A DNA stretch of 64,000 bases from positions 96,001 through 160,000 of the IMG/VR virus record IMGVR_UViG_3300045974_000166. The stretch is one strand, 5' to 3'. Of the stretch, positions 1 to 64,000 are shown in pieces. A program made the translations under genes and the position numbers. Each line of letters opens with the position of its first letter. Positions within the stretch are counted from its first letter, which is position 1. Source of the stretch: a virus. The notes beneath the pieces are model-generated. The model searched no databases. It saw only the letters and a list, made by a program, of their open reading frames with translations, and had not been told where the DNA came from.

Positions 1-647
1 CCAAAAAGAATCCGCTGCATGTTGATGACAAGGTTCGCTTTGCCAAGCATTACTTCCCGGGCACTCATATCGAGGGTGCCTCTAAAGAACATCCTACATT
101 CTTACACCACGCTAAGAAACTATCAGACGAAGGCACAGAACACCTAGTCATGGTAGCTGGTTCTGACCGTGCCAAGGAATACCATGACATCCTGCACAAG
201 TACAATGGCCCTGGTAAGAATCATAACTTCAAGAAGATTACAGTAGTTTCTGCTGGTGAACGTGATCCAGATGCCGAAGGCACCGAAGGTATGTCCGCTT
301 CCAAACTTCGTGCTCATGCCGTTGCCGGCCACTATAAAGAATTCAAATCTGGTCTACCTAAGGGTGATGAAAAGATCCACAAAGAAATGTACCACAAGGT
401 TCGCTCTGGCCTGAAACTAGAATGCTTCATCTATCGTGCTAAAGGCCTAGTTATGGAATATGCTGTATCCAAACATGCATCGGCAGCTGCAGAAGTTGAG
501 CATTTACTTAGTAATGATCCTGGTAACAAAGATCTAATCGACTTAGCTCTCAAACATCATAAGCGTGCCGTTGCTGCTGCCACTTCTGAGACCGAAAAGA
601 AATATCATTCAGACAAAATAGCCAAATTAAATAGACAATGCTCATAA
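1..647 (+). CDS. Cytidylyltransferase-like (HIGH-superfamily) protein of T4-like phages, 5'-truncated by the window
   Basis: Frame is open from base 3 (KKNPL...KVRF...LVMVAGSDR...SAGERDPDAEGTEGMSASKLR), matching the conserved cytidyltransferase-like gene of T4-like phages; carries a His/Lys-rich C-terminal extension. Confidence 0.8.
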   Translation, partial: KKNPLHVDDKVRFAKHYFPGTHIEGASKEHPTFLHHAKKLSDEGTEHLVMVAGSDRAKEYHDILHKYNGPGKNHNFKKITVVSAGERDPDAEGTEGMSASKLRAHAVAGHYKEFKSGLPKGDEKIHKEMYHKVRSGLKLECFIYRAKGLVMEYAVSKHASAAAEVEHLLSNDPGNKDLIDLALKHHKRAVAAATSETEKKYHSDKIAKLNRQCS

Positions 648-657
648 GGATTTCATA

Positions 658-2847
658 ATGCAACTAGAAAAACACATTAACATCACAAAGACTCCAAACG
701 GAGCTATTGTTTCTTTCGGCGGACAGGTTTGTCTCACTATCTCCGAGATGGGAACAGAATTCTTCTGGTCTGCTTCTCCTGTGTTTGCTAAGTTAACTTA
801 TGGTGCATCCACTTTCTCCGATTTGCCAAGATCTTGGACTGGTCATTCTACAATGGCCGAAGCAATTGCAGATGGTCTTAACAAACTAGATGAAATGAAG
901 GCATTCTATGGTATAGTAGATTTGGCCGATGACACGTATGGTGACAAGCTGAACGAATCGGAAGAACTAGACGAAGATACTTATAAAGATAAATCTAATT
1001 CTGCTTGGGAAAAAGTTCATGCAAAATCTAAAGGTCCAGTAGATAGATTTATCACAAGAGTTGCTGCTAGAGTATTAGATAAAACTAAAATTGATAGAAA
1101 AACTGGCAAAGTAGTTCAATCGGAAGAAGTGGTTGAACTAGAATTTGATCAAGCTGCTATCGTTGAAGCACTTGCCTCTATCAAGGAAGATTGCCGTGTC
1201 GAAGCACTGAGAATGTCCGATTCTCTTCTTGAAGCACAACAACTTGCCAATGAACTCTTTGAAGACATCACAGAAGAATATCTGAATGAATTGTCTAAAG
1301 CTACTTTGGGTTCATATGCTAAAAAGGCTGCTACAGATGCAGCATATAAAGAATTGAATGCTGGTCAAATGGGTATTAATAGAGCTGGTGGTTTTGGTTA
1401 TGCGGCTGACAAGAAAGCAAAAAAACGGCTACAAGGTGTCCATACTGCAGTTAATAAACTTACAGAAGTAGAAGAACTTGACGAAGTTTGGGCTGGTCCT
1501 AACCCAGACAAGCAACCAAAATCCTATGTCGCTAAACTGAAGGCTAAGAATACTGGCAAACAAGCTCCAGCTACCGATATTAAGTTCGATGACCATGAAA
1601 AACTTGGTGTGTGGAAGCGTAATGCCGGCCAAGGTGAGATGATTCTTCGTAAACACAAAAAGACAGGTCAGCACGAAATTGTTGCCAACAATGACCAGTT
1701 CTCTCATGTAGCATATCCTGACTCTGAAGCCGCAGGTAAGAAATATCTCAACTTGCTAGGCAAACTTCAAGAAGAAGAACTCGATGAATACTTTGTTCCA
1801 TATCTTTTGAAAGGCAAACAAAAGCCTTATGTGTCTTCTCTCGGCCCTGGCCATTATGAAGTTCTTGGTAATGTCGGTCAGGTAAAGGCGACATTTACCC
1901 GAGCAACACACGGTAAAGATGCTCATGCTATGGCTCAAAAACATCTAAGAGCTAAGTACAACGAATACATGGCCGAAGAAGTAGAAGTACTCGATGAAGC
2001 AAGATTCGGAATGGACGACATTGCCGTTGGTGGCACCGTTATCTATAAGACTCTGAAGGGTGACCACAAGATGTCTAAGGTACGCAACAAGGGTAATGGT
2101 TTTGCTCTGCACCTACAAGACGGTTCGACTATTCAGAATCATGCCGTTAGATCTACCGATGCTTCCGATTGGAAACACTTCGAAAACTTGAAGGAAGAAG
2201 TTCTAGATGAAAAGCTTGACCGCCATGGCGATTTCCACCGGTCTGTTGAAAATGGCATTTTTGCACATTCTAAACATCTCGATACTACTAAGAAATATTT
2301 GCATGACAAAGACACAAGAGGCAGCGACGGTCTCTCTATGCAATTAGCTACATTTGACCACGAAAAACATGCACAAGCAGCTGCTAAGAAACATGGTGGC
2401 AGAGTGGAACGTACTGATTTTGGAACTTATAGAGTTACCGAAGAAGTTCTTGATGAAGCAACTCGCCCACTATCCGGTGATGCATACTGGAAGTCCAAAG
2501 AAGTAGAGTCTAAGGAAGAATATCTTAAGGCTCAACGCAAAGCTCTAGGTCTTCCAGAGCCAGTGAAACGCGGCCGCGGCAAACCAACTAACATCGACCG
2601 TGACCTTCTTAAGACTCGTGCTCACTCCAATGTAGAGGCAGGCAAACGTCCAACAGCTGGTTTCGACCGTAACGAGAAGATCCACTTCGTTCGCCATCTT
2701 AAGGATCATCCAGACTTTGCAGAAAAGCATGTGTCACAAGCAGGCCGACCTGTTGGAACGACTAAGGTTGCCTCTCAACAACAAGCTTTGGTTAAGAAGA
2801 AACAAGACACGGCCTTCTCTATGTGGGCAGGATTGGGTAAGAAATGA
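658..2847 (+). CDS. Large modular putative internal head (poly)protein
   Basis: 729 aa; Lys/His-rich modules separated by acidic EE(V/L)LDE motifs; contains LNELSKATLGSYAKKA; lies in late structural region. Confidence 0.6.
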   Translation: MQLEKHINITKTPNGAIVSFGGQVCLTISEMGTEFFWSASPVFAKLTYGASTFSDLPRSWTGHSTMAEAIADGLNKLDEMKAFYGIVDLADDTYGDKLNESEELDEDTYKDKSNSAWEKVHAKSKGPVDRFITRVAARVLDKTKIDRKTGKVVQSEEVVELEFDQAAIVEALASIKEDCRVEALRMSDSLLEAQQLANELFEDITEEYLNELSKATLGSYAKKAATDAAYKELNAGQMGINRAGGFGYAADKKAKKRLQGVHTAVNKLTEVEELDEVWAGPNPDKQPKSYVAKLKAKNTGKQAPATDIKFDDHEKLGVWKRNAGQGEMILRKHKKTGQHEIVANNDQFSHVAYPDSEAAGKKYLNLLGKLQEEELDEYFVPYLLKGKQKPYVSSLGPGHYEVLGNVGQVKATFTRATHGKDAHAMAQKHLRAKYNEYMAEEVEVLDEARFGMDDIAVGGTVIYKTLKGDHKMSKVRNKGNGFALHLQDGSTIQNHAVRSTDASDWKHFENLKEEVLDEKLDRHGDFHRSVENGIFAHSKHLDTTKKYLHDKDTRGSDGLSMQLATFDHEKHAQAAAKKHGGRVERTDFGTYRVTEEVLDEATRPLSGDAYWKSKEVESKEEYLKAQRKALGLPEPVKRGRGKPTNIDRDLLKTRAHSNVEAGKRPTAGFDRNEKIHFVRHLKDHPDFAEKHVSQAGRPVGTTKVASQQQALVKKKQDTAFSMWAGLGKK

Positions 2848-3284
2848 TTATTGACGAACTTAAAGTAACACTGGCCAACCACATTGAGTCGGCCCTGACC
2901 GTCTGGGGTTATCACTGGAATATCGAAGGAGTTGATTTCAACCAATATCATACATTCTTCTCTGAGATTTATAACGAATACTTTGATCAAGTAGATACGC
3001 TAGCCGAATATGTCCGAATTGTATCAAAAGCCGAGGAATATGTGAATGCTTCGGTTGATGTGGTGAAAGCTAATAAGACCGTGAAGAGTAAAATTGTTGT
3101 AGGTTCTAAACCAAAAGAAATGGTGAAAGAAATCCTTGTACTCAATGATGCTCTTCTAGCAGATATGGCTAATATGTTCAAATTGTCAACCGCAGCGGGT
3201 GAGCAAGGTTTGGCTAACTACTGCGCTGGTCAAATGGATGTATATGAAAAACTTCGTTGGAAACTCCTAACTGTGGCAAAATGA
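2844..3284 (+). CDS. dps: Dps/ferritin-like protein
   Basis: HWNIEGVDFNQYHTFFSEIY...DTLAEYVR matches the Dps ferroxidase signature; 146 aa. Confidence 0.8.
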   Translation: MIIDELKVTLANHIESALTVWGYHWNIEGVDFNQYHTFFSEIYNEYFDQVDTLAEYVRIVSKAEEYVNASVDVVKANKTVKSKIVVGSKPKEMVKEILVLNDALLADMANMFKLSTAAGEQGLANYCAGQMDVYEKLRWKLLTVAK

Positions 3285-3688
3285 AAACATTCAAAGAATA
3301 CCTAACTGAAGCCGAAGAGTTTGACTCTGGGAATATCCACCCCAGAGATCTACCAAAGCATCTTACTCCAGGTGAGATTAAAAGTATTCAGAAGCATCCA
3401 TACTTTAAAGAATATGTAGGCAACTATGTTCCGGGTGGGACGGTTGCTGCTCGTGTAACTAAGGACCGTGCTGGCTTCAAGAAAGTATACATGGGCAACT
3501 CCCAAGTCCTAGATACTACTCATGGTAAGATTCGGCGTATGGTGCAATTCGATATGAAGTACTCTGGTCACTCAGTCGACAATGCTCATTTGCACCACAA
3601 CGTAGATGGCAAGCGCCACACCCATGGCAATAAGAATATCTGGTGGGACCACATTAAATCACATAAGAACTACGAGAACGAAAAATGA
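3281..3688 (+). CDS. Putative internal head protein with capsid-targeting sequence
   Basis: Start re-assigned to ATG 3281 (ATGA overlap with dps); N-terminus MKTFKEYLTE resembles the T4 IP capsid-targeting sequence MKTYQEFIAE. Confidence 0.6.
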   Translation: MKTFKEYLTEAEEFDSGNIHPRDLPKHLTPGEIKSIQKHPYFKEYVGNYVPGGTVAARVTKDRAGFKKVYMGNSQVLDTTHGKIRRMVQFDMKYSGHSVDNAHLHHNVDGKRHTHGNKNIWWDHIKSHKNYENEK

Positions 3689-5934
3689 CAGATCAAATCG
3701 ACGAACTAAGCAACAACACTCTTCAATCTGTGGCAAAGAAACGTGCCGATCAGTCTAAAGAGGCAGGTGGTATTGGTGTGAATAATCCTACTCGTGCCAA
3801 GGCTATGGATCTTCTTCGGAAGTCCGATAATGCTAAGTATCGGCACACAGAACATCCATCTAAGGTAACTCCAAAGACTCCTGCTCCAGCACCTACCGAA
3901 GCCGATAAAGCAGCTCATGCTAAGGCAAACAAAGCCAAGGTAGATTCTCAGAACAACCGCGGCTATGGCGAAGGCCGATACATGGGTGATTCAGTAGAGC
4001 AGACGGAAGTTGAAGATCAGATTGACGAACTCTCAATGGACACAGTGAAGTCATACAAAGATAAGGTTAAAGCAAATCCTGCTCCATCTAAGACTACTCA
4101 CAACATTCTACACAAAGCTATTCGTAGATTTGCCGGTAAAGAACGTGCCGAAGATCGTATTCATTCAGATGAAATGAAGAAGATGCGTGAACGGCTAGGT
4201 CTGAAGAACGAAGAAGTTCTAGACGAAGATATTGGTTCTAGTATCAAGAAGGGTATCAAAAGCGTTAAACGCGGTTTTCAAGGTTGGGCAGATACAAGAA
4301 TGACACCCGGAAGTATTCAGAAAAGAACTAAAGAACTTACGGATGATGAATTGGCCGACCAAAGAGCTCAAAGAGATGAGCCAGGAAATACAGAACCCGG
4401 AAAACACTCACCTGTGGGTTTACAACGGCGACTACATGACAGAGAAAAAAGAAAACGTGATCTAGCTAATGAAGAAGTTATCACCGAAGGTGCTGGCATT
4501 GGTGATCTAGTCAAGTTCCACAAAATTGCCGGTATGAACGGTCATAGATATGCTCAAATATCTGGTTTCATTATGTCTAAGAAAGACGGTAACATTGATC
4601 CTATGACTGGCCGGGTTCATGGTACAGCTACTCACTATGTGGCTAAACTCAAGAAAGACCCACTGAACACAGTAAACTTCACCCCAGATGTTCATATCCC
4701 AGTTGGTGATGTGCATAAGGTAGATCAGTACGCCGAGATTCAGAACCACAAGGCCAAACAGAAGATGCTTGGCAAGATCAAGGGTGAGTCTATAGACGAA
4801 GAAGTTACATTCTCTGGCAAAGGTGCCAATGGTGTGCAATATAAAATCATCAAAACCGGTGATGATCATGCCATCCATGCAAACGGTAAACACATTGACA
4901 CCTACGGTTCTCACCAACGCGCTATGAGTGTTCTCAAGAATGAAGTTCCAGGTTTAAAAGCAGACCTAAAGGAAGAAGTTCTAGACGAAGATGCCGCTCA
5001 GAAGAATATGGGCCATGCAATGGATACTATTGAACCAAGCAAAAGAGATGCTGCTCGGAAACAATACGGAGCTGCCCGGTCTAAGGGTCTAACCCATGCA
5101 TCTTCTATTAGCCTAATGCACCAACGTTTTGGTGGCACAAATGAAGAAGTAGACGAAGCATTTGAAAAGCCAAAAGCCGCAAAGACTAAAGAAATTGAAA
5201 AGTCCGACAATGCTGCTCATGCTCGACTTAATAAGCCAATGCCAATTCAAAAACCAATACGAGTTGAAGAAGTAGAACAAATAGAAGAACTTTCTAATGA
5301 AACTCTTAAAAGTTACGTTAGCAAATCAAACAAGCATCGCACTCAAGCTTCGGTCGAACATCTAGGACAAGGTAAGTGGGATCCTAAGTTTGTTGATAAA
5401 ATGGATCGTAGAGCCGATCATTCCATAAAAGCTTATCATAAAATCAAGAATAAGCATTCAATGACTACCGAAGAAGTTGTAGATGAGGAAGTCAAAACAG
5501 AAAAGCCTAAGCACAAGGTTGGTGATACCGTTTGGGCAACTTCACCTACCAACAAAGCACTTACAATGACTGGCAAAGTTACAAAAATCGGTGTCACGCT
5601 AACTACCGTGAAGCATAAAGATGGTTCAGAAGCTCATTATCCACACAAACTTGTGAATAACGACTACGAAGTTCTACATCCAAATTCAAAGAAATGGCAA
5701 CGTGAACATCTAGAACAGACTGGGGAACTTCTCTCTTTGTCCGAAGTTAAATACATTCTAGAGAATGCAGCAGGAGGCGCTGGTGTCATTGCTCAACATT
5801 CCGGAGTAAATGACAGTGCTCCCCAAGGTACTGGCAGGGTTAAGAAAATGATGGGTAACAAAACTGATGCTGTAGCTATTGCTAAAATCATAGCAAATGG
5901 TGTAGCATCAAAAGAACAGAAAGAAAGTGAATAA
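3685..5934 (+). CDS. Large modular putative internal head (poly)protein
   Basis: 749 aa; repeated QIDELS/EEVLDE/EEVDE delimiters between basic modules. Confidence 0.6.
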   Translation: MTDQIDELSNNTLQSVAKKRADQSKEAGGIGVNNPTRAKAMDLLRKSDNAKYRHTEHPSKVTPKTPAPAPTEADKAAHAKANKAKVDSQNNRGYGEGRYMGDSVEQTEVEDQIDELSMDTVKSYKDKVKANPAPSKTTHNILHKAIRRFAGKERAEDRIHSDEMKKMRERLGLKNEEVLDEDIGSSIKKGIKSVKRGFQGWADTRMTPGSIQKRTKELTDDELADQRAQRDEPGNTEPGKHSPVGLQRRLHDREKRKRDLANEEVITEGAGIGDLVKFHKIAGMNGHRYAQISGFIMSKKDGNIDPMTGRVHGTATHYVAKLKKDPLNTVNFTPDVHIPVGDVHKVDQYAEIQNHKAKQKMLGKIKGESIDEEVTFSGKGANGVQYKIIKTGDDHAIHANGKHIDTYGSHQRAMSVLKNEVPGLKADLKEEVLDEDAAQKNMGHAMDTIEPSKRDAARKQYGAARSKGLTHASSISLMHQRFGGTNEEVDEAFEKPKAAKTKEIEKSDNAAHARLNKPMPIQKPIRVEEVEQIEELSNETLKSYVSKSNKHRTQASVEHLGQGKWDPKFVDKMDRRADHSIKAYHKIKNKHSMTTEEVVDEEVKTEKPKHKVGDTVWATSPTNKALTMTGKVTKIGVTLTTVKHKDGSEAHYPHKLVNNDYEVLHPNSKKWQREHLEQTGELLSLSEVKYILENAAGGAGVIAQHSGVNDSAPQGTGRVKKMMGNKTDAVAIAKIIANGVASKEQKESE

Positions 5935-5936
5935 TT

Positions 5937-6263
5937 ATGTCTTATATGAGAACCAAACCGCGGTGGTGTCCCACGGTTGAAGCAACTGAACAAGGTTGGA
6001 TAAATAGTCTAAATGGAGAGCTTTTAGTTTCTCTTCGCAATTTGAAATCATTATTAGCCTTAGAACAAGCCGCACTAGATGCTGCTGCAGCAACTATCCC
6101 AAAAGAGGTCCCTATGCAAGTAATTAAAGAAGAAGTAGTTCCAGTTGTCGCCGAAGTTCAAGTACCAGTTACTGAAGAAACTATCAAAAAGCCAAAGAAG
6201 AAACAAAAAATTCTTGGTGAAGTAGTTGAATTTCCTGTTGACGCACAAGTTATTGGTGAATAA
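5937..6263 (+). CDS. Hypothetical protein of T4-like phages
   Basis: P.W...A...GW....GELLVS motif; tightly packed in the operon. Confidence 0.6.
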   Translation: MSYMRTKPRWCPTVEATEQGWINSLNGELLVSLRNLKSLLALEQAALDAAAATIPKEVPMQVIKEEVVPVVAEVQVPVTEETIKKPKKKQKILGEVVEFPVDAQVIGE

Positions 6264-6655
6264 TGGCTGATACCAAAATCTCGGCTTTTACACCAGTTGT
6301 AACCCTTGGTCCAACCGATATATTTCCTATTGTACAAGGTGGCGTCAACAAATTTGCTACAATAGGGCAAATATCTAATCTAGCAGTTGCTGGTACCCAA
6401 GTTGTGACGACGTCGGCAGGAATTCCTGTAGCAGTTAGTTCAGATGTTGTGTTAGTTTCTTCGGCAGCCACACTAGGTTCTGGCACTGTTTCTGGAAAGA
6501 AATTAACAATTGTAGCTACTGGCCCCGGATCTATTGCATTTACTGCATCCTCAGTTCCAGTATTATATACTTATGCTGCCGGGTCTACTATGTCTTTAGT
6601 TTGGGCAAATTCTACTTGGAACATTCTGTCTATTTTTAATATGACACGTGTCTAA
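6263..6655 (+). CDS. Putative virion structural protein
   Basis: MADTKIS N-terminus and Thr/Ser/Val-rich beta composition; overlaps neighbouring stop/start codons. Confidence 0.5.
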   Translation: MADTKISAFTPVVTLGPTDIFPIVQGGVNKFATIGQISNLAVAGTQVVTTSAGIPVAVSSDVVLVSSAATLGSGTVSGKKLTIVATGPGSIAFTASSVPVLYTYAAGSTMSLVWANSTWNILSIFNMTRV

Positions 6656-6999
6656 TGATTCAAAACGACCAACATTTTTTGCTTCATGCATTTAAAGCGT
6701 ATGATAATCCTAGGATGATTTCTACTACCGAATTTGATGCAGATCTAAAAAGATTTGGTTACCTGAATACAATGCTTTCAAAGTATTCTAAAGATAAAGA
6801 TGAAGTTAAACTTAGAACATGTGTAAATCATATTGTTATAATTTCAAACTGTTTTTGTGAAGCATCTCTTGAACTCATAAGATATAAGATGCTTGAGGAA
6901 AACAGATCTATTACTGAGTCTATCATGTACTTTCTTAAAATGACGGATGACAAAGATTACGTGGATTTTAGCCTATTAAATACATTAGAACAACTATGA
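6655..6999 (+). CDS. Conserved hypothetical protein of T4-like phages
   Basis: F..A.K.YDNP.....EF..DLKRF.Y......NH.....N.F pattern seen upstream of tail sheath genes in T4-like phages. Confidence 0.65.
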   Translation: MIQNDQHFLLHAFKAYDNPRMISTTEFDADLKRFGYLNTMLSKYSKDKDEVKLRTCVNHIVIISNCFCEASLELIRYKMLEENRSITESIMYFLKMTDDKDYVDFSLLNTLEQL

Positions 7000-7166
7000 A
7001 CAACCAACAAGAATTAAAAGAAGATGGAGCAGTAGTAGCTCCCGGTAACGTTACTGCTGGAGTTGAAGGCCCAAAGCTTCCAATAAAACCAGCAAATGTC
7101 TTTAAGAGAGTTCAACTTCTTAAGAAGAAAAAAGATACGATCGAACCCAAAGTTCCATCTAATTAA
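6996..7166 (+). CDS. Small basic protein (56 aa), not in ORF track
   Basis: ATGA overlap; MNNQQELKEDGAVVAPGNVTAGVEGPKLPIKPANVFKRVQLLKKKK... Confidence 0.55.
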   Translation: MNNQQELKEDGAVVAPGNVTAGVEGPKLPIKPANVFKRVQLLKKKKDTIEPKVPSN

Positions 7167-7169
7167 ATA
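7162..7169 (+). promoter_or_regulatory. T4-type late promoter (ATTAAATA)
   Basis: Variant of TATAAATA about 30 nt upstream of gp18. Confidence 0.55.
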
Positions 7170-7200
7170 ATAAGTATAGAATTAAATCGGAGTATAAAAT

Positions 7201-8883
7201 ATGGCAATTTATCAACAATCCCCAGGTGTACAAGTAGTTGAAAAAGATGCTTCAGCCGTTACGGTTGGGCTATCTACCACTATCGGTGCATATGTAGGAT
7301 CATTCCAGTGGGGTCCTGTGTTGAACCCTATGTTAGTGTCCAATGAAGGTGACTTAGTCAAAATCTTTGGTACTCCAGATACTAATACATATTCACACTT
7401 CTTTTCGGCGGCAAACTTCTTGTCTTATACCAATGCAATGTGGGTAACACGAGTTGTTGGTGCATCGGCATCTAATGCTTCCGTTGCTGGTTCTGCACTG
7501 TTGATTTCTAACTTTGACAACTATCAAGCATCTTTTTCATCGGGTGTTAACACCTACGGTACATTTGCTGCTCGGTATCCTGGTTCTAAAGCAAATGGTC
7601 TGAAGGTTTCTATTGCTGACTCTGCAACATTTGCACAATGGCCTTATGCAAATCTATTCTCTGCAGCACCAGGCACCTCTGACTATGCCCTTTCTAAGGG
7701 TGGTTCAAACGATGAACTCCATGTTATCGTTATCGATGCTCTTGGTAAATTTACAGGTTCTCCTGGTGCAGTCTTGGAAAAATATGACTTCCTTTCTAAG
7801 GCTTCTGATGCCATTTCATACCAAGGAACAAACAACTACTATGTTTCGGTTCTAGCTAATCGTTCTTCATATGTCTATTGGATGTCTCATGACGTCGATG
7901 GTGCAAACTGGGGTGGCATTGCTACCAATACGGCATTTGCAGCATTATCTGGAGTTCCTACTGACTTTGTCTATACTCTTTCCGGTGGCGTAGATAATAA
8001 TGCCGTATCCGACGGCAACCTACAACTTGGTTGGGATCTATTCTTGGATTCTCAAACATATGATGTAAGCCTATTAGTGACTGGTAATGCTTCTGAAGCA
8101 CTTTCTGCCTACGTTGTCAACAACATTGCAGCTGTTCGTAAAGATTGTGTTGCATTTACTTCGATCTGCAAGACTGGTGCTCCAATTCTAGGTACATCTT
8201 CTACTCGCATTGCTGATGCTAAGGCATTTAAAACATTCGATTCTTCATATGCAGTAATCGATTCTGGTTACAAGTACATGTATGATAAGTACAATGACAA
8301 ATACCGTTGGATCGCTCTAAATGCCGATACCGCTGGTCTTTGCGCTAAAGTTGATGCAACAAACGACACATGGTCTTCTCCTGCCGGTATGACCAAGGGT
8401 CAGATCAAGGGTGCCGTGAAGCTTGCTTGGAACCCAACTCAAGCCGAACGTGATCAATTGTATCCAGCAGCTATTAATCCAGTTATCAACCAAGTTGGTA
8501 AGGGTACTATTCTATTTGGTGACAAGACTGCCACTACTAAGCCATCGGCATTTGATCGCATCAATGTACGCCGGTTATTCTTGATTCTTGAAAAATCGAT
8601 TGCCAACTCTGCTAAGTATCAACTGTTCGAACTTAATGATGCAATCACTCGGCTCCAATTTATTGCTTCGGTTGAACCATTCCTGCGCGATGTTAAAGGT
8701 CGACGCGGCGTGCAAGACTACAGAGTTATTTGTGATGAAACCAACAACACCCCACAAGTTGTTGCTACTAACAATTTTGTTGGTACTATCTTGATCAAGC
8801 CTAACTACTCGATCAACTTCATTACTCTGAACTTTACTGCTGTTGGTCCTAATGTTTCATTCGAAATTGCCGCAGGCGTTTAA
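7201..8883 (+). CDS. gp18: Tail sheath protein
   Basis: SPGVQVVEKD...F.WGP N-terminus; W.SPAG..KG, GDKT, FDRINVRRLF, FE.ND motifs. Confidence 0.97.
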   Translation: MAIYQQSPGVQVVEKDASAVTVGLSTTIGAYVGSFQWGPVLNPMLVSNEGDLVKIFGTPDTNTYSHFFSAANFLSYTNAMWVTRVVGASASNASVAGSALLISNFDNYQASFSSGVNTYGTFAARYPGSKANGLKVSIADSATFAQWPYANLFSAAPGTSDYALSKGGSNDELHVIVIDALGKFTGSPGAVLEKYDFLSKASDAISYQGTNNYYVSVLANRSSYVYWMSHDVDGANWGGIATNTAFAALSGVPTDFVYTLSGGVDNNAVSDGNLQLGWDLFLDSQTYDVSLLVTGNASEALSAYVVNNIAAVRKDCVAFTSICKTGAPILGTSSTRIADAKAFKTFDSSYAVIDSGYKYMYDKYNDKYRWIALNADTAGLCAKVDATNDTWSSPAGMTKGQIKGAVKLAWNPTQAERDQLYPAAINPVINQVGKGTILFGDKTATTKPSAFDRINVRRLFLILEKSIANSAKYQLFELNDAITRLQFIASVEPFLRDVKGRRGVQDYRVICDETNNTPQVVATNNFVGTILIKPNYSINFITLNFTAVGPNVSFEIAAGV

Positions 8884-8889
8884 TAAATA
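8882..8889 (+). promoter_or_regulatory. T4-type late promoter (AATAAATA)
   Basis: Directly upstream of gp19. Confidence 0.55.
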
Positions 8890-8910
8890 AGATAACTTAA
8901 GGAAATAAAC

Positions 8911-9456
8911 ATGGCACGTATCGATGATTTCAGAGCATTTTTAACACATGGTGGTGCTCGCCCTACGCAATTCAGAGTAAATCTGGCTTTCCCTCAGGCA
9001 ATTGGTGTACAACAAAATGGTGCCGGTATTTCTGGCGTCTTTATGTGTACGGCCACTTCGTTGCCTGCTTCGACACTCCAATCTATTGATGTACCTTACC
9101 GTGGCCGGACTGTGAAGTTGGCTGGCGAACGTGTATTCCAAAATTGGCAAGTTCGTGTGCTCAATGACTCAAATTTCTTAATCCGTAAAGCTATGGAATC
9201 TTGGTCTTCTAAGATTCTTGGCCACGAAAGCACTAGTGGAGTTGTTGTACCTACTCTATATGCAGTTGATATGGAAGTAGTTCAGCTTGACCGGAATGAT
9301 ATGGAACTTAGAAAATATAGATTCCATAATTGCTTCCCAACTAACATCTCTGAAATTTCTCTTGACTTTGGTCAAATCACTCAGATCGAAGAATTCTCTG
9401 TTGAATTCTCTGTTGATTACTGGACTGTAGATTCTGGCGACGTACAAATCTATTAA
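8911..9456 (+). CDS. gp19: Tail tube protein
   Basis: GGARPTQF.V, F.C.A..LPASTL..I.VPYRGR..K.AG.R.F..W...V.ND; follows gp18. Confidence 0.95.
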   Translation: MARIDDFRAFLTHGGARPTQFRVNLAFPQAIGVQQNGAGISGVFMCTATSLPASTLQSIDVPYRGRTVKLAGERVFQNWQVRVLNDSNFLIRKAMESWSSKILGHESTSGVVVPTLYAVDMEVVQLDRNDMELRKYRFHNCFPTNISEISLDFGQITQIEEFSVEFSVDYWTVDSGDVQIY

Positions 9457-9465
9457 GCTTGACAG

Positions 9466-11058
9466 ATGGCAAATAATAATGAATCGAATGGATTGAGTTT
9501 ATTTGGTTTCAACATCACTAAAAATAAAATCAAAGATGTTGAAACCAAATCTTTTGTTGCTGCAACAGATATAGAAGGTGGCATTGAAGTTGCAACCGGC
9601 TCTGGTGCTGGCTTTAATTCCTATTCAATTGATCTAGATCCTTCTGCAATAAAGAATGAGATTGAGCTAATTGGAAAATACCGTGAAATTTCTCTTGTTG
9701 CAGATATAGATCTTGCTGTATCTGAAATCATTGATGAATTCATGGTCATTGATGAAATCGAAGATCTTGTTACGATCGATTTCCAAGCAGAGTTCGACGA
9801 AAAGTATTCTAAGAAAACCAAAGAGGCAATTTCAGAAGAATTCAAGAATATTCTTGATCTGTTGAAGTTCCAACAAGTTGGTCCAGATATTGCACGGAAT
9901 TGGTACATCGATGGTAGATTAGCATACCACAAAATTGTAGACAAGGAAAAGTCCAAAGAAGGCATTAAAGAACTTCGGCCAATTGACGTTGCAAAACTTA
10001 AGCGTATTATTGAGATCAAAAAAGAAGTTGATCCAAAGTCTGGTATTTCTCTAGTTATAGGTCAGTCAGATTACTATATCTTTTCCGATATCCAGAAGAA
10101 TTCTACTACAGGTCTTCAGGGTGATCAGAAGCAAGGTATCAAGATTGCCCCAGAGTCTATTGCCTATATTACTTCTGGACTCATTGACAGAAATTCAAAT
10201 ATGTCGCTGTCTTATCTCCATAAGGCAATTCGACCACTGAACCAACTTCGTATGATGGAAGACTCAGATGTTATCTATCGTCTGACTCGTGCTCCACAAC
10301 GCCGTATTTTCTACATTGACACCTCTGGTATGGCTCGTACTAAGGCCGAACAGTACATCAAAGATGTCATGGCTCGGTACAAGAATAAGCAAGTGTATGA
10401 CGTCAACACCGGTACAGTTAAAGATGCAAAGAACCACCAGTCTATCTTAGAGGATTTCTTCCTTCCACGTACTACCGGTGGCAAGGGAACTGAAATTACT
10501 ACTTTGGATGGAGCTCCAAGTCTTGGTTCTATTGAGAATACTCAGTACTTCCAACAGAAGCTATATCAATCGTTGAACATTCCAATGACTCGCCTACAAC
10601 AAGGTCAGGGTTCATTCAACATTGGTCGGACGAATGAAATTACTCGCGATGAAATTAAGTTTGCGAAGTTCATTGCTAAACTTCGATTACGGTTTAACAA
10701 TCTATTCTTTGACTTGCTCAAGACCCAACTTCTGCTCAAGGGTATTGCCTCTGCTGAGGACTGGGCTCTTATCAAAGAAAATCTTCGGTTCCGTTATGCC
10801 AAGGATAACTTCTTTGCAGAACTCAAAGAATCTGACATGCTTCGTGAACGTCTACAGAATGTCCAGATTGCCGACATGTACACAGGCAAGTACTACTCTA
10901 AAGAATATGTCATGCGCTCTATGTTGAAGCTGACTGATGAAGAGATTGATGACATGGTAGAACAAATGGGCACAGAGAATGCAGCTGCGGCAAAATTAGC
11001 TGCTTCTCAACCTCAGCCCGATCAAAATGGTGCGGCCGCTGCACCACAGCAACAATAA
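9466..11058 (+). CDS. gp20: Portal vertex protein
   Basis: WYIDGR, SYLHKAI.P.NQLRMMED..VIYR..RAP.RRIFYID, EDFFLPR..GGKGTEITTL.G. Confidence 0.98.
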   Translation: MANNNESNGLSLFGFNITKNKIKDVETKSFVAATDIEGGIEVATGSGAGFNSYSIDLDPSAIKNEIELIGKYREISLVADIDLAVSEIIDEFMVIDEIEDLVTIDFQAEFDEKYSKKTKEAISEEFKNILDLLKFQQVGPDIARNWYIDGRLAYHKIVDKEKSKEGIKELRPIDVAKLKRIIEIKKEVDPKSGISLVIGQSDYYIFSDIQKNSTTGLQGDQKQGIKIAPESIAYITSGLIDRNSNMSLSYLHKAIRPLNQLRMMEDSDVIYRLTRAPQRRIFYIDTSGMARTKAEQYIKDVMARYKNKQVYDVNTGTVKDAKNHQSILEDFFLPRTTGGKGTEITTLDGAPSLGSIENTQYFQQKLYQSLNIPMTRLQQGQGSFNIGRTNEITRDEIKFAKFIAKLRLRFNNLFFDLLKTQLLLKGIASAEDWALIKENLRFRYAKDNFFAELKESDMLRERLQNVQIADMYTGKYYSKEYVMRSMLKLTDEEIDDMVEQMGTENAAAAKLAASQPQPDQNGAAAAPQQQ

Positions 11059-11061
11059 ATA
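11054..11061 (+). promoter_or_regulatory. T4-type late promoter (AATAAATA)
   Basis: At the gp20 stop, upstream of ORF 11098. Confidence 0.5.
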
Positions 11062-11097
11062 GTATAACAAACAACAAGCAACAAGGGTGTAACGAAC

Positions 11098-12987
11098 ATG
11101 AATTTCCTAGACCAAATCTATCAAGACAAAGAAGAAGCTAAAGCCACTCTTACCAACGTGCTAAACCAAAAAGCATTTAGCCTACTAGATACATATGCCG
11201 ACAATTCGGAAGTTGAAGTAGTTACTTTTGAAGATGAAGAAGTTGCCAACGAAGAATTTGAACTTGAAGGTGTCGAACTCACCGAAGAACAACTCAACGA
11301 ATTTGAAGGTCTTAATTACACCATCGGTGGTAAAGTAGATAAAGATCATGTGTACCATGTACACCGTCAATCGAGAACAGCCAATGGCCCAGAATGGGAG
11401 CACCATGAACGCGACGTCTATCATTCGTTAGCCGATGCAAAGAAAGTTGCCGCAAATATGGGTGGTAAGTTTACAAAAACCAAAATCACTCGTCATGCTC
11501 GTACTAAACTGGCTGGTCCAGTTGGTAAACTTCCAGAAGGAGTTGAAGAACTCGACGAAGGTCTAGGTTCTCTTGCTGGTCTTTCCAAGCACCTTATCAA
11601 AACAGTTACTAAAGATCCATACTCTGGTCGTAAAGCAGGTGAACACTCAGATGTGGTGACTCACCCAATTAAGAACAAATCGGCACATCGTGAAGTACTT
11701 AACAAAGCGCTCGATGACGGTCATGTACCAGTTGTGTATGTAAACGGTAAGATTCACTCGGCCGGCCACTCTACTGGTTCTTCATATGGTCGTCCTGAGT
11801 ATCATATCCATGATGCAGACAAGCAAAAAGAACAAAAAGAAACTAAGTATCCAAAGGCCTACAAATCTGGTGGTAAGTATATCTATCCTCCATCACATCA
11901 AATTTCAAACCCTCGGTATAAGAAGGGTGATGCACTTGATCAATTGACTCCGGGTCATGAAGCTTCGTTCTACAAGGAAAACAAGGTCGAAGTTAAAGTT
12001 ATTCATCCAGACAAAGAACGCCTGGCAAAAATGAAGGCTCGTGGTGACAATCGTCCTCCAATGCAAGCCAACACAGTCAAGATGACTCCAGACGAAAAAG
12101 CTAAAAAGGGGTATTCTTACTCTGATTCTAAGACTGTTTCGCATACGCCAGAAGGCAACATGAAGGCAATCAAGGATGCAGCTGCACTTAAACTTGCCAC
12201 ACAGAAACTTGGTACCTCCGGTTCATCTGCCAATAAGAAGGCTATGGAACTTCATGCCGAACTTGGTAAACACCTTGCTGCTGGTAAACACACAGAAGCC
12301 ATCCGTGCTGCCAATGCTCTTTCCGATCATGTCCGTTCACAAGGTCTAGAAACTCATGCCGACAAGATCAAAGACTATGCTAGCACACTGAAAGATCTGA
12401 AGAATAACTGGGGCAACAAAGAATATGCTCACCAGAAACTTGCCAAGATGCGCGGTGAAAAGACCAATGAAGCAGAAGAATTGGTAGATGCTTTGGAAAC
12501 TATGCTTACTGAGATGTTGGACATCAATGAAGCAACTACGGTTGATAATACAGCAACAGCACTCCATACAGTATTGATCAATCAACATGCTAAAACTCCA
12601 GGTCATGGTCTAGATAAATTAGCTAATAGTGTTAGATCTTCTGTTTCTAAAGCTACATCACCTTTGGATCTTCATGCACGCCATGCAGCCGCTGTAAAGA
12701 AAATTGAAGCACATTACACAGAACACAATCTAGGTAAACCTGCTCTTCAAGGTGCAAAGTCTTGGCTTCCAAAAGCTAATGAAGAAGTAGATGAAGATGC
12801 CGAACAGATTGACGAACTCTCTAAAAAGACTCTTAAGTCTTACATCAAAAAAGCTAAGGCAGATTTTAAAGCTAAGACATCATATGACGACCATGACGGT
12901 TATGATTTTGCCCCAGGTGTATCACCTCAGAAAATGATGAAACGTTCAGAAACTATTGATGCTGCTAAAGCACAAGTAAAGAAATAA
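11098..12987 (+). CDS. Prohead core-like protein (gp67/68 position) extended by internal-protein modules
   Basis: Directly after portal; acidic helical N-terminus followed by basic His-rich modules delimited by L.E/ELDE; ends with QIDELSKKTLKSYIKKA module. Confidence 0.55.
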   Translation: MNFLDQIYQDKEEAKATLTNVLNQKAFSLLDTYADNSEVEVVTFEDEEVANEEFELEGVELTEEQLNEFEGLNYTIGGKVDKDHVYHVHRQSRTANGPEWEHHERDVYHSLADAKKVAANMGGKFTKTKITRHARTKLAGPVGKLPEGVEELDEGLGSLAGLSKHLIKTVTKDPYSGRKAGEHSDVVTHPIKNKSAHREVLNKALDDGHVPVVYVNGKIHSAGHSTGSSYGRPEYHIHDADKQKEQKETKYPKAYKSGGKYIYPPSHQISNPRYKKGDALDQLTPGHEASFYKENKVEVKVIHPDKERLAKMKARGDNRPPMQANTVKMTPDEKAKKGYSYSDSKTVSHTPEGNMKAIKDAAALKLATQKLGTSGSSANKKAMELHAELGKHLAAGKHTEAIRAANALSDHVRSQGLETHADKIKDYASTLKDLKNNWGNKEYAHQKLAKMRGEKTNEAEELVDALETMLTEMLDINEATTVDNTATALHTVLINQHAKTPGHGLDKLANSVRSSVSKATSPLDLHARHAAAVKKIEAHYTEHNLGKPALQGAKSWLPKANEEVDEDAEQIDELSKKTLKSYIKKAKADFKAKTSYDDHDGYDFAPGVSPQKMMKRSETIDAAKAQVKK

Positions 12988-12996
12988 GAGAAAAAT

Positions 12997-13539
12997 ATGC
13001 GAGTTACAACTTTACCCCGTGTAATTACTATTTCTAGTGCAACTTCGGATGCCACTACGACTACGATAACTACGACTGCATCTCACCTAATGGTAACGGG
13101 GGATGTAGTATCATTTCCTGGTTCTGTAAGTTTTAGAACAGCTACTGTTACTGGTGCAACAACTTTCACTGTGTTGAACCTTCCGACTACTGTCGGCCAA
13201 TCTTTAATCTATACACCAACGGGTGAAGTTTACATCAATGAACTCCGGACTGCTCTAGATGTATCACGTGCTATGGAAGCACCTTCATCTGCTAACAACT
13301 CATCTACTTTCCAAGTCATTGGCTCAACTACTGCAGCAGCAGGTGCCGTTTCTGTTGACATTGAAGTATCAAACAACAATGTTAACTGGTTGAAATTTTC
13401 GACGATTTCTTTAGTTCTTGCTACAACTGCTGCTACAGATGGAGTTGTATTAGATGCACCGTGGGGCTTTGTCCGCGCTAAAGTTGCATCAATCTCTGGT
13501 ACCGGCGCTAAAGTAACAGTTTTGCTTGGTAAGAATTAA
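12997..13539 (+). CDS. Putative virion structural protein
   Basis: Thr-rich beta protein; DIEVSNN..NW and W.FVRA motifs of small phage decoration-like domains. Confidence 0.5.
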   Translation: MRVTTLPRVITISSATSDATTTTITTTASHLMVTGDVVSFPGSVSFRTATVTGATTFTVLNLPTTVGQSLIYTPTGEVYINELRTALDVSRAMEAPSSANNSSTFQVIGSTTAAAGAVSVDIEVSNNNVNWLKFSTISLVLATTAATDGVVLDAPWGFVRAKVASISGTGAKVTVLLGKN

Positions 13540-15266
13540 TGACTTTAACCGTTTTCAGTAAGTATACCAAGTATGCCTCTAGACAACTTGGTCAAGTACT
13601 GCCGAAGACTTTCCATTTTACTAAAAAGTCAATGATAGACGGAATGAATGCTCTGTCGCTTGATCTTAACTTTTTAAGTGGTATATTGGATCCGCGCATT
13701 ACATTTGCAAGAGCTGATCTAACAAGTTGTGCCACGTATTTTAACTCTGCTGGTCTACTTACGACAGCTGCTGCAAATATTCCTAGATTTGAATATAATC
13801 CGAATGTGCCAGCTGGCACATATACAACTGAATACGTGCCAAATGGTACATTTGCTAATGCTACGGATTGGGCCCTGGGTGCCGGCATTACTATTTCTGG
13901 TGGTACTCTAAATTTTACTGCCGTAGCTTCCGGTACACCGGCATCATCTGCAACTACTGCCGCCGCGGCCGGCATGCAATTGGGTCGGACATATAAATTA
14001 ACAGTTGATGCAACTATTACTTCTGGATCATACCATTTTTGGACTGCTGGTGCTGCGGCCCTAACATACGTAACTACTAATGGTACGATCACCGTATATT
14101 ATTTGTGTAGTAACCTGGCGCAACCAGTCATACAAGTTCAAGCCATGGCAGCAAATAGTACTGCCACTTTTGACAATATTTCTATTAAAGAAGTATATTT
14201 TACTCCACAGGGATTGTTGTTAGAGGAAGGTCGTACTAACTTACTTCTTCAATCTCGTGATTCTACTAATGTAGCATGGACTAAAGTAGATATAGCGGCT
14301 CCGGCACGAAATCAATTAGGTATTGATGGTGTAGCAAATACCGCTATGTATATTGCCGAAGGTGTTGCACTCACCGGAGCTCTAAGACAATCTGCTACTA
14401 TTGTTGCAGCATCTACAGTAACATTTAGCGCAATATTCAAACGTACTGGAGCCCAGGCCTGGTTTCGCATGCGCGTGTGGGATGGAACTACTGTCGGCGC
14501 AGATGCTTGGTTTGATATCCTGAATGGGGTAAAAGGTGCGGCAACTGCCTTGGGTACGGCAACCGTCGTATCAAGTAGAATTACCGCGCTTGGTAACGGA
14601 GCCTATAGATGCAGTGTTACCGCCACATTGACTGGTTCTGCTTTAACTACATGCCAGGTTGAAGTTTCTAGTGCTTTGGCTAATAGTAGTGCAGTTCGCG
14701 TAGCTAGTGCTAATTACTATATGGATTATGCGCAACTAGAGGTAGGTGGTTTTCCTACGGCTCCTATTGCAACTACAACGGCCGCGGTAGGTCGGGTCGA
14801 TGACAGCGCAATAATGTCGGGTGTAAACTTTACAAGTTGGTTTACCGGTGGATCTAACGGTACTATCTTTATGTCTCATACAATTGATCTGGGATTTAAT
14901 GCAAACCGGAACTATGGATGGGCAATTGATGATGGTGGATTAAATCGTCTTGCTTATAGAGCAGCTAATACAAGTGGCGGTATCGGTGTCTGTATTATTG
15001 GAAATGGTGTGTCGGTACCTGTGATAAATACCACGGCACCAACGCTGACGAGTATAAATAATGTAGCACTTACTTATACTTCGACAGATGCATCTGCAGC
15101 CGTAAATGGAGCAATTACTGGTACAATGGCTACAGGTTATGTTCCAATTGCCGAAACTCAGATAACTTTTGGTTCTATTGGTAATAATCTAAATGGTCAT
15201 ATCCGTAGATTTAGTTACTACACCGTTCGACTTACAGATTCTACTATCCAATCGTTAACATTGTAA
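13539..15266 (+). CDS. Head spike/fibre protein with ConA/LamG-like domains
   Basis: ITFARA..ATYFNSAG....AANIPRF, GLLLEEGRTNLLLQS, AQLEVG.FPT.PI.TT.AAV.R..D pattern typical of phage head-fibre proteins. Confidence 0.65.
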   Translation: MTLTVFSKYTKYASRQLGQVLPKTFHFTKKSMIDGMNALSLDLNFLSGILDPRITFARADLTSCATYFNSAGLLTTAAANIPRFEYNPNVPAGTYTTEYVPNGTFANATDWALGAGITISGGTLNFTAVASGTPASSATTAAAAGMQLGRTYKLTVDATITSGSYHFWTAGAAALTYVTTNGTITVYYLCSNLAQPVIQVQAMAANSTATFDNISIKEVYFTPQGLLLEEGRTNLLLQSRDSTNVAWTKVDIAAPARNQLGIDGVANTAMYIAEGVALTGALRQSATIVAASTVTFSAIFKRTGAQAWFRMRVWDGTTVGADAWFDILNGVKGAATALGTATVVSSRITALGNGAYRCSVTATLTGSALTTCQVEVSSALANSSAVRVASANYYMDYAQLEVGGFPTAPIATTTAAVGRVDDSAIMSGVNFTSWFTGGSNGTIFMSHTIDLGFNANRNYGWAIDDGGLNRLAYRAANTSGGIGVCIIGNGVSVPVINTTAPTLTSINNVALTYTSTDASAAVNGAITGTMATGYVPIAETQITFGSIGNNLNGHIRRFSYYTVRLTDSTIQSLTL

Positions 15267-15270
15267 CATC

Positions 15271-15278
15271 ATTAAATA
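15271..15278 (+). promoter_or_regulatory. T4-type late promoter (ATTAAATA)
   Basis: Upstream of 15286 and gp21. Confidence 0.5.
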
Positions 15279-15285
15279 AGATAAA

Positions 15286-15618
15286 ATGAATAAAGAATTA
15301 AAACCAATCCAAGAAGCATATAATCTTATGCTTGAAAGTTCTTTTGCCGCGGCAAACAAAATAGAGCACCCTGTCGAAAAACAGTGGCATCACTCAATTT
15401 TGTCTAAACACGGCTTTGAGCCAGATGAAGATTCAAAAGTAAAAACAGGTTTAGTTCGTTCATATAGTTATACTCATCCAAAAACTGGTGATAAAATTAA
15501 AGTAGCTACCGGTGCAAATGCTGATTATTGGGATGACAAGAAAAACAACAAACATGGCTATTGGCGCGAACTGGAATCGCATGCAAAGTCTCTAGTTGCT
15601 GCACACGAAGGTAAATAA
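15286..15618 (+). CDS. Putative internal head protein
   Basis: N-terminal I.EAY..MLE motif (shared in part with 16267), basic His-rich body. Confidence 0.5.
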   Translation: MNKELKPIQEAYNLMLESSFAAANKIEHPVEKQWHHSILSKHGFEPDEDSKVKTGLVRSYSYTHPKTGDKIKVATGANADYWDDKKNNKHGYWRELESHAKSLVAAHEGK

Positions 15619-15619
15619 G

Positions 15620-16270
15620 ATGAAATTCCTCACAGAAGTATTAAATGATCCATTAAGTCTCTTGATGGAAGCTGGTGCCGATGGCAAAAAGAACTTGTAC
15701 ATTCAAGGTCCATTTGCCGTGGCCGAATCAAAGAATAAAAATGGTCGCATCTATAAGAAGGAAATTCTTGAAGCTGCTATCAACAAGTATGACACAGATT
15801 ATATCAAGAACGCCAAGGCACTAGGTGAGATGAATCACCCACCACGTCTGAATATTGACTACGAACGTGCCACCCACATGATCACAGAGATGAAACAAGA
15901 TGGTAACATCTGGATCGGTAAAGCTAAGGTGTTAAATACACCCATGGGCTCGATCCTGAAGGGTTTGCTTGAGTCTGGTGTGAATGTTGGTGTTTCTACT
16001 CGTGGTGCTGGTTCTATTACCGAAGCCAATGGTATTAAACATGTCGGTTCGGACTTTTTCCTAACTGCTGTTGATGCTGTATCTGATCCTTCCGGTCCAG
16101 GTTGCATAGTAAATGGTATCATGGAAGGCTATGAATATGATCTAGACTCAAAAGGTCAGGCGATCATCGAAGACATTGCAGCACGCGCCAAGAAAGATTA
16201 CGACAAGAAGGTACTTACGGAAGCACGTAAGATTGAGTTATTCAAACAGTTATTGGAAGCTATCAAATGA
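15620..16270 (+). CDS. gp21: Prohead core protease
   Basis: LYIQGPF..AE.KNKNGRIY, ALGEMNHP, GKAKVLNTPMG, GVSTRG.GS, DAV.DPS.P; start re-assigned to ATG 15620. Confidence 0.97.
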   Translation: MKFLTEVLNDPLSLLMEAGADGKKNLYIQGPFAVAESKNKNGRIYKKEILEAAINKYDTDYIKNAKALGEMNHPPRLNIDYERATHMITEMKQDGNIWIGKAKVLNTPMGSILKGLLESGVNVGVSTRGAGSITEANGIKHVGSDFFLTAVDAVSDPSGPGCIVNGIMEGYEYDLDSKGQAIIEDIAARAKKDYDKKVLTEARKIELFKQLLEAIK

Positions 16271-16593
16271 ACCATCCAGAAATTAAATTAATCTCTGAAG
16301 CATATATGTCTATGCTTAGACCAAAATCTTCGGAAGTTTCTTCTCAAATTACTGCTCTTCTTGAATATCATGCAACAGGTACAGTATCTGGGGCAAAATT
16401 TCATGTAAAATATGCAGATTATCCATCTAATGCTGATATTGCTAAACAGAATAAACATTTAAGTAAAGATCAAGTAAACGCAGTCGGTGATCACATTGAA
16501 GCTCACTCAGAGGATGATTTCACTGGGACTAAATCCATACAAAATGGGCATAAAGTTCATGTTACTGCAAACGGTGGTTATCATGATGATTAA
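16267..16593 (+). CDS. Putative internal head protein
   Basis: ISEAYMSM N-terminus, LLE site, His-rich; lies between gp21 and gp22. Confidence 0.5.
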   Translation: MNHPEIKLISEAYMSMLRPKSSEVSSQITALLEYHATGTVSGAKFHVKYADYPSNADIAKQNKHLSKDQVNAVGDHIEAHSEDDFTGTKSIQNGHKVHVTANGGYHDD

Positions 16594-16609
16594 CCATAAG
16601 AAAATCAAT

Positions 16610-16617
16610 CATAAATA
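16610..16617 (+). promoter_or_regulatory. T4-type late promoter (CATAAATA)
   Basis: Upstream of gp22. Confidence 0.5.
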
Positions 16618-16685
16618 GATTGAGTATTAATAACAGATGCACATTTTTGAAAAGATTAAATAAATCATAATTCGGAGAATTAAAC

Positions 16686-17732
16686 ATGACCCTAGAAGAA
16701 CGAATCAAACAAATGCTTGAAGAAAGCACAAAGCAAGTAACTCCTGAAGTTGTTGCCGAAGAAATTGTTGAAGAAACTACTTCGCTTACAGAAGAAGAAC
16801 TTGATGAAATGACTCAAGAAGAATTTGATGCTATTGATGAAGAACAATTGGACGAATTGTCTAAAAAGACTTTGAAGTCTTATATCAAAAAAGCAGATCG
16901 CCAAAACTCTAACATGGATGTTGATGACCAAGCTGGTTTTAACAAATATATGAAGAGAAGCGATAATATTGATAGAGCAGAGGAAAAGCTAAATCCTAAA
17001 CGGAAAACCGAAAGTGCAGAAGTTTCTTCACAAGTAGCCGCCCTTCTTGAAGCTGAAGGTCTCTCAGAAGAATTCAAAATGCAAGCTGTAACGATTTTCG
17101 AAGCAGCTGTAACAGATCGCGTACTTCAGATCCAAGAAGAAATGGAAGCTGAATACAACGAAAAACTCGACGAAGCCAAGGCCGAACTCGAAACAAATAT
17201 TGATGGATTTTTGAATGAAGCTGTCCAGGAATGGGCAGATAATAATGAAGTAGCAATTGAGTCTAACTTCAAGATGCGCCTAGCAGAAAGTTTCATGGAT
17301 GGTCTTCAGTCACTATTGGCTGAACACAATATTGATCTGCCAGATGAATCAGAAGATGCGCTCGAAATTGCATTAGATGAAGTTAATAAACTTGAAGAAC
17401 AAGTCTCGAGTACAGATGAAGTGATTGCTGAATTGCAAGAACAAATCGACACTCTAAAGGCTGAAAAGATTCTTGAGTCATTCAAAGAAAAGATGACTGG
17501 CACAGAATTTGATCGCTTCGTTCAATTGACGGAGTCTGTTAAGTTTAAAGACGAAACTCAATATGCTAAACAACTCAGCATTGTGCTAGAGAATTTTGGT
17601 AAGATTGCCGCAAAGAAGGTAGAACAAACAGAACAGATCGTTGAAGAAGTTGCAGCACCAGTTGCTCAACCAATCGTCACCGAATCATTCTCTTCAGTTA
17701 ACCGCTACGCACAATATCTTGCCAAGAAGTAA
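16686..17732 (+). CDS. gp22: Prohead core scaffold protein
   Basis: LSEEFK.QA.TIFEAAV, acidic coiled coil, AESF..GL..L..EHNI, C-terminal V.RYA.YL; lies between gp21 and gp23. Confidence 0.92.
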   Translation: MTLEERIKQMLEESTKQVTPEVVAEEIVEETTSLTEEELDEMTQEEFDAIDEEQLDELSKKTLKSYIKKADRQNSNMDVDDQAGFNKYMKRSDNIDRAEEKLNPKRKTESAEVSSQVAALLEAEGLSEEFKMQAVTIFEAAVTDRVLQIQEEMEAEYNEKLDEAKAELETNIDGFLNEAVQEWADNNEVAIESNFKMRLAESFMDGLQSLLAEHNIDLPDESEDALEIALDEVNKLEEQVSSTDEVIAELQEQIDTLKAEKILESFKEKMTGTEFDRFVQLTESVKFKDETQYAKQLSIVLENFGKIAAKKVEQTEQIVEEVAAPVAQPIVTESFSSVNRYAQYLAKK

Positions 17733-17772
17733 GTATTGAAACAATAAAAATCCATAACTAAAAGGAAAAATC

Positions 17773-19116
17773 ATGGCAGTTCAAACCGTAGAACAATTAA
17801 TGGAAAAATGGGCACCAGTGCTCGACGCTGAAGGCGTAACTCCAATCACTAACATGCACAAACGTCAAACGACAGCTGTGCTCTTGGAAAATACCGAACA
17901 AGATATTATCCAAACTCGTCAACTCTTGTCTGAAGCAGCTCCAGGTTCACAAACCCAAGGCTACCCAACAGACGGTACCGGTCTTTCTAAGTTCGACCCA
18001 GTGTTGATCTCCATGGTTCGCCGTGCAGCTCCACAAATGTTGGCTTATGACATCTGCGGCGTTCAGCCACTACGTCAGCCTACAGGTTTGATCTTTGCAT
18101 TGCGTAGCCGCTACGGTGCACAATCAGGTGCTGAAGCTCAGTTCCTTGAAGCTAACGCAGCATTCTCTGGTGCTGCTGGTACTTCTCCTGGTACTTCTAC
18201 TGGTGCTGGCCAAGCTTTGTACACTAGCGATCCAACCAACGACTTCGTATTCTCTGACCAAGATCCAACTGCTACTACCTCGACAGCAATTGTTGCTCCA
18301 GGTCAAGGCCTAACGACTCAGGTCGGCGAAACTTTGGGTTCGACAGGTCCAGCATTTGCTGAAATGTCTTTCACCATTGAACAAATGTCTGTTACTGCTA
18401 AGACTCGCGCATTGAAGGCTGGTTACTCAGTTGAATTTGCTCAAGACGTTAAGAACCTACACGGTCTTGATGCTGATGCAGAATTGAGCAACATTCTTTC
18501 AACCGAAATCTTGTCTGAAGTGAATCGTGAAGTTCTTCGCACTATCTATCTTAGCGCTAAGGTTGGTGCCCAAGGAACTACTGTTGCTGGTATCTTCAAC
18601 TTGACCGCTGACTCTGATGGCCGTTGGTTGGCAGAACGTCATAAAGGTCTGTTGTTCCAAATCGAACGTGAAGCTAATGCTATCGCTCAAGAAACTCGTC
18701 GCGGTAAAGGTAACATCTTGGTTTGCTCCAGCGATGTGGCTTCTGCCCTTTCTATGGGTGGTATGTTGGATTATGCTCCAGCCTTGGCAAATGACATCAA
18801 CGTTGACGACACAGGCGCTACATTCGCTGGTGTTTTGAACAAACGTATGCGCGTCTACATTGACCCATATGCTGGTGTTGCCGGTACGAACTCTCAGTTC
18901 TTCATGGTTGGTTACAAGGGTGCTTCCGCTTGGGACGCTGGCCAGTTCTACTGCCCATATATTCCATTGCAAATCGTTCGCACTACTGACCCAGCTACAA
19001 TGAGCCCAGTGCTTGCTTACAGATTGCGTTACGGCATGGCTCGTAACCCATTCTTCAACACTGCTGGTCGTACAAATGCGTACTACCGTATTGCTGCTGT
19101 TCGTAACATCATCTAA
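17773..19116 (+). CDS. gp23: Major capsid protein
   Basis: KW.PVL, LLEN, FDPVLISMVRRA.P...AYDI.GVQP...PTGLIFALR, AK.RALKA.YS.E.AQD.K..HGLDA..EL.NIL..EI. Confidence 0.99.
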   Translation: MAVQTVEQLMEKWAPVLDAEGVTPITNMHKRQTTAVLLENTEQDIIQTRQLLSEAAPGSQTQGYPTDGTGLSKFDPVLISMVRRAAPQMLAYDICGVQPLRQPTGLIFALRSRYGAQSGAEAQFLEANAAFSGAAGTSPGTSTGAGQALYTSDPTNDFVFSDQDPTATTSTAIVAPGQGLTTQVGETLGSTGPAFAEMSFTIEQMSVTAKTRALKAGYSVEFAQDVKNLHGLDADAELSNILSTEILSEVNREVLRTIYLSAKVGAQGTTVAGIFNLTADSDGRWLAERHKGLLFQIEREANAIAQETRRGKGNILVCSSDVASALSMGGMLDYAPALANDINVDDTGATFAGVLNKRMRVYIDPYAGVAGTNSQFFMVGYKGASAWDAGQFYCPYIPLQIVRTTDPATMSPVLAYRLRYGMARNPFFNTAGRTNAYYRIAAVRNII

Positions 19117-19134
19117 TCTTAGAATTGGAAATGC

Positions 19135-19160
19135 AAAAGGGACCTTCGGGTCCCTTTTTT
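19135..19160 (+). terminator. Rho-independent terminator after gp23
   Basis: AAAAGGGACC-TTCG-GGTCCCTTTTTT with cUUCGg loop. Confidence 0.9.
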
Positions 19161-19162
19161 AT

Positions 19163-19190
19163 TTTACAAGTCATTCTAATGTGATACAAT
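19163..19190 (+). promoter_or_regulatory. Sigma70-type promoter upstream of rpoZ
   Basis: TTTACA-16nt-TACAAT with TG extension. Confidence 0.5.
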
Positions 19191-19218
19191 TAAATATGTT
19201 ACTATTAAAGGATTAAAG

Positions 19219-19422
19219 ATGCAAGCTAAAAAACTCTCACGGCATGACCAAGTAAACATTGATAAAATTCGTGATGCAGGAAATATCTATCAGACTATTA
19301 TCATAGCTTCTGCCAGAGCTTATGAACTTCGTAAGGGTGCTCCATCAAAAGTTGTAGACCATGAAGATCCTTTCAATTCTGGTGTTATGACTGCTCTCCT
19401 AGAAATCCAAGAAGGATTGTAA
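19219..19422 (+). CDS. rpoZ: RNA polymerase omega subunit homologue
   Basis: GNIYQTIIIASARAYELRKG...TALLEIQEGL aligns with omega consensus GNRFDLVLVAARRARQ...IALREIEEGL; 67 aa. Confidence 0.8.
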   Translation: MQAKKLSRHDQVNIDKIRDAGNIYQTIIIASARAYELRKGAPSKVVDHEDPFNSGVMTALLEIQEGL

Positions 19423-19425
19423 AAT

Positions 19426-19896
19426 ATGGATTACAATACTCTAAAGCAGAATTCGTTCCAGTTCTCAATTGAAAGAATTCCAGAAACGATGTTCAAGGTA
19501 ACTTCAGTTAACCTGCCTAATGTTTCTGTACCTGCTCCAATGGCTTCATCGGCCGCATCGAACCAATGGTTTCCAGGTTCTACGTCAGAATTTGCACAAT
19601 TAGATCTCACATTCATCGTTGATGAAAATCTAAAGAATTACGAAGAACTTTTCCGTTGGATTACACAGCAACGCTTTGCGATTGGTGATGACTATATTTC
19701 TAAAAATGTGAATGAAGAAAAATTAGTATCCGATGGTACTTTACTGACGCTCACTAATGCTTCGAATCCTAACCGTGTAATCAAATTCTACGATATGTTT
19801 CCTACTAATGTCTCGGCACTGAACTTTAATACTCATTCTTCGGACATCGTAGAATGTACGGTTACTTTTTATCTTTCTCGGTTCGTTTTCGCATAA
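19426..19896 (+). CDS. gp3: Tail tube terminator / tail completion protein
   Basis: N.L..N.F.F.I.R.P...F....VNLP.VS, F..L..TFIVDENL.NY.E...WI, F.D.FP...S.L.F. Confidence 0.85.
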   Translation: MDYNTLKQNSFQFSIERIPETMFKVTSVNLPNVSVPAPMASSAASNQWFPGSTSEFAQLDLTFIVDENLKNYEELFRWITQQRFAIGDDYISKNVNEEKLVSDGTLLTLTNASNPNRVIKFYDMFPTNVSALNFNTHSSDIVECTVTFYLSRFVFA

Positions 19897-19990
19897 AACC
19901 GATTTTGACCCTTATAAGTTATTGATCTATAAAGGTATTTTCGGTCGTTTTCCGAGAATCTCGAGTTTCCGATGGTCTATACAGCAAAAT

Positions 19991-20018
19991 TTTACTTTCT
20001 TCTGTATCCATTTATAAT
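19991..20018 (+). promoter_or_regulatory. Sigma70-type promoter upstream of uvsY
   Basis: TTTACT-16nt-TATAAT. Confidence 0.5.
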
Positions 20019-20036
20019 GAAATTTTGAACTAAAAT

Positions 20037-20477
20037 ATGCTAACAAATGAAGAATTAATGGCCCAATGGGCATTAGATTGTAAAATAGACCAGTCGCGAC
20101 TCTCAGAGAGAATGTCTTCTCACCCCATTCTGCACTCGAAATATCTTACATTTCTCCAAACGTACAAAATCAAACTCCGGACACTTTCTCTTAAGTACCA
20201 GAAACGTCGGCAGCTCATGACAAAATACTACAATGGTGAGATGACCGAAGATGAACTGATGGGTAATTACTTGAAGCAATGGCTTTACAAGAAACCTCTG
20301 CGGTCTGAAATGGAAAGCCTTCTTGATGCCGATGAATCTTTACAGCTGATCAAAGAACAAATTCTTTATATAGAAACTATGATTCAGGCATGTGAAAGCA
20401 TTCTCAAGGATGTAGGCAATCAATACTACTTGTTTAAATCAATAGTCGACCAAAACAAATTTTTATCAGGAGTTTAA
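20037..20477 (+). CDS. uvsY: Recombination mediator UvsY
   Basis: W..DC.ID.......S..P.LHSKYL, K.YY.G, LDADE..; synteny with uvsW. Confidence 0.88.
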   Translation: MLTNEELMAQWALDCKIDQSRLSERMSSHPILHSKYLTFLQTYKIKLRTLSLKYQKRRQLMTKYYNGEMTEDELMGNYLKQWLYKKPLRSEMESLLDADESLQLIKEQILYIETMIQACESILKDVGNQYYLFKSIVDQNKFLSGV

Positions 20478-20478
20478 T

Positions 20479-20745
20479 ATGAATGCAGGTGCAATTGCTA
20501 TAGCTACGGAACTAATGATCCGCTCGGACAAGAAGATGGTAGAAAAGATCTTCGATTGGATTGAGATGAATGTAAACGGTCAGCATATGTATGTGGATCA
20601 CAAGGCCGATTGTACTTATATCATTGGTGAATCTGATCTATTTGACACCCCAGTTCTGCTCAATGACTATCCGGTGTACAATTTGATCTATGAAAAACGT
20701 AAAGGCTTTATGCTGTACAAAACTGTGTCAACTGTTAAGTTATGA
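20479..20745 (+). CDS. Hypothetical protein
   Basis: Packed ORF between uvsY and uvsW. Confidence 0.6.
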   Translation: MNAGAIAIATELMIRSDKKMVEKIFDWIEMNVNGQHMYVDHKADCTYIIGESDLFDTPVLLNDYPVYNLIYEKRKGFMLYKTVSTVKL

Positions 20746-22226
20746 CCGACATCGTTGTCACTAAACTCAACGAGTCTTTTGTCAGAGTAAAGTCCGATCC
20801 CGACATAGCACGAGAAATCTCAGACGTCTACACATTTGAAATTCCTGGTGCCAAGTTTACACCATTGTATAAGATGGGAAGGTGGGATGGAAAAATCCGC
20901 ATCTTCAATATTGGAGCCAGAACTCTACCATACGGTCTGGCTAATGAGCTCAAAAAGTTTGCCGAAGAAAGAAACTACTCATTCGAGCTTGACATTCCAG
21001 ACATGACCGATGCAGGTCTAACATACAAAGATGTAGCAGATTTTGCATCCACTCTGGGTATTGACAAAAGAATTCCACCTATTGAGATCCGTGACTACCA
21101 GATCAATGGTGCTTTCCAAGCACTAAAGAACAAACGTGCAATTCTCCATGCTGCCACTGGAGCCGGTAAATCTCTAGTTCTGTTTATCATCTGCCGTTAC
21201 ATCGTAGAAGAACTACAGATGCGAGTGCTTATTGTTGTACCGACAATCTCACTTACATCTCAAATGAAGTCTGACTTTGCCGATTATGCATCTGGCACAG
21301 ATTGGTCAGCCGATGTTAATGTTCATTGTATCTCAGCAGGAGCCGATAAGAACGTTAAGAAACCTATCACAGTCTCTACATTCCAATCTATTTACAAGAT
21401 GGATTCAGATTGGTTAAACCAGTACGGTTGCATCATTGGAGACGAAGGGCACAAAATTGTAGCCAAGACGATCACAGGTATATATGAACGCGCCACAGAA
21501 GTGCAGTACAAACTTGCCTGTACAGGTACTCTGCATGACATGAAGTGCAACATTTTGGTAATGAAAGGCATCACGGGAGATGTCCATGAAATTGCTACGA
21601 CTTCAACTCTGATTGAGAACAAACAGCTTGTACCGTTGACTATCAAGGCGATTATTCTCAACCACCCAGATCATGTCGCTAAGGCATTTAAGAAGGCAGA
21701 ATATGATGACGAAATTAGGTACATAGTTTCTCTGTCAAAGCGAAATGAATTTGTCGCTAAACTTGCCTCCCAGTGCAAAGGAACGACTCTGGTGCTTTTT
21801 AGGTTCGTAGATCTACAAGGCACTGCTCTATATAGTTTAGTCTGTGACAAGGCACCAACTCGAAATGTTCACTATATCGATGGCACAGTCACGGGTAAGG
21901 ACCGAGAACTCATTCGGAAAGATGCCAATACAGGTGATGACATTATTGTTGCGAGCTATGCAGTTTTTTCTACCGGAGTTAATCTCCCAGCTATCGAGAA
22001 CATCATCTTTGCCCACCCTGCAAAATCTGCCATTACCATCATCCAGTCAATCGGCCGCGGCCTGAGACTCAAAGAAGGTAAAGATAAATGTACTTTATAC
22101 GATATTTCAGATAATATGACATACGGTAAAAAGCCAAATATTTCTTATAGGCATCTAGGTGACCGATTAGGAACTTACACTAAGAATGGCTTCACCTATT
22201 CTATGGTAAATGTAAACTTTAAATGA
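20742..22226 (+). CDS. uvsW: DNA/RNA helicase UvsW
   Basis: WDGKIRIF, RDYQ, ATGAGKS Walker A, DEGH, STGVN, QSIGRGLR. Confidence 0.96.
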   Translation: MTDIVVTKLNESFVRVKSDPDIAREISDVYTFEIPGAKFTPLYKMGRWDGKIRIFNIGARTLPYGLANELKKFAEERNYSFELDIPDMTDAGLTYKDVADFASTLGIDKRIPPIEIRDYQINGAFQALKNKRAILHAATGAGKSLVLFIICRYIVEELQMRVLIVVPTISLTSQMKSDFADYASGTDWSADVNVHCISAGADKNVKKPITVSTFQSIYKMDSDWLNQYGCIIGDEGHKIVAKTITGIYERATEVQYKLACTGTLHDMKCNILVMKGITGDVHEIATTSTLIENKQLVPLTIKAIILNHPDHVAKAFKKAEYDDEIRYIVSLSKRNEFVAKLASQCKGTTLVLFRFVDLQGTALYSLVCDKAPTRNVHYIDGTVTGKDRELIRKDANTGDDIIVASYAVFSTGVNLPAIENIIFAHPAKSAITIIQSIGRGLRLKEGKDKCTLYDISDNMTYGKKPNISYRHLGDRLGTYTKNGFTYSMVNVNFK

Positions 22227-22240
22227 AAGGTGAACTTTAA

Positions 22241-22639
22241 ATGTCTAAAATTGCTAAAATTGAACATCCTTGTTTTGCTGTAAAATTATCCTCGGGAGAA
22301 ACTTTACTTACTGGCTCCTCTTATGTGGCAGAAGGGATGATGTTTTTTCTATACCCACTAAAGATAAATTTTACTCCTGTCCTTTTTGATGATAAAATTG
22401 TAACACAATACATTCCAACGCTGTACCAACCTTTTGGAGACAATAAATATATCCCCATCATTGCAGAACATGTTATTTCTATCCTAAAGGCTTCTGAAGC
22501 CGATACAAGATTTTACAACAATTCTCTTCATGGACTTATAATTGAAGAAACTAGAAGGTTGTTGGCTTTTGATTCTATAATGAATAGAGTCGATTATGAA
22601 GACAAATTAATTATGGCCCCACCAAATGCAATTCAATGA
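22241..22639 (+). CDS. Hypothetical protein (possible Sm-like fold)
   Basis: VKLSSGETL...P... pattern common downstream of uvsW in T4-like phages. Confidence 0.55.
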   Translation: MSKIAKIEHPCFAVKLSSGETLLTGSSYVAEGMMFFLYPLKINFTPVLFDDKIVTQYIPTLYQPFGDNKYIPIIAEHVISILKASEADTRFYNNSLHGLIIEETRRLLAFDSIMNRVDYEDKLIMAPPNAIQ

Positions 22640-23657
22640 TGACTATTTTCTTCAAGTTTCATATGCTAAAATTTTAGGATCTAGGTTAGAAAGATTCCGG
22701 GTTAAAAAAGAATCTCCATTTTTGGCTGCGGCCAGATGTCCAGTCTGTGGTGATTCTGCTAAGGTAAAAACAAAGACACGATTTCAACTCTATGAGAAAA
22801 ATCATTCAATAAACTGTCTTTGCTTTAATTGTGGTCTTTCGACTACTCTAACTAGTTTCTTAAAGACTCACTATAAGCAGTTGTTTGATGAATTCATATT
22901 TGAGAAATTTAGACATAATGCACCAGCTGCAAAAAAAGAATTCGTACCGGAAATAGTAAAATATGAACAGTGTGACGAACCAGATGAATTGAAGTTGCAA
23001 TTGGTCTCTGACTTACCAGATGATCATTTTGCAAAGCAATACATAAAAGAGAGAAAACTTCCCGCTTACCCTTTTTATTATACGGACAAATTCTATGAAT
23101 ACTCTTCCCAGTTTAATGACACCTTCGAATCAAACACAAGAGACGAAGCCCGCATCATCATTCCCTTCTTCGACAGAAAAGGCAAGATCTTTGCGTACCA
23201 GGGAAGAGACCTTTCAGACCACTCAAACCAAAAATACATCACAGTCAAAATTAATGAAAAGACGCCTCTGTTATTTGGTTTCGAGCGACTTGACTTAAAT
23301 AAACCTATGACCTTGTTAGAAGGTCCTTTAGATTCTCTATTCATAGAAAATGCCATGGCATCTGTGAATGCATCTCTTGCGACTACTGCTAACTGGTTTT
23401 TAAAAGGAACTAAGATCAACAGTGATTTACTCACTGTTGTACTAGATAATGAACCGAGAAATAGAGCGGTAGTGAAGGAATATGAAAAAGCTATTGAGTC
23501 AGGATTAAAGATAGTAATCTGGCCAAAAGTCGTTGAACAATACAAAGACATAAACAACATGATTATCCATGGAATAGACCCAGTAACTCTGATCAAGAGT
23601 AATACATATAAGGGTTTAATGGCAAACTTAAAACTAAATGAATGGAAAAAGGTATAA
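22626..23657 (+). CDS. gp61: DNA primase
   Basis: RCPVCGDS...C.NCG zinc finger; IIPF......AYQGR, KYIT, EGPLDSLF, DNEPRN, KDIN. Confidence 0.96.
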   Translation: MQFNDDYFLQVSYAKILGSRLERFRVKKESPFLAAARCPVCGDSAKVKTKTRFQLYEKNHSINCLCFNCGLSTTLTSFLKTHYKQLFDEFIFEKFRHNAPAAKKEFVPEIVKYEQCDEPDELKLQLVSDLPDDHFAKQYIKERKLPAYPFYYTDKFYEYSSQFNDTFESNTRDEARIIIPFFDRKGKIFAYQGRDLSDHSNQKYITVKINEKTPLLFGFERLDLNKPMTLLEGPLDSLFIENAMASVNASLATTANWFLKGTKINSDLLTVVLDNEPRNRAVVKEYEKAIESGLKIVIWPKVVEQYKDINNMIIHGIDPVTLIKSNTYKGLMANLKLNEWKKV

Positions 23658-23662
23658 ACACA

Positions 23663-25888
23663 ATGACACAAGAACGAGAATATTCAGGTAACCTAATGCT
23701 GGCGGAATCAAAATTTTATATGGGTTACTCTAGATGGGATGAAGCTAAGGGTGGGTATGAAACATGGGAGGAATCGGTAGCTCGTGTAATGAATATGCAT
23801 CGGAATAAGTACGCTAATATCATGTCTCCGGAATTGGATGAAGCATTGAAATTTGCCCAAGCCGCATACACCGAGAAACTTGTACTTGGTGCTCAACGTG
23901 CTCTACAGTTCGGTGGTGAACAGATCTTCAAACATGAATCTCGTATGTACAACTGTTCGGTCTCCTATGCCGACAGGCCAGCATTCTTTAATGAATGTAT
24001 GTATCTTATGCTTTCTGGTTGTGGTGTTGGTTTCTCAGTTGGTAAGAAACGTATCGCCAAACTTCCAAACATTGCTCGGCGTTCTCAAAAGAAGGTTAAA
24101 CTCTATCAGATTCCAGATTCTATTGAGGGTTGGTCAGAAGCATTTGGTGTTCTGTTAAGTTCATATTTCACAGAGGGTGCAACTCACCCAGAGTACCGCG
24201 GTTGCCAAGTTCACTTTGACTTTACTAAAATTCGCCCAGAAGGTGCTAAAATCTCTGGTGGTTTTAAGGCACCAGGTCCAGACGGTCTCCGTGCTGCTCT
24301 GATCAAATGTGAAGATGTTCTTGAAAATCTTCTAATTGAGAAACCTGTATCTAGACTAAATACTATTTCGGCATATGACTTTGTGATGCACATGTCTGAT
24401 GCCGTTCTTTCTGGTGGTGTTCGGCGCTCGGCAACTATTTGTGTATTTGATAAAGATGATCAGGCTATGTTGAATGCCAAAACTGGTGATTGGTTTGTTT
24501 CTAATCCTCAGCGCGGTCGTTCGAATAACTCTGCTCTCATTATCCGTGATGATCTTGAACGTGACGAATGGGCTCTAATTATGAAGTCCGTTAAAGAATT
24601 TGGTGAGCCAGGATTCATCTTTGCCGACTCAGATGACTTCATGTTCAATCCATGTGTTGAGATTGGTATGTTACCACAGACCGAAGATGGTCGCTCTGGT
24701 TTCCAATTCTGTAACCTCACAGAGATCAATGGTCGTAAGTGTGTAGACAAAGAAACTTTCCTACGTGCTTGCCGTGCATCCGCAATTCTTGGTACTGTCC
24801 AAGCGGGGTATACAAACTTCAAATACGTCTCGAAAGAAACAAAAGAGATTACAGACCGTGAAGCTCTCATTGGTTGTTCTATTACCGGTTGGATGAACAA
24901 TCCAGACATTCTGTTCGACAAAGACAACATGATTGAAGGTGCTAGATTAGTACTGGAAGTCAATGCTCAAATTGCCGACCTTATTGGTATCAACCATGCA
25001 GCTCGCGGTACTTGTGTGAAACCATCTGGCAATGCATCGACACTTCTTACTTCTGCATCAGGTATTCATGGAGAACATGCCGAGCAATTATTCCGTCATG
25101 TACAAATGAATGTGAATGACGAAGTTGCCAAGCATATTATGGACATCAATCCAAAAATGGTAGAGAAATCTGTGTGGTCATCCAACGGTACCGATATTGT
25201 GGTGGCATTCCCAATTGTTACCAAACCGGGTTCTAAGTACAAGTCCGAATTGCTCGGTGTAAAACAACTTGAGTATGTAAAACTTGCTCAACAGTACTGG
25301 GTCGAATACGGCACCAATGTAGAACTCTGTGCTCATCCAAAACTACGCCACAATGTTTCCAACACTATTACCGTAGACAACTGGGATGAAGTTGAGCAAT
25401 ATCTGTTTGACAACCGTGAGTTCTTTGCTGGTGTTTCTCTTATGGCAGGTTCTGGTGATAAGGCCTATGCTCAGGCTCCATTCACTGAGGTACTTACTTT
25501 TGAAAAGATTGTGAAAATTCATGGTGAAGGTTCCTTGTTTGCATCAGGTCTGATCGTTGAAGCACTCCGTGCCTACAATGAGAATCTTTGGTTGGCCTGT
25601 GACACAATGCAGGGTAAGGGTCTCAAACTCTCGGCTGAATCTGAAGATCTGCTTAAACGTGATTGGATTCGTAGAGCAACTAAATTTGCTTCTAATTATT
25701 TCAATGATGATCTCGACCGTATGATCGCTTGTCTTAAGGATTGTTACAATCTGCACAAGTGGAGTAACATCGTTAGGTCTATGTACTACATAGACTTCTC
25801 AAAAGAACTTCAGGCTCAGCAGTACGTAAGTGTAGATTCTTTGGCTGGTGCAGCTTGTTCTGGAGGAACATGTGAATTAGTTTGGTGA
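23663..25888 (+). CDS. nrdJ: Class II (adenosylcobalamin-dependent) ribonucleotide reductase
   Basis: YNC, GCGVGFS, GGVRRSA, NPCVEI, FCNLTEIN, TCVKPSGNAS; no beta subunit gene adjacent; likely start ATG 23663 (track start 23642). Confidence 0.85.
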   Translation: MTQEREYSGNLMLAESKFYMGYSRWDEAKGGYETWEESVARVMNMHRNKYANIMSPELDEALKFAQAAYTEKLVLGAQRALQFGGEQIFKHESRMYNCSVSYADRPAFFNECMYLMLSGCGVGFSVGKKRIAKLPNIARRSQKKVKLYQIPDSIEGWSEAFGVLLSSYFTEGATHPEYRGCQVHFDFTKIRPEGAKISGGFKAPGPDGLRAALIKCEDVLENLLIEKPVSRLNTISAYDFVMHMSDAVLSGGVRRSATICVFDKDDQAMLNAKTGDWFVSNPQRGRSNNSALIIRDDLERDEWALIMKSVKEFGEPGFIFADSDDFMFNPCVEIGMLPQTEDGRSGFQFCNLTEINGRKCVDKETFLRACRASAILGTVQAGYTNFKYVSKETKEITDREALIGCSITGWMNNPDILFDKDNMIEGARLVLEVNAQIADLIGINHAARGTCVKPSGNASTLLTSASGIHGEHAEQLFRHVQMNVNDEVAKHIMDINPKMVEKSVWSSNGTDIVVAFPIVTKPGSKYKSELLGVKQLEYVKLAQQYWVEYGTNVELCAHPKLRHNVSNTITVDNWDEVEQYLFDNREFFAGVSLMAGSGDKAYAQAPFTEVLTFEKIVKIHGEGSLFASGLIVEALRAYNENLWLACDTMQGKGLKLSAESEDLLKRDWIRRATKFASNYFNDDLDRMIACLKDCYNLHKWSNIVRSMYYIDFSKELQAQQYVSVDSLAGAACSGGTCELVW

Positions 25889-25892
25889 TTGC

Positions 25893-25900
25893 ATTAAATA
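25893..25900 (+). promoter_or_regulatory. T4-type late promoter (ATTAAATA) followed by hairpin 25901-25925
   Basis: ATTAAATA then TCTACCAGA-gtaactt-TCTGGTAGA. Confidence 0.45.
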
Positions 25901-25927
25901 TCTACCAGAGTAACTTTCTGGTAGATT

Positions 25928-26383
25928 ATGACTTGGATTTATGAAAACGAGCCGGTGACTGAGGTAGACCCAAAGTACATCGGCTTTATATATAGAATTA
26001 CGAATTTGATAGATGGCCGCATGTACATAGGTAAGAAAAAATCTACGTTCAAAAAGACATCTATCAAAACTGTAAAATTGAAGAATGGCGAAAAGAGAAA
26101 GAAAAAAATTCGATCTTTAGTTCCATCTGACTGGGATACCTATTATGGATCTTCGGAAGAATTAAAGAAAGATGTAGAAACTCTTGGTAAAGAAAATTTC
26201 AAACGAGAAATTACCAGGTGGTGTCGTACACTAACAGAGCTGACATATTTCGAAGCCCGAGAGCAGTTTGTTAGTGATTGTCTTTTATATCCAGATAAAT
26301 TCTATAATGCTTGGATTTCATGCAGAACTCGCAGAGATCATTTACTAAAATACGCACAAAATGAAAGTTGTATTAAAATCTAA
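25928..26383 (+). CDS. GIY-YIG family endonuclease-like protein
   Basis: GFIYRITNLIDGRMYIGKK...W..YYGSS..L..D....G...F.REI. Confidence 0.85.
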   Translation: MTWIYENEPVTEVDPKYIGFIYRITNLIDGRMYIGKKKSTFKKTSIKTVKLKNGEKRKKKIRSLVPSDWDTYYGSSEELKKDVETLGKENFKREITRWCRTLTELTYFEAREQFVSDCLLYPDKFYNAWISCRTRRDHLLKYAQNESCIKI

Positions 26384-26564
26384 AGAAGTAGTTGATGAAC
26401 TACCTTTTTATATTATTAAGAAGGTAATCTACATCTATGATACAGAACATTGCTTTATACTGCTTAGCAATCTGGCTCATACATTCATTGACGAATATGA
26501 AATTTCTTTCATTATAGATTCGCAAGGTATTGTGAATCCAAAGTCGATCAAAATAGTAAACTAA
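26361..26564 (+). CDS. Hypothetical protein
   Basis: Packed ORF. Confidence 0.45.
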   Translation: MKVVLKSKEVVDELPFYIIKKVIYIYDTEHCFILLSNLAHTFIDEYEISFIIDSQGIVNPKSIKIVN

Positions 26565-26567
26565 CGC

Positions 26568-27221
26568 GTGAGGTCGTTCCTCACACAAACTAAGATGAAA
26601 CCTAACAAACTGCCTCCAAAGGCATCACAGAAGCCTTTTGCTTCTATTCTCAAAAGTAAAGCCTTTGATATTTTTAAGTATTCTACTTATGTTGTACTTG
26701 CATTAGCAATTTTGAGTGGAATGATATATCTTGATGTGCCTAAACAACCTGTGGTCGTGCAAAAATCTACTCAAGAAACTGAGATATTTCTTTTGAGCAA
26801 AACTGCCTCTATCATTGCCCGCGATGGCGCTATTCCTTTAGAATTGGCCAAGAAATATGCACTATGGATTTATGAGGCTGCAGCCAAGTACTCTCTTGAT
26901 CCTGTACTACTACTTTCTGTGATGTACACTGAGTCTGGTTTTAACTATAAAGCAGTTTCTGCCTCTGGTCCCATTGGACTATTCCAAATTGCAGCATCAC
27001 AGCATAAAGACAAAACCACTTATGTAGCTCTATTTGATCCACATAACAATATTATGGTTGGTGCACAGATCATCAGAGAATATGCAGATCGATCTAAAAA
27101 TATGGTAGAAACTTTGCTACGTTATAGCGGCACATTGGGTGAACCACCAGACTATGCTAATAAGGTCCTAAATACCAAAAAGCGGTACGACAATGAAATT
27201 ATGAAAGCGATGGCACTATGA
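26568..27221 (+). CDS. Membrane-anchored lytic transglycosylase (SLT domain)
   Basis: N-terminal TM (YVVLALAILSGMIYL); LLLSVMYTESGFN..AVS..G.IGLFQI, NI..GAQI..EY, L.RY.G. Confidence 0.85.
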   Translation: MRSFLTQTKMKPNKLPPKASQKPFASILKSKAFDIFKYSTYVVLALAILSGMIYLDVPKQPVVVQKSTQETEIFLLSKTASIIARDGAIPLELAKKYALWIYEAAAKYSLDPVLLLSVMYTESGFNYKAVSASGPIGLFQIAASQHKDKTTYVALFDPHNNIMVGAQIIREYADRSKNMVETLLRYSGTLGEPPDYANKVLNTKKRYDNEIMKAMAL

Positions 27222-27403
27222 ATTACACTCTAGAGGTAAAAGAAGCAGAAAACGGAGAACTGTATATTGAGTTTCCGTCTGAGATGATGGAAGCGCTTGG
27301 CTGGGCAGCAGGTGACACTTTGAATTTTGCCGTACAAGATGATGGTTCTATAATCATTAAAAATTGTACATGCAATTTTCTGCGTGATATAATTAAATCT
27401 TAG
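27218..27403 (+). CDS. AbrB/MazE-like DNA-binding domain protein
   Basis: GELYIEFP.EMMEALGW..GDTL.F....DG.III. Confidence 0.7.
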   Translation: MNYTLEVKEAENGELYIEFPSEMMEALGWAAGDTLNFAVQDDGSIIIKNCTCNFLRDIIKS

Positions 27404-27437
27404 ATGAAAACAGTTATTGAAATTTAAATCTTCAACC

Positions 27438-27445
27438 ATTAAATA
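27438..27445 (+). promoter_or_regulatory. T4-type late promoter upstream of the radical SAM gene
   Basis: ATTAAATA, same variant as in front of gp18 and ORF 15286. Confidence 0.5.
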
Positions 27446-27465
27446 GATAAAAGAAAGTTACCAGC

Positions 27466-28527
27466 ATGATAGAAATCCCAAACGGTTTTAGTAGAGAACA
27501 AATTGCCGCGGCCATATCACCTCGGCATCTTCATTTAACACTATTGCCAACGGAGAAATGTAATTTTCGTTGTACATATTGTTATGAAACGTTCGAAAAT
27601 GGCCGGATGAGTGAAGACGTCGTACAAGGTGTAAAATCTTTAATTGAACATCGAGCTAAGGACGGCCTTGATCTATTATCAATATCGTGGTTCGGTGGGG
27701 AACCACTTTTAGCACCAACTGTTGTTTTAGATATTATTACACGCGTCAGAGAACTCAAGGAAAAATATAACTTTGCAGTCAAGGGTGGCTTTACCACAAA
27801 TGGTTACTTACTTACTAAACAACTAGCAACCGAGTTAATTCGACTAGATCAATGGTTTTTTCAAATATCACTTGATGGTTGGGAAACCACACATGATCAA
27901 ACTAGAGTATTGGTTAATGGTAACGGCACATTTGATACCATTTTTAAGAATTTAGTTGCAATGAAGGACATTAAACAAGATTTTAATGTGCAATTACGTC
28001 TTCATCAAACTACTCAAAATGAAGAATCTATGGAGAAGTTAGGGCGAGAATTATATAAAGTTTTTAATGGAGATGATAGATTTACGTATGATATTCAGGA
28101 CGTTCGTGACTTGGGCGGGGACAAAGGAAAGAATATTGAAAAGTTACCAAAAAATTATTTTGAAATTAGAAGAGATAAATTGATTGCCATACTTTTCCCA
28201 GAGAATTTAAGAAATTCTGTAGACAAACACCACGAAGAAATAAAGGGAAATCCAGTATCATATATTTGTTATGCATCAAAACCGAATCATTTTTTGATTA
28301 GGTCAACGGGAAGAATTGGTAAATGTACTGTTGCATTAGAGGATGAACGGAATGATATAGGCGAACTTCATATAGATGGATCAATGACATTCGATAACGA
28401 TTTGCTAATGCAATGGTCGAAGGGCTTTAATACATTTGATCAAAAGAATCTTGCGTGTCCAGCCTGGAAGGTTGAGATGCCAAAAACGAGCAAACGCATT
28501 ATTCCAATTGGCGTAGCTACAACCTAG
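27466..28527 (+). CDS. Radical SAM peptide maturase with a Twitch/SPASM-like C-terminal domain
   Basis: CNFRCTYC (CX3CX2C), WFGGEPLL, TTNGYLL, QISLDG; C-terminal CYASKPN...GRIGKC...ACP cysteines. Confidence 0.9.
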   Translation: MIEIPNGFSREQIAAAISPRHLHLTLLPTEKCNFRCTYCYETFENGRMSEDVVQGVKSLIEHRAKDGLDLLSISWFGGEPLLAPTVVLDIITRVRELKEKYNFAVKGGFTTNGYLLTKQLATELIRLDQWFFQISLDGWETTHDQTRVLVNGNGTFDTIFKNLVAMKDIKQDFNVQLRLHQTTQNEESMEKLGRELYKVFNGDDRFTYDIQDVRDLGGDKGKNIEKLPKNYFEIRRDKLIAILFPENLRNSVDKHHEEIKGNPVSYICYASKPNHFLIRSTGRIGKCTVALEDERNDIGELHIDGSMTFDNDLLMQWSKGFNTFDQKNLACPAWKVEMPKTSKRIIPIGVATT

Positions 28528-28566
28528 GTTGTAATAATTTAAATTGGCTTTTAAAGGAAAATAGAA

Positions 28567-28785
28567 ATGAAATTCTCAGTAAATAAATTCGGTAAAACTA
28601 TGTTGAATGACGAAATGCTTTCGTCGATTGAAGCTAATGTGTCATTGGCCACGGCCGGTGGCCAGACTACCACCAATTCTAAGAATTGCAGTAGTTCAAC
28701 AAATGAAGTGTGTAGAAACACCGGTGATTGTACTAACGCCAATAATACACTTGTTTGTACTGGCACCAAAGTACTCCCTCAGTAA
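28567..28785 (+). CDS. RiPP precursor peptide (GG leader plus Asn/Cys-rich core)
   Basis: 72 aa, strong RBS (AAGGAA); leader ends ...L.DEML...ATAGG; core QTTTNSKNCSSSTNEVCRNTGDCTNANNTLVCTGTKVLPQ. Confidence 0.8.
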   Translation: MKFSVNKFGKTMLNDEMLSSIEANVSLATAGGQTTTNSKNCSSSTNEVCRNTGDCTNANNTLVCTGTKVLPQ

Positions 28786-28816
28786 GTAGTAATTATTTAA
28801 AATAGTCTAGTTTAGA

Positions 28817-28844
28817 TTTTAGGGGAAACTAGTTTCCCCTAAAA
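28817..28844. terminator. Perfect 28-bp palindrome between precursor and transporter genes
   Basis: TTTTAGGGGAAACT-AGTTTCCCCTAAAA. Confidence 0.7.
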
Positions 28845-28852
28845 AGTATATT

Positions 28853-30976
28853 TTGAAATATAATTATGAGAACTTAATGTCTTTATCATTTGTCTTTGAT
28901 CATAAAAATAAATGGCCCAGTGTAAAAAGGCCATTCGTCCCATTACAAACAAATCAGGCAGAGTGTGGTGTAGTTGCCGCAACAGCACTTGCTTGGATGT
29001 ACGGTGTACGTGTTAGTTACTCTGCTCTTTTAAATGTTGCCGGTGGAGCAACTCGGGGTCTTACATTAAGTCAAGTAAGAAGTTTACTTCGTCGAACTGG
29101 ATTTCAATGTGAAGTATATACAAGTGATCCAGAAACAATAGCAAATCAGTCGGGTTGCTCAATAGTACTCAAAAAGACAGGACATTTTTTGACTTTGGGC
29201 CCGCTTACCAGATGGGGTACACGAGAAGTTTTTGACCCAGCATTCGGCTGGTCTAAAATTGGTGTGAAAGATCTTGCAGAAGCCATTGAACCATATTCAA
29301 TAGAAATACTGCCAATACAGTCGGGATGTAAACTTCCGTTGCACCCAAAATTCCCATGGAAGGAATTTTTGAAAGAAGTAATTAGTCAGCGAATGTTGAT
29401 TAAGACATTGCCGATTTTATTTGTTGCTCAATTAGTTGCCGTATTATTTCCTTTGCTATCTGCAAAGGCATTTGATTCTCAGTTCAATGCACCAACGCCT
29501 GGCCTACAATTAGCAGTATATATTGCTCTGGTAAGTGGCCTTGTTGGTACCGGAATTTCTTTAGTTGGTGGTTGGTTTAAATCTCAACTTAAAGCAGATT
29601 TGGTGGGTAGGTCAATCAATGACGCCGTCAAAAAAGTTTTTAATATAAAGTTATCATTTCTGAGAAATAAATCAACAAATTCGCTAATTGGACTAGTCAA
29701 TTCTGTGGAGACAATAACACAAGAGATTCTGAACATTGTATCCGACTCTGCGGTAACTCTTATATTAGCTTTAGCGGCCTTTGTGATGCTTATGAAGGCT
29801 TCACCGATAATAGGTTTAATGTCATTTGGTTTAATTTGCTTAAGATGGTTAATAGATGTTTCAACCTATAAACAAATGGAACGGCTGGGAGAAAAGCATT
29901 TTAAGAACAGTGTCAGAAGTAAGCTTATGGTTTCTGATATGCTCCGTGCTATTATCCCAATGAGAATTGGTGGTACACAGATGCAAGCAGCACAACTTAT
30001 AAATGTACAAACCAACCATCTGGTAGAATCAGAGTATGAACTCGACAAATACAAACAGAATATTAATTCCATAATAAGTGTTTTCACAGTCATTGATAGG
30101 TTGGTATTAATGTTGGTAGGTGCCGAACTTGTCCGTCAAAATCTCATAACGCTTGGAACACTAATTTCGTTGTCAATTTATCGTGAAATGGTAAATTCCG
30201 GGGTTGGAGCAATTTCCTCTCTCTATAGTTCGACACATATAGCAGCTGCATATTCTCTTTCTCTGGCTGATGTGTATAAAGAACAAGAGAACACAATAAT
30301 TATTCATAGATTACCCGAAGATGGAAGTCTTAAGATTGATAACATTGATCTTTCATATTCTGAGTTGTCTGAACCTGTTCTCGTTGGTTTATCTTTGGAT
30401 ATTAAAAGCGGAGAAAATGTAGTTATAACGGGCCCTAGTGGTGCCGGGAAATCAACACTTTTAAAAGCAATTGCTGGACAACTCATACCAACATGTGGCA
30501 CAATCAAATTTGGTGGTATTGAATCATCAGAAGACACAATACATTGCATTACGAAATATATTGGATTCGTAATGCAAGATGATAAATTGATCCCAGCCAC
30601 AGTTGGTGAAAATATTAGACTATATAGAAAAGTTGATGACTCTGATCTAATTACTGCAGCTAAAGCAGCTGAACTCCACGATTTTATAATGTCCCTTCCG
30701 ATGCGATATGAAACCCCGATTTCCGAAGATGAATCTTCGTTTTCTGGTGGTCAAAGACAGCGTATTCTGCTAGCAAGAGCTTTATATGGAAGTCCTCTTG
30801 CCTTGATTTTAGATGAAGCAACAAGCTTTTTAGATACTGAAACTGCACAAGCCGTCTCAAAAAATCTAAAATCTATGGGAATAACCCGCATACATTTTGC
30901 CCACAGAATGGAATCGATTGAAGCAGCTGACCGTGTTATTGACATTAGGACATGCTCGATGCCCACTCTTTATTAA
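28853..30976 (+). CDS. Peptidase-containing ABC transporter (C39 peptidase + TMD + NBD)
   Basis: QTNQAECG catalytic Cys, TGHF His, TM helices, GPSGAGKST, FSGGQRQR, ILDEATS, FAHR; alternative start ATG 28877. Confidence 0.95.
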   Translation: MKYNYENLMSLSFVFDHKNKWPSVKRPFVPLQTNQAECGVVAATALAWMYGVRVSYSALLNVAGGATRGLTLSQVRSLLRRTGFQCEVYTSDPETIANQSGCSIVLKKTGHFLTLGPLTRWGTREVFDPAFGWSKIGVKDLAEAIEPYSIEILPIQSGCKLPLHPKFPWKEFLKEVISQRMLIKTLPILFVAQLVAVLFPLLSAKAFDSQFNAPTPGLQLAVYIALVSGLVGTGISLVGGWFKSQLKADLVGRSINDAVKKVFNIKLSFLRNKSTNSLIGLVNSVETITQEILNIVSDSAVTLILALAAFVMLMKASPIIGLMSFGLICLRWLIDVSTYKQMERLGEKHFKNSVRSKLMVSDMLRAIIPMRIGGTQMQAAQLINVQTNHLVESEYELDKYKQNINSIISVFTVIDRLVLMLVGAELVRQNLITLGTLISLSIYREMVNSGVGAISSLYSSTHIAAAYSLSLADVYKEQENTIIIHRLPEDGSLKIDNIDLSYSELSEPVLVGLSLDIKSGENVVITGPSGAGKSTLLKAIAGQLIPTCGTIKFGGIESSEDTIHCITKYIGFVMQDDKLIPATVGENIRLYRKVDDSDLITAAKAAELHDFIMSLPMRYETPISEDESSFSGGQRQRILLARALYGSPLALILDEATSFLDTETAQAVSKNLKSMGITRIHFAHRMESIEAADRVIDIRTCSMPTLY

Positions 30977-30977
30977 A

Positions 30978-31006
30978 TTTACACATATTGTTTGATGTGA
31001 TATAAT
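30978..31006 (+). promoter_or_regulatory. Phage early promoter
   Basis: aaTTTACAcata...17nt...TATAAT. Confidence 0.8.
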
Positions 31007-31011
31007 GAACT

Positions 31012-33204
31012 ATGTTCCAGAATACTAAATGTAATATGTTTAAAAAGACTTTGGTCAGTTTATCAAGTATTTTTTTCTTAAACAGCTTTTCACATGCACA
31101 GACAGATACGAACCAGCCCAAATCATTGGTGCTGCAACAATCTTCAGTGCCAAGCGACTGGGTTCACTCCTCAGAACTAGTGCCGTTGAATGCACTTCAC
31201 TCGGATCTCAAATATGAAATTGCTTCCGCGGCTTCATCAACAATTGTTCCAAGTAAGTACATAACCCGAGTCTCAACATTTCATGATCGCAATGCTTTGT
31301 ATGTTGAAATCAACGCGATAGACCCAACCCCAGATAAGATCATTGCTGCTAACGGAGTTCATGACACCGTAACAGTGGGTGATAAGGTTCAGTTATTTGT
31401 AGACCCATTGGGTACTGGTCGTAGGGCATATGTCTTTACTGTATCTGCCTCTGGTTCAACCGGTGATCAGATCATTAGTTCTGTTGGGGAAGCTTCCCCA
31501 AATTGGAATGGTCAATGGGAATCTAGTACAAAACGTACTAGTACCGGATATACGGTAAGGTATCGCATACCATTTCAAACAATAGAAGTTCAAGAAAACT
31601 CAAAAGACATAGCAATAAATGTTAATCGTTCCATAGGATATGGCCAGCGTGAAGTATTAAGTTGGGCTCCAGTTGACGTCCATCTTTCATGTGAGGTGTG
31701 TCAGTTTGAACATTTTAAACTTGATGATTTACAAGCACAAGAATCACAATTGCTATTGTCACCATATATTGTATCACGATATATTCAACAAACTGGTAAA
31801 AGTACTACTAAAGAAACTTACACAGGTTTAGATATGCAATGGTCAAAAAATGGGAACAAAATCATTGGAACAATTCGACCAGACTATTTGCAACTAGATT
31901 TTGATTCATTTCAAATTACAACCAATAGAAGATATGCAATTAATCTCACGGAAAATAGACCATTTTTCACACAAGACAGAGGCCCTTTTAACACAGAGAT
32001 GAGTTTAATTTATACCCGAGCAATTACTGATTTAGATTGGGGCGTTCAATATGTCGGCCGACAAGCTGATCAGACTTTTGGAGTCATAGTTGCCAAAGAC
32101 CGCTATACAAATATTGTTCGGCCGGAGATACTTGGGTCAAGTCTATCTTCACAAGAAAGTGGATCCACCAATGCTATCGTAAGTTATGGACTTCAACTGA
32201 ACGACAAACTAAGACTTGGGACATTGGCAACAGTGCGTTTTGGTGATAATTATCAAAACACTATGATATCTGGTTCACTCGGTTGGAGTCCTTCGGCCGA
32301 AAATTCATTCACAGTTGTAACAGCTTATTCGCAGACCCGCGATCCAATACAGGCAACTGTTCCTAATGGTAGCGCATTTTATTTGAATCATACTTATTCT
32401 GATAAGACTCTTTTTTCACAGTCTAGCATTACATACGTCGCCGAAAATTTCAGAGCTGACATGGGATATATGAATTTGGCTGGGGGAACCAGATTTTCAA
32501 ATTACGAAAGTTTGAACTTCGACCAGTCAGAAAATGACTTTATTACATCATATGGTGGTTATGTCACTTTTGATACGACTATAGATGCAGACAATAATCT
32601 AGTGAGTTATGACCAGACTTTGTCTGCATCTATAACTATGAAATCCCAGTATATATTTTCTATCAGTAAGCAAAAGAACATGTATATATTCGACACAAAG
32701 CGATTTTTGTCCGACCAAACAACTATCAATTTTGATGCAACACCATTTAACTGCTTCACTATTATGTCATCTTTCGGCCGTGGCACAACAACCGATTTCA
32801 ATGTTCTAGAACAGCGTCCACTTAGTAGTATGATGTTTACAACGGTGTGGCAAATTACATCACAGTGGAAAACTTCTACATCTATTATAAATGAAAAAGA
32901 CGCCGATTCAAACGATCTTGGATATAAAGCTAGGGTTGTCAATGTCAAACTGTCATATTCTCCCTCAAAATTCCACACTCTGAAATTACAATTGGCGCAG
33001 TCTAGTACTTTACAGAAAGATCTATTTGATGGGATTCTGTATGAACAACATTCAGTAAGTCAAAAAGAACAAATTGTTTACACATGGAATCCGCAAATAG
33101 GCACAACTTTAGTGCTTGGTTGGCAAGGTAATAGAACCAAGACTGATGGTAAGATTTCGACTCAAACAACTGCAGTCTTTGGTAAGTTTGTAAAAGTATT
33201 TTAA
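31012..33204 (+). CDS. Outer-membrane protein: signal peptide + CBM9/DOMON-like domain + beta-barrel (DUF5916-like)
   Basis: MFKKTLVSL...SHA signal peptide; D.V..F.DP.GTGRRAY.F, W.G.W.S...R...GY.V...IPF, E.RPFF; alternating beta strands; terminal Phe. Confidence 0.75.
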   Translation: MFQNTKCNMFKKTLVSLSSIFFLNSFSHAQTDTNQPKSLVLQQSSVPSDWVHSSELVPLNALHSDLKYEIASAASSTIVPSKYITRVSTFHDRNALYVEINAIDPTPDKIIAANGVHDTVTVGDKVQLFVDPLGTGRRAYVFTVSASGSTGDQIISSVGEASPNWNGQWESSTKRTSTGYTVRYRIPFQTIEVQENSKDIAINVNRSIGYGQREVLSWAPVDVHLSCEVCQFEHFKLDDLQAQESQLLLSPYIVSRYIQQTGKSTTKETYTGLDMQWSKNGNKIIGTIRPDYLQLDFDSFQITTNRRYAINLTENRPFFTQDRGPFNTEMSLIYTRAITDLDWGVQYVGRQADQTFGVIVAKDRYTNIVRPEILGSSLSSQESGSTNAIVSYGLQLNDKLRLGTLATVRFGDNYQNTMISGSLGWSPSAENSFTVVTAYSQTRDPIQATVPNGSAFYLNHTYSDKTLFSQSSITYVAENFRADMGYMNLAGGTRFSNYESLNFDQSENDFITSYGGYVTFDTTIDADNNLVSYDQTLSASITMKSQYIFSISKQKNMYIFDTKRFLSDQTTINFDATPFNCFTIMSSFGRGTTTDFNVLEQRPLSSMMFTTVWQITSQWKTSTSIINEKDADSNDLGYKARVVNVKLSYSPSKFHTLKLQLAQSSTLQKDLFDGILYEQHSVSQKEQIVYTWNPQIGTTLVLGWQGNRTKTDGKISTQTTAVFGKFVKVF

Positions 33205-33233
33205 TTTACACATAATACTCGGTGGTTTATAAT
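33205..33233 (+). promoter_or_regulatory. Phage early promoter
   Basis: TTTACA-cataatactcggtggtt-TATAAT. Confidence 0.85.
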
Positions 33234-33262
33234 GAAACATCTTCTGAAACAAAGGAATAGAA

Positions 33263-33454
33263 ATGATCACTGTAGGAAAAATGGAGGACGGAAAGATTGT
33301 TCAAATCGTACGCACTGCCACCACAGTAGAATTTTCAAAGGTTCCTGGGTGGATCTGTATCTGTATTGACTTTGAAAAGCCGATTCGGAAGCAAGAACAA
33401 GTTAAGTGGATCCCAGGCGACACAAAGTTTACTTGGGTTCATGAATTCTCTTAG
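33263..33454 (+). CDS. Hypothetical protein
   Basis: RBS AAGGAA; follows early promoter. Confidence 0.65.
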   Translation: MITVGKMEDGKIVQIVRTATTVEFSKVPGWICICIDFEKPIRKQEQVKWIPGDTKFTWVHEFS

Positions 33455-33462
33455 GAAACATT

Positions 33463-33753
33463 ATGGGTAAGAAAACATTCTCTGTCGAAAAAATGCGTCT
33501 TGACATTAACTCTAGTCTCAAGAATTCAACCTCTGACTATTGTTCGAAAGATGTTCGTCAAGGTCTCTGCAATGCTCTAGAGTATGTGCTTCATACTTCT
33601 GGAAACTACCACGGCTTTAAGTACCTTTGGCAAGATGCTGTGCCGCAGGGCGAATTACCGGGTATCGTTGTGCATGGGCTAATTGAAACCACGCCACAAG
33701 AAGTTCGCTTTGCCAAAGGTACTGTGGATGAAACCCGCCGGGAATACTTTTGA
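33463..33753 (+). CDS. Hypothetical protein
   Basis: RBS AGGA; packed ORF. Confidence 0.65.
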   Translation: MGKKTFSVEKMRLDINSSLKNSTSDYCSKDVRQGLCNALEYVLHTSGNYHGFKYLWQDAVPQGELPGIVVHGLIETTPQEVRFAKGTVDETRREYF

Positions 33754-33900
33754 AACCCAATAAAAAGATTCGGAAGTCAATTGCCGACTGGCAAAGTTCT
33801 CAAAAGCAAGTAGAACTTTGCCCGGCATGTTCTGGCTCGGGTTATTATGATGTGCAGGGAAGTCCAAAATGTGGATCCTGCTCTGGAACAGGAATTAAAA

Positions 33901-34140
33901 ATGAACCTAGTCGAACAAATCGTTGAACTTGCCAAAGAGATTGAGGCAGAAGACCCGATTGATTTTGGAATGCTTAATGTGTCTGAAGACGTCGCGTATT
34001 CCATAATGGCCTCGGGCGTACTCGATTCGTATCTGATGAATGATCCCGAGGATCGCGATCTGATTCTTATGGCTACTGTTACTAAACTAATAGTAGAAAA
34101 TTTTGTACTTAACTTAGAAAAGGCTAAAAGAAATGAGTAA
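33901..34140 (+). CDS. Hypothetical protein
   Basis: MNLVEQIVELAKEIE..DPIDFGML; RBS AGGA; track start 33847. Confidence 0.6.
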   Translation: MNLVEQIVELAKEIEAEDPIDFGMLNVSEDVAYSIMASGVLDSYLMNDPEDRDLILMATVTKLIVENFVLNLEKAKRNE

Positions 34141-34405
34141 ATTAGTAATGGTAGAATGTGTTTCTATGTTCCGAATTCGGTATGTCGTTGAGGTACCCGA
34201 TGACCACCCTGAGTATGCGCTTGATTCTGTCACGTGTCAAGAAGTTGAAGAATTTGATCAAGAACATCTCGGAGAAACTATTGTCTCACACCGCGTTGTT
34301 ACGGAACAAGAAGTGCTCGATCAATTTGAAAGCGGCAATCTTGCTTACTGCGCAGGTTGGACAAAAGAACAAAAACTCGCGAACGTCTTTAAGGTAGAAG
34401 TATGA
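34133..34405 (+). CDS. Hypothetical protein
   Basis: LVMVECVS.FR.RYVVEVP...A.D.V....EF.QEHLGE.IVS.R, a common phage pattern. Confidence 0.65.
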   Translation: MSKLVMVECVSMFRIRYVVEVPDDHPEYALDSVTCQEVEEFDQEHLGETIVSHRVVTEQEVLDQFESGNLAYCAGWTKEQKLANVFKVEV

Positions 34406-34532
34406 ACGACTATATCACCGACACAATCGTTCGCGAAACTAGGTCTACTGTTTATAATGCAGGTCTTGTGGCCGATCAAATGGAACGGGTAGCATATCAA
34501 TTCGATACATTCGTTGAACTTTACAGACTTTT

Positions 34533-35039
34533 TTGGCAACTCCCACCTTCAAAATGAGCATTTATACTATGAAATTTCTTCGGCCAACTTGCTATATGCT
34601 GATTGGTGTTCCTGCATCTGGGAAAACTACTTGGACTATCAAGAACCATCCGTCTATCGGATATGCTTCGACCGACAAGTATATTGACCGGTTTGCAGCT
34701 GAACGTGGTGTGTCTTACGATGATGCATTCGACACCAGCATCAAAGAAGCAACTTCGCTGATGATTGAAGAAGTTGGGACTTATGTCGTCGAAGAAAAGG
34801 ATTTTGTTTGGGATCAGACAAATCTGTCCAAGAAATCTCGAGCAAAGAAATTGAAATTTCTCAGTGACTACAATGTCGTTGCTGTTGTTTTTGAAACACC
34901 CGAAAAGAGTGTCTTGAAAGAACGTCTTGACCGCCGTCCTGGAAAAACTATTCCACACTCAGTGCTGAAATCAATGCTGGAAAGTTTCGAACTTCCTACC
35001 ATTGACGAAGGTTTCTCTAAAATTGTTATCGCCGAATAA
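34533..35039 (+). CDS. Polynucleotide kinase-like P-loop protein (AAA_33)
   Basis: MLIGVPASGKTTW, STD.YI, VWDQTN.S..SR; true start probably 34554 or 34569. Confidence 0.8.
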   Translation: MATPTFKMSIYTMKFLRPTCYMLIGVPASGKTTWTIKNHPSIGYASTDKYIDRFAAERGVSYDDAFDTSIKEATSLMIEEVGTYVVEEKDFVWDQTNLSKKSRAKKLKFLSDYNVVAVVFETPEKSVLKERLDRRPGKTIPHSVLKSMLESFELPTIDEGFSKIVIAE

Positions 35040-35040
35040 A

Positions 35041-35598
35041 ATGATCTATTTCACTTCAGATCTTCACATTTACCACAGACGGATCCAAGAGTTCTGCCCA
35101 ACTACTCGGTCGGGTAAAGATTGGGAAGAAATGTCCGAGATTCTCTTGAGTAATTTAGAGCGAACTCTGAAGCCCGGTGATGTGCTGTACAACTTAGGTG
35201 ACGTAGCATTTCAGGGTGTTGATTTCTGCCATAAAGCACTGAGTCGTATTGCTGCGACTGGTGTCGAACACCATTTGATTTTGGGTAATCACGATCACCA
35301 CATGCGGAAGAACCAGCATCTCCGCGATCAATGTGCTTCGGTATCTCACATGAAGACTTTTGTGATTGAAAAGCAAATGGTTGTGCTATGTCACTTCCCA
35401 TTGGCACATTGGGAATCTGAAGAAACTAGTTTCCACCTTCACGGACACTGCCATGGGTCGTACCAAACGGACGGTAACATTCTCGATGTTGGAATCGACA
35501 ACCGAGCAGAAGCTGATATGATGCCATGGACTTGGGACGAAGTCAAGCAGTACATGAAGACTGTGAAGCCTAAGGTCGGTCATCACGGAGCCTCGTAA
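35041..35598 (+). CDS. Calcineurin-like metallophosphoesterase
   Basis: YFTSDLH..H, LYNLGDV, LILGNHD, LCHFP, HLHGH.HG, DVGID; start ATG 35041. Confidence 0.88.
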   Translation: MIYFTSDLHIYHRRIQEFCPTTRSGKDWEEMSEILLSNLERTLKPGDVLYNLGDVAFQGVDFCHKALSRIAATGVEHHLILGNHDHHMRKNQHLRDQCASVSHMKTFVIEKQMVVLCHFPLAHWESEETSFHLHGHCHGSYQTDGNILDVGIDNRAEADMMPWTWDEVKQYMKTVKPKVGHHGAS

Positions 35599-35627
35599 TT
35601 TACACATAATACTCGTTGTAGTATAAT
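35599..35627 (+). promoter_or_regulatory. Phage early promoter
   Basis: TTTACA-17nt-TATAAT. Confidence 0.85.
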
Positions 35628-35648
35628 AATTGAAATTGAAGGATCAAA

Positions 35649-35996
35649 ATGATTGATGCAAAAACGGCCCGGACTCTTGTTGAAGAGAGCGATACTTTGA
35701 TGGTAAAATACCTCGAAGATCTGGGGAATCTTATTGAACGCGAAGCTAAACTTGGTAAACGCCATGTTTTTCCAGCAAATTCCGGCCTTCAATTCAGATC
35801 AATTTATGATGTCGCCCATGAAGATTGCCGGGCATCAGAAATGAATGGTTTACAGAAGTTGATTAAAGCTAGACTCAAATTGCTTGGGTTTGATATGTGT
35901 CTAGAAAAGCAAAAAGTCCAGATTGGTGGCGGCTTGGGATGGATGGATGACGAAGTTCGGCATGAGTTTCATGCCTCCATCAAGATTTCTTGGTAA
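35649..35996 (+). CDS. Hypothetical protein
   Basis: RBS AAGGA; follows promoter; ends in ISW as does ORF 50546 (ITWGKK). Confidence 0.65.
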   Translation: MIDAKTARTLVEESDTLMVKYLEDLGNLIEREAKLGKRHVFPANSGLQFRSIYDVAHEDCRASEMNGLQKLIKARLKLLGFDMCLEKQKVQIGGGLGWMDDEVRHEFHASIKISW

Positions 35997-36025
35997 TTTA
36001 CACATAATGCTCGTTGTAGTATAAT
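35997..36025 (+). promoter_or_regulatory. Phage early promoter
   Basis: TTTACA-17nt-TATAAT, nearly identical to 35599. Confidence 0.85.
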
Positions 36026-36063
36026 TGATCCATACCGAATCACTGCGGAGAATTGAAGTGTTT

Positions 36064-36225
36064 ATGTTTAAACGTGTGTGGGGTGACCGAAAAGTCGTAG
36101 AAATTCAAGAATTGGAAATCGAAATTTCTAAACTTGAAATTGAACAGGGTGGAAAGTACGGCCACTTATCTCCAAAGATTTCAAAACTGCTTCATAAAGT
36201 GCAAAAACTTCGTAATTCTCTTTAA
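36064..36225 (+). CDS. Hypothetical protein
   Basis: Small ORF after promoter. Confidence 0.5.
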   Translation: MFKRVWGDRKVVEIQELEIEISKLEIEQGGKYGHLSPKISKLLHKVQKLRNSL

Positions 36226-36232
36226 GAAATAA

Positions 36233-36406
36233 ATGAAAAAAGTTGTCTACAAAGGTCTCACCCTTGCCAAAGGCTCCAAAGCACTTGAGCTCTGGGAAGA
36301 TTGGCAGCGTGACACCAAAGATCGCAATGCTGCACAAAAGAAATTGGACCAGCATATGAAAGATGTCGAAACCCGTTATCGTGAATTGCTGGAGAAAGCA
36401 AAATGA
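36233..36406 (+). CDS. Hypothetical protein (57 aa, not in ORF track)
   Basis: MKKVVYKGLTLAKGSKALELWE...; ATGA overlap with next gene. Confidence 0.6.
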   Translation: MKKVVYKGLTLAKGSKALELWEDWQRDTKDRNAAQKKLDQHMKDVETRYRELLEKAK

Positions 36407-36615
36407 ACAAGCGCACTATGGAACTTTGGAAGCAGGCAACCGAGCATGCTTTTTCTGTGACTACATTGAATGAGACTCCCAAGGAATTTGAAGAACTGAA
36501 GTTGGCCAAGTTTGCTGAGTTGATTGTGGGGGAATGTGTAGATATTGCATGGCCGAATATCAACGGATTCGTTATTGCAAAGAAGATTAAAGAACATTTC
36601 GGAGTTAAGAGTTAA
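36403..36615 (+). CDS. MN.RI.EL..QA / FAELIV.EC paralog family protein
   Basis: KFAELIVGEC...IKEHFGV. Confidence 0.7.
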   Translation: MNKRTMELWKQATEHAFSVTTLNETPKEFEELKLAKFAELIVGECVDIAWPNINGFVIAKKIKEHFGVKS

Positions 36616-36617
36616 AG

Positions 36618-36830
36618 ATGAAACCGACCCTTCTTAACTTTTCACTGCTCTCAGGGGCGGCCAAGTACAAGTCTTATCTTGATCCAGTGCCGTGTATAGT
36701 TCTTGCTAATGGAGAAGAACTTGAAAAATTTGCAGCAATGGTAGTCAAACATTCCGTTAACTATCTTAAAGATAATAATGCAGATTTTGAAGCTGAACAA
36801 CTGGAAGATTTTTGGAGAGAACATCTATGA
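36618..36830 (+). CDS. Hypothetical protein (distant member of the FAELIV family)
   Basis: LEKFAAMVVKHSV. Confidence 0.55.
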   Translation: MKPTLLNFSLLSGAAKYKSYLDPVPCIVLANGEELEKFAAMVVKHSVNYLKDNNADFEAEQLEDFWREHL

Positions 36831-37039
36831 CACGCGAAGCAGGCAAAGGTGATAAACTGCGCAAAGGTGCAGACCTAGAAAAATATGCCGACGGATGGGA
36901 TCGTATCTTCGGTAAGAAGGAAAAATTAGTGCGTATCAAAAAGCATACTTGTCCGTACAAAGAAGATCTTTTTGGTGATTATAGAACTCTGTGTGACTGC
37001 GACCATGAAGCTACTCGGCAGTGTGCGCACGACATTTAA
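36827..37039 (+). CDS. Hypothetical protein with Cys-rich C-terminus
   Basis: GKG.K.R.G....KY.DGWDRIFGKK plus CPY.....C.CD.....C..DI. Confidence 0.6.
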   Translation: MTREAGKGDKLRKGADLEKYADGWDRIFGKKEKLVRIKKHTCPYKEDLFGDYRTLCDCDHEATRQCAHDI

Positions 37040-37068
37040 TTTACACATAAAGACTTTTGGTTTATAAT
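37040..37068 (+). promoter_or_regulatory. Phage early promoter
   Basis: TTTACA-17nt-TATAAT. Confidence 0.85.
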
Positions 37069-37095
37069 GAACCATCTTAAACAAAAGGACAAATC

Positions 37096-37236
37096 GTGTC
37101 TGCAATGTCTACTCTGCATTTCGATGTCGTAGAACTCTACTACGAAGGTATGAATTCTCGGCAAATTGCCAATGAACTCGATGTGCCACATTATGTTGTG
37201 ATGGGTATTTTGGAATCATTGAATCAAGATTTTTGA
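37096..37236 (+). CDS. Small HTH-like protein (not in ORF track)
   Basis: RBS AAGGA, GTG start; ELYYEGMNSRQIANELDVP. Confidence 0.5.
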   Translation: MSAMSTLHFDVVELYYEGMNSRQIANELDVPHYVVMGILESLNQDF

Positions 37237-37260
37237 AGGGTATTACTATGAAAAAAGTGC

Positions 37261-37569
37261 TTGGGACTATGCCAAATGTTTAACTCTCGGTACGAAGAAT
37301 TAGTCTATCTTGCTGGTCAAGCACCAGCTGAACCACAGCCGTGGTTTAAGCCGAGTATGCGGCAACGCCCAAACTCAGATGTTTATGTATCTTATGATGG
37401 TAAGAGGAAATACACTTCGGCTTATATGGCCGAGCAGCAAGAAGGTGATGATTTTCTATTGGTCAACGAAAAAGAAATTGCCGCATGGGAAGAAGAATAT
37501 AAAAAAGAGAGATACATTCAATGGCCTTTAGCATGGGCCAGAGTGATTCGTGCAACGATAGTAGAATAA
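37261..37569 (+). CDS. Hypothetical protein
   Basis: Packed ORF. Confidence 0.55.
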   Translation: MGLCQMFNSRYEELVYLAGQAPAEPQPWFKPSMRQRPNSDVYVSYDGKRKYTSAYMAEQQEGDDFLLVNEKEIAAWEEEYKKERYIQWPLAWARVIRATIVE

Positions 37570-37570
37570 C

Positions 37571-38380
37571 ATGAAAATACAAATAGTCTCAGACTTACAC
37601 TTAGAATTTGGCACCACAGAAATCAAAAATGCCGGTGCCGATGTTTTGGTGCTGGCCGGAGACATTGTAGTTGCAGATGATATCTCAGAGACCACAGATC
37701 CAGATAGCCATAGATATCTAACTACTCTACGTTACCGACTGTTTTTTGAACAAGTAGCATCAGAGTTTAAGCATATAATCTATGTTGCAGGAAATCATGA
37801 ATTCTACAACGGCAAATGGGAAAAATCTTTAGAAATTCTTCGACACTTTTTGCAGAACTTTCCAAATGTACATTTCCTCGAACGTGAGCATATTGTCCTA
37901 GATGAAGTAGTTTTCATGGGTGGTACTCTCTGGACCGACATGAATAAAGGTGACCCACTGACCCTACATGCTACTCAAGACATGATGCACGATTTCACAT
38001 TGATTCGTAACGATGCTCTGGGATACCGGAAGCTCCGTGCATATGATACCGTACTTCGACATAGAGAAACTTTGGGGTACTTTAAAGTACTGGCCGACAT
38101 ATATCGAGATCAGAAGATTGTGATGGTAGAACATCACGCGCCTCACCAGAAATCTATTCATGAGAGATATGTGAACAATTATCTCATGAATGGCGCCTAT
38201 GCTTCGGATCTATCTGAATTCATCCTAGATCGGCCGCAGATTAAACTTGTGACTCACGGTCACATGCACAACAATTCTAATTACATGATCGGTGATACTC
38301 GAGTTGTATGTAATCCTAGAGGTTATGCACCCAATGATCTAAATGATCAATTTAACCCAAATTTTATAGTGGAGATTTAA
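37571..38380 (+). CDS. Calcineurin-like metallophosphoesterase
   Basis: SDLHLEF, VLVLAGDI, YVAGNHEFY, G.TLWTD, HHAP, W/THGH.H...Y.IG.TRVVCNPRGY. Confidence 0.92.
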   Translation: MKIQIVSDLHLEFGTTEIKNAGADVLVLAGDIVVADDISETTDPDSHRYLTTLRYRLFFEQVASEFKHIIYVAGNHEFYNGKWEKSLEILRHFLQNFPNVHFLEREHIVLDEVVFMGGTLWTDMNKGDPLTLHATQDMMHDFTLIRNDALGYRKLRAYDTVLRHRETLGYFKVLADIYRDQKIVMVEHHAPHQKSIHERYVNNYLMNGAYASDLSEFILDRPQIKLVTHGHMHNNSNYMIGDTRVVCNPRGYAPNDLNDQFNPNFIVEI

Positions 38381-38596
38381 ATGCTTGAATGCAAAGAATG
38401 TAAATTTTGTGATACTCAGTACGCAACTAAAGGTTACGGTTACTGTAACATCAAACTACCTGCTTGGATGGTCACCAACAGCAATTCGGCTTTTGGATCA
38501 GACAAATTGGTTTCGGTCAAAGAATCCGATGGTTGTGATCTAGCTCAACCATGCGATGAAGATGATTTTCAACCAACACAATCGAGTTTTCTATGA
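38381..38596 (+). CDS. Small Cys-rich hypothetical protein
   Basis: C..C.FC.....G.G.C. Confidence 0.55.
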   Translation: MLECKECKFCDTQYATKGYGYCNIKLPAWMVTNSNSAFGSDKLVSVKESDGCDLAQPCDEDDFQPTQSSFL

Positions 38597-38787
38597 GAGA
38601 ATTTATCCGATACACAACCGAAGAAGCAATCCGTAAAGCTTTTGTAGAAGATTCGTGGGCAGTTCGAAATGTGCTAAAAGCAGCAGATGGTGATGAACTA
38701 ACTTTCAACATTACTTATACTTTTGACAAAGTTCCGGCAAAGTATGCCAAGGAAATTCTCAAGGACTACCTGGCCGAGAAACTTTAA
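38593..38787 (+). CDS. Hypothetical protein
   Basis: Packed ORF. Confidence 0.55.
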   Translation: MREFIRYTTEEAIRKAFVEDSWAVRNVLKAADGDELTFNITYTFDKVPAKYAKEILKDYLAEKL

Positions 38788-38816
38788 TTTACACATAATC
38801 CACATTATAGTATAAT
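38788..38816 (+). promoter_or_regulatory. Phage early promoter
   Basis: TTTACA-17nt-TATAAT. Confidence 0.85.
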
Positions 38817-38848
38817 AAACCATCTAATCCGAAACTCAAAGGAACATC

Positions 38849-39103
38849 ATGAGATATCAATCGATTTCAAACATTCTTGAAGAACTGTATGAACGCCGGG
38901 TTGAACTTGCTGCTTCAAAATTTTCGGGTGTACACCGTGATGGGATCTTCTATCGTGTACACAAAGCAAACATCGTCCCGGCAATCTTTTATGACGATGA
39001 GAAAATTTCGAAGGATATTGCTTCTACCGTAGATATCGTCTACCATCAAGAGATGAAATTCAATACGGAAACTTCTTGGCTTACAATGTGGGATAGAAAA
39101 TGA
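38849..39103 (+). CDS. Hypothetical protein
   Basis: RBS AAGGAA after promoter. Confidence 0.6.
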   Translation: MRYQSISNILEELYERRVELAASKFSGVHRDGIFYRVHKANIVPAIFYDDEKISKDIASTVDIVYHQEMKFNTETSWLTMWDRK

Positions 39104-39354
39104 ACAGCACTCGAATTGCAGAACTTGCCAATCTGGCATCTGAATTGACAGACAAAATCACAAATGCCTGCGCCGATGAAACTGGCGCCTGGGTGCATAC
39201 CTGGAATGACATCTACGACCAAGAGTTTGCTAAGTTGATTATCCGCGAATGTCTTGGCCGTATTCAATTGCAATCTGTCCACGATGAAGTAACTGAATCC
39301 TGGGTGTATTCGAACCTTACGGATGACATCAAAGAAATATTTGGAGTTGAATAA
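39100..39354 (+). CDS. MN.RI.EL / FAELIV.EC paralog family protein
   Basis: RIAELA...EFAKLIIREC...IKEIFGVE. Confidence 0.7.
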   Translation: MNSTRIAELANLASELTDKITNACADETGAWVHTWNDIYDQEFAKLIIRECLGRIQLQSVHDEVTESWVYSNLTDDIKEIFGVE

Positions 39355-39569
39355 TGAAAATGCAGCTGACTGTTAGAACTTTCACGGGTGGTGTAAGTAT
39401 TGTTGCTCAATCCGATTGGGCAGAATGTACTCAGACTGAGTTTGATGACCTAGCTGAGTTTTCTGCAACGATGGCCAAACAAGGTCATTATATGACTGTT
39501 GCCAATACAATCATCCCGGGTGAGTTTCTTCGGAACCACTGTGTGATTGACGTCAGATCGGAAGACTGA
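39354..39569 (+). CDS. Hypothetical protein
   Basis: Overlapping stop/start. Confidence 0.55.
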   Translation: MKMQLTVRTFTGGVSIVAQSDWAECTQTEFDDLAEFSATMAKQGHYMTVANTIIPGEFLRNHCVIDVRSED

Positions 39570-39570
39570 A

Positions 39571-39792
39571 ATGAACGCGAACGCAGTTGACTATTACCTG
39601 ATCATCACTTACCCGCATTCGCGGAAACAGCATCTTATGACTGGTCCAGACCAAGCAATTGCTGCCACAGAAGAAAACAAGAACGTTCTTCTTGACATGG
39701 GTCAACGGTTGCTCAATGAAAACGTGATTGCGAGTTACCAACTGTTGAAAGTGGTTGCTGATGAAGTGAACAACATTTGGGAGAAATTGTAA
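39571..39792 (+). CDS. Hypothetical protein
   Basis: Packed ORF; track start 39547. Confidence 0.55.
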   Translation: MNANAVDYYLIITYPHSRKQHLMTGPDQAIAATEENKNVLLDMGQRLLNENVIASYQLLKVVADEVNNIWEKL

Positions 39793-39995
39793 TGTTTAAA
39801 ATGCTCGTTATTTATCCATCTGGTGATACAGATGATGTACTAACTGATTCTGTACCGCGTAGAGGTGACACATTTAGTATTGAAGGAAAAGGTTCACCTT
39901 TTCGGGTAGCATCTGTGACTTACCGAGCTGTTTCGGTATCCGCGCCGGCAACACATAAAGTAGCATTTGCGGCTATACAGTTGGAATTTGAATAA
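39792..39995 (+). CDS. Hypothetical protein
   Basis: VPR.GD motif; track start 39777. Confidence 0.55.
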   Translation: MFKMLVIYPSGDTDDVLTDSVPRRGDTFSIEGKGSPFRVASVTYRAVSVSAPATHKVAFAAIQLEFE

Positions 39996-39998
39996 AAT

Positions 39999-40026
39999 TT
40001 TACACAAAATCTTTTTGTGATATAAT
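39999..40026 (+). promoter_or_regulatory. Phage early promoter
   Basis: TTTACA-16nt-TATAAT with TG extension. Confidence 0.7.
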
Positions 40027-40058
40027 GAAATTATCTATAACAATCTAGGAGTTAGATT

Positions 40059-40637
40059 ATGAACTGGTTTACTTGGACGCCGCTCGAACTTTGGGCAAAT
40101 ATTTTCACAATTGCTTGTATCGTACTTGCAGGTCGCAACAGTATCCACACCTGGTGGACGGGGCTGGTTGGATGCGTATTATTCGGCATCATGTTCTATA
40201 ACGTACAACTATATGCTGATGCGACACTTCAGATATTCTTCTTTGCCACCGGGATTTACGGTTGGATGATGTGGAAAACTAAGGGCACCTCGGAAACAAA
40301 AGAACTAGAAATAAACAAAGCAGATAGAGTCTGGTTCATCATGGCGGTTATATCTGCACAGGTGGTTGCTTTGACATACGGATGGATACTACACTCGTTC
40401 ACTAATGCTTATGCGCCTTGGATAGACTCAACTGTACTTGCATTCTCGGTGGTTGCCCAGATTCTGCTAATGTCCCGTTCAATTGAGACCTGGAAAGTAT
40501 GGCTGATTGTGAACACACTGTCAGTCCCACTGTTCTGGAGTCGTGAACTGTACTTGACATCTGTGCTATATGGATTCTTCTGGGTCAATGCGCTGGTATC
40601 ATACTTCAACTGGAAGAAATTGATGGAGAAACAATAA
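40059..40637 (+). CDS. pnuC: Nicotinamide riboside transporter PnuC
   Basis: Multi-TM; R.SI.TW..GLV, LYAD..LQ.FF...GIYGW..W, P..DS......SVVAQ.L, E.W..W...N. Confidence 0.92.
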   Translation: MNWFTWTPLELWANIFTIACIVLAGRNSIHTWWTGLVGCVLFGIMFYNVQLYADATLQIFFFATGIYGWMMWKTKGTSETKELEINKADRVWFIMAVISAQVVALTYGWILHSFTNAYAPWIDSTVLAFSVVAQILLMSRSIETWKVWLIVNTLSVPLFWSRELYLTSVLYGFFWVNALVSYFNWKKLMEKQ

Positions 40638-40873
40638 TGTGGTTCAATAAAACAACTACACCGGCGCCAGCGCCTGGTTCAAGAGGTCCTATTCCAAGTT
40701 TACGACCAATGGCACCCCCACGACAACCTGGAATTTATGAAGTACTAGCAGATATGAAAGATGCTGCAAAGGTACTTCAAGTCGAACTGAATACAAAAAG
40801 ACAGTGTGAGGATAAAATCAAACTTGCAGAATTTCTTCTTGGTTTGGCAAAAGAAAAATTGGAGAAACTATAA
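40637..40873 (+). CDS. Hypothetical protein
   Basis: Packed ORF. Confidence 0.5.
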   Translation: MWFNKTTTPAPAPGSRGPIPSLRPMAPPRQPGIYEVLADMKDAAKVLQVELNTKRQCEDKIKLAEFLLGLAKEKLEKL

Positions 40874-41070
40874 TGCTTAAAAATCGCGTAGAACTAATCG
40901 AAAATGATATTCGTAAACTTACTACTAAATGCGGCAAATCATATTTGGAAGCATTTAGATCTGGGGTGCCAGATGTTGGGTCTGAATATTTTACAGATTT
41001 AGAACTCATTGTTAGTCTGAAGGCACAACTCGAGATTATTAAAGATTTGATTAACAAAGGACACGAATGA
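40873..41070 (+). CDS. Hypothetical protein
   Basis: Packed ORF. Confidence 0.5.
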   Translation: MLKNRVELIENDIRKLTTKCGKSYLEAFRSGVPDVGSEYFTDLELIVSLKAQLEIIKDLINKGHE

Positions 41071-41236
41071 GAAATTTCTTTTTTGGCAAACAGCATTCAA
41101 TGCTTGATATTGTACTTATATCTACTACATTTTATCAATGTGGCGCAGGCTCCATCACAGCGTGGCAGACACTAGGAATAGTAGTTCTTGGTTCGATAAT
41201 TTTGTCTTTTGTCGATACAATTTACTTTGGAATAAA

Positions 41237-41593
41237 ATGAACAAAGCAACTAAACTCGCGGAAAAATGGGTTAATGCAGTTAATAAGGCAGATGATGCCC
41301 GAGATGACTTTGAATGTTATCTTATTCCAATTATCAAGGCGCTGCACCCGAAAAGAAATGTTTACTCATTTGTGAGAGTATATGAAACCGCCACCGATAT
41401 GTACGTCGAAACTCATGACGATCGAGATTATGACAATTGGAACCATTTTACTATTCCGCTGGCCGTTTTAAATGCAAAAGATCCACTCAAAGAAGCACAA
41501 GGCCGAGCAGTTGCCGCACAAGAAGCAACTGATGCTTGCCGACAAGCTCAAATTAAAGCAGAAATTGCACGACTACAGGAGTTGGTGAAATGA
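41237..41593 (+). CDS. Hypothetical protein
   Basis: Start re-assigned to ATG 41237. Confidence 0.55.
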   Translation: MNKATKLAEKWVNAVNKADDARDDFECYLIPIIKALHPKRNVYSFVRVYETATDMYVETHDDRDYDNWNHFTIPLAVLNAKDPLKEAQGRAVAAQEATDACRQAQIKAEIARLQELVK

Positions 41594-41747
41594 GAACAAG
41601 TAGCATTGCGGGATATTTTGGATCTTATCGTGCTGCATACGAGGCAGTGGGTAAGAGATTCAAAATTAGTGGAAAGTATTCAATACAGCAAGTATGCTCG
41701 GATTACAGGATGCATCCTTGGGTGTTGATTTATTATGGGAATTTTGT

Positions 41748-41969
41748 ATGAACAAACGAATTAAAAAACTTGTCAAACAAGCAACACGACCTCGTGGTCC
41801 AAATAAGCCAGCAGAACTTGACACAGATTATTTGGCCGAACTGATTGTGCAGGAATGTGCGGCAATTGCCAAAGACTGCTATATTTACCACGAACCACTT
41901 TCAAAAGTGCCAGCACACATTATGAAATTTGAACGACTGAACGATGATAACATGGGACACAAACTATGA
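41748..41969 (+). CDS. MN.RI.EL / FAELIV.EC paralog family protein
   Basis: MNKRIKKLVKQA...LAELIVQECAAIA. Confidence 0.7.
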   Translation: MNKRIKKLVKQATRPRGPNKPAELDTDYLAELIVQECAAIAKDCYIYHEPLSKVPAHIMKFERLNDDNMGHKL

Positions 41970-42163
41970 ACCGAGATATAGTAAAAGGAATGTATATTGC
42001 CTCAGAAGGCATTTGCAGCAACATGGGAAGATCCGAAGCATGGTTATGGGAAGAAACTTTTGCTTCTTTGTTTGTTAAAGAATGTATGGCAGTTGCGGAC
42101 AAGGCAGTTAAGAACGGACTTGTCCCAAGTGAAGAAATAGCAAAACATTTTGGAGTTGAATAA
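41966..42163 (+). CDS. FAELIV.EC paralog family protein
   Basis: FASLFVKECMAVA...IAKHFGVE. Confidence 0.7.
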   Translation: MNRDIVKGMYIASEGICSNMGRSEAWLWEETFASLFVKECMAVADKAVKNGLVPSEEIAKHFGVE

Positions 42164-42420
42164 TGAATGAAGTAGCTTGGTTAATAGAATGCAACTTGCC
42201 TGGTGTGGGCAGGGCTGAGTGGTTTACTGCTGGGCCAATTAGGTCTGGTAAAGTAGAGTTTAGCCCTGGTGCAGATAAAGCAGTACGGTTTAGCCGAAGA
42301 ACAGATGCTCAAGTAGTGTTAGACTGGTTGGCCGTAAATGAACAACTATTAATTTCACACTGTAACTATTTCGAAGTATATTCGGTAACCGAACACATGT
42401 GGATATGTGGGATAGAATAA
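42163..42420 (+). CDS. Hypothetical protein
   Basis: AWLIE...A.RFSR..DA...VTEH.W, a common phage pattern. Confidence 0.6.
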   Translation: MNEVAWLIECNLPGVGRAEWFTAGPIRSGKVEFSPGADKAVRFSRRTDAQVVLDWLAVNEQLLISHCNYFEVYSVTEHMWICGIE

Positions 42421-42430
42421 GGATTTAATA

Positions 42431-42610
42431 ATGAAAATCGATTATCAAATAGCCGCCGAGTTAAATCAAGAACAGATTTTCGCAATTATGCGAGAGTCGA
42501 TTGAAAAGAAAACAGGTAAGCAATTAGCAAATATTTACTGGAATGAATCTGATGCTGGTGTTTCTTGTAAATTGATATTCCGAGATGAACCTGCGGAGTT
42601 AAAAGAATGA
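42431..42610 (+). CDS. Hypothetical protein (not in ORF track)
   Basis: RBS AAGGA; ATGA overlap with next gene. Confidence 0.5.
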   Translation: MKIDYQIAAELNQEQIFAIMRESIEKKTGKQLANIYWNESDAGVSCKLIFRDEPAELKE

Positions 42611-42906
42611 AAACCGAGAATTTTAAATGTGTTCAAGAAGCAAAAGTAATTGTGAAAAAGCAAATGGAGTTTTACAATAGCATGATGGCAGAGAAAAACA
42701 CCATGAAATCCCACAGAACTAAAGAAGAATGCTTTGAAGAATTTATGCGGAATACTTCCTCACGTAGCATTACTCCAGCAGAAGCATTTTACGCAGGCTG
42801 GTACAACTGTGCCACCGAGATCAATAATGGATACGATTCAGATGATCTTCAGGAACAACTTGAGACTGGTGATTTCTTGCTTCGTGAAAACACCGAGGAT
42901 GATTAA
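42607..42906 (+). CDS. Hypothetical protein
   Basis: Packed ORF. Confidence 0.55.
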   Translation: MKTENFKCVQEAKVIVKKQMEFYNSMMAEKNTMKSHRTKEECFEEFMRNTSSRSITPAEAFYAGWYNCATEINNGYDSDDLQEQLETGDFLLRENTEDD

Positions 42907-43056
42907 ATGAGAATTCACCATTACTATACTCAAGAAGAATGTCATCGAGCATTGTACCTACAAAGCGGTATGCAAGTTTGGAAAGTATGGGTCAAAGGTA
43001 ACTTACCAAACATGAATACTAATCAAGTAGCAAAACCAGTCGATAAGCAAAAATAG

Positions 43057-43085
43057 TTTACATGTAATCTACATTGTGTTAAAAT
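43057..43085 (+). promoter_or_regulatory. Early promoter variant
   Basis: TTTACA-17nt-TAAAAT. Confidence 0.65.
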
Positions 43086-43104
43086 GAATCTTTAAGGAAA
43101 TTTT

Positions 43105-43317
43105 ATGGACAACAAACTTAGTTATGTATTGGGAGCAGCAGTTCTATTCTTTTTCGTTTTCCTGATAGGCAGCATGGTCATTTCAGGTATAAAGCGTGAT
43201 GAAGCAATTGCTACACTAGCAGCAAAGGGAGTAAATCCTATTTTGGCTCGGTGTTCTCTTGACAATCAATACACCAAAGATAATTCAACCCTATGCGCCG
43301 AAGCACTTAAGAAATGA
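43105..43317 (+). CDS. Small membrane protein
   Basis: N-terminal TM helix; RBS AAGGA. Confidence 0.65.
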   Translation: MDNKLSYVLGAAVLFFFVFLIGSMVISGIKRDEAIATLAAKGVNPILARCSLDNQYTKDNSTLCAEALKK

Positions 43318-43655
43318 GCAATTATTACCCCGACAAATGGGTCTTGGTAGAATTTGATTCTGCCAAACATGGTAAGATTACTAAGGTGCTAGCATCTTGG
43401 TACGGTGGATACTTAAATGGAGATTCTTGGAAGTTATCTTCTGGTGTTAACAAGATCACTGATACCTCAGAAGGATATGAGTTCTTAAATGATTCTGGGT
43501 CAACATATTTCTGTCACAAAGATGCTTATGGTATGTCTGGATATACAAGTTCTGTATATTCTAACTTTGTCGAACAAATCAAAGAAGCAAATGACGGATC
43601 AACTATCCGAATTTTGGACGAAGACAAAGTTGAGGAAGCGGTGCTGATTGTATGA
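43314..43655 (+). CDS. Conserved phage hypothetical protein
   Basis: Y.PD.WV.V........KVLA.W.GGYL.GDSWKLSSG.......F...SGS.Y.C.K..YG. Confidence 0.7.
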   Translation: MSNYYPDKWVLVEFDSAKHGKITKVLASWYGGYLNGDSWKLSSGVNKITDTSEGYEFLNDSGSTYFCHKDAYGMSGYTSSVYSNFVEQIKEANDGSTIRILDEDKVEEAVLIV

Positions 43656-43827
43656 CTGAAGAAGATTATGATGTCGTTGTTGATGTCCTTCAAAAGCATT
43701 ACGATAAATTGCTCAAGATGACGCAGCAAAACATGAATGCTGACATGGACAATATCATGGATCAAATCCGACTTGAGCAATGTGCCCAACTTGGTAAGGC
43801 AATTATAATGTGGAAAACAAGGAGTAA

Positions 43828-44016
43828 ATGATGTTAAAAGTACAAAGCGCAAATTCTCGCGAACAATTAGATCGTATGATCTCGAAGTCAATGAGCGAGA
43901 AAAACTGGGCAGTCATGGAAGAAAATGCTGCATCGGTAAAATTCCCGTCAAAGTTTGTGGTGCTGTATGATCAGCAACTTCACCTTGCGACAATTGAACA
44001 TTTGGAATTTGCATGA
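43828..44016 (+). CDS. Hypothetical protein
   Basis: Packed ORF. Confidence 0.5.
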   Translation: MMLKVQSANSREQLDRMISKSMSEKNWAVMEENAASVKFPSKFVVLYDQQLHLATIEHLEFA

Positions 44017-44228
44017 ACGATCCAATCCGCGAAGCATTTGAGAGAATCACTGCACCAAATTTCCGAGATGTTGATGGTAAGTTCTCTTGTCAAAGAAACT
44101 CGCATGGTGAATATGTAAACCCAGGATTAGAAGATCACTGGCAGACATTCCAAGAAGGGTGGGAAGCGGCAATTGATTCTGCTATTCTAGTTTTGAATGC
44201 TCTCGATAAGGTGAATGGTAATGGATGA
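44013..44228 (+). CDS. Hypothetical protein
   Basis: REAFE...RN..GEY.......W..FQ.GW.AA. Confidence 0.6.
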   Translation: MNDPIREAFERITAPNFRDVDGKFSCQRNSHGEYVNPGLEDHWQTFQEGWEAAIDSAILVLNALDKVNGNG

Positions 44229-44415
44229 ACAAGATTTAGTTTACCGACTACGTAAACGAGCAGAGATTCGACGCCAGATTCCATCACGGAAGTCTGTGCA
44301 AGAAGGTGCGGCGGATCGCATTGCTGATCTACTTGATGAAGCGGCAAACGAAATTACTTCTCTTCGAGATGAGATTCAAGGAATGTGGGAACATGAAGCA
44401 GGAGCATCATTATGA
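44221..44415 (+). CDS. Hypothetical protein
   Basis: LVYRLRKRAEIRRQI..RKSVQEG..DRIADLL.EAA.EI. Confidence 0.65.
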   Translation: MDEQDLVYRLRKRAEIRRQIPSRKSVQEGAADRIADLLDEAANEITSLRDEIQGMWEHEAGASL

Positions 44416-44663
44416 TTGAAAAATACAAAACTCTATCGTGTATTGCAGCAGACGTCTGTGTAGAACAATGCATCGGCCAAGATGAAAACATTCCATGGAT
44501 TTGGGAAGAAAAATATGCCGCTCTTGTTGTAGAAGCATGTATCGAAGAGGGCCGGAGAGCTGGTGGTCATGTGTGGCAAGAGTTAGTCACAACAGGTGAC
44601 ATCGAACATCGGATGCGCCGTGCCCTTGGTCTAGTTGGACCAAAAACATTAAGAAATCTATGA
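44412..44663 (+). CDS. FAELIV.EC family-related protein
   Basis: EKYAALVVEACI. Confidence 0.55.
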   Translation: MIEKYKTLSCIAADVCVEQCIGQDENIPWIWEEKYAALVVEACIEEGRRAGGHVWQELVTTGDIEHRMRRALGLVGPKTLRNL

Positions 44664-45076
44664 AAATCGGAGTCACAGGCACCCGCAAAGCTCCTACTCA
44701 GGAGCAGTTAGATGCTGTACGAAAATTTTTAAATGCTGCACAGACTTATTGTAGAGAAAATGACGATTTCCTAGAACTGCATCACGGTGACTGTGTTGGC
44801 GCTGATGCAGCAGTAGCAGCAATCGCAAAAGAATTTGGAATCAAAACAGTAAGTCATCCACCTTCTAAAAGTGATCTTAGAGCATTCTTTGAATCAGATG
44901 AAACTAGATATCCAACGTCGTATTTTGCACGGAATAGAAACGTCGTAGATGGCACGGACTTTCTTTTGGTAGTACCATATCAAACTACACCTCAAACGTC
45001 TGGTGGCACTTGGTATACGCACGACTACGCGCTTAAGCAGGGCAAAGCAGTAAAGGTGATTTATCCAAATGTTTAA
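44660..45076 (+). CDS. SLOG/DprA-like nucleotide-binding protein
   Basis: KIGVTGTR, ELHHGDCVGAD, RNRNVVD..D.L, SGGTWYT..YA. Confidence 0.75.
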   Translation: MKIGVTGTRKAPTQEQLDAVRKFLNAAQTYCRENDDFLELHHGDCVGADAAVAAIAKEFGIKTVSHPPSKSDLRAFFESDETRYPTSYFARNRNVVDGTDFLLVVPYQTTPQTSGGTWYTHDYALKQGKAVKVIYPNV

Positions 45077-45899
45077 ATTAAAAGAATTTAGCAAAACCAA
45101 AGAATGGGGTCTTGCTCTGTCACTTAAGACTGCATATGAATTTTACAAAGACGAACCAAATGTTCTTCACGTAGCATTATTTGGTTATTCATTCTGGTTC
45201 GAAGTACCACAGATTCTGAAACCAAAGTCTGTCTGGGTAGATACTTCAAGATATGAATGGGCCAAGGGTAATCCTAAAGCAGGATATACTAATCATATTT
45301 GCCGTGAGTATGGATTTTCTATATATGAAGATCATTTGCACATTAGATATGGAATTCAGCCAGGTTCTTGGTCGAGAAATGATCCTGAAAATTCCGACCA
45401 TTCTAAATGCTTCGAAATCCCATGGAAAGCTCGGCGACGGATGCACATCGATTACTTGAATCCAGATGAAACTTTATTCAAGAGATATTTTGACAAAAAG
45501 AATGGCGGCATTAACTTTGATGCCCTAGAAGAAATTAGAAATGCAGTACCAAAGTTAGTGATCAAGTTCAACGACTTTGACGGAGAAGAAATCACTGCTA
45601 CTTGCCACATCGAAGAATCAATGTATCGTCACGGCACATCTTGGATGAAATGGCTTGGATACATTAGAAAACCAGTATACTATAAACACGTTGACTTCTC
45701 TTTTGATAAAGAAGTGGGTCGGCAAAAAGGTGACTGGAAAGGCGGCACAACGGCACATTCGGCTGTCGTCGAAGAAGGTGATACTCTGTTTGAAGCATTT
45801 GTCAGATATGGAACATCTCTCGAACGCTGCAAAGGGTACGGCCAGGTTAACCGTGAATTTAGTAATATGAGGATAGTAAATGATCAAGCAATATCGTAA
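45069..45899 (+). CDS. Hypothetical protein
   Basis: 276 aa; F.F..EVG..KG.WKGGT motif. Confidence 0.65.
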   Translation: MFKLKEFSKTKEWGLALSLKTAYEFYKDEPNVLHVALFGYSFWFEVPQILKPKSVWVDTSRYEWAKGNPKAGYTNHICREYGFSIYEDHLHIRYGIQPGSWSRNDPENSDHSKCFEIPWKARRRMHIDYLNPDETLFKRYFDKKNGGINFDALEEIRNAVPKLVIKFNDFDGEEITATCHIEESMYRHGTSWMKWLGYIRKPVYYKHVDFSFDKEVGRQKGDWKGGTTAHSAVVEEGDTLFEAFVRYGTSLERCKGYGQVNREFSNMRIVNDQAIS

Positions 45900-46170
45900 G
45901 AAACCAGTAGTAATTGAAGCAGTTCAGTTCGTCTATTCTAAAGAAGGAATTGAAGAACTGAAGGCATTCTGCGGTCCATATCTGCTGAAGACAAACAAGA
46001 ATCGACACATTGGTGCCATCGGCGAAGCTCACATCGGCACTTTGGAAGATGGGAATGTTCTTCAAGTAGACCACATCGCCGATGAAGGTGACTACATTAT
46101 CAAAGGTGTTGCTGGCGAATTTTACCCATGTAAACCCAGCATCTTCCATTCTACATACGAGGCTGTATGA
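45880..46170 (+). CDS. Conserved phage protein (RKKPV.IEAVQF / GDYII.GV.GEFYPCKP.IF family)
   Basis: Characteristic N- and C-terminal motifs. Confidence 0.8.
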   Translation: MIKQYRKKPVVIEAVQFVYSKEGIEELKAFCGPYLLKTNKNRHIGAIGEAHIGTLEDGNVLQVDHIADEGDYIIKGVAGEFYPCKPSIFHSTYEAV

Positions 46171-46364
46171 CTAAAGTAGAAAAGCTCGAAAATAAAATTT
46201 TTAAACTGTATTCACAGATCGATGAAATCCAAAGGGCATGTCCGCATACTAATGCAAGCAAAGAGGGATTTTCTGACACAGGTAACTGGTGCAAAGCCGA
46301 TGATTGTTACTGGTGGGAATTCAGATGTCCAGACTGTGGAAAGATATGGACGGAGGATCAATAA
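46167..46364 (+). CDS. Small zinc-ribbon protein
   Basis: C.H...W...CPDCGK.W. Confidence 0.6.
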   Translation: MTKVEKLENKIFKLYSQIDEIQRACPHTNASKEGFSDTGNWCKADDCYWWEFRCPDCGKIWTEDQ

Positions 46365-46645
46365 TGGCTAACGGATATGCAGACATTACTGATGTAGCAA
46401 TTAAGTACGATGGTGTGATCTGGTCTCTACCGCGGCCAAATCGGCATCATCACGTGATTCGTCTTATTGCTTCTAAGAACGGAGTAGGCATCAAAGGGTC
46501 AGATGTTCAAGGTTTCCTAGATGAAAACGGTGAGTTTCTGAACCGCCAAGGTGCCTTCATTCGCGCACAAAGAACTGGGCAAATCATACGCCCAGCAGAA
46601 GGCGGTTATCAAGGTGGGAATTTATTCTCGGAAGATCTCTGGTAA
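46364..46645 (+). CDS. Conserved phage hypothetical protein
   Basis: AI...G.IWSLP.P.RHHHV...QGFL...G.FL.R..A...L.SEDLW. Confidence 0.7.
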   Translation: MANGYADITDVAIKYDGVIWSLPRPNRHHHVIRLIASKNGVGIKGSDVQGFLDENGEFLNRQGAFIRAQRTGQIIRPAEGGYQGGNLFSEDLW

Positions 46646-46674
46646 TTTACACATAAACTTTTTGATGTTATAAT
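46646..46674 (+). promoter_or_regulatory. Phage early promoter
   Basis: TTTACA-17nt-TATAAT. Confidence 0.85.
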
Positions 46675-46680
46675 GAACCT

Positions 46681-46929
46681 ATGAAATTTTGTATAGACTG
46701 TAAATACCACAGATATGGTGACGATTACCCATCAGAATGTCACCATCCGATGTCTAACTATAAGACAAATCTAGTATCTGGATATGAGTATTTCCGTGAT
46801 TGTACTTATATGAGAGTTGATTTTGCCACTGCAACCGGAATATCTATGCAGGCTGCTGTATGTGGTCCAGATGCAAAATTATTTGAACAAAAGAAACCTT
46901 GGTGGAAATTATGGCTAAGAAATTCGTAA
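46681..46929 (+). CDS. Cys-rich hypothetical protein
   Basis: KFC.DCK...C.HP...LV.G....C...R...CG..AK.FE. Confidence 0.65.
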   Translation: MKFCIDCKYHRYGDDYPSECHHPMSNYKTNLVSGYEYFRDCTYMRVDFATATGISMQAAVCGPDAKLFEQKKPWWKLWLRNS

Positions 46930-47939
46930 CCGGTTTGGTTGTCGGCAAGTTCTGCCCACTTCACGATGGGCACGTCAAAGTCATTGATACTGCCGCTGAG
47001 CAATGTGAGAATCTAATCATACTATCTTACACCTCGGGTAATTTCCCAGGCTGTGAAGCAGAGAAGCGGCAAGAGTGGTTAGAAATGGCCACAAAATTTT
47101 GGGACAGAACCAATATTACAATTGATGTCCTAGACACAAAATCCATTGTCATGGGCCTTGTGGATGACTCTTCGGAGTTTGCACATAGACAATTTTGTGC
47201 CGAACATTTGCTTGAAACTTTAGAAACTACCGTAGATGCCGTCTTTACATCCGAAGATTATGGACAGGGATTTGCCGATCATCTAGCACTTTACTTTACG
47301 TCGAAATTTTTGAATCCAGTTCATGTCGAACATGTGATGGTAGACAAAGATCGCCTTGAACATCCAATTTCTGGCACACAACTCCGGGAATCAACTAAGA
47401 ATATGGAACTATATACACCGTGGTATGTTCGAAAAGATTTTGTTCGTAAGGTATTATTCCTTGGTGCCGAATCAACTGGCAAAACTACTTTAGTACGTGC
47501 GCTTGGGGATGAACAACATACTGCTCTAGAATATGGCCGATTGCTGTACGATGCTCGGAATGGTAAACTTCGGTATGAAGACATGACTCTAATTGGTGCT
47601 CGGCAACTTCAAGTGGAAGATTTAAAGGCTGGCGGCATTAAAATGGATGAATTCATATACTGTGACACATCACCATTGACCACACTGTTTTACACCGAGC
47701 AGTGGTTTGGTCGAGTTCCACAAAAACTTTACGATATGGCAGCAAATTTGGATTCTTACTACAAGATCTTCCTGTGTGCGCCAGACTTTCCGATGGTGCA
47801 GGATGGCACCCGGCAGGATGAAAAGTTCCGGAACAAAGGGCATGCGTTCTATCTCAAAGAACTCGAAGGCAAGAAATATACTCTGCTCACAGGAAGTCTT
47901 GAAGAACGAATTGCTAAAGTGAAACAGGAATTACTATGA
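46911..47939 (+). CDS. nadR: NadR-like bifunctional NMN adenylyltransferase / ribosylnicotinamide kinase
   Basis: GKFCPLHDGH (HIGH-like), ISGT..R, FLGAESTGKTTL Walker A, EYGR, DT..LTT, QDGTR. Confidence 0.9.
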   Translation: MAKKFVTGLVVGKFCPLHDGHVKVIDTAAEQCENLIILSYTSGNFPGCEAEKRQEWLEMATKFWDRTNITIDVLDTKSIVMGLVDDSSEFAHRQFCAEHLLETLETTVDAVFTSEDYGQGFADHLALYFTSKFLNPVHVEHVMVDKDRLEHPISGTQLRESTKNMELYTPWYVRKDFVRKVLFLGAESTGKTTLVRALGDEQHTALEYGRLLYDARNGKLRYEDMTLIGARQLQVEDLKAGGIKMDEFIYCDTSPLTTLFYTEQWFGRVPQKLYDMAANLDSYYKIFLCAPDFPMVQDGTRQDEKFRNKGHAFYLKELEGKKYTLLTGSLEERIAKVKQELL

Positions 47940-48271
47940 GTGATTACATGGAATTTAGAGGTAAGTGTAAAGAACTATCCGAAGCTGCATGTTTAGATGA
48001 TCCAACACTTAAATTAGTTCGAGGTCATTACTATTGTCCAATTTGGAATTCAGAAGAACAACATTGGTGGACAGTGAAAGAAGATGGGACGATTTATGAT
48101 CCATCTAAAGCTCAATTTCCATCTAAGGGACTTGGTACGTACACAGAATTTTCTGGTATGGTTGAATGTTCTGAATGCGGAAAAGAAATGAAAGAAGAAG
48201 ATGCAAGTTTCGATAGTAACTATGCATTTTGTTCTTATAAATGTCATGGTAGATTTGTAGGAGTATTTTAA
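47936..48271 (+). CDS. Hypothetical protein with C-terminal zinc finger
   Basis: GHY.CP.W...HWW...DP.K.QFP; C..CG...FCS..C. Confidence 0.65.
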   Translation: MSDYMEFRGKCKELSEAACLDDPTLKLVRGHYYCPIWNSEEQHWWTVKEDGTIYDPSKAQFPSKGLGTYTEFSGMVECSECGKEMKEEDASFDSNYAFCSYKCHGRFVGVF

Positions 48272-48537
48272 TGAAACCGGTTTACACATTAGAAAATTGG
48301 GCAATAATATATGCCGTGGATAGTCCATATACGGCGCCCGAGGCTGCAGTGCCTTGTTTAGTGGGGGATAGAAATGGACTTTACGTAAAGACATCTAGAC
48401 TTCTTGGCAAATCTGGGAACTATGTGGTAACACAGAATTCTCTGTACAAGCTAGGGGAACCAGATCCAGAGTACGAAGCAGCTTATCCCGGTGCTCGTGG
48501 CCGAATGTTTACATCGTTGCAGAATGTAGAAGTATGA
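48271..48537 (+). CDS. Hypothetical protein
   Basis: LENW...PY.APE...L.G......KTS...V.T.NS.Y.LG.PDP.Y. Confidence 0.65.
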   Translation: MKPVYTLENWAIIYAVDSPYTAPEAAVPCLVGDRNGLYVKTSRLLGKSGNYVVTQNSLYKLGEPDPEYEAAYPGARGRMFTSLQNVEV

Positions 48538-48540
48538 GAC

Positions 48541-48744
48541 ATGATCAAAATCAATAATAATCTGTATGTAGCCGAAGATCAGATTTCAGAAGTCGCTTTA
48601 GATTACTATGGTGAACATGTCAAAGTGACTATGAAATCGGGTGAGATACACACCAAATCTAACGTTTATGGAGTTTCTGTCTACAAACAGTTGGATGACT
48701 TAGTCAAAGAAATTAATTTACACATAATGCGCGATGTAGTATAA
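48541..48744 (+). CDS. Hypothetical protein
   Basis: Packed ORF. Confidence 0.55.
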   Translation: MIKINNNLYVAEDQISEVALDYYGEHVKVTMKSGEIHTKSNVYGVSVYKQLDDLVKEINLHIMRDVV

Positions 48745-48745
48745 T
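48717..48745 (+). promoter_or_regulatory. Phage early promoter
   Basis: TTTACA-17nt-TATAAT. Confidence 0.85.
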
Positions 48746-48775
48746 AAACCAACTTCTGAAACTCAAAGGAAAATC

Positions 48776-49126
48776 ATGTCTACATTCGATGAACTCTCGG
48801 TATCTGATCTGCACAAAGATGCGTTCGGTTGCCGTCCTTCTCAGTCTTGGTGGTATGGTTGGACCCATGCTACGGATGCCCAAAAGCAATTCCAATGGGA
48901 TTCTTTGGTGGAAGCCATGGTGCGCTCGGAAGACTACCGCAAAGAGCAAGAAGTGCGAGACATCGCTAAGTTCGAAGCTTCGGTTGCAGTTACCATTGAA
49001 GCTGGTGCAGCTGATCGTGCTACCGCCCTTCGGTGGCTCTTTGAAGCTGCTGATTGTTTTGGTGACTGGGAACATTTTGAATGGCAGAATGGTCTGCCGT
49101 TTCGGTATTTGACAAAGGAAATGTAA
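48776..49126 (+). CDS. Conserved T4-like hypothetical protein
   Basis: SDLHKDAFG.RP......W......W..L...; GA.DRATALRWL. Confidence 0.75.
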   Translation: MSTFDELSVSDLHKDAFGCRPSQSWWYGWTHATDAQKQFQWDSLVEAMVRSEDYRKEQEVRDIAKFEASVAVTIEAGAADRATALRWLFEAADCFGDWEHFEWQNGLPFRYLTKEM

Positions 49127-49338
49127 TGTCTAGAGTAACTATGTCCGCGGCGTTCATTGTAAGCAACCCAGATGGTTGGCTGTATTCTGTTCGGGCGGAC
49201 GACGACAATTCCGAGTGCATTCGCATAGAACAAATCGATGACGGCAGTGGCACTCCGACTGGTCATCTTGTCTTCACAAAAGAGGAAGCAATGTTTATTG
49301 CTACCGCACTACAACGACTTGCTATTAACAAGGACTAA
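49126..49338 (+). CDS. Hypothetical protein
   Basis: Start re-assigned to ATG 49126. Confidence 0.55.
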   Translation: MSRVTMSAAFIVSNPDGWLYSVRADDDNSECIRIEQIDDGSGTPTGHLVFTKEEAMFIATALQRLAINKD

Positions 49339-49339
49339 A

Positions 49340-49804
49340 ATGACCGATTACTTTGAATTAGAAGAAGGCATCCAGAATTGCTGGAATGTCACCACAGACA
49401 TCAAGGATATGTGTGAAGCCGGAGCTCCAGTGGAAGACATCAAAGCTCTGGCAACCGTGTATGCCTATCGCTTCGAAAAGCTCTGGAATACTTACGAGAG
49501 CATGATCCGGGAAAAACAATTTGTGAGTACTGAGGTTCCAACGGCCGAACAATTCTCAGATTTGCCGCCAAGCGGGGTTGACATGAGCGAGGCGGCAACT
49601 ACATCTGGCAACGGAATCTTTGGAGTCAATCTTGTGGATTCGGATAATCAGAATGTACGACTCTCGTACGGTATCTATGACACAGATGAAGGTCCCCAGC
49701 GGATCCTCGGTATTGGCCGCGGCACCGAAACTTTATCATCATCGATCAATGATCTTGATGTGTACATCAACGCACTTACTATCTTGAAGGCTTGTGTAAA
49801 ATGA
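49340..49804 (+). CDS. Hypothetical protein
   Basis: F.LE..I..CW.VT.DI...Y..RFEKLW..YE; start re-assigned to 49340. Confidence 0.6.
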   Translation: MTDYFELEEGIQNCWNVTTDIKDMCEAGAPVEDIKALATVYAYRFEKLWNTYESMIREKQFVSTEVPTAEQFSDLPPSGVDMSEAATTSGNGIFGVNLVDSDNQNVRLSYGIYDTDEGPQRILGIGRGTETLSSSINDLDVYINALTILKACVK

Positions 49805-50025
49805 ACTACCCCCGCGTGTATGGATTCACAGATCGTCAACTGAAACATGCCGACGTTCTTTGGGCGCTTCAGTCTACCGAGGATGTTGAGTACTACCTTA
49901 GTGGTTTGACTGGAGCCGATTTCACAGATGCTCAGGTTGCTCTCATGATGATTGCCGCCGAGATTTACGATGAAGTCACAGAGTTTGACTTTGATCTGAC
50001 TCAAGTTCTCGAGAATCTGAAATAA
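49801..50025 (+). CDS. Hypothetical protein
   Basis: Q...AD.LW......V..Y; ATGA overlap. Confidence 0.6.
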   Translation: MNYPRVYGFTDRQLKHADVLWALQSTEDVEYYLSGLTGADFTDAQVALMMIAAEIYDEVTEFDFDLTQVLENLK

Positions 50026-50054
50026 TTTACACATATTGACTGTTGGGTTATAAT
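50026..50054 (+). promoter_or_regulatory. Phage early promoter
   Basis: TTTACA-17nt-TATAAT. Confidence 0.85.
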
Positions 50055-50060
50055 TAACCC

Positions 50061-50264
50061 ATGTCTAAAATCACTCTTAAAACAGTCAATAAAGCCCTGA
50101 AGGAAGAGGGAATTCCCCTCGAACTTCAACGTGGTTCTGGTTACTTTTACTTCACCGGCTATGTGTTGGATCTCCGTGATTCAACCTCGGTGATGGTAAA
50201 CTCACTGAACCAATTGACTCTCGGCGAGTGGATTGAAGAAGCTCAATCGTTGATCAAGGAATAA
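50061..50264 (+). CDS. Hypothetical protein
   Basis: TLK.VNKA......EL..G.GYFYF...SV.V..LN.LTL..W. Confidence 0.65.
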   Translation: MSKITLKTVNKALKEEGIPLELQRGSGYFYFTGYVLDLRDSTSVMVNSLNQLTLGEWIEEAQSLIKE

Positions 50265-50266
50265 TC

Positions 50267-50545
50267 ATGCGTGGAAAATACAGCCCAACCGTTACTGCCG
50301 CTTACATGGCTGACCAGGAATGGTGGCACAAATACAGCCGTGAAGCCGAAGAATTCACTCAGTACGACCCAGAAGGTTTCGATTCTTACGGCTACGATGT
50401 GAACGACGTTGACCGTGCCGGCAACTGGGAATGTGTTTACTACGAGAACAATGCGCCAGAGTTTGTTGATGCCGACTACAACTGGAAGTACGAAGCGGCT
50501 CTGGATGAATGGACATTTGACGGTATGAAACCGGTAAGGAAATGA
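50267..50545 (+). CDS. Hypothetical protein
   Basis: RGKYSPTV...YD.EGFDSYGY...D.DRAG. Confidence 0.65.
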   Translation: MRGKYSPTVTAAYMADQEWWHKYSREAEEFTQYDPEGFDSYGYDVNDVDRAGNWECVYYENNAPEFVDADYNWKYEAALDEWTFDGMKPVRK

Positions 50546-50797
50546 ATGAATGCAGCAGAAGCACTTGACTTGGCAACAGCGGCTAGGTCGCTTGACGGTG
50601 AGTACAAACGCGAAGAAACCAACGAGGTTTTGAAAACAATCAAAGCTAATGCTAAAGTTGGCAATCTAGGTTGTATCATTTATGATCTCATTGATCCGAT
50701 AGTAGTGAATCGTCTGAGAATACTTGGGTATGCAGTCAGAGAGTCTGAGGACCAACGTGACGGCTACATGGCAGAAATTACTTGGGGTAAAAAATGA
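50546..50797 (+). CDS. Hypothetical protein
   Basis: I...A..G.......L..LGY.V.......I.W. Confidence 0.6.
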   Translation: MNAAEALDLATAARSLDGEYKREETNEVLKTIKANAKVGNLGCIIYDLIDPIVVNRLRILGYAVRESEDQRDGYMAEITWGKK

Positions 50798-50887
50798 GAC
50801 CAGCACATCTTTACATCACCGCATCAATCGTGATGTTCGCTCTCGGACATTGGATTGCCGGATCAATTTTGTTGTTTTTGTTTTTGA

Positions 50888-51130
50888 TTGCATGATATGA
50901 GGTACGATGAGTTTAGAATGGCTCACTATGCCACATATCAACCACAACTTCGTGGTCCAGGATTTGAAGATGAAAGCATCACCGATTGGAAAAACCGTTG
51001 GGTTACTCGTATGTCTTCTCTGCAAATCCGTACGTGCATGGTTCATGAATTTGGGCACTACAATAGTGAGTGGAAAGATGTTGCCGAGGTAGTTATTCCG
51101 GCGTCCGAATGGTATAAGGAAACAAAATGA
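50888..51130 (+). CDS. Hypothetical protein
   Basis: LQ.R........SEW.DV..V; ATGA overlap with the ligase. Confidence 0.55.
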   Translation: MHDMRYDEFRMAHYATYQPQLRGPGFEDESITDWKNRWVTRMSSLQIRTCMVHEFGHYNSEWKDVAEVVIPASEWYKETK

Positions 51131-52185
51131 CAGAAGTTTATGTTCGTAAAATGGCATCTATTCAAAAGATTGCCGAAGTAAAGGCTATCCCTGACGCAGA
51201 CAAGATCTGTGCTTACAGGGTGAATGGCTGGTGGATTGTTGACCAAGTCGGCAAGTATGTCGTGGGTGATCTTGTTGTGTACGCAGAACCAGATTCTTTC
51301 ATTCCGAGCACACTTGCACCTTTCTTGACGAAGCCAGGACATTTCCCCAAGACGTATCTTGGTGTCGAAGGTGAAAAACTTCGCACGATCCGTCTGCGCA
51401 AGCAATTGTCACAAGGGCTGTTGCTGCCATTTACTCCAGAAATTGCAATCAAGGGGTTGGGCGCTGGGCCTGGGGCAAAATTTTCGGATTATGAAGGTGC
51501 TGATGTTTCTGAATTTCTCGGCATTGTAAAGTGGGAAGCACCACCTGAGTTTACTTCTGCTGATGCTCGTGGATCATTCCCATCGTTCATCATCAAGACT
51601 GACCAAGAACGTGTGCAAAACTGCTTCCGTGATATGGAAGAACATTTTGAACACCAAACATGGGAAGTCACAGAGAAGTGCGAAGGCTCTTCAATGACCG
51701 TGTACCAACGTCAAGGTGATTTTGGTGTTTGCTCACGCAACTTGGATTTGAAAGAATCTGAGGACAACACATTCTGGAAGATGGCTATTGAGCTTGGTCT
51801 GAAGGAAAAGTTGATCGAAGGTGGGTTGAATATTGCTATTCAAGGTGAACTTTGTGGTCCTGGAATTCAGGGTAACATTTACAACTTGACCAAGCACATG
51901 TTCTTCGTGTTTGATATTTTTGACATTGACAAGTTTGAATACTTTAACCCGCACGAACGTAGGTTCCATACAGCACTGCTTGGGTTGACTGATGTGCCTG
52001 TGCTTGAACGTGAAGCAAATCTGGTTGGGCATACATGTGAATCACTGCTATCAAAGGCCGATGGCCAGTCTGTACTTGGGTTGATTGGATGCCTGCGTGA
52101 AGGTGAAGTTTACAAGTTGAATTCGAATCGGCGTATTTCATTCAAAGCAGTGTCAAATAAATATCTTGAAAAGGTTAAGGATTAA
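51127..52185 (+). CDS. RNA ligase (DRB0094 family)
   Basis: RKMASIQ.I..V..I..AD.I....V.GW, E.DSF.P, .R.R.Q.SQGL, FP.FI.KTDQER.QN, TEK.EGSSMT, QGE..GPGIQGN, EG.V, SFKA.SN.YL. Confidence 0.92.
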   Translation: MTEVYVRKMASIQKIAEVKAIPDADKICAYRVNGWWIVDQVGKYVVGDLVVYAEPDSFIPSTLAPFLTKPGHFPKTYLGVEGEKLRTIRLRKQLSQGLLLPFTPEIAIKGLGAGPGAKFSDYEGADVSEFLGIVKWEAPPEFTSADARGSFPSFIIKTDQERVQNCFRDMEEHFEHQTWEVTEKCEGSSMTVYQRQGDFGVCSRNLDLKESEDNTFWKMAIELGLKEKLIEGGLNIAIQGELCGPGIQGNIYNLTKHMFFVFDIFDIDKFEYFNPHERRFHTALLGLTDVPVLEREANLVGHTCESLLSKADGQSVLGLIGCLREGEVYKLNSNRRISFKAVSNKYLEKVKD

Positions 52186-52292
52186 TATGAAAGCAAAAAT
52201 TGTCGAGGCAGGTCTATATACGGCCATGACTATTGTGGTTTTGATTACTATCTACTTGTTTGCAATGCTACGATAAATATTAAATTTTAGTA

Positions 52293-52667
52293 ATGACTAT
52301 GAAAATAGGTTTAAGACTTGGATATTGTCTCCGCGATATAGTTAAAGGCACTGTAAAAACTTCAAGCATTTTTGTACTTATTGTAAATTCCAAATTTAAC
52401 CCAAATAATGATGATCATTGGGATGCAATTTGGGAATATTACATGGATAACAAAATCTGGGATACCGGCCATAGCGAAGATGTATATAAATTTGCACTGA
52501 GAAGATTGTACAAGGCTGGCAAAATACATCAACCAAGAATTTACGGTGGTCGAGTACATAAATTTACTGAATCATGGGTCGAAATGATCCCAGCATTAAT
52601 TAAAATGGCACCACAACAAGTTACCAGTTTTCCCGAACTGAGTACAATACCGGATATACTATTATGA
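52293..52667 (+). CDS. Hypothetical protein
   Basis: KIGL.L..C.RDIV.G.V....I...L...GK.HQPR. Confidence 0.65.
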   Translation: MTMKIGLRLGYCLRDIVKGTVKTSSIFVLIVNSKFNPNNDDHWDAIWEYYMDNKIWDTGHSEDVYKFALRRLYKAGKIHQPRIYGGRVHKFTESWVEMIPALIKMAPQQVTSFPELSTIPDILL

Positions 52668-53446
52668 GAATTTCTTATTGGTCGAATTCAAAGTTTGCCG
52701 CAAAGCTCCGAGAAGTCTTCGGACTTCCTAAGCAACCGACTTCTGCAACATGGGAAGAATGGAAGGAAATAGAAGCCGAAGAAAAGAAAGCATCTCGACT
52801 TGGTATTGCTATTATACACGGTTTTGATAAAATCCAGGGGGCAATCTATGCTGTTCCGGATGCACTTCACTCTGTAGCTTATTTTGCTGGTAATATTAAG
52901 AATCAGTCGAATGTTCTTCGTACTCGTACTAAATTTGGATCTTGGGCTGATTTGTCTAATAGAATTCCAGACGGCTTGATGTTTGCCGTAGTCGACTACT
53001 TTGAAAAAGAATGCTTTTGGATGAACTGTGCCTTTACTTCTAAAGAAGAAATGCATACACTCGAACCAGAAGTTCAAAAATACATACAACAATCTTACAT
53101 CCACCGAAAATTGTTTGGTGTCAAAGTTTCGGATGAAGTAAGAGCAAAGCATGCTCGAGAATGGATTGATTTCCAGATTAAAGAAGGTAACCCAGAATCA
53201 GCGTCTGGTTACGAAGCACTTTGGGCAGCTTACAAATTCGCCAAGGGTCGGTACCTTACATATGACGCTTGGGAAGAATCTGGCTATAATGCTAGAATGG
53301 ATGAAATTCATCGAGGCATTGGTAATGTGTCCGAAGAGCAAACTGCTCTATTTAGAAAAATTACCGAACTCGAAGAAGCATTTGAGAAGGAAGTAGAAAT
53401 TCATTGTACTTCTATTGTGAAATATCGTCAATTTATGTGGACTTAA
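52664..53446 (+). CDS. Hypothetical protein
   Basis: YWS.SKFA..LR; 260 aa. Confidence 0.65.
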   Translation: MRISYWSNSKFAAKLREVFGLPKQPTSATWEEWKEIEAEEKKASRLGIAIIHGFDKIQGAIYAVPDALHSVAYFAGNIKNQSNVLRTRTKFGSWADLSNRIPDGLMFAVVDYFEKECFWMNCAFTSKEEMHTLEPEVQKYIQQSYIHRKLFGVKVSDEVRAKHAREWIDFQIKEGNPESASGYEALWAAYKFAKGRYLTYDAWEESGYNARMDEIHRGIGNVSEEQTALFRKITELEEAFEKEVEIHCTSIVKYRQFMWT

Positions 53447-53447
53447 T

Positions 53448-53705
53448 ATGACAAACAATTTATATGATGGTTTAGAACTCAAAGAAATCAAACCGCTTGA
53501 GTATCAGTGGCCCAAAGATGGAGTTACAGATGGAGTTACTTATACTATTGCTAAAGAACTAGAACCGATCGGTTATTGGGTCTTGGGCTCTGGTGGATAT
53601 TCTACTATAAATTTTGCTATGTACGTTAAACCAACTGCGGATCAGATTTACAACACAGAGATGCTGCTTGGTTGGAAATGGAAAGATGCAATTAAGTACA
53701 AATAA
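53448..53705 (+). CDS. Hypothetical protein
   Basis: P...G.WVLG..G...F....KP........MLLGW.W. Confidence 0.6.
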   Translation: MTNNLYDGLELKEIKPLEYQWPKDGVTDGVTYTIAKELEPIGYWVLGSGGYSTINFAMYVKPTADQIYNTEMLLGWKWKDAIKYK

Positions 53706-53715
53706 GAATGTCCGA

Positions 53716-53931
53716 ATGATTGCGGTAGAGTCAAATCTTATCGTAGAAGAATACAATGGGTTTGATCGCGCAGAACTTACTCAAGCTGAGATTGAGTTTG
53801 CCAAGGGCATCATTGCGCAGTGCATCTTTATTGTACAGTGTGGTGTCGTTCGGAATGGACATGATACTCCAGAGTACAAACGATCGGTGAGACACATCAC
53901 GGATCTGGAATATTTCAAGGACAACGTATGA
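53716..53931 (+). CDS. FAELIV.EC family-related protein
   Basis: EFAKGIIAQCI...I..LEYF. Confidence 0.5.
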   Translation: MIAVESNLIVEEYNGFDRAELTQAEIEFAKGIIAQCIFIVQCGVVRNGHDTPEYKRSVRHITDLEYFKDNV

Positions 53932-54149
53932 GTTGCAATCTTGTTCATGGTTTGGTAGATGACAAAAGATGTTGTTGCAATTGCAAATATCATCATGTAG
54001 ACTACCATCACTGCTGTACCACAGGTAAGAAAGCAGATGGTGCTTGTGTCTGTTCTAACCAACGGGGTTGGATCTGCTCGGGCACAGGTAGAATGCATTC
54101 TGGATGGACAGAACACGGACTCTGTGAAGAACACGATTACTCAATATGA
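53928..54149 (+). CDS. Cys-rich hypothetical protein
   Basis: CCCNC..H...HC...C.C....GW.C...HG.CE. Confidence 0.65.
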   Translation: MSCNLVHGLVDDKRCCCNCKYHHVDYHHCCTTGKKADGACVCSNQRGWICSGTGRMHSGWTEHGLCEEHDYSI

Positions 54150-54334
54150 TGTACCGAGAATATTTCCTGGCATTTCTGGATTCAAATCCAAGGAAAAATG
54201 AAATGTGGCAAGCACCACAACTAGATTGGTCTACGTGGCTTGGAAGTCCGATGTGGTATGATGGTGGATTCTATGTGAACCGAACACTGGAAGAACGAAA
54301 TGAACATGACAGAAGAACTCAAAGGAGAAGTTAG
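54146..54334 (+). CDS. Hypothetical protein
   Basis: Packed ORF. Confidence 0.4.
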   Translation: MMYREYFLAFLDSNPRKNEMWQAPQLDWSTWLGSPMWYDGGFYVNRTLEERNEHDRRTQRRS

Positions 54335-54335
54335 T

Positions 54336-54476
54336 ATGATTGCAACAGCAGTAACAATTGGTTTGGTAATGGTAGGATGGATGGCAATTTGGGCATTCGT
54401 TCACGGCGCTTCAGATGGATGCGGTGGGAACTGCAACCAAGGTCAAGATAAGTGTGATTGCAAAAAGTTTGAATAA
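54336..54476 (+). CDS. Small membrane protein with Cys-rich tail (not in ORF track)
   Basis: MIATAVTIGLVMVGWMAIWAFVHGA...CGGNCNQG...CDC; RBS AAGGAG. Confidence 0.55.
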   Translation: MIATAVTIGLVMVGWMAIWAFVHGASDGCGGNCNQGQDKCDCKKFE

Positions 54477-54511
54477 ATTTTCGTTTTTCTGAGAAAAAGT
54501 TGGCTAACCAC

Positions 54512-54519
54512 CATAAATA
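54512..54519 (+). promoter_or_regulatory. T4-type late promoter (CATAAATA)
   Basis: 5 nt upstream of a leaderless 35-codon ORF. Confidence 0.45.
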
Positions 54520-54524
54520 AGTAC

Positions 54525-54632
54525 ATGAAACAAAACCTCTTATCCTTGTCGATGCATCTCTCAAACGCTGTCTATAATAGCGGTTGCGCCATTGCACGCG
54601 GACAATTCACACCAGAATGGGATCAAACATAG
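54525..54632 (+). CDS. Putative leader peptide (35 aa)
   Basis: MKQNLLSLSMHLSNAVYNSGCAIARGQFTPEWDQT, followed by a terminator. Confidence 0.35.
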   Translation: MKQNLLSLSMHLSNAVYNSGCAIARGQFTPEWDQT

Positions 54633-54659
54633 AGGGACTTTGAAATTCTACGGAACACC

Positions 54660-54686
54660 AAAGGCCCTTGTAAGAAGGGCCTTTTT
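54660..54686 (+). terminator. Rho-independent terminator
   Basis: AAAGGCCCTT-gtaag-AAGGGCCTTTTT. Confidence 0.85.
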
Positions 54687-54703
54687 GATTGGTTCTAAAA
54701 TAA

Positions 54704-54732
54704 TTTACACATATTCCGGGATGGTTTATAAT
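54704..54732 (+). promoter_or_regulatory. Early promoter of RNA island, copy 1
   Basis: TTTACA-17nt-TATAAT. Confidence 0.85.
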
Positions 54733-54741
54733 CATTCCATA

Positions 54742-54781
54742 CCAACAAATCATCGTGTTTGTTGGATTGGTTCTTTAAAAA
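54742..54781 (+). promoter_or_regulatory. boxB-like hairpin + boxA antitermination leader, copy 1
   Basis: CCAACAAA-tCATCGtg-TTTGTTGG then GTTCTTTAAAAA (boxA consensus GYTCTTTAANA). Confidence 0.7.
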
Positions 54782-54784
54782 GTT

Positions 54785-54973
54785 GTTGTTAGGTTCTGAC
54801 TCACTCTAAGGTGAGTATGGTAGCCCTGGGTATTAAGTCCCAATGGGTGAGGTGAAACCAATTAGTTGTTCGGACGTCACGCAAGTGAAGGGTAGCTCAA
54901 AAAGAGCAAGGTAAAGAACCGCAGTATCCGCAAGGACTGTAATTGGCGTAATGTAAGAAATTTCCCTAACAAC
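54785..54973 (+). ncRNA. Candidate structured ncRNA (about 190 nt)
   Basis: Closing stem GTTGTTAGG/CCTAACAAC; internal GNRA-capped hairpins (GTGA, GCAA twice). Confidence 0.5.
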
Positions 54974-54991
54974 TTCTGACTAAAGAAATAA

Positions 54992-55020
54992 TTTACACAT
55001 AATGCAAATTGTGGTATAAT
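54992..55020 (+). promoter_or_regulatory. Early promoter of RNA island, copy 2
   Basis: TTTACA-17nt-TATAAT. Confidence 0.85.
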
Positions 55021-55028
55021 TAATCTTT

Positions 55029-55068
55029 CAAACAGATCATCGAATTTGTTTGTTTAGTTCCTTAACAA
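55029..55068 (+). promoter_or_regulatory. boxB-like hairpin + boxA leader, copy 2
   Basis: CAAACAGAT-CATCGa-ATTTGTTTG then GTTCCTTAACAA. Confidence 0.65.
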
Positions 55069-55637
55069 TATAGTAGACAAGATTCCTTGCATTGACGACA
55101 TAAAAAGTGTGTCCTCGATCGTGAGATTACAGGTGCTAACAGATAGGGTAAAACGTATCCAAGGCAAGTGTGAGGAGTCATTTTGAAGTATCGTAGGTGA
55201 TCCAAACTGCTCCACGAGGTTTGTGGTAGGTGATCTGGACGGTATTTCAAAATGACATTTTGAAGTATTTTAGTTTGAACGTACTCCTGGATCTTAATTG
55301 AAAAAGGCACGCCAGTATTCCTAAAGTATTTCAAAATGATTATCCCAAGACAATAGCGCAACGATAAGATCCGTGCAGACACAATTCTACAATAGCAGCA
55401 CGATATTGGGATGTCATTTTAAAACATACTTAGATGCTAGTTCGATTCTAGGCCTGGGTAAGAGTAGCATAATTTGGCAATGCGAACGTATGTTTTAAAA
55501 TGATTGTCTGATTGTGCATTAGTAGTTTAAGCAGAGGAAGACGTCATTTTGAAGTATTTTGTGTAATTCCCGTCTCAACGGTATGCCGTCCCAACAGCTA
55601 ACCGCGTAGGTAACAAAGTATTTCAAAATGATTTTAT

Positions 55638-55731
55638 GGGCTAACACCGGTAGGATCCGGCCAGTGGTCGTCAATGACTCAGTATGGAATGAAAGCTTTG
55701 AAGTAGGTTCGAGTCCTACCTTGGTCCACCA
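55638..55731 (+). ncRNA. tRNA-like RNA with aberrant D/anticodon region
   Basis: 7-bp acceptor GGGCTAA/TTGGTCC, canonical T arm GTAGG-TTCGAGT-CCTAC, 3' ACCA. Confidence 0.5.
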
Positions 55732-56055
55732 ATTTTATTCCTCGGACTGGAAATACAGTGATGAATCCGTAAGCCGCTCGATAGCCCAAGGGTCACTGTA
55801 TAGTTGTGTTTGGAGTTAATATTACCAAGCACAGTGAAGTTAGATTCTTCATAGGGGAGCCAAATCACGCTTAGAGGTTGGGTGAAACCTCCGAGTACTT
55901 AAATGTACAATCCGCAGTACAGTGAGAAGCCCTGCGTTTATTTTAAAGCACATTGCCTGTGCGGACACAATGAGAAACATAGGTTCAAAGTGTGCTTTAA
56001 AATGGAATTAGCAAGAGTAATTAACTTGCTCCATTATCGGGAGTCATGACCCGAT

Positions 56056-56150
56056 GAACTCGTAGTGATGGAATTGGTAGACATAGGGCCCTTTCCGGGT
56101 CCTGCCGTAAAAAGCGTACAGGTTCGAGTCCTGTCTACAATGAGTTCGCA
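56056..56150 (+). ncRNA. tRNA-like RNA: Leu/Ser-type body, TTC anticodon, bulged 10-bp acceptor, no CCA
   Basis: D arm ATGGAATTGGTAGACAT, long variable arm, T arm ACAGG-TTCGAGT-CCTGT. Confidence 0.5.
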
Positions 56151-56539
56151 TTTTAAAGTATTCTGCAACGGCCGATTGTGGTCAAATAGACGAAGAGCGT
56201 ATAAGGTTGGTACCAACCTAAATCCCAGTAGGTTTATGAAGTAGAATGCTTTAAAATGATTTCAATCCACAATCCTCGCTCATCTGGGGATTACAATATG
56301 GGAATTAACCCTAAATGCGATGAGGCATTGACATCCTGTAAGGGTGTATAGCTTGAATTAACAGGGTGGATCGAAATGATTTTATAGTTGAAGGCATTGC
56401 ACTATCTGAGAAACACATCAGTAGGGTTGCTCCTACACCGGTGTGAAAAGTCGGAATTCGTTCTTCGCAGAGTTCAATAACCGTATTGGGACGAAGGTAA
56501 AGTGTTTTGAACAGTGCCTTCAACTATAAATAGAAATAT

Positions 56540-56615
56540 GGGCTGGTAGTGATACTGGGGTACACGAGGCACTTGCAATGCTTAGATTGGAGTTCGATCC
56601 TCCACCGGTCCACCA
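56540..56615 (+). tRNA. tRNA-Ala(TGC)
   Basis: Cloverleaf, G3:U70, CCA. Confidence 0.9.
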
Positions 56616-56622
56616 AAAATTT

Positions 56623-56694
56623 GCGGGTTGTTTGTGGAATACGTTTAGCCTTCCAAGCTGAAAGATGCAGGTTCGAACCCTGTAGCCCGCTCCA
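56623..56694 (+). tRNA. tRNA-Gly(TCC)
   Basis: Acceptor GCGGGTT, loop CTTCCAA, T arm, TCCA end; weak D arm. Confidence 0.8.
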
Positions 56695-56703
56695 CTTTAA
56701 TGA

Positions 56704-56780
56704 GTCCCAGTAGCCGAATAGGTATAGGCAGCTGTCTTAAAAGCAGTAATCTGTGGGTTCGAGTCCCACTTGGGACACCA
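56704..56780 (+). tRNA. tRNA-Leu(TAA), short variable loop
   Basis: Loop CTTAAAA, T arm, ACCA. Confidence 0.8.
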
Positions 56781-56787
56781 AGAATAA

Positions 56788-56863
56788 GCCAATGTGGGAC
56801 AGGGGTTGTCCAGCTGATTGTCTATCAGCCTTTATGACGGTTCGAGTCCGTTCGTTGGCGCCA
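56788..56863 (+). tRNA. tRNA-Asp(GTC)
   Basis: GCTGA-TTGTCTA-TCAGC, G73, CCA. Confidence 0.8.
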
Positions 56864-56868
56864 AGTTA

Positions 56869-56927
56869 AGGATCAGTTCAGCAAAAACTAAAAACTTTGA
56901 ATCATTCTCAAACTAAAAGTTGATCCT
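56869..56927 (+). ncRNA. Y-RNA-like element, copy 1 (short)
   Basis: AGGATCA/TGATCCT stem, GTTCAGCAA motif, A-rich interior. Confidence 0.5.
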
Positions 56928-56932
56928 GTTAA

Positions 56933-56961
56933 TTTACACATATTGATGAATGTTTTATAAT
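56933..56961 (+). promoter_or_regulatory. Phage early promoter
   Basis: TTTACA-17nt-TATAAT. Confidence 0.85.
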
Positions 56962-56986
56962 AACACATCAAATACGGAATTGCAAA

Positions 56987-57151
56987 ATGATTAAAGTTAA
57001 CATGAAACAAATGAAAAATTGGAAGGTTACTTCTGATAACGTTAAATTCTATGACTCAATCATGAAAACAAAAGGTTCTGTAGTTACTTTAGACAAAAGA
57101 CCTTATGTTGAATTACTTTGTGAGTTCAACATAATGTTTACGGCAAAATAA
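56987..57151 (+). CDS. Hypothetical protein (54 aa, not in ORF track)
   Basis: Follows promoter; MIKVNMKQMKNWKVTSDNVKFYDS... Confidence 0.5.
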   Translation: MIKVNMKQMKNWKVTSDNVKFYDSIMKTKGSVVTLDKRPYVELLCEFNIMFTAK

Positions 57152-57228
57152 TTTACACATAATATGGAATGATTTTAAATCATTCCATCCAATCAAACAT
57201 CGCTTTGATTGACTAGGTTCATTAAAAA
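57152..57228 (+). promoter_or_regulatory. Early promoter + boxB-like hairpin + boxA leader, copy 3
   Basis: TTTACA-17nt-TTAAAT; CAATCAAA-CATCGc-TTTGATTG; GTTCATTAAAAA. Confidence 0.65.
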
Positions 57229-57271
57229 GTTATTGAAGGATTTTCTGTGTTGACACTTAGTTGGCACAGAG

Positions 57272-57360
57272 ATCATTCCGAAGCATAAAGCAACCGTGGC
57301 AGAGATCGTCACAACTAACCATGGAATAGATGTGTTGCTCCATGTATGCTTCGGAATGAT
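57272..57360 (+). ncRNA. Stem-enclosed RNA cassette (same family as the 55177-56530 array)
   Basis: ATCATTCCGAAGCATA / TATGCTTCGGAATGAT perfect 16 bp. Confidence 0.55.
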
Positions 57361-57367
57361 GAATATT

Positions 57368-57453
57368 GGAGTAGACGCCTGAGTGGAAGGGCTCCCGGCT
57401 GTAACCCGGAGGACAGTAATGCTGTGTAGGTTCGAACCCTACCTGCTCCACCA
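57368..57453 (+). tRNA. tRNA-Tyr(GTA)
   Basis: Loop CTGTAAC, long variable arm, ACCA. Confidence 0.9.
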
Positions 57454-57460
57454 ATTTTAT

Positions 57461-57539
57461 TGACCATAAGCCGACAAGGTGTTAGGCGCTTGACTGTTAA
57501 TCAAGAATGAGGTAGGTTCGATTCCTACATGGTCAGCCA
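57461..57539 (+). tRNA. tRNA-Asn(GTT)
   Basis: CTTGA-CTGTTAA-TCAAG, GCCA. Confidence 0.92.
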
Positions 57540-57545
57540 AGTTAT

Positions 57546-57803
57546 TTCGTTGTAGTATAGAGGAAGGTAGAGTAGTATTGAGTATGTGAGATAAGGCATC
57601 TAGTAGTGCAAAGTAGATAACAATCGCGTAGGCTTAAAAAAACCAAACACTGTGAGCCGGGGAAGTGCCGGACAGGTTGAAATGCATGAAGAGTGAGATA
57701 AGGCGCAGAGGGGATATGAGGGTAACTTTGGGAAATACACGGGCCACCCAGCATACGCGATTTTGGGCCCTAGTCGCAGGTTCGAGCCCTGCCAATGAAG
57801 CCA
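57546..57803 (+). ncRNA. 258-nt tRNA-framed RNA with a giant D-loop insertion
   Basis: Acceptor TTCGTTG/CAATGAA-G-CCA, D stem GTAT...ATAC, stem GGGCC/GGCCC with 20-nt loop, canonical T arm. Confidence 0.6.
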
Positions 57804-57806
57804 AGT

Positions 57807-57959
57807 TTTGAAGTGTAGATGTTGAGAACACAGGAACTCGAAAGCCCTGTAAGCAGATTTAGCGATCTATGTACCAACTATTACTACGTATCTCTAACCC
57901 ACCGCGGCTAGTATTCATGGGTAAAATGGTTCCGAATGAGGGAGACGGAACACTTCAAA
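57807..57959 (+). ncRNA. Stem-enclosed RNA cassette
   Basis: TTTGAAGTG / CACTTCAAA closing stem. Confidence 0.4.
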
Positions 57960-57968
57960 TTCATTTTT

Positions 57969-58023
57969 AGGTTCCGTTCAGCAAATTCAAAAATTTCACT
58001 TTTAATGAAAAAATAAGGAACCT
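57969..58023 (+). ncRNA. Y-RNA-like element, copy 2 (short)
   Basis: AGGTTCC/GGAACCT stem, GTTCAGCAA motif. Confidence 0.5.
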
Positions 58024-58031
58024 GTTATTTT

Positions 58032-58107
58032 AGCCTTGTATTCAATCGTAGTTGAAACCTCTCTCATAAAGAGGATATAGGCGGTTAGACTCCGTCCTAG
58101 GCCACCA
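58032..58107 (+). tRNA. tRNA-Met/Ile2(CAT), degenerate
   Basis: CCTCT-CTCATAA-AGAGG; T loop TTAGACT; acceptor mismatches. Confidence 0.6.
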
Positions 58108-58109
58108 AA

Positions 58110-58475
58110 TACTAAGTTGTTTGCTAGTAGTAGAGTAGATGGAAACCGAGCCGGAAAGATGTTCCGGTCTTCACAGAAATGTGACAAACGATAAGCAAAG
58201 TCGGTCCAGTAGGGAGTCGAAAGCAAACAATGGCGGAAAGACCTGCCGAGGACAGAAGTTAAGATCATACACAGACGGCCCACATGGTACCGACTGGCAA
58301 TTCGATCCTAACGCCGTGTATTCCTTCCCAAATTGAATCAAGTGGAAAGCAAGAGCCACAAAGTAAATGTTAGATGATCATGGCTGCTCGGTCATCTTTG
58401 CTGTGATACACGGCGTCAGTTGTCCGCAAGGGTAGCAATTGAGAAACAACGGGGTAAGAATCCCAACTAAGAGTA
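58110..58475 (+). ncRNA. Candidate large structured ncRNA (about 365 nt)
   Basis: Terminal pairing TACT..AGTTG / CAACT..AGTA; long-range ACGCCGTGTAT / ATACACGGCGT; many GNRA loops. Confidence 0.55.
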
Positions 58476-58489
58476 TGCCTCCAATTTTC

Positions 58490-58564
58490 ACCGCGTTCGA
58501 CTTCTGGTGAGGTCAACAGCCTTTCAAGCTGTGTAGACGGGCTCGAAACCCGTACGCGGTACCA
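58490..58564 (+). tRNA. tRNA-Glu(TTC)
   Basis: ACAGC-CTTTCAA-GCTGT, ACCA. Confidence 0.85.
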
Positions 58565-58625
58565 ACATTTGAAGACGCCAAGGTTACCTGCACCATAACG
58601 GCAAGCAGGACTTCAAATTCAATTC

Positions 58626-58699
58626 GCCTATGTAGCTCAATGGTAGAGCAATCGACTGATAATCGATCGACGAAGGTCCGATTCCTTACGTAGGCACCA
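58626..58699 (+). tRNA. tRNA-Ile(GAT)
   Basis: ATCGA-CTGATAA-TCGAT, ACCA. Confidence 0.9.
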
Positions 58700-58704
58700 A
58701 ATAT

Positions 58705-58782
58705 GAGGCGTGAGCTAGTGTGGTCATTCAGCGACGGTCTGAAAAGCCGTAGAACAAGGTCCGATTCCTTGACGCCCCACCA
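58705..58782 (+). tRNA. tRNA-Phe(GAA)
   Basis: ACGGT-CTGAAAA-GCCGT, ACCA. Confidence 0.85.
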
Positions 58783-58789
58783 AAGTTAT

Positions 58790-58882
58790 GGAGATGTGGT
58801 CGAGTCTGGTTTATGGCAACGGTCTTGAAAACCGTCGGGGACTAACCCTCCCCCGTGAGTTCGAATCTCACCGTCTCCGCCA
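58790..58882 (+). tRNA. tRNA-Ser(TGA)
   Basis: Loop CTTGAAA, long variable arm, GCCA. Confidence 0.93.
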
Positions 58883-58890
58883 AAATTTAT

Positions 58891-58964
58891 GCACTTAGAG
58901 CCGGTTGGATAGGCAGCGGATTGCAAACCCGTGTAACTCAGTTCGATTCTGAGTAGGTGTTCCA
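58891..58964 (+). tRNA. tRNA-Cys(GCA)
   Basis: Loop TTGCAAA, U73, CCA. Confidence 0.85.
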
Positions 58965-58970
58965 GTATTT

Positions 58971-59044
58971 CTCGGTATAGTTTAATAGTAGAATTTATGC
59001 TTTGGGAGCATGGGATGGGGGTGCGATTCCTCCTACCGAGACCA
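58971..59044 (+). tRNA. tRNA-Pro(TGG)
   Basis: C1:G72, loop TTTGGGA, ACCA. Confidence 0.85.
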
Positions 59045-59050
59045 ATTTAA

Positions 59051-59127
59051 CAGTATGTGGTGACAAGTGGACGTCGACTAGTTTTGGAAACTAGAATATA
59101 TCGGTTCGAGGCCGATCATACTGACCA
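59051..59127 (+). tRNA. tRNA-Pro(TGG), second divergent copy
   Basis: CTAGT-TTTGGAA-ACTAG, C1:G72, ACCA. Confidence 0.75.
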
Positions 59128-59229
59128 TTTTAAGTAAGACATTCGGGTTGACCACAAGGCCACGTGCCAAGGTAAGGTGTCTGAAGTATAAGCAACAGGT
59201 TTGGTCATGCTTATGCACGAAAAAGTTTT

Positions 59230-59305
59230 GAGTAGTTACAGCAATTAATAAAATCTGGCTGAGGGTTTCGATTTCCCTCTTTAATCAAAAAGTAGATCAC
59301 TACTC
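59230..59305 (+). ncRNA. Y-RNA-like element, copy 3 (with T-arm-like hairpin)
   Basis: GAGTAGT/ACTACTC stem, TTACAGCAA motif, GAGGG-tTTCGATTt-CCCTC. Confidence 0.5.
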
Positions 59306-59316
59306 AGTTATATTAC

Positions 59317-59391
59317 CTGCCATTCGTATAGTGAATAATACAACTTTCTTCTAAAGAGTGAACGGGAGTTTGATTCTCTCATGGCGGACCA
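59317..59391 (+). tRNA. tRNA-Arg(TCT)
   Basis: Acceptor CTGCCAT/ATGGCGG, loop CTTCTAA, ACCA. Confidence 0.75.
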
Positions 59392-59415
59392 AAGATCATT
59401 AAGAATAAAAATAAC

Positions 59416-59423
59416 TATAAATA
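59416..59423 (+). promoter_or_regulatory. T4 late promoter (TATAAATA) inside the tRNA array
   Basis: Exact T4 late consensus 8 nt before tRNA-Gly(GCC). Confidence 0.6.
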
Positions 59424-59431
59424 GTAAGTAT

Positions 59432-59505
59432 GTGGGGTTAGTTAAATGGTAGAACCAAACGTTGCCAACGTTTAGACACGGGTCCGATTCCCGTACCTCA
59501 CACCA
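59432..59505 (+). tRNA. tRNA-Gly(GCC)
   Basis: AAACG-TTGCCAA-CGTTT, ACCA. Confidence 0.88.
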
Positions 59506-59510
59506 AATTT

Positions 59511-59585
59511 GCTCTCAAAGCATAGACAGCGATGCAGGGGTCTTGTAAGCCTCAGAGTAGGGCGCAAGTCCTTATGGGAGCACCA
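59511..59585 (+). tRNA. tRNA-Thr(TGT)
   Basis: Loop CTTGTAA, acceptor GCTCTCA/TGGGAGC, ACCA. Confidence 0.8.
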
Positions 59586-59590
59586 AATTA

Positions 59591-59664
59591 CGCAGGTAGT
59601 GTAGCCAACAATCCTCTCTCATAAGGACGGATCATCGGAGGTGCGAATCCTTCACCTGCACCCA
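59591..59664 (+). tRNA. tRNA-Met-like (CAT), degenerate, C1:A72 mismatch
   Basis: Loop CTCATAA, T arm GGAGG-TGCGAAT-CCTTC; weak anticodon stem. Confidence 0.45.
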
Positions 59665-59689
59665 TTTAATCATAGAAAGGCATCATATC

Positions 59690-60253
59690 ATGAATAGGTA
59701 TCCATTAGTGCTAACACTAGATTCTGCAGGTATTCCGCAGAGATGGTCTACCTGGGAAGAAGGTGTCGTGGCAAAATACAAAGGCGTTATCGCTTGGTCA
59801 CTTGGTGAAGAAACCATCTACCGGGGCGGTAACTCAAGACTTACTGGCGAACAATCAACCGTAGCAGTTCCATCTATTATTGCTATTCGATCTATGGGTC
59901 GTACAAAGAACCGAGCAGTGCCACTTACAAACAAGAATTTGTTTGGGCGTGACCGGAACATTTGTTGTTACTGTGGTACTCATGTGAAAGATCATGACGC
60001 TACACGTGACCATATTGTTCCGTATGCTAAGAAAGGTACGAACGTTTGGATGAATGTTGTTACTGCATGTAAGCCTTGCAATAACTATAAGGATGACAAA
60101 ACTGTAGAACAAGCTGGGCTAGAGATGCTATATGCACCTTATGTCCCAGATCGTGCAGAAGCTTTGATTCTTGCCAACCGTAACATTTTGGCAGATCAAA
60201 TGGAATTCTTATTGGCACATTTGCCTAAGCATTCTCGGGCACGACCACATTAG
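59690..60253 (+). CDS. HNH endonuclease
   Basis: LFGRDRNICCYCG, TRDHIVP..K.G...WMNVVTACK.CN..K. Confidence 0.92.
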   Translation: MNRYPLVLTLDSAGIPQRWSTWEEGVVAKYKGVIAWSLGEETIYRGGNSRLTGEQSTVAVPSIIAIRSMGRTKNRAVPLTNKNLFGRDRNICCYCGTHVKDHDATRDHIVPYAKKGTNVWMNVVTACKPCNNYKDDKTVEQAGLEMLYAPYVPDRAEALILANRNILADQMEFLLAHLPKHSRARPH

Positions 60254-60342
60254 GGGTGTGGGCAGGATGGTAATGCAGCGGTTTGCTAAACCGTAGAGTC
60301 CCTCAAAAGGCTCACAGGGTCCGATTCCCTGACACTCCGCCA
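60253..60342 (+). tRNA. tRNA-Ser(GCT)
   Basis: GCGGT-TTGCTAA-ACCGT, long variable arm, GCCA. Confidence 0.9.
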
Positions 60343-60347
60343 ATTTT

Positions 60348-60459
60348 AGGATCAGTTCAGCATTTAATATACCAAGCAGCTTGTTGTGAGTTCGATTCTC
60401 ACCTTCCGAGTAATCGGTTGTAGTTCAACGGTAGAACAGCCGCCAATTAAAGTGATCCT
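60348..60459 (+). ncRNA. YrlA-like Y RNA with circularly permuted tRNA module (copy 4)
   Basis: AGGATCA/TGATCCT stem + GTTCAGCA; T arm 60386-60402, closed acceptor 60403-60420 with GTAA loop, TA + D arm 60423-60437. Confidence 0.7.
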
Positions 60460-60470
60460 GCTAAATATAC

Positions 60471-60546
60471 TGGGGGTTTGTCATTTGGTAATGACACTGC
60501 GCTTTGACCGCAGGAAAGTCGGGTCCGATTCCCACACCCTCTGCCA
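60471..60546 (+). tRNA. tRNA-Gln(TTG)
   Basis: CTGCG-CTTTGAC-CGCAG, GCCA. Confidence 0.8.
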
Positions 60547-60581
60547 ACATTATTGATTTTTAACTAGATGGAGTACTCCAA

Positions 60582-60734
60582 ATGAAAGATAGAAGTGTGA
60601 AACATAAAGAAGCCCTGAGCCGTAACACGGAATGGGCAAAACTTTCCCCTACTGAGCAATTAGCTCAACTGGATAAGTTGGGTTTGGTAGCAACCAAACA
60701 GCGAAAGAAAATTGCTGCTAAAATGGCAGCTTGA
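60582..60734 (+). CDS. Small basic protein (50 aa, not in ORF track)
   Basis: RBS GGAG; W..LSP.EQLA.LD.....A.KQR.K. Confidence 0.6.
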   Translation: MKDRSVKHKEALSRNTEWAKLSPTEQLAQLDKLGLVATKQRKKIAAKMAA

Positions 60735-60741
60735 GATATAC

Positions 60742-60815
60742 AGGTGGTTGGTGTAATGGCAACATTGCGGTCTCCAAAATCGTCGATCGGGGTTCGAGTC
60801 CCTGGCTGCCTGCCA
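60742..60815 (+). tRNA. tRNA-Trp(CCA)
   Basis: Loop CTCCAAA, G73, CCA. Confidence 0.88.
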
Positions 60816-60828
60816 AGACAATTTAGGT

Positions 60829-60902
60829 GTGGCCTTATCATAAAAGTAATGACCTAGGCTGTGAACTTAGTTAAGAGGGAGCATTACCCTCAGGTCACCC
60901 CT
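60829..60902 (+). tRNA. tRNA-His(GTG), degenerate
   Basis: Acceptor GTGGCCT/AGGTCAC, C73, loop CTGTGAA; T loop AGCATTA; ends CCT and -1 base is T. Confidence 0.55.
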
Positions 60903-60913
60903 AAATTGTTTTT

Positions 60914-60990
60914 GCGGATGTGGCGAAATTGGTAAACGCAGCGGTCTTAGAAGCCGTAGGCTGTGGGTTCGAGTCCCACCATCCGCACCA
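60914..60990 (+). tRNA. tRNA-Leu(TAG), short variable loop
   Basis: Leu-type D arm, loop CTTAGAA, ACCA. Confidence 0.88.
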
Positions 60991-61067
60991 AAATTTACGG
61001 GGAGCAACTAATCATTGCCGCTATATGTCCATACCCCGTGGGTATAGTGTTTCCCTGTAAAACTTAC

Positions 61068-61142
61068 ATCTCTGTAGTACAACGGAAAGTATCTAAGTTT
61101 GCGAAACTTAAGACGGTGGTTCGACTCCACCCAGAGGTACCA
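61068..61142 (+). tRNA. tRNA-Arg(GCG)
   Basis: TAAGT-TTGCGAA-ACTTA, T arm, ACCA. Confidence 0.82.
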
Positions 61143-61158
61143 TCATTAAAGGAAAATC

Positions 61159-61347
61159 ATGAAAAAACTTATCGCTCTCATTACATTGGCTTTTGCCTCT
61201 ACCGCTTTTGCTGCTGCTTCGGCACCTCGCGTACATGTACAACTCAAGGTTGCTCAGCCACCAGTCCAAGCAGCTGTTAATGAAACAAAACTAAAGCAGC
61301 GTGCTGCTAAGTTGGCCAAGGCCAAGGCTAAAGCCGCTTCTAAGTAA
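61159..61347 (+). CDS. Small exported protein with signal peptide
   Basis: MKKLIALITLAFASTAFA; RBS AAGGAA; Ala/Lys-rich tail. Confidence 0.75.
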   Translation: MKKLIALITLAFASTAFAAASAPRVHVQLKVAQPPVQAAVNETKLKQRAAKLAKAKAKAASK

Positions 61348-61418
61348 GAAGTACTCCGACACAGATACTGTATCTCGTCTGTGTTGGGGAGGGTGGAATA
61401 CAGCCACCCGAGAGATAC

Positions 61419-61495
61419 GTCCATGTAGCCGAATTGGTATAGGCACCTGTTTCAAAAGCAGTCATCTGTGGGTTCGAGTCCCACCTTGGACACCA
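61419..61495 (+). tRNA. tRNA-Leu(CAA), short variable loop
   Basis: Loop TTCAAAA; near-paralog of tRNA-Leu(TAA) at 56704. Confidence 0.8.
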
Positions 61496-61505
61496 ACCAA
61501 ATTAT

Positions 61506-61580
61506 GCGCGGGTAGCTCAGAGGAAGAGCAACTCTTTTACACGGAGAAGGTCGAGATTTCAAAATTCTCCCTGCGCACCA
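61506..61580 (+). tRNA. tRNA-Val(TAC)
   Basis: Loop TTTACAC, ACCA. Confidence 0.85.
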
Positions 61581-61588
61581 AAACATTA

Positions 61589-61663
61589 GGGTCGTTAGTA
61601 CAACGAATAGTATCATTGTCTTCGAAACAATAGATAAAGGTTTGACTCCTTTACGACCCCCCA
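61589..61663 (+). tRNA. tRNA-Arg(TCG)
   Basis: ATTGT-CTTCGAA-ACAAT; acceptor GGGTCGT/ACGACCC. Confidence 0.8.
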
Positions 61664-61668
61664 ACATC

Positions 61669-61743
61669 GCCCAGTTATTTCAGTGGTAGTAATAAATCTT
61701 TGGTAAGGATTAGACGGGGGTTCGATTCCCCCACAGGGCACCA
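61669..61743 (+). tRNA. tRNA-Thr(GGT)
   Basis: AATCT-TTGGTAA-GGATT, ACCA. Confidence 0.8.
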
Positions 61744-61749
61744 AATAAA

Positions 61750-61834
61750 GCGAATGTGGCGTAACTGGTAGCCGCGCTAGTCTAAGAAGCTAGTGGAGAA
61801 ATCCGTGTCGGTTCGAGTCCGACCATTCGCACCA
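61750..61834 (+). tRNA. tRNA-Leu(AAG)
   Basis: CTAGT-CTAAGAA-GCTAG, long variable arm, ACCA. Confidence 0.88.
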
Positions 61835-61840
61835 TATTAA

Positions 61841-61869
61841 TGTACACATACTTCTGAGTATAGTATAAT
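61841..61869 (+). promoter_or_regulatory. Early promoter variant
   Basis: TGTACAcata-17nt-TATAAT. Confidence 0.7.
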
Positions 61870-61895
61870 GAACTATCTAAATTCAAAAGATTGTC

Positions 61896-62255
61896 ATGCT
61901 TTTAACATCTCTTATTGTCAGTGTTCACCTTTTAAGTCTTCACGATGCGCCTGGATTTCAGGCCGTTACTCCCGGACTTAGTATTCGTGAACCCGAAACT
62001 GGTTTGACTGTTGGGATACTCAAAAATTCCGAAGGCGGAGATTCAGTATTCGCCGGCAAACTTATGGAACACAAAAACTATGGACTATTCATTGGTGCAA
62101 TCACAGGATACAAATCTGCATCTGTGCTCCCAATGGTTGTCCCTAGTTACAAAATTAACCTAGCCAATGATGTTAATCTGCGGTTTAGTTATTTGGCCAA
62201 GGTTAACTCCAATGGCGCAAATGCAATTCACTTTTCAATTGAAAAGAAATTTTAA
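61896..62255 (+). CDS. Small outer-membrane beta-barrel-like protein
   Basis: H..S.H...PGL, G..KNS...S.F.G, G.F.GA.TGY, P.V.PSY, terminal Phe. Confidence 0.55.
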   Translation: MLLTSLIVSVHLLSLHDAPGFQAVTPGLSIREPETGLTVGILKNSEGGDSVFAGKLMEHKNYGLFIGAITGYKSASVLPMVVPSYKINLANDVNLRFSYLAKVNSNGANAIHFSIEKKF

Positions 62256-62353
62256 TCAAGGAAAATCAAAATGAAAACTAGTAAACGCTAGTGTCATTAC
62301 TCAACCCCGTGTAGGTTCTGTGATGGCACGTAAAAGAAATTTTATACACATCA

Positions 62354-62428
62354 CCACCCTAAACTTTGATAGTGAAGTCCGGCCTCTTAAGCCGAGAGAA
62401 CTCAGTGCAATTCTGAGAGAGTGGACCA
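62354..62428 (+). tRNA. tRNA-Lys(CTT)
   Basis: Loop CTCTTAA, ACCA; T loop TGCAATT. Confidence 0.75.
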
Positions 62429-62433
62429 TACAC

Positions 62434-62507
62434 GGGGTTGAAACTTTAAAGTGAAGTACCGGTCTTTTAAACCGGCTAATTCGGAGCGTTACCGAACTAC
62501 CCTACCA
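62434..62507 (+). tRNA. tRNA-Lys(TTT)
   Basis: CCGGT-CTTTTAA-ACCGG, ACCA; T loop AGCGTTA. Confidence 0.72.
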
Positions 62508-62605
62508 TATCTAAATACACTATCGTTTGATCAACGACGCTTGGAGCTACCGGAACAGCATGCACCGGGTGAGGTTCGATTCCTCTAGTGTATTTAGATA
62601 TGGTA
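62503..62605 (+). ncRNA. Cassette enclosed by a perfect 20-bp stem overlapping both flanking tRNAs
   Basis: TACCATATCTAAATACACTA / TAGTGTATTTAGATATGGTA; interior ends in GAGG-TTCGATT-CCTC. Confidence 0.55.
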
Positions 62606-62676
62606 CAGTAGCATTAAGATAATGCAACATCTTCATACGGTGTCCTAAGTGGGTTTGATTCCCACCCGTACCACCA
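62602..62676 (+). tRNA. tRNA-Met/Ile2(CAT)
   Basis: ACATC-TTCATAC-GGTGT, ACCA. Confidence 0.75.
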
Positions 62677-62707
62677 AATTTGTCTACTATATTGTCACCG
62701 TTAAGCC

Positions 62708-62739
62708 AAAAGCCAAGATGTTAATTCGTCTTGGCTTTT
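62708..62739. terminator. Terminator-like hairpin closing the tRNA array
   Basis: AAAAGCCAAGA...TCTTGGCTTTT. Confidence 0.7.
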
Positions 62740-62828
62740 AAAGTATCTGAAATATGTATTTCAATCTATATCAGAGGTAATATAGTGTACTATGTACGGC
62801 ACCAGACCAAAAAAATCGACCGTTTTCT

Positions 62829-62836
62829 TATAAATA
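62829..62836 (+). promoter_or_regulatory. T4 late promoter (TATAAATA)
   Basis: Exact consensus upstream of ORF 62937. Confidence 0.65.
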
Positions 62837-62936
62837 CACAACAATGGGCTCACAAGGAACATTGTTCCTCCCATGTGGTTGTGAATACTTTACAACCATT
62901 GAATGGGCAGGATATTAATTCTAAAGGAGAATTAAA

Positions 62937-63629
62937 ATGGCAGATATCGTAACAGGTTCAGTAACTGGACAATTGGACGTAACATCATTAATCGAAGGTC
63001 ACTCAGACATTCGTCGTGAATCAGCACACCAAAGTGCTGACATTCGTAGAGAAAATGCTAAGGAAGCATCGGACGTTATTGATCAAATCAAGACTTCGGC
63101 ATGGGCAAATTCTGACCGTACAGGTACAGAAGCTGACCGCGTTGTTGCTCAAGAAACAGCATACTTCATTGCTGGTCAATCTCAAAACTTCTCTAATGCA
63201 ACCGCACTAGCAGCTCTAAAAGCTGGCACTGACATGCAGTTTGCAAACACTCTTGCAGCTATCAATTCATCTGCTCAGCAAGGTCAAGCAGCAACTGCTC
63301 TTGAAGGTGCTAAAAACGCTGCAGCAACAGCCCTAGGTCAAGCAAACATTACTAATGCAATTGCTACCGATGGTAATGCTACTCGCTCTTTGATCAATTC
63401 ATTGAAGATGGACGAATTGAATCGTGTTCTTGCAGAACGTCAAGCTGAAATTATTGAATATCGCGGTGACTCTCGTCACTACAGAGATGGTGTAAGCAAC
63501 TTGCAATCAGCAGCATTGTCAAATCAAATCAATGCTCTACATAGCCAATTCCAAGCCGCTACTCAAAAGACTGTGAACTTTGGAACAATGGGTGCAAATA
63601 CAAACACATCCTCAAACAATGTAGCATAA
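62937..63629 (+). CDS. Ala/Asn/Gln-rich coiled-coil hypothetical protein
   Basis: Strong RBS AAGGAG; monocistronic between late promoter and terminator. Confidence 0.75.
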   Translation: MADIVTGSVTGQLDVTSLIEGHSDIRRESAHQSADIRRENAKEASDVIDQIKTSAWANSDRTGTEADRVVAQETAYFIAGQSQNFSNATALAALKAGTDMQFANTLAAINSSAQQGQAATALEGAKNAAATALGQANITNAIATDGNATRSLINSLKMDELNRVLAERQAEIIEYRGDSRHYRDGVSNLQSAALSNQINALHSQFQAATQKTVNFGTMGANTNTSSNNVA

Positions 63630-63651
63630 AGCTATCTTATTATGATTTATA

Positions 63652-63682
63652 GGGTGGGAGAGAAATCTCCCACCTTTTTTTT
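63652..63682 (+). terminator. Rho-independent terminator
   Basis: GGTGGGAGA-GAAA-TCTCCCACC-TTTTTTTT. Confidence 0.9.
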
Positions 63683-63743
63683 GGTATAAACTATGATAAT
63701 ATTGTCATTAAATACTTGTTCTATGGCCAACATAACTAATATC

Positions 63744-64000
63744 ATGAAACCAACTATTCTATTCATTCTCAAACGTCGCGAAGATTACGACCAAGAGAAA
63801 CATTCACCACAGGGTTTGAGCACTGGCTTGTACAATTCTGCTTCATTCATGAGAGATATGCTACTTGCTGTCGGTGTAGATGCACGACTAGAAGTTGCAA
63901 TTGATAACAACTGTATTGATCGCCTAGTAACAAAGCATAAACCAACTCATGTGATTATAGAGGCTCTTTGGGTAGTACCTAGTAAATTTACAATTTTATC
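63744..64000 (+). CDS. Hypothetical protein, 3'-truncated (possibly glycosyltransferase-like)
   Basis: ILFILKRR....STGLYNSASF..DML...V.IDNNCIDR.V....PTHVIIEALWVVP.KF; open to window end. Confidence 0.6.
   Translation, partial: MKPTILFILKRREDYDQEKHSPQGLSTGLYNSASFMRDMLLAVGVDARLEVAIDNNCIDRLVTKHKPTHVIIEALWVVPSKFTIL

Follow-up and report, generated by a model that had tools for sequence, protein, structure and literature searches.

Factories for peptides modified and exported in this way are, to our knowledge, otherwise known from bacteria and temperate phages; the sublancin cluster, for instance, sits on the temperate phage SPbeta. In the maturases CteB, PapB and SkfB the thiol is presumably activated by an auxiliary cluster, and the export of microcins and colicin V in Gram-negatives makes use of CvaB, a peptidase-containing ABC exporter (PCAT), together with the CvaA adaptor and TolC. 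In the streptococcal RaS-RiPP system NxxcA/NxxcB, the enzyme NxxcB makes an Asn-Cys beta-thioether (PMC9389541). For T4-type phages, a modular shuffling of genes through promoter cassettes, mediated by PeSLs, has been documented (PMC2839356, PMC4122927).

The locus described here lies in IMGVR_UViG_3300045974_000166, a 192-kb record that is rated complete (CheckV) and represents a T4-type myovirus, of which a 64-kb window was analysed. Four consecutive, co-oriented and intact ORFs occupy the plus strand of the window between 27466 and 33204, just where a sequence-only reading had placed them, and encode in turn a radical-SAM maturase, a precursor with a double-glycine-type leader, a PCAT and an outer-membrane barrel protein. 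The same reading had seen in them a complete RaS-RiPP-type cluster, a view upheld by the recurrence of the same gene order in bacteria. What, then, is such a cassette doing in a phage of this type? The likely interpretation is that it is a genuine and intact factory of bacterial origin for a radical-SAM-modified peptide and its export, inserted into a virulent T4-type myovirus, in a hyperplastic spot where the replication/late genes meet the early ones, and wired to phage promoters, although there are no expression, product or activity data. Both its chemistry and its biological role remain inferred, and the roles put forward earlier (antimicrobial, signal, metallophore) are conjectural. Nothing relevant on RiPP clusters of virulent or T4-like phages came up in searches of the literature, and no published or database precedent was found for a T4-type phage carrying such a cassette.

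Maturase and precursor peptide

The first gene (27466-28527, plus strand) encodes a 353-aa protein that is placed in the radical SAM superfamily by its match to PF04055 (56.6 bits, cut-off 29.5). The CX3CX2C motif, formed by C32, C36 and C39, is invariant in the family alignment and a GGEP motif is present, while three C-terminal cysteines, arranged as C268-x13-G-x4-C287 and then C331, are also invariant. The seven-Cys motif of SPASM domains is unmet, with only these three conserved C-terminal cysteines and no CX2CX5CX3C block. A full SPASM auxiliary domain is thus ruled out by the three-Cys C-terminus, and the domain is Twitch-like with a single auxiliary cluster. Nor is an RRE present in the maturase, where about 27 residues precede the strand of the SAM cluster and the model has one short helix. 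In NCBIfam it is RiPP maturases that match best, but none comes near its cut-off (TIGR04463 with 127 bits against 525, PapB with 115 bits against 340). Because it is without an RRE and without a full SPASM domain, the enzyme belongs to no characterised maturase family. The nearest folds to its AF2 model (pLDDT 85) are CteB, anSME, ChlB and SkfB (probability 1.00).

In the tree the cassette-bearing maturases, including the phage enzyme, form one clade with 96% local support, and the phage enzyme sits on a long branch. Single-sequence scans of IMG/VR with the maturase, barrel and PCAT gave no close viral relatives. A scan of genome contigs returned mostly remoter maturase homologues, in settings that have neither PCAT nor barrel, which restricts the cassette to a subclade.

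The second gene (28567-28785, plus strand) encodes the precursor, a 72-aa Asn/Cys-rich peptide. By the family alignment its leader finishes with A-G-G (residues 30-32), and the 40-aa core that follows holds four N-x2-3-C motifs. Across the aligned family the leaders end in AGG, AGA, AGR or xSG, which points to a leader of the double-glycine type, the exact cleavage site not being shown. No Pfam or NCBIfam family matches the phage precursor, and its profile takes in at least 464 clusters of an unnamed family; an alignment search of a bacterial class was positive in 2 of 400 genomes, a figure that serves only as an estimate of sparsity. The sequence-only reading was to be refuted if the precursor ORF proved not to be conserved next to rSAM homologues, and such conservation is shown in members of the family.

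Central to the question of chemistry is the spacing of Asn and Cys within the core. In the 12 precursors analysed an Asn is found at -3 or -4 of 54 of the 58 core cysteines, against 14.4 expected and with none of 5000 shuffles reaching this count, and the offsets of Asn peak sharply at -3 (33) and -4 (23). All four cysteines of the phage peptide fit the Asn motif of NxxC-type RiPPs. The conserved motif, together with the thioether-making relatives of the fold, suggests that the chemistry is probably the formation of Asn-Cys thioethers as by NxxcB, a prediction by analogy for which there are no product data. It is also conceivable, if rather unlikely, that the cassette is active with a different outcome, such as alpha-thioethers (sactionine), an anSME-like oxidation of Cys or another radical modification. 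The nearest solved folds do include the sactisynthase-type CteB and SkfB as well as anSME, the three-Cys Twitch domain is found in enzymes of varied chemistry, and homology to NxxcB has not been established; the near-invariance of Asn at -3/-4, however, is most simply understood if Asn is the acceptor of the cross-link, as it is in NxxcA/NxxcB. Whether or not Asn-Cys thioethers are the product, the pairing of a repeated N-x2-3-C precursor with a compact Twitch-type maturase brings an uncharacterised bacterial family to view, and with it a testable hypothesis.

Exporter and outer-membrane barrel

Between the precursor and exporter genes lies a hairpin with a 12-bp stem (28817-28844, plus strand; -18.3 kcal/mol, z -3.2). 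The bacterial loci L001 and L173 have hairpins of unrelated sequence at the same position. A role as attenuator or stabiliser is only inferred; an Rfam search of 26-34.5 kb gave no match.

The exporter gene (28853-30976, plus strand) gives a 707-aa PCAT, with the start probably at the ATG at 28877, as in the source gene call (699 aa). Peptidase_C39, ABC_membrane and ABC_tran are all above the Pfam cut-off, and the protein matches phrog_2392 with an E of 1.8e-109. The residues of the C39 domain (Q32, C38, H111 and D128-P129) are invariant in the exporter alignment, as are the Walker A, Q-loop, signature motif, Walker B and H-loop of the ATPase. Together with C32/C36/C39, GGEP and the three C-terminal cysteines of the maturase, these agree with the earlier statement that the catalytic motifs are intact. 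The source annotation of one homologue reads CvaB/MchF/RaxB. The PCAT homology search is swamped by generic ABC proteins and revealed no closer donor. A gene for an HlyD-type adaptor or TolC is not found in 26-34 kb of the window, and there is no immunity or regulator gene in the cluster.

The last gene (31012-33204, plus strand) encodes a 730-aa protein with a signal peptide that is modelled with a CBM9-like domain and a very large outer-membrane beta-barrel of the DUF5916 fold; translation probably starts at the ATG at 31036 (722 aa). The protein matches CBM9_1 (30.6 bits, cut-off 23.4), and its AF2 model (pLDDT 81) has a beta-sandwich followed by a large barrel ending in Phe. Foldseek matches are to MtrB, the barrels of TonB-dependent receptors, LptD and the CBM9 structure 1i82, and the model superimposes with a TM of 0.90 over 701 residues on an ESM Atlas cluster with 97% DUF5916 members. 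PF19313 (DUF5916) itself goes unmatched by the phage barrel, with no Pfam match and none at E <= 1 in a genome search. The family is carried by the homologues P0129-P0150 and by the barrel proteins of loci L001, L166 and L169, while P0127 is a 67% relative of the phage barrel. Literature searches for DUF5916 gave nothing relevant.

A search for the four-gene synteny, which had been proposed as a check, shows the same order in the independent bacterial loci L001-3, L166 and L169, often on mobile elements, and variant cassettes occur in L005, L167, L168 and L173. The closest bacterial proteins are 46-67% identical to the cassette products. Homologues of the barrel gene lie within the bacterial cassettes L001, L166 and L169, and other cassettes have in its place either an HlyD-type adaptor, confined to the variant loci L004 and L167, or a helical protein of about 310 aa; the latter belong to no Pfam family and share 19-25% mutual likeness. 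A P2-like temperate element, L008, has the same maturase and precursor family. Thus the contrast drawn earlier between RiPP clusters of temperate phages and this one holds for the virulent T4-type carrier and has to be corrected in that a temperate element also bears the same RiPP family.

A role for the barrel in export is inferred from gene linkage in a few loci. It is possible, though doubtful, that the barrel is not an export channel at all. In that case its gene might be an independent early gene, coding for instance for an uptake pore or for a protein that masks a receptor and so excludes superinfecting phages, or the barrel might partner the peptide as its receptor, immunity factor or anchor. 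An early promoter of its own sets the gene apart as a module bounded by promoters (see below), the folds closest to the barrel are those of uptake receptors and MtrB and not TolC-like ducts, and some cassettes work without it. Against this, at least three independent lineages of bacteria have the barrel together with maturase, precursor and PCAT genes, and the HlyD-type adaptor is found, in the sampled loci, only in the barrel-less cassettes L167 and L004. With export as the working hypothesis, the DUF5916 family gains here a concrete candidate function that can be tested.

Phage setting, insertion and promoters

The earlier assignment to a T4-like phage is confirmed by matches to Gp23 (430 bits), the Gp20 portal (508 bits), gp18 and gp19. 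No integrase or resolvase (PF00589, PF00239) is found across the complete 192-kb record, in keeping with the claim of a lytic and not a temperate phage; that the phage is virulent is itself an inference from the biology of the T4-type group, no lysogeny genes having been detected. Upstream of the cassette are genes for a helicase, a primase, a class II RNR, a SegE-like endonuclease and an SLT transglycosylase, and downstream is the early-promoter region, so that the position first described, between replication/lysis genes and the early region, is correct. A cyanobacterial host, raised by the nearest relatives of the capsid, gained no support, as no psbA was detected, and the host stays unassigned.

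Seven related phage contigs have identical flanks and no cluster at exactly the same spot, leaving one of eight relatives with it; the cassette is therefore a precise 5.8-kb insertion. It is this comparison, and not codon usage, that bears out acquisition as a block. The difference in codon usage suspected by eye stands for individual codons, in that ATA (0.36 against 0.18), AGA (0.36 against 0.26) and GGG (0.09 against 0.06) are raised, but does not extend to whole genes, the scores of which are ordinary (z -0.02 to -0.28). GC is low by 0.7-1.1 sd for the three enzyme and transport genes and by 0.2 sd for the peptide gene, and at 36-40% differs from the 42-64% of homologous bacterial loci. 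The codon usage of the cassette is ameliorated, not foreign. Searches of INPHARED DNA with the cluster and left flank gave no match.

The promoters of the locus are equally telling of its phage context. At the left junction a degenerate copy of the early promoter (27365-27393, plus strand; TGTACA-17-TATAAT with TG) overlaps the 3' end of a MazE/AbrB-like gene and aligns with the single intact promoter that L178, a relative without the cluster, has at this position. It is followed by ATTAAATA (27438-27445, plus strand), an octamer resembling a late promoter that stands 28 nt before the start codon of the rSAM gene. The function of this octamer is inferred: it has 32 copies genome-wide, 18 of which lie no more than 70 nt before a co-oriented ORF, among them the sheath (7162) and scaffold (16655) genes. 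A full early promoter inside the cluster (30978-31006, plus strand; TTTACACATATT..TG.TATAAT) lies in the 35-nt spacer between the PCAT and barrel genes; the element has about 35 strand-consistent copies genome-wide, of which this is the first in the plus-strand series. A perfect copy marks the right junction (33205-33233, plus strand) and the 5'UTR and first early gene that follow it are those of the relatives without the cluster, giving three copies at the locus (27365, 30978 and 33205) against one in L178. A stem-loop terminator directly upstream of the promoters is not in evidence, the coding sequence reaching the promoters with no terminator-like site.

These promoters also bear on whether the insertion is real. 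The record was assembled from a metagenome, the cluster is present in just one of eight related contigs, and short repeated promoter elements at the junctions could mislead an assembler into joining a bacterial RiPP cluster to a phage contig. Yet the cluster holds a full phage-specific early promoter in its PCAT-barrel spacer and a late-type phage motif before the maturase, its GC and codon usage agree with the phage and not with the bacterial loci, and no bacterial source sequence is known, the closest proteins being only moderately similar; a donor would need the promoters of this phage, and would then be a phage of the same kind. Even without read support at the junctions, an assembly chimera is therefore very unlikely and can hardly be entertained.

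A real insertion could still be an idle passenger, a recently captured moron without part in the infection. None of the sampled relatives has the cluster, a secreted peptide is of no obvious benefit to a phage that lyses its host, and immunity and regulator genes are lacking. This remains improbable, given that the four ORFs and every catalytic residue are intact, that the phage promoters are correctly positioned before both modules, and that the ameliorated composition and long maturase branch imply long residence in AT-rich phage genomes and not recent capture.

Proposed working and comparison with described systems

If the cassette is indeed a functional factory, its working may be pictured as follows. 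Judging from its promoter, the barrel gene would be read from a phage early promoter, so that the cell would have its outer-membrane channel before the other parts. For the maturase, precursor and exporter genes, transcription may start from the ATTAAATA late-type motif, the degenerate early promoter or both, with the hairpin after the precursor gene presumed to favour precursor mRNA. The Twitch-type maturase would then cross-link the four core cysteines to Asn residues 3-4 positions upstream, most likely as beta-thioethers, after which the PCAT, going by family knowledge and its intact residues, is expected to cut the leader after Gly31-Gly32 and pump a product of about 40 aa over the inner membrane. 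Finally, as co-occurrence hints, the DUF5916 barrel could pass the product across the outer membrane or hold it there, replacing the route through HlyD-type adaptor and TolC. From the export and barrel steps it follows that the product would act in the envelope or outside the infected cell. The wider proposal, which is tentative, is that a strictly lytic phage has turned a captured RiPP factory into a weapon or signal with set timing: a dedicated DUF5916 channel is put in place early, and a peptide with several thioether staples is secreted late, to act on nearby cells or on competing phages. DUF5916 barrels would then be a new class for peptide export or docking in place of adaptor and TolC. 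Secondary-metabolite clusters of phages have so far been viewed as cargo of temperate phages that serves the lysogen; a complete system for modifying and exporting a peptide, domesticated under phage promoters in a T4-type phage, would mean that lytic infections too can release designed small molecules. This would bear on phage-phage and phage-community interactions and on the spread of biosynthetic clusters.

With NxxcA/NxxcB (PMC9389541) the cassette shares an Asn-x-x(-x)-Cys core, an adjacent radical-SAM enzyme with an auxiliary Fe-S cluster and an exported product. It differs in that the phage-type family repeats the motif four to six times where NxxcA has it once, in the three-Cys Twitch-like maturase without an RRE, and in a Gram-negative or phage context with a GG-type leader, a PCAT and the addition of an outer-membrane barrel. 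The ranthipeptide/sactipeptide maturases CteB, PapB and SkfB, of the SCIFF-type thioether RiPPs, come closest to the phage maturase in sequence and fold and likewise act on Cys-rich substrates, but CteB and PapB have an RRE as well as a complete SPASM domain that binds two auxiliary clusters, and the phage enzyme has neither. The export of microcins and colicin V is alike in that a double-glycine leader is cut by an N-terminal C39 domain during ABC export, whereas the phage cluster is without an HlyD-type adaptor or immunity gene and has a DUF5916 barrel in the adaptor's place.

The mode of insertion resembles PeSL shuffling (PMC2839356, PMC4122927), where accessory genes in a hyperplastic region are flanked by repeated early-promoter cassettes and near relatives differ by precise insertion or deletion at them. 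Here, in contrast, no stem-loop half directly precedes the promoter copies, and the cargo is a 5.8-kb functional operon, for which there are no expression data, in place of small ORFans. Temperate-phage RiPP clusters, as in sublancin/SPbeta and L008, similarly place a peptide-modification cluster in a phage genome as accessory cargo. Those, however, are lysogenic-conversion genes of a prophage, while here the carrier is an integrase-less T4-type phage and the genes stand behind lytic-cycle promoters.

Genomic setting and anatomy of the insertion

The sequence-only reading had claimed four co-oriented open reading frames, and these are found precisely where it placed them, all on the plus strand of the window. 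They encode a radical-SAM protein, here called the maturase (27466-28527, PF04055), a 72-aa precursor peptide to which no family could be matched (28567-28785), an exporter with Peptidase_C39, ABC_membrane and ABC_tran domains (a peptidase-containing ABC exporter, PCAT; 28853-30976), and a fourth protein whose sole family match is CBM9_1 (31012-33204). All four genes are demonstrably intact.

Judged by its hallmark genes, which include the Gp23 capsid (430 bits), Gp20 portal (508 bits), gp18 sheath, gp19 tube, helicase and primase, the surrounding genome is that of a T4-type myovirus. The record is 192,097 bp long with a CheckV completeness of 100%, no tyrosine or serine recombinase is found within it, psbA is absent from the phage genome, and the capsid is no more than 61% identical to that of any INPHARED phage. 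A block of 24 tRNA genes (window 56059-61834) includes tRNA-Ile(GAT), tRNA-Arg(TCT) and tRNA-Leu(TAA); no ATA-reading tRNA was found among the 24, despite which ATA use in the cluster is twice that of the rest of the genome.

The four-gene block is absent from seven related IMG/VR phage contigs in which the flanks, with an amino-acid identity of up to 93%, are in strict synteny. The common order is helicase, primase, ribonucleotide reductase (RNR), SegE-like, SLT and MazE-like genes, after which the contigs continue straight into the genes that here lie 3' of the cluster; in the closest contig, L178, the gap between the MazE-like gene and the first early gene is ~56 nt. The SegE-like gene, which encodes a GIY-YIG homing endonuclease (window 25928-26383), is flanked by the class II RNR and SLT genes and is 59-93% identical in the relatives, two of which (L179 and L184) carry an additional ~1 kb separating the RNR and endonuclease genes. 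On the other side of the cluster, a 58-aa open reading frame (window 33750-33926) that overlaps the next one contains the CxxCxGxG motif of DnaJ-type zinc fingers twice; the related contigs have no equivalent of it.

An early-promoter element, TTTACACATAAT..TG.TATAAT, is present in ~35 strand-consistent copies of ~29 nt each in the phage genome. Every copy at genome 25-55 kb is on the minus strand and every copy from genome 127 kb onward is on the plus strand, a distribution that marks two divergent early regions; those in the window include 30978, 33205, 35599, 35997, 37040 and 38788. Where L178 has a single copy at the junction, the window has three, all on the plus strand. The first (27365-27393) is degenerate, the second (30978-31006) is a full copy in the spacer from PCAT to barrel gene, and the third (33205-33233) is perfect and precedes the 5'UTR that is also found in L178. 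The inserted DNA is thus divided into two modules, each bounded by promoters. The C-terminus of the MazE/AbrB-like protein at the left flank is longer than, and different from, its L178 equivalent (window 27218-27403 versus L178:8649-8795), a change attributed to degradation by the insertion of the promoter overlapping the 3' end of the gene. A second motif, ATTAAATA, is located 28 nt upstream of the maturase start, and of its 32 copies in the genome 18 are found no more than 70 nt in front of a co-oriented open reading frame, the sheath and scaffold genes among them. It is inferred that the barrel would be produced early, and the maturase, precursor and PCAT later.

Could a bacterial cluster simply have been mis-joined into a phage contig? 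A phage promoter within the cluster cannot be accounted for in this way. In codon usage the cluster genes are phage-typical (z -0.02 to -0.28), and their GC content is 36-40%, against 42-64% for the bacterial loci. Four lines of internal evidence, obtained without read mapping, strongly support the cluster as truly part of the phage.

Maturase, precursor and the inferred crosslink

The best NCBIfam matches of the maturase are all to RiPP maturases (TIGR04463, PapB, Clo7bot, CefB and geopeptide), each far under its curated cut-off. When the phage copy is aligned with 19 homologues, C32/C36/C39 and GGEP are invariant, as are exactly three C-terminal cysteines (C268-x13-G-x4-C287 and C331-P); the SPASM CX2CX5CX3C block was sought in this alignment and is absent, and only ~27 residues precede the core. 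By these features the protein is a compact Twitch-type enzyme without a RiPP recognition element (RRE). Its AF2 model (pLDDT 85) has CteB, anSME, ChlB, SkfB and SuiB as best fold matches, and CteB and anSME are also its best sequence matches in solved structures. The source gene call (P0001) gives a protein of only 306 aa starting at Met48, which would remove the CX3CX2C motif (the disputed N-terminal part is window 27466-27606). Since homologues align from residue ~3, the 353-aa frame is the real one; an automatic annotation from Met48 would overlook the radical-SAM nature of the gene.

Small open reading frames adjoining maturase homologues in unrelated sources have a common leader, ..DG.V.L.D..L..LE.., ending in AGG or AGA, and a core in which N-x2-3-C is repeated four to six times. 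The 12 precursors examined have 58 core cysteines, of which 54 are preceded by an asparagine at -3 or -4; composition alone would predict 14.4, and the observed count was reached in none of 5000 shuffles. Clustered at 50% identity, the matches of an exhaustive profile search form 464 clusters, almost all of them 65-110 aa long and aligned over their full length. On this evidence the precursors form a sizeable peptide family that has no match in Pfam or NCBIfam and appears undescribed. Its distribution is patchy: of 400 genomes sampled within one bacterial class, only 2 contain it. In a 3148-aa protein (P0164), 17 stretches match the leader half of the profile (positions 4-35), which raises the possibility that the leader fold originated in a repeat module or has been reused as one.

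In the streptococcal NxxC system, NxxcB joins cysteine to the beta-carbon of an upstream asparagine, with an auxiliary cluster activating the thiol (PMC9389541). By analogy, an NxxcB-like link is the most economical inference from the conserved asparagine, such that the four cysteines of the phage peptide would be stapled by the maturase to their upstream asparagines.

Exporter and outer-membrane barrel

Across eight cassette PCATs the C39 residues Gln32, Cys38, His111 and Asp128-Pro129 are invariant, as are Walker A, Q-loop, signature, Walker B and H-loop; in the source gene call the phage PCAT starts at an ATG at 28877. A 12-bp hairpin (z -3.2) separates the precursor and exporter genes, and two bacterial cassettes have hairpins of unrelated sequence at the same position. 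Hairpins here are common in RiPP operons and favour the precursor transcript. The PCAT would cut the leader at Gly-Gly, an inferred site, and then export a product of ~40 aa.

The AF2 model of the fourth protein (pLDDT 81) comprises a signal peptide, a disordered linker, a beta-sandwich (~residues 84-236) and a very large barrel (~246-728) with a terminal Phe. Foldseek matches are to MtrB, TonB-dependent receptor barrels, LptD and AlgE, with the N-terminal domain matching CBM9, and in the ESM Atlas the protein matches a DUF5916 cluster (TM 0.90). The Pfam DUF5916 model gives no match to the phage protein; its homologues do carry the domain, and the nearest, at 67%, is on a contig of 52% GC, where its neighbours are bacterial. 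No paper mentioning DUF5916 was found in the literature searched, and the linkage of such a barrel to a RiPP cassette appears undescribed. An outer-membrane barrel implies a diderm host, which is otherwise unidentified. The role inferred for the barrel is that it would pass or hold the peptide at the outer membrane, replacing the absent adaptor/TolC route. The biological target of the cassette likewise remains inferred. That no immunity gene is present would suit a producer about to lyse anyway; bacterial cassettes also have no obvious immunity gene.

Related cassettes and known systems

The linkage of these genes is demonstrably conserved. One bacterial genome and two metagenome contigs (L001-L003) have maturase, precursor, PCAT and DUF5916 barrel in the exact order. 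In L166, adjoining Tn7-like genes, the order is as in the phage with two precursors, and in metagenome contig L169 the same genes are rearranged. L005, on an integrase/MobA island, and L173 have a ~310-aa anchored helical protein instead of the barrel, and L167, a long metagenome contig, has an HlyD-type adaptor, PCAT, maturase, precursor and a ~302-aa helical protein, with no barrel. The proteins at the barrel position (L005:11775-12752, L167:8564-9472, L173:4991-5935) are membrane-anchored, helical and of ~300-325 aa; they match no Pfam family and are only 19-25% identical to one another. In a FastTree phylogeny every cassette-bearing maturase falls in one clade (41 rows, 96% local support), with the phage enzyme nested inside on a long branch, a topology that fits a putative transfer from bacteria to phage, the root not being established.

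No cluster of this kind was found in any virulent phage, T4-type or otherwise, among 50,697 INPHARED records, the scanned part of IMG/VR or the literature searched. Phage carriage of this RiPP family is not unique, since a P2-like temperate element with a CI repressor and GPD baseplate hub, on a 66-kb IMG/VR contig (L008:6347-13429), carries a same-family maturase and two N-x-x-C precursors, with two MacB/FtsX-type permeases in place of the PCAT.

With regard to known systems, promoter-cassette (PeSL) shuffling has been described for T4-type hyperplastic regions (PMC2839356, PMC4122927), and the insertion pattern here is alike, but with the stem-loop half missing. In its working the phage system resembles a cluster for a radical-SAM-modified peptide (RaS-RiPP) with PCAT export. 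Its maturase, with no RRE, no full SPASM domain and scores under every cut-off, stands outside all curated maturase families.

Follow-up and report, generated by a model that had tools for sequence, protein, structure and literature searches.

A candidate multi-ring Cys-Asn thioether peptide and its radical SAM cassette in a T4-like phage

What does a T4-like phage make from a 72-residue peptide with four N-x(2-3)-C motifs that is encoded between a radical SAM (rSAM) maturase and a C39 ABC exporter? The window, the whole stretch of 64,000 nucleotides that was analysed, comprises bases 96,001-160,000 of a virus record that is 192,097 bp long and has a completeness rating of 100% (IMGVR_UViG_3300045974_000166). 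Sequence comparison and analogy with characterised enzymes make it rather probable that the peptide is a RiPP precursor, stapled into four Cys-Asn thioether rings by the adjacent rSAM enzyme and then cut and exported by the neighbouring transporter (PCAT). The precursor and rSAM type that forms Asn-Cys thioethers is already known; its phage carrier is unusual.

The cassette and its phage carrier

The features of the cassette, in window coordinates, are as follows.

27371..33202, + strand: insertion of 5.8 kb with exactly four cassette genes, delimited by blastn colinearity with the sister phage L300
27466..28527, + strand: radical SAM peptide maturase, 353 aa, matched in Pfam by Radical_SAM and Fer4_12 only
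28567-28785, + strand: candidate RiPP precursor ORF, 72 codons (72 aa), with four N-x(2-3)-C motifs
28567..28662, + strand: predicted leader peptide, residues 1-32, ending in the double glycine G31-G32 preceded by A30
28663..28785, + strand: predicted core peptide, residues 33-72 plus stop, with N37/C41, N46/C49, N51/C55 and N60/C64
28817..28844, + strand: terminator-like hairpin between precursor and PCAT, 12-bp perfect stem with a T-rich tail
28853..30976, + strand: PCAT, 707 aa, with C39 domain, transmembrane domain and ATPase (Pfam Peptidase_C39 at residues 31-143, ABC_membrane, ABC_tran)
31012..33204, + strand: 730-aa protein with a CBM9-like N-terminal domain (Pfam CBM9_1), homologous to the DUF5916 proteins encoded last in bacterial cassettes

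An earlier reading made from the letters of the window (the sequence-only reading) had given the ORF, the G31-G32 site and the numbering of Cys and Asn exactly as they appear in the translation of 28567-28785. A ribosome-binding site, AGGA, lies about 9 nt 5' of the ORF. The core contains one N-x2-C unit and three N-x3-C units. Cys41, 49, 55 and 64 are accompanied by Asn37 (−4), Asn46 (−3), Asn51 (−4) and Asn60 (−4), respectively, and the spacings between successive Cys are 8, 6 and 9.

The C39 domain of PCAT retains the Q...ECG, GHF and FDP motifs in its translation. The protein scored 247 bits against the NCBIfam model NHLM_micro_ABC1, which is below the cut-off, and its translation may in fact begin slightly 3' of the listed TTG, at an ATG within a few codons. 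A leader ending in A-G-G beside a PCAT with an intact C39 domain fits the predicted export of a double-glycine-leader peptide, and on these features cleavage after G32 and export of the peptide are likely. The phage genome as a whole lacks a gene for an HlyD-type adaptor. The 730-aa protein was 27-33% identical (177-249 bits) to the DUF5916 genes of three bacterial-type cassettes (L002, L005 and L247) and is a putative outer-membrane partner. The Pfam DUF5916 model had no match in the phage genome, the homology being visible only by tblastn to the cassette proteins, and DUF5916 was not mentioned in the literature searched.

The hairpin folded at −19.8 kcal/mol (z = −3.9), and none of 200 shuffled sequences folded as well; it is possibly an attenuator or an RNA-stabilising stem. 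Near-identical promoter-like sites (AATTTACACATA ... TATAATGAA; TTTACA-17-TATAAT, 11/12 matches) were located at 30978-31006, before the fourth gene and inside the cassette, and at 33205-33233, just past the insertion. The same element recurs in L300 at about 14262-14300 and 16037-16094, so one copy was apparently recruited or duplicated inside the cassette.

The carrier is a T4-like myovirus. In its major capsid protein it shares 61% identity with Synechococcus phage BUCT-ZZ01 and about 51% with marine cyanomyoviruses. The cassette is preceded by genes for a gp41-type helicase, a primase, ribonucleotide reductase (RNR), a homing endonuclease, a transglycosylase and an AbrB-like protein, and is followed by small phage ORFs. 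No integrase or lysogeny genes were found in the genome, which holds a single rSAM gene and a single precursor gene. A fibre-tip Asn-Cys ladder reading was ruled out, as the genome contains no (NC)n ORF.

Colinearity with L300, the closest relative (RNR 93% identical in amino acid sequence), halts at window position ~27370 (L300 14269) and resumes at 33203 (L300 14262). Since these positions adjoin each other in L300, the cassette is a 5.8-kb insertion of exactly four genes. Neither the rSAM gene nor the precursor, PCAT or fourth gene was present in 77 phage loci related through RNR. In four close relatives among them (RNR 88-93% identical), the genes for RNR, homing endonuclease, transglycosylase and AbrB-like protein are followed by the genes that come after the cassette in the window. 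In a quick tree the phage maturase had a long terminal branch and fell inside a clade of bacterial enzymes with 97% local support; the sequence most like it was 48% identical. We conclude that this T4-like phage acquired the whole cassette horizontally, as an insertion. The GC content of the cassette (0.36-0.38) differs little from that of the phage (0.41), which together with the phage-type promoter-like site inside it suggests that the cassette has adapted to the phage.

The cassette had no megablast match among 50,697 phage records, in which tblastn of the rSAM enzyme retrieved only relatives of at most 31.5% identity, and a pattern scan of viral contigs with rSAM found nothing. A related cargo was present in a 66-kb IMG/VR contig (L089, positions 5998-10492), where a P2-like temperate phage carries an rSAM enzyme 42% identical to that of the window, two NxxC-type precursors, and two MacB/FtsX-type permeases instead of PCAT. 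That cassette lies between the CI repressor and gpD, and the contig also has a Toprim primase. The remark in the sequence-only reading that such a scaffold was not recognised as described from phages therefore holds for the literature searched, but not for the databases, where relatives of the cassette occur in temperate-phage contigs such as L089. In a further viral contig (L090, 5977-6963), an rSAM gene whose product is 42% identical directly adjoins terminase, portal and Mu-F genes, with an LXG/EndoU toxin gene and an AbiC-like gene nearby; no N-x-C precursor was seen adjoining that rSAM gene.

Complete RiPP or bacteriocin clusters are likewise carried as phage cargo by prophage SP-beta (sublancin) and by other phages with bacteriocin clusters, and a survey of phage-borne biosynthetic clusters counted 64 in temperate and 5 in lytic phages (bioRxiv 10.1101/2020.10.01.322628). 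Such phage-borne clusters are almost always on temperate phages, whereas the present carrier is a T4-like myovirus in which no integrase was found.

Some further observations were made on the carrier and its relatives. The homing endonuclease gene after RNR (window 25928-26383) is of GIY-YIG type and 71-93% identical in sister phages; the label of its best PHROGs family, 'NAD synthetase', looks like a mislabel. The RNR match in L301, L310, L314 and L319 spans ~3.0-3.1 kb instead of 2.2 kb, being split over ~0.8 kb more, which suggests an intron, intein or inserted homing element in the gene. A 5.8-kb block at window 56059-61834 holds 24 tRNA genes, all on the + strand.

The precursor family and its Asn-Cys spacing

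Taken alone, the N-x(2-3)-C motif of the window peptide is in no excess over chance (P ~0.2). When the 40-aa core was shuffled, Asn occurred at −3 or −4 of all four Cys in 0.6% of trials, but 20% of shuffles did as well once any residue at any adjacent pair of offsets, before or after all four Cys, was admitted. This high rate arises because 18% of the core is Asn. A chance motif could thus not be rejected from the window peptide by itself; it was ruled out by the homologues.

The sequence-only reading had staked its proposal on the conservation of Asn, which could be followed in precursors gathered beside rSAM homologues. Nine precursors were chosen purely by gene position, so that the count is not circular, and 42 of their 47 Cys had Asn at −3 or −4. 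Shuffled sequences gave 13.5 +/- 2.9, and none of 20,000 shuffles reached 42. An alignment of 15 precursor sequences showed no variation at G9, N37, C41, C49 and N51, and hardly any at N46 and C55. Conservation of Asn thus equals that of Cys, and the sequence-only reading passed the refuting condition that it had set itself.

Searches with single sequences were too weak, so a full HMM search was needed to recover the family: a word-based search with the precursor alone returned only itself, and one with the precursor alignment only 11 proteins. A profile search with the 15-sequence alignment against 1.84 billion cluster representatives yielded 527 proteins at E <= 1e-3, of which 123 reached E <= 1e-10, and the window peptide matched the family profile with an E value of 1.2e-13. 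Among 158 family representatives, 815 of 885 Cys (92%) had Asn at −3 or −4, against 27 +/- 1.5% in shuffled sequences, a figure that is partly circular because the retrieving profile already rewards Asn and Cys. Of the Cys in the family, 52% had Asn at −3 and 44% had Asn at −4.

The units follow a spacing grammar. From one Cys to the next the distance is 5, 6, 8 or 9 residues; distances of 5 and 8 pair with Asn at −3, and those of 6 and 9 with Asn at −4. Asn therefore stands 2 or 5 residues past the previous Cys, with 2 or 3 residues before the next. The window peptide complies with this rule: its Asn offsets of −3, −4 and −4 belong to spacings of 8, 6 and 9, respectively. The core had been described as two tandem units in the sequence-only reading, and its spacing does pair as N-x3-C-x4-N-x2/3-C, but it is better read as four units of the family-wide grammar. 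Members contain 4-8 Cys, mostly 5-7. Few members (5 of 159) have as few as the four units of the window peptide. The number of Cys is odd in 101 of 159 members, so an all-disulfide design was judged unlikely.

The leader consensus of the family is ...L-D-x-x-G-R-V-V-L-S-D-x-x-L-x-x-L-E...A-G-G. Its motif G-x3-L-x-D-x2-L was present in 145 of 159 members, the window version being GKTMLNDEML...AGG. By these sequence criteria the window peptide belongs to a large family of multi-(N-x2-3-C) precursors, which is characterised by this leader, by a core of [ST]-N-x(2-3)-C units and by a neighbouring rSAM enzyme of one clade that lacks an RRE. Pfam and NCBIfam contain no family for these precursors. 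A literature search that left most subscription journals outside its reach found no paper on the family or its enzyme clade.

Precursors in a Streptomyces locus (L012, 3653-3904) and a Thermoplasmata archaeon (L019, 3855-3977) lie beside rSAM relatives 38-39% identical. Their leaders are similar (L-D-D-A-G-R-I-V-L and I-D-N-Y-G-V-I-K), and their cores are of the Cys/Gly type with little or no Asn, which indicates that the leader family is broader than the N-x-C core. In L247, a second, uncalled precursor-like ORF (5619-5819) follows the annotated precursor and matched the window peptide in tblastn with an E value of 3e-5.

The radical SAM enzyme and its bacterial relatives

The maturase has exactly six Cys, namely the CX3CX2C triad C32/C36/C39 and C268, C287 and C331. 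All six were invariant in 23 homologues, in the pattern C268-x13-G282-x4-C287 ... C331. Three Cys beyond the triad are enough for one auxiliary cluster (Twitch-like) and too few for the two of a SPASM domain, and Pfam found no SPASM match. The enzyme fits the Twitch-type pattern (triad, C-x(9-15)-G-x4-C and one further Cys), from which an auxiliary cluster is predicted. The triad begins after only 31 residues, which leaves no space for an RRE.

No curated NCBIfam model was reached at its cut-off, and the bacterial homologues fell equally short. The best model was TIGR04463 (127 bits, cut-off 525). Of the curated ranthisynthase models, the PapB model NF047865 gave 115 bits (cut-off 340) and covered the N-terminal half only (residues 24-192), the SCIFF model TIGR03974 gave 64 bits (cut-off 425), and NxxcB was not among the 25 best models. 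An AlphaFold (AF2) model of the maturase had a pLDDT of 84 and a pTM of 0.84. The nearest solved folds were CteB (5why/5wgg), then anSME, ChlB and SkfB; Foldseek comparison with the CteB and anSME structures gave E ~1e-11 and TM 0.56-0.60, and these two were also the only notable PDB sequence matches (E 1e-12, identity ~20%).

More than 4,600 relatives of the maturase were found in a collection of 5.8 billion proteins, the best of them 44-49% identical over the full length. Named relatives come from Luteimonas, Massilia, Thalassomonas, Sphingomonas, Usitatibacter and Acidobacteriota; in a class-wide genome search, 2 of 400 genomes matched. The DNA around seven relatives was fetched. One or two small genes lay directly 3' of the enzyme gene in all seven loci, a C39 ABC transporter was nearby in all seven, and a DUF5916/CBM9 protein homologous to the fourth gene of the window was encoded in three. 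Several of the bacterial cassettes are on mobile DNA, beside TniB/TniQ or with an integrase and MobA. Some cassettes without DUF5916 encode in a comparable place a 300-370-aa protein of no known family (L248 5564-6472; L250 1883-2986; L006 8775-9752). At least two of these proteins have an N-terminal hydrophobic segment, and they could serve in immunity or as a substitute partner.

The peptide is encoded between an rSAM maturase and a C39 ABC exporter, and the comparison across loci upheld the sequence-only reading. All nine loci whose enzyme scored at least 280 bits against the window maturase (at least 44% identity) adjoin a small ORF with at least three N-x2/3-C units; about seven of them are independent, since three are near-identical copies of one cassette. 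Such neighbours were present in 8 of 23 loci at 220-280 bits and fell to the background level, defined by distant ORFs of the same loci, below 220 bits. The results indicate that the substrate type tracks the similarity of the enzyme to the window maturase.

Proposed pathway and competing readings

In the proposed pathway, the conserved 32-residue leader would guide the precursor to the adjacent rSAM enzyme, a role suggested by its belonging to a conserved family. The enzyme would take a hydrogen from a carbon of each Asn and link this carbon to the Cys sulfur 3-4 residues further on, while the single auxiliary Fe-S cluster holds that Cys. The product would carry four separate, non-overlapping small thioether rings, N37-C41, N46-C49, N51-C55 and N60-C64. 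The C39 domain of PCAT would then cut after G32 and export the 40-residue product, and the CBM9/DUF5916-like protein may act at the outer membrane. One Asn per Cys, the fixed gap of 2-3 residues, the odd Cys counts and a fold like that of thioether synthases with one auxiliary site fit this scheme.

The closest precedent is NxxcA/NxxcB of Streptococcus orisratti, from the NxxC subfamily of streptococcal RaS-RiPPs, in which Asn likewise stands three residues upstream of Cys and the rSAM gene adjoins the precursor gene. The literature agrees with the sequence-only reading that NxxcB forms an Asn-Cys beta-thioether on an NxxC motif: Asn C-beta becomes bonded to the sulfur of a Cys that follows three residues later, with the Cys presumably held on an auxiliary cluster (PMC9389541, PMC8326336). 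The reaction predicted here is like that of NxxcB in joining an Asn carbon to a Cys sulfur while an auxiliary Fe-S cluster holds the Cys (PMC9389541). The differences are considerable. NxxcA has the single bridge Cys23-Asn20 (PMC8326336), whereas the window family has 4-8 units in which N-x2-C and N-x3-C alternate. NxxcB has a SPASM domain with two auxiliary clusters, and the streptococcal NxxC clusters are beside shp/rgg quorum-sensing genes (PMC11851443); the window maturase has three C-terminal Cys, no SPASM match and no RRE, and its cassette is flanked by phage genes. The window family, unlike the streptococcal clusters, is accompanied by a PCAT and a putative outer-membrane protein, and is found in Proteobacteria-type cassettes as well as in a phage. 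As the enzyme is without SPASM and RRE, the analogy to NxxcB rests on the substrate motif and the general fold, not on orthology. The system would work like NxxcA/NxxcB but is outside that subfamily, as neither the single bridge nor the SPASM domain nor the shp/rgg neighbours that define the streptococcal clusters apply to it.

Other characterised systems share parts of the arrangement. In PapA/PapB of Paenibacillus polymyxa, one enzyme likewise forms many small non-overlapping beta-thioether rings on a repeat core to give the ranthipeptide freyrasin, but its motif is C-x3-D, with Cys upstream of the Asp acceptor (PMC9413430, PMC8326336), whereas in the window Asn is upstream of Cys. CteA/CteB (SCIFF, thermocellin) and anSME represent thioether-forming or Cys-modifying rSAM enzymes with C-terminal Fe-S domains, and are the nearest structures to the maturase. 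CteB and anSME differ from it in having full SPASM domains, CteB also in having an RRE, and CteB makes a Cys-Thr gamma link. QmpA/QmpB (suisactin) likewise form a crosslink between Cys sulfur and Asn (PMC11851443); QmpB is of the streptococcal SPASM type and makes an alpha-carbon link, and QmpA is without a repeat core of the window family's grammar.

The position of the bond on Asn is where the nearest alternative arises. By the precedent of NxxcB the link would be at C-beta, while a C-alpha link remains as the alternative. The same rings with sulfur bonded to the alpha-carbon would make the product a non-hairpin sactipeptide instead of a ranthipeptide, in which an rSAM enzyme joins Cys sulfur to a beta or gamma carbon. 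We regard this as unlikely, given that the sole characterised N-x-x-C motif with Asn upstream of Cys yields the beta link (PMC9389541). On the other side, QmpB joins Asn C-alpha to Cys sulfur (PMC11851443), GggB and QmpB, both non-hairpin sactisynthases, are similar to ranthisynthases when compared over the full length and at the catalytic site (PMC10288494), and all of the motif evidence fits both links alike, so that sequence cannot separate them.

A different chemistry altogether, such as epimerisation, Cys oxidation or a link to Thr or Ser at −5 or +1, with Asn serving only for recognition or turn geometry, is doubtful enough that we give it little weight. Thr or Ser is enriched around the Cys of the family (48% at −5 and 37% at +1), the enzyme matches no characterised family above cut-off, and its fold neighbours include the Cys oxidase anSME and the epimerase EpeE. 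However, Asn at −3 or −4 (~90%) is far more conserved than any other neighbour of Cys, under the spacing rule the position of each Asn goes with the Cys that comes next, and one Cys-Asn unit per Cys is what a crosslink per unit predicts. It is very improbable that the peptide leaves the cell without modification or with no more than disulfides, or that the phage copy is a decaying, unexpressed passenger. The even number of Cys in the window peptide (four) and the dispensability of the cassette, which is missing from sister phages, would suit such a reading. Against it, most family members have 5 or 7 Cys, the phage has kept intact all residues that are invariant in the enzyme, the motif of the leader and those of the C39 and ABC domains, the GC content of the cassette is near that of the phage, and a phage-type promoter-like site lies within it. 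Four Cys-Asn thioether rings therefore remain our preferred reading.

With low confidence, the product may be assigned the role of an extracellular antagonist or signal. In its widest form the proposal is tentative: a virulent T4-like phage might make, staple and export a four-ring Cys-Asn thioether peptide in the course of infection, as a weapon or signal outside the cell, and the cassette might then be the first handle on a large RiPP class in which a Twitch-only, RRE-less rSAM enzyme reads a conserved leader and closes 4-8 rings by a strict N-x2/3-C grammar.

If the chemistry holds, the single-ring Asn-Cys thioether of streptococci would extend to hundreds of multi-ring peptides, mainly in Proteobacteria-type cassettes, and a much smaller enzyme, needing neither a SPASM domain nor an RRE, would suffice to form it. 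Such an enzyme would help in understanding how leaders are recognised and would be useful as a compact tool for stapling peptides. Few phages carry biosynthetic clusters, and nearly all that do are temperate; here a complete set of maturase, precursor, exporter and putative outer-membrane protein is present in an integrase-less T4-like genome. The sister phages without the insertion provide a natural with/without pair for the effect of a secreted modified peptide on a lytic virus.

Follow-up and report, generated by a model that had tools for sequence, protein, structure and literature searches.

Three leaders, each composed of an early promoter, a hairpin with a CATCG loop and a boxA element of the rRNA type, precede RNA genes in the 192,097-bp genome of an uncultured, T4-like phage from a pond. 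This threefold combination implies that the phage probably borrows the machinery with which its host keeps RNA polymerase transcribing, and uses it for tRNAs and untranslated RNAs. We put at roughly 0.65 the probability that host NusB and NusE load at boxA and there assemble a complex of the rrn type that serves antitermination and RNA folding, and it is similarly probable that the leader represents a compact copy of the bacterial rRNA-operon leader (promoter, boxB-like hairpin, boxA). The leader elements are associated exclusively with promoters that head RNA genes, their hairpins covary, their boxA is identical to that of bacterial rrn operons, and the arrangement recurs in many phages; from these features of the DNA we infer use of the host Nus complex, together with every functional consequence of that use. 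All coordinates refer to the 64,000-nt stretch of DNA that was analyzed (the window) unless stated otherwise. The DNA datasets containing this stretch are pond, wetland and groundwater metagenomes, with no RNA run among them.

In the proposed mechanism, host RNA polymerase would transcribe the leader, and single-stranded boxA RNA, located at approximately +30, would be taken up by NusB and NusE (S10). NusA, NusG and SuhB (and S4) would then join, so that the polymerase would become an rrn-type antitermination complex, resistant to Rho on untranslated RNA and capable of quicker elongation. The complex would also hold the 5' leader close to the RNA exit, which might aid the folding of long-range helices and of closely packed tRNA/ncRNA cassettes. 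The phage would apply this complex to a nearly ORF-free block of approximately 9 kb.

The sequence GTTCNTTAANAA is present three times in the 192-kb genome, at positions 54770, 55057 and 57217, in each case preceded, at a distance of 4-5 nt, by a hairpin of 8-9 bp with the loop CATCGN and, at about 30 nt, by an early sigma-70 promoter; coordinates and sequences at the three sites match those of the original prediction. All of these elements lie on the + strand. Promoter P1 (54704..54732; -35 TTTACA at 54704-54709, 17 nt, -10 TATAAT at 54727-54732) is followed by hairpin 1 (54742..54765; 9 bp, loop CATCGT), which begins 1-3 nt past the predicted transcription start, and by boxA 1, GTTCTTTAAAAA (54770..54781). 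P2 (54992..55020; -35 TTTACA at 54992-54997, 17 nt, -10 at 55015-55020 within TGgTATAAT) stands in tandem with P1, no terminator being present in between, and leads into hairpin 2 (55029..55052; 9 bp, loop CATCGA) and boxA 2, GTTCCTTAACAA (55057..55068). The third leader comprises P3 (57152..57180; -35 TTTACA at 57152-57157, 17 nt, -10 TTAAAT at 57175-57180), hairpin 3 (57190..57211; 8 bp, loop CATCGC) and boxA 3, GTTCATTAAAAA (57217..57228). Hairpin and boxA are separated by 4, 4 and 5 nt in leaders 1, 2 and 3, respectively, and position 5 of boxA differs between the copies (T, C, A). An 11-bp palindrome (57164-57188) spans the -10 element of P3.

The RNA block is bounded by two intrinsic terminators, also on the + strand. 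One of these (54660..54686), whose 10-bp stem (AAAGGCCCTT/AAGGGCCTTT) encloses 5 nt and precedes a T run, closes the upstream unit just 5' of P1; the other (63651..63684) is the first strong intrinsic terminator 3' of P1 and likely marks the end of a multi-promoter unit. On the + strand, P1 and P2 together serve an untranslated cargo (55069..56930) of small structured RNAs, clamped RNA cassettes and tRNA-Glu, Ala, Gly, Leu and Asp, and P3 serves approximately 20 tRNA genes along with tRNA-like and other ncRNAs (57229..61834), interrupted by a single ORF for an HNH endonuclease (59690-60253). In unit 1, a predicted 9-bp leader-trailer helix, the 5' arm of which (GTTGTTAGG, 54785..54793, + strand) begins 4 nt past boxA 1 and pairs with a 3' arm at 54965..54973 (CCTAACAAC, + strand), encloses a structured RNA of approximately 190 nt (z -3.76); relatives keep this helix by way of G.U changes and one swapped segment. 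The best candidates for equivalent helices in units 2 and 3 (10 bp) are at chance level and were rejected. An Rfam search of the RNAs returned only tRNAs above threshold, and a YrlA-like match at 55404-55516 was discarded, its score of 28.7 bits falling short of the threshold of 69. Windows of the Rho-loading kind (C>G) number zero in units 1 and 2 and 24 of 456 in unit 3. A need for protection against Rho is therefore not evident from the composition of units 1 and 2, and the lack of C-rich, G-poor stretches there suggests that the importance of the leader may lie in quicker elongation or RNA folding as much as in resistance to Rho.

As a 12-mer, the boxA pattern matches exactly 3 sites in the window, where 0.34 would be expected, and exactly 3 on both strands of the entire 192,097-bp genome. 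A weight matrix trained on 58 leaders from other phages ranks the three boxA elements highest in the genome (19.0, 14.3 and 17.4 bits for boxA 1, 2 and 3), and the fourth-ranked site, at 14.2 bits, has no promoter. CATCG words are found 319 times in the genome; in only 4 cases do they form a hexaloop closed by at least 6 bp, and those with stems of 8-9 bp are the 3 leaders. Moreover, the promoter class T[TG]TACAYATA-N13-TATAAT has 31 members in the genome, and all 28 that lack the leader direct transcription into SD+ATG or leaderless ATG starts, whereas no ORF start follows the three that carry it, a split with an exact probability of 1/4495. The claim that early promoters heading ORFs lack the leader, which had been made for the window, therefore extends genome-wide (28/28 of the same class), and a motif scan comparing RNA-island with protein-gene promoters located no boxA after the latter on either strand of the whole genome. 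A further ncRNA operon in this genome, near genome position 166,400, is without boxA according to the weight matrix.

That the stems differ in sequence and still pair, as had been noticed initially, is confirmed as covariation. Pairing is maintained at 88.9% across the leader hairpins, with both sides changed in 8 of 9 pairs, and 0 of 500 shuffles reached this level. The RNAalifold consensus contains the same hairpin and leaves boxA unpaired, as do local folds. Taken alone, the thermodynamic excess of the hairpins is not unusual (z about -1), and support for them thus comes from covariation and not from folding energy. The A/U-rich stems contain 3 GC pairs and are not followed by a U run, whereas an intrinsic terminator or attenuator has a GC-rich hairpin and then a U run; hairpin 1 alone passed a loose terminator scan. 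These compensatory changes, which keep pairing and not sequence, point to an RNA structure and make it very improbable that the leader is a DNA-level signal for the three promoters, such as an operator or a promoter-proximal pause or escape element. Such a signal would be in keeping with the extent of the element, from +3 to +42, the zone of operators and of initial-transcribed-region effects, and with the 11-bp palindrome that overlaps the -10 of P3 (57164-57188). The conserved 12-mer is, however, an RNA signal of known function, and across phages the leader follows the unrelated promoter types TTGACA, GTGTACA and TTTACAcata.

Stem-loops at the 5' terminus, 1-3 nt from the transcript end, stabilize transcripts, and the leader hairpin begins at this distance from the predicted 5' end. 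The leader might accordingly act in RNA stability or processing only, with no role for Nus factors, the hairpin blocking 5'-end-dependent decay and the A/U-rich strand serving as an entry for RNase E or another nuclease. The arrays do need cutting into many small RNAs, and the composition of units 1 and 2 is not of the Rho-loading kind. We nevertheless think this explanation unlikely. It does not account for the fact that three paralogs, along with dozens of unrelated phages, carry exact 12-13-nt copies of the gammaproteobacterial rrn boxA within variable flanks, nuclease sites being far more degenerate than these copies, and promoters that head mRNAs have no hairpin even though 5' protection would be equally useful there.

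Comparison with bacterial genomes argues instead for the rrn-type reading. The sequence GTTCTTTAA[AC]AAT is the 16S-leader or spacer boxA of many Gammaproteobacteria (in the GTDB sense), and in several of these it precedes 16S by 160-208 nt or 23S by about 250 nt; the equality of phage and host boxA holds at class level only. The likeness to rrn leaders that had been proposed thus holds for the boxA variant itself, identical to that of gammaproteobacterial leaders and spacers, and for the shared order and spacing of hairpin and boxA. The 16S leaders of Pseudoalteromonas, Pasteurella, a Cellvibrionales MAG and a gammaproteobacterial MAG consist of a hairpin, 2-3 nt and GTTCTTTAA[AC]AAT, and -10 and boxA are 34 nt apart in these bacterial leaders and 36-37 nt apart in the phage. 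In addition, GYTCTTTAAMAAT followed by GTGTGGG is present in 62 of 301 sampled Gammaproteobacteria, with GTTC and GCTC forms accounting for about half each, against 1 match for a reversed-pattern control. The annotated spacer boxA of Taylorella is TGTTCTTTAACA (PMC2666751). Against this reading, boxA is also able to promote Rho termination in some contexts (PMC12360218). One element of bacterial leaders is not reproduced: the GT-rich boxC (TGTGTGGG), which is present in all host rrn leaders examined, is absent from the 8-24 nt 3' of boxA 1, and the 5-6/8 matches after boxA 2 and 3 (55107-55114 and 57246-57253) are at an estimated chance level, as is the best candidate, at 57244-57256 after boxA 3, which was rejected.

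The leader recurs well beyond this genome. Our first patterns for IMG/VR and genome contigs, which required CATCG, returned mostly chance matches. An IMG/VR scan without this requirement yielded 105 distinct matches, 59 of which have a -35 box, and at least 46 of these 59 distinct leaders have a tRNA within 300 nt. The resulting class, in which a sigma-70 promoter, a short hairpin and GTTCNTTAA[AC]AA precede tRNA genes on the same strand, comprises 61 non-redundant phage leaders, and the three leaders in the window fit it in spacing, hairpin and boxA. Hairpins of at least 6 bp are present in 51% of the 61 leaders, compared with 5.6% of shuffles, and most often 3 nt separate hairpin and boxA. 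Searches by megablast and blastn against a phage collection revealed no close cultured relative and gave tRNA-sized matches only; the Variovorax phage with a tRNA in common lacks boxA near its tRNA genes, and short-query blastn for similar leaders in cultured phages returned promoter-like matches only.

The loop of the hairpin bears on a different possibility, namely that the leader is a lambda-nut-like site in rrn order, at which a phage protein reads the hairpin loop (CAUCGN or GAUAGAG) and, with or without NusB/E, confers resistance to termination. CATCG is invariant in the three paralogous leaders in spite of their differing stems, and recurs on unrelated stems in distant phages. Close relatives carry, in place of CATCG, a second conserved loop, AAA(C/T)GATAGAGT(T/C)A, in the orthologous leader; both loops are present in phage L043, which has a different promoter type, and ATAGAG is found in phage XacN1. 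Neither loop is a constant feature of host rrn leaders. CATCG is present in just 3 of 9 Pseudoalteromonas rrn operons, and we dropped the idea that it is a copy of host boxB; ATAGAG with boxA was not found in 121 genomes from a single order, that of a betaproteobacterial MAG. The distant CATCG examples, however, came from a pattern that required CATCG, so that conservation of the loop is partly built in, and among leaders from the scan free of this requirement, the majority carry plain GNRA loops (GAAA, GCAA) while some lack a hairpin. Moreover, the 54-aa ORF situated between the units is no candidate for an arginine-rich protein, being rich in lysine instead. BoxA is necessary and sufficient for formation of the rrn antitermination complex, and E. 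coli rrn can do without boxB (PMC10250234). It is accordingly doubtful that CAUCGN (or GAUAGAG) is the docking site of a phage protein that would form a phage-specific antitermination complex with NusB/E, and a correspondingly small chance attaches to an N-like system in rrn order, dedicated by virulent phages to stable-RNA arrays.

If host Nus factors do load at these leaders, virulent phages would be co-opting, with no N protein, the machinery that transcribes and folds rRNA, and would turn it to mass production of tRNAs and further structured RNAs within minutes of infection. For the annotation of metagenomes, the leader also offers a simple sequence by which the 5' ends of phage RNA operons can be recognized, and the boxA variant carried by a phage narrows its host, since variants differ among bacterial groups. 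To our knowledge, the published contexts of boxA are rRNA operons, CRISPR arrays, suhB and lambdoid nut sites, and a literature search covering antitermination, Nus factors and CRISPR arrays turned up no publication that places boxA in front of tRNA genes in phages.

Among cultured phages, the closest parallel in layout is Xanthomonas citri phage XacN1 (AP018399), in which TTGACA, 17 nt, TAAAGT, a hairpin and GTTCTTTAACAA stand before an RNA island in the terminal repeat (36631, with the repeat copy at 355426), followed by a tmRNA at about +570 and 22 tRNAs within 12 kb. Unlike the phage in the window, XacN1 is a jumbo phage unrelated to T4, has the loop ATAGAG and employs a single leader for the whole island; the paper describing it makes no mention of boxA, antitermination or promoter. 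XacN1 and Xanthomonas citri form a cultured pair with the same layout that is open to direct testing. T4 is of the same phage type as the window phage and has the same kind of early stable-RNA island, its tRNA cluster of 8 tRNAs plus species 1 and 2 RNAs being transcribed early, with homing-endonuclease ORFs nearby. The T4 genome, however, contains no match to GYTCNTTAAMAA anywhere, none is present near the tRNAs of KVP40 and Aeh1, and the tRNA clusters of all three phages are expressed without boxA.

In lambda nut sites, boxA precedes boxB, the GNRA-like boxB loop is bound by N, and the cargo is protein-coding. The leaders described here resemble lambdoid nut sites in that a phage boxA together with host Nus factors would give processive early transcription, but the hairpin precedes boxA, the loop is CAUCGN and boxA is of the full rrn type. 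Moreover, no N-like protein is known in this phage. A search of its genome for the NusG, NusB, S10 and NusA families found no member, in favor of dependence on host factors. BoxA has reportedly been described in CRISPR-array leaders by Stringer et al. (eLife, 2020). In Legionella, GTTCTTTAAAA before an untranslated CRISPR array lowers polarity (PMC7862264), and that leader, like those of the phage, has a single promoter-proximal boxA (GTTCTTTAAAA) before a long untranslated array of small RNAs; the phage arrays differ in having no CRISPR repeats, a tRNA/ncRNA cargo, a phage-borne location and a covarying hairpin directly upstream of boxA. The phage leaders depart from bacterial rrn leaders in their cargo of tRNAs and phage ncRNAs instead of rRNA, the lack of boxC, three separate leaders with no internal (spacer) boxA, a hairpin loop that is conserved (CAUCGN) where rrn boxB loops vary, and their location in a virulent phage. 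The two nevertheless share the succession of promoter, hairpin, 2-5 nt and boxA, a 12-mer that is identical or one position off, the same distance from -10, an untranslated stable RNA as product and, in unit 1, a predicted leader-trailer helix adjoining boxA.

Re-reading of the sequence places the three leaders exactly where the original prediction had put them. Early promoters P1 (54704), P2 (54992), and P3 (57152), all on the + strand, have TTTACA as -35 box and, 17 nt further on, TATAAT or TTAAAT as -10 box, and each is followed, 1-3 nt past the expected start site, by a hairpin with an 8-9-bp stem and the six-base loop CATCGN. Four to five unpaired bases separate this hairpin from boxA in all three leaders, in agreement with the close spacing that had been claimed, and the boxA sequences are GTTCTTTAAAAA (54770, +), GTTCCTTAACAA (55057, +), and GTTCATTAAAAA (57217, +). 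P1 and P2 stand in tandem, 288 nt apart, each with its own leader; a strong + strand terminator (54660-54686) closes the upstream unit directly before P1, and the terminator scan gives no convincing + strand terminator after P1 until 63651. An ORF-free stretch of approximately 180 nt (54477-54660), which separates the last upstream ORF from the terminator at 54660, may represent another small RNA or a 3' UTR. CATTCCAT is the initial transcribed sequence of both P1 and P3, and a perfect 11-bp palindrome (57164-57188, ATGGAATGATT-TTA-AATCATTCCAT), perhaps an operator, lies across the -10 box of P3.

The three leaders are not chance occurrences. Three matches to GTTCNTTAANAA are present in the window versus 0.34 expected, and there are three in the whole genome when both strands are counted. 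When the genome is scanned with a weight matrix trained solely on the leaders of other phages, the three boxA sites take ranks 1-3 (19.0, 17.4, and 14.3 bits), and the fourth-ranked match has no promoter; no additional boxA was found within the arrays. CATCG occupies a hexaloop on a stem of at least 6 bp in 4 of 319 occurrences of the word, with 8-9-bp stems confined to the three leaders. Early promoters of the extended class T[TG]TACAYATA-N13-TATAAT number 31 in the genome; 28 of them are followed either by a Shine-Dalgarno sequence with its ATG or by an ATG placed 5-6 nt past the -10 box, while the three that lack an ORF start are exactly those with hairpin and boxA (3/3 RNA-heading versus 0/28 ORF-heading promoters). 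The probability of this split is 1/4495, and therefore the search for boxA occurring equally after protein-gene promoters does not refute the original prediction. In seven of the 31 (window 30978, 46646, and 50026; genome 40189(-), 43773(-), 49812(-), and 163908) the ATG at 5-6 nt opens an ORF of 53-730 aa, and the sequence suggests early mRNAs of the leaderless kind, here in a T4-like phage. Leader use is not universal among the RNA operons of the phage: the ncRNA operon at genome ~166,400 (window end + ~6.4 kb) has a different, weaker promoter type and neither hairpin nor boxA.

By themselves, the leader hairpins are not unusually stable (z about -1). Alignment of the three window leaders with copies in close relatives (four, on the IMG/VR contigs behind L029, L121, and L097) and in distant phages (six), however, bears out the claim that the stems differ yet keep pairing: 88.9% of cells are paired, both sides have changed at 8 of 9 pairs, and none of 500 shuffles reaches the observed values. 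Pairing falls below 50% when the partner is shifted by one column, and RNAalifold predicts the identical helix with boxA unpaired. Identity of the loop in the distant copies is partly built in because the retrieval pattern demanded CATCG, although their stems and boxA were not so selected. The close relatives retain the window leaders with compensatory stem changes, and their P2-orthologous leader carries another conserved loop, AAA(C/T)GATAGAGT(T/C)A, which precedes boxA in relatives and unrelated phages (L121:127-178(-), L097:2694-2745(-), L043:3807-3857, L364, L269, and L309). Among 121 bacterial genomes belonging to one order, none was found to combine this second loop (ATAGAG type) with boxA, and the CATCG loop is not constant in host rrn leaders, being present in only 3 of 9 Pseudoalteromonas operons. 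It is improbable that the conserved loops constitute a site for a phage protein; they may instead be plain stable loops of the lineage.

Between P1 and P2 lies a structured RNA of ~190 nt (54782-54975; fold z -3.76) that has no Rfam match and is conserved in L029 (with an internal deletion), L121, and the more distant L112. The 5' arm of its 9-bp closing helix begins 4 nt past the first boxA, a placement like that of the rrn leader-trailer helix (PMC10250234), and relatives retain the helix by way of G.U changes, a distant phage by way of a swapped segment. Candidates for comparable long-range pairings in units 2 and 3, the untranslated stretches behind P2 and P3, are within chance. The RNA island as a whole (54.7-61.8 kb, +) comprises 24-25 tRNA genes along with numerous untranslated RNAs of other kinds. 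An HNH homing-endonuclease ORF (59690-60253; Pfam HNH_5, E 7.6e-14) sits within the tRNA array directly 5' of tRNA-Ser, and 2.5 kb upstream of the island there is an RNA-ligase-family gene (51127-52185; Pfam RNA_ligase and PHA02142 OB fold). The IMG/VR record, 192,097 bp long and judged complete, of which the window covers positions 96,001-160,000, is that of a T4-like myovirus, as marked by tail sheath, portal, and helicase families, with a portal at most 52% identical to those of cyanophage and T4-type phages. Nucleotide searches of phage sequences found no cultured phage close at the DNA level, and a pond metagenome is the best match among DNA datasets.

The same leader is present in other phages. 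At least 117 IMG/VR stretches match TATAAT-N22-50-GTTCNTTAAMAATT, a pattern requiring neither hairpin nor CATCG. Among the matches listed, 59 of 105 distinct ones are preceded by a correctly spaced -35 box, and in 46 of these 59 a same-strand tRNA gene follows within 300 nt, frequently only 13-20 nt past boxA, versus only 3 of the 46 without a -35 box. At least 61 non-redundant leaders, behind at least three promoter flavours, have a tRNA within 2.5 kb; in half of the 61 collected, a hairpin of at least 6 bp ends 0-9 nt before boxA (5.6% of shuffles), the commonest gap being 3 nt and the commonest loops GAAA and GCAA. The cultured Xanthomonas citri jumbo phage XacN1 (AP018399, 36560-36642) has TTGACA and TAAAGT spaced by 17 nt, then a hairpin whose loop is ATAGAG, then GTTCTTTAACAA (36631), with a second copy in the other terminal repeat near 355426 (L398, L405, and L412, sequence handles); a tmRNA is located downstream, near +570, and 22 tRNAs are found within 12 kb. 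The words boxA, antitermination, and promoter are absent from the paper describing XacN1 (PMC5852040), and we found no report in the literature of boxA before phage tRNA genes. T4 has no match to the boxA pattern anywhere, and the matches in KVP40, Aeh1 (one each), and T5 are not near tRNA genes. T5 (NC_005859) carries, at 4977-5010 (-) and again in the repeat at 116508, a GGCGG/CCGCC hairpin, 2 nt, and GCTCTTTAAAAA, the E. coli-type boxA, which fall in the pre-early first-step-transfer region within the annotated 35-aa hypothetical CDS T5.009; this site could be chance, with ~0.2 matches expected per genome. GAP32 (NC_019401, ~4110-4186; L396) has promoter-like CTTGCA, 17 nt, and TAGTAT, then a small hairpin and GCTCTTTAAAAA, with no tRNA in the next 10 kb.

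The best-supported reading is that host NusB/NusE would bind boxA on the emerging transcript and seed an rrn-type complex there. In E. coli, boxA is necessary and sufficient for formation of this complex (PMC10250234), which protects RNA polymerase from Rho (PMC12360218). A genome search shows that the phage encodes no NusG, NusB, S10, or NusA, and any boxA function must therefore rely on host factors. This reading is tempered by three observations: the composition scan finds no C-rich, G-poor windows in units 1 (behind P1) and 2, the ~166,400 operon lacks boxA, and T4 manages without it. The gain may therefore come from the speed of elongation and from folding during transcription no less than from resistance to Rho.

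Scanning genome contigs for the leader pattern gives mostly chance matches, those before a 16S or 23S gene being all from Gammaproteobacteria (GTDB sense), one betaproteobacterial MAG among them. Five whole genomes share the rrn layout promoter, hairpin, 2-3 nt, GTTCTTTAA[AC]AAT, 14-20 nt, TGTGTGGG, and 16S at +160 to +208; the distance from -10 box to boxA is 34 nt in one MAG rrn leader versus 36-37 nt in the phage. GYTCTTTAAMAAT followed by GTGTGGG occurs in 62 of 301 sampled genomes of class Gammaproteobacteria, with one match to the reversed-pattern control in that sample and with GTTC and GCTC forms roughly equally frequent among matching genomes. The annotated spacer boxA of Taylorella is TGTTCTTTAACA (PMC2666751), and in Legionella GTTCTTTAAAA ahead of an untranslated array lowers polarity (PMC7862264). 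Because rrn-leader layout, genome count, and literature agree, the phage boxA is, on sequence grounds, a natural rrn boxA of Gammaproteobacteria (GTDB sense). The phage leaders lack boxC, unlike host rrn leaders, but place boxB before boxA as in rrn and not in the lambda order. The element is well supported, by sequence and by comparison, as an rrn-type boxA leader placed in a new context, its function being predicted.
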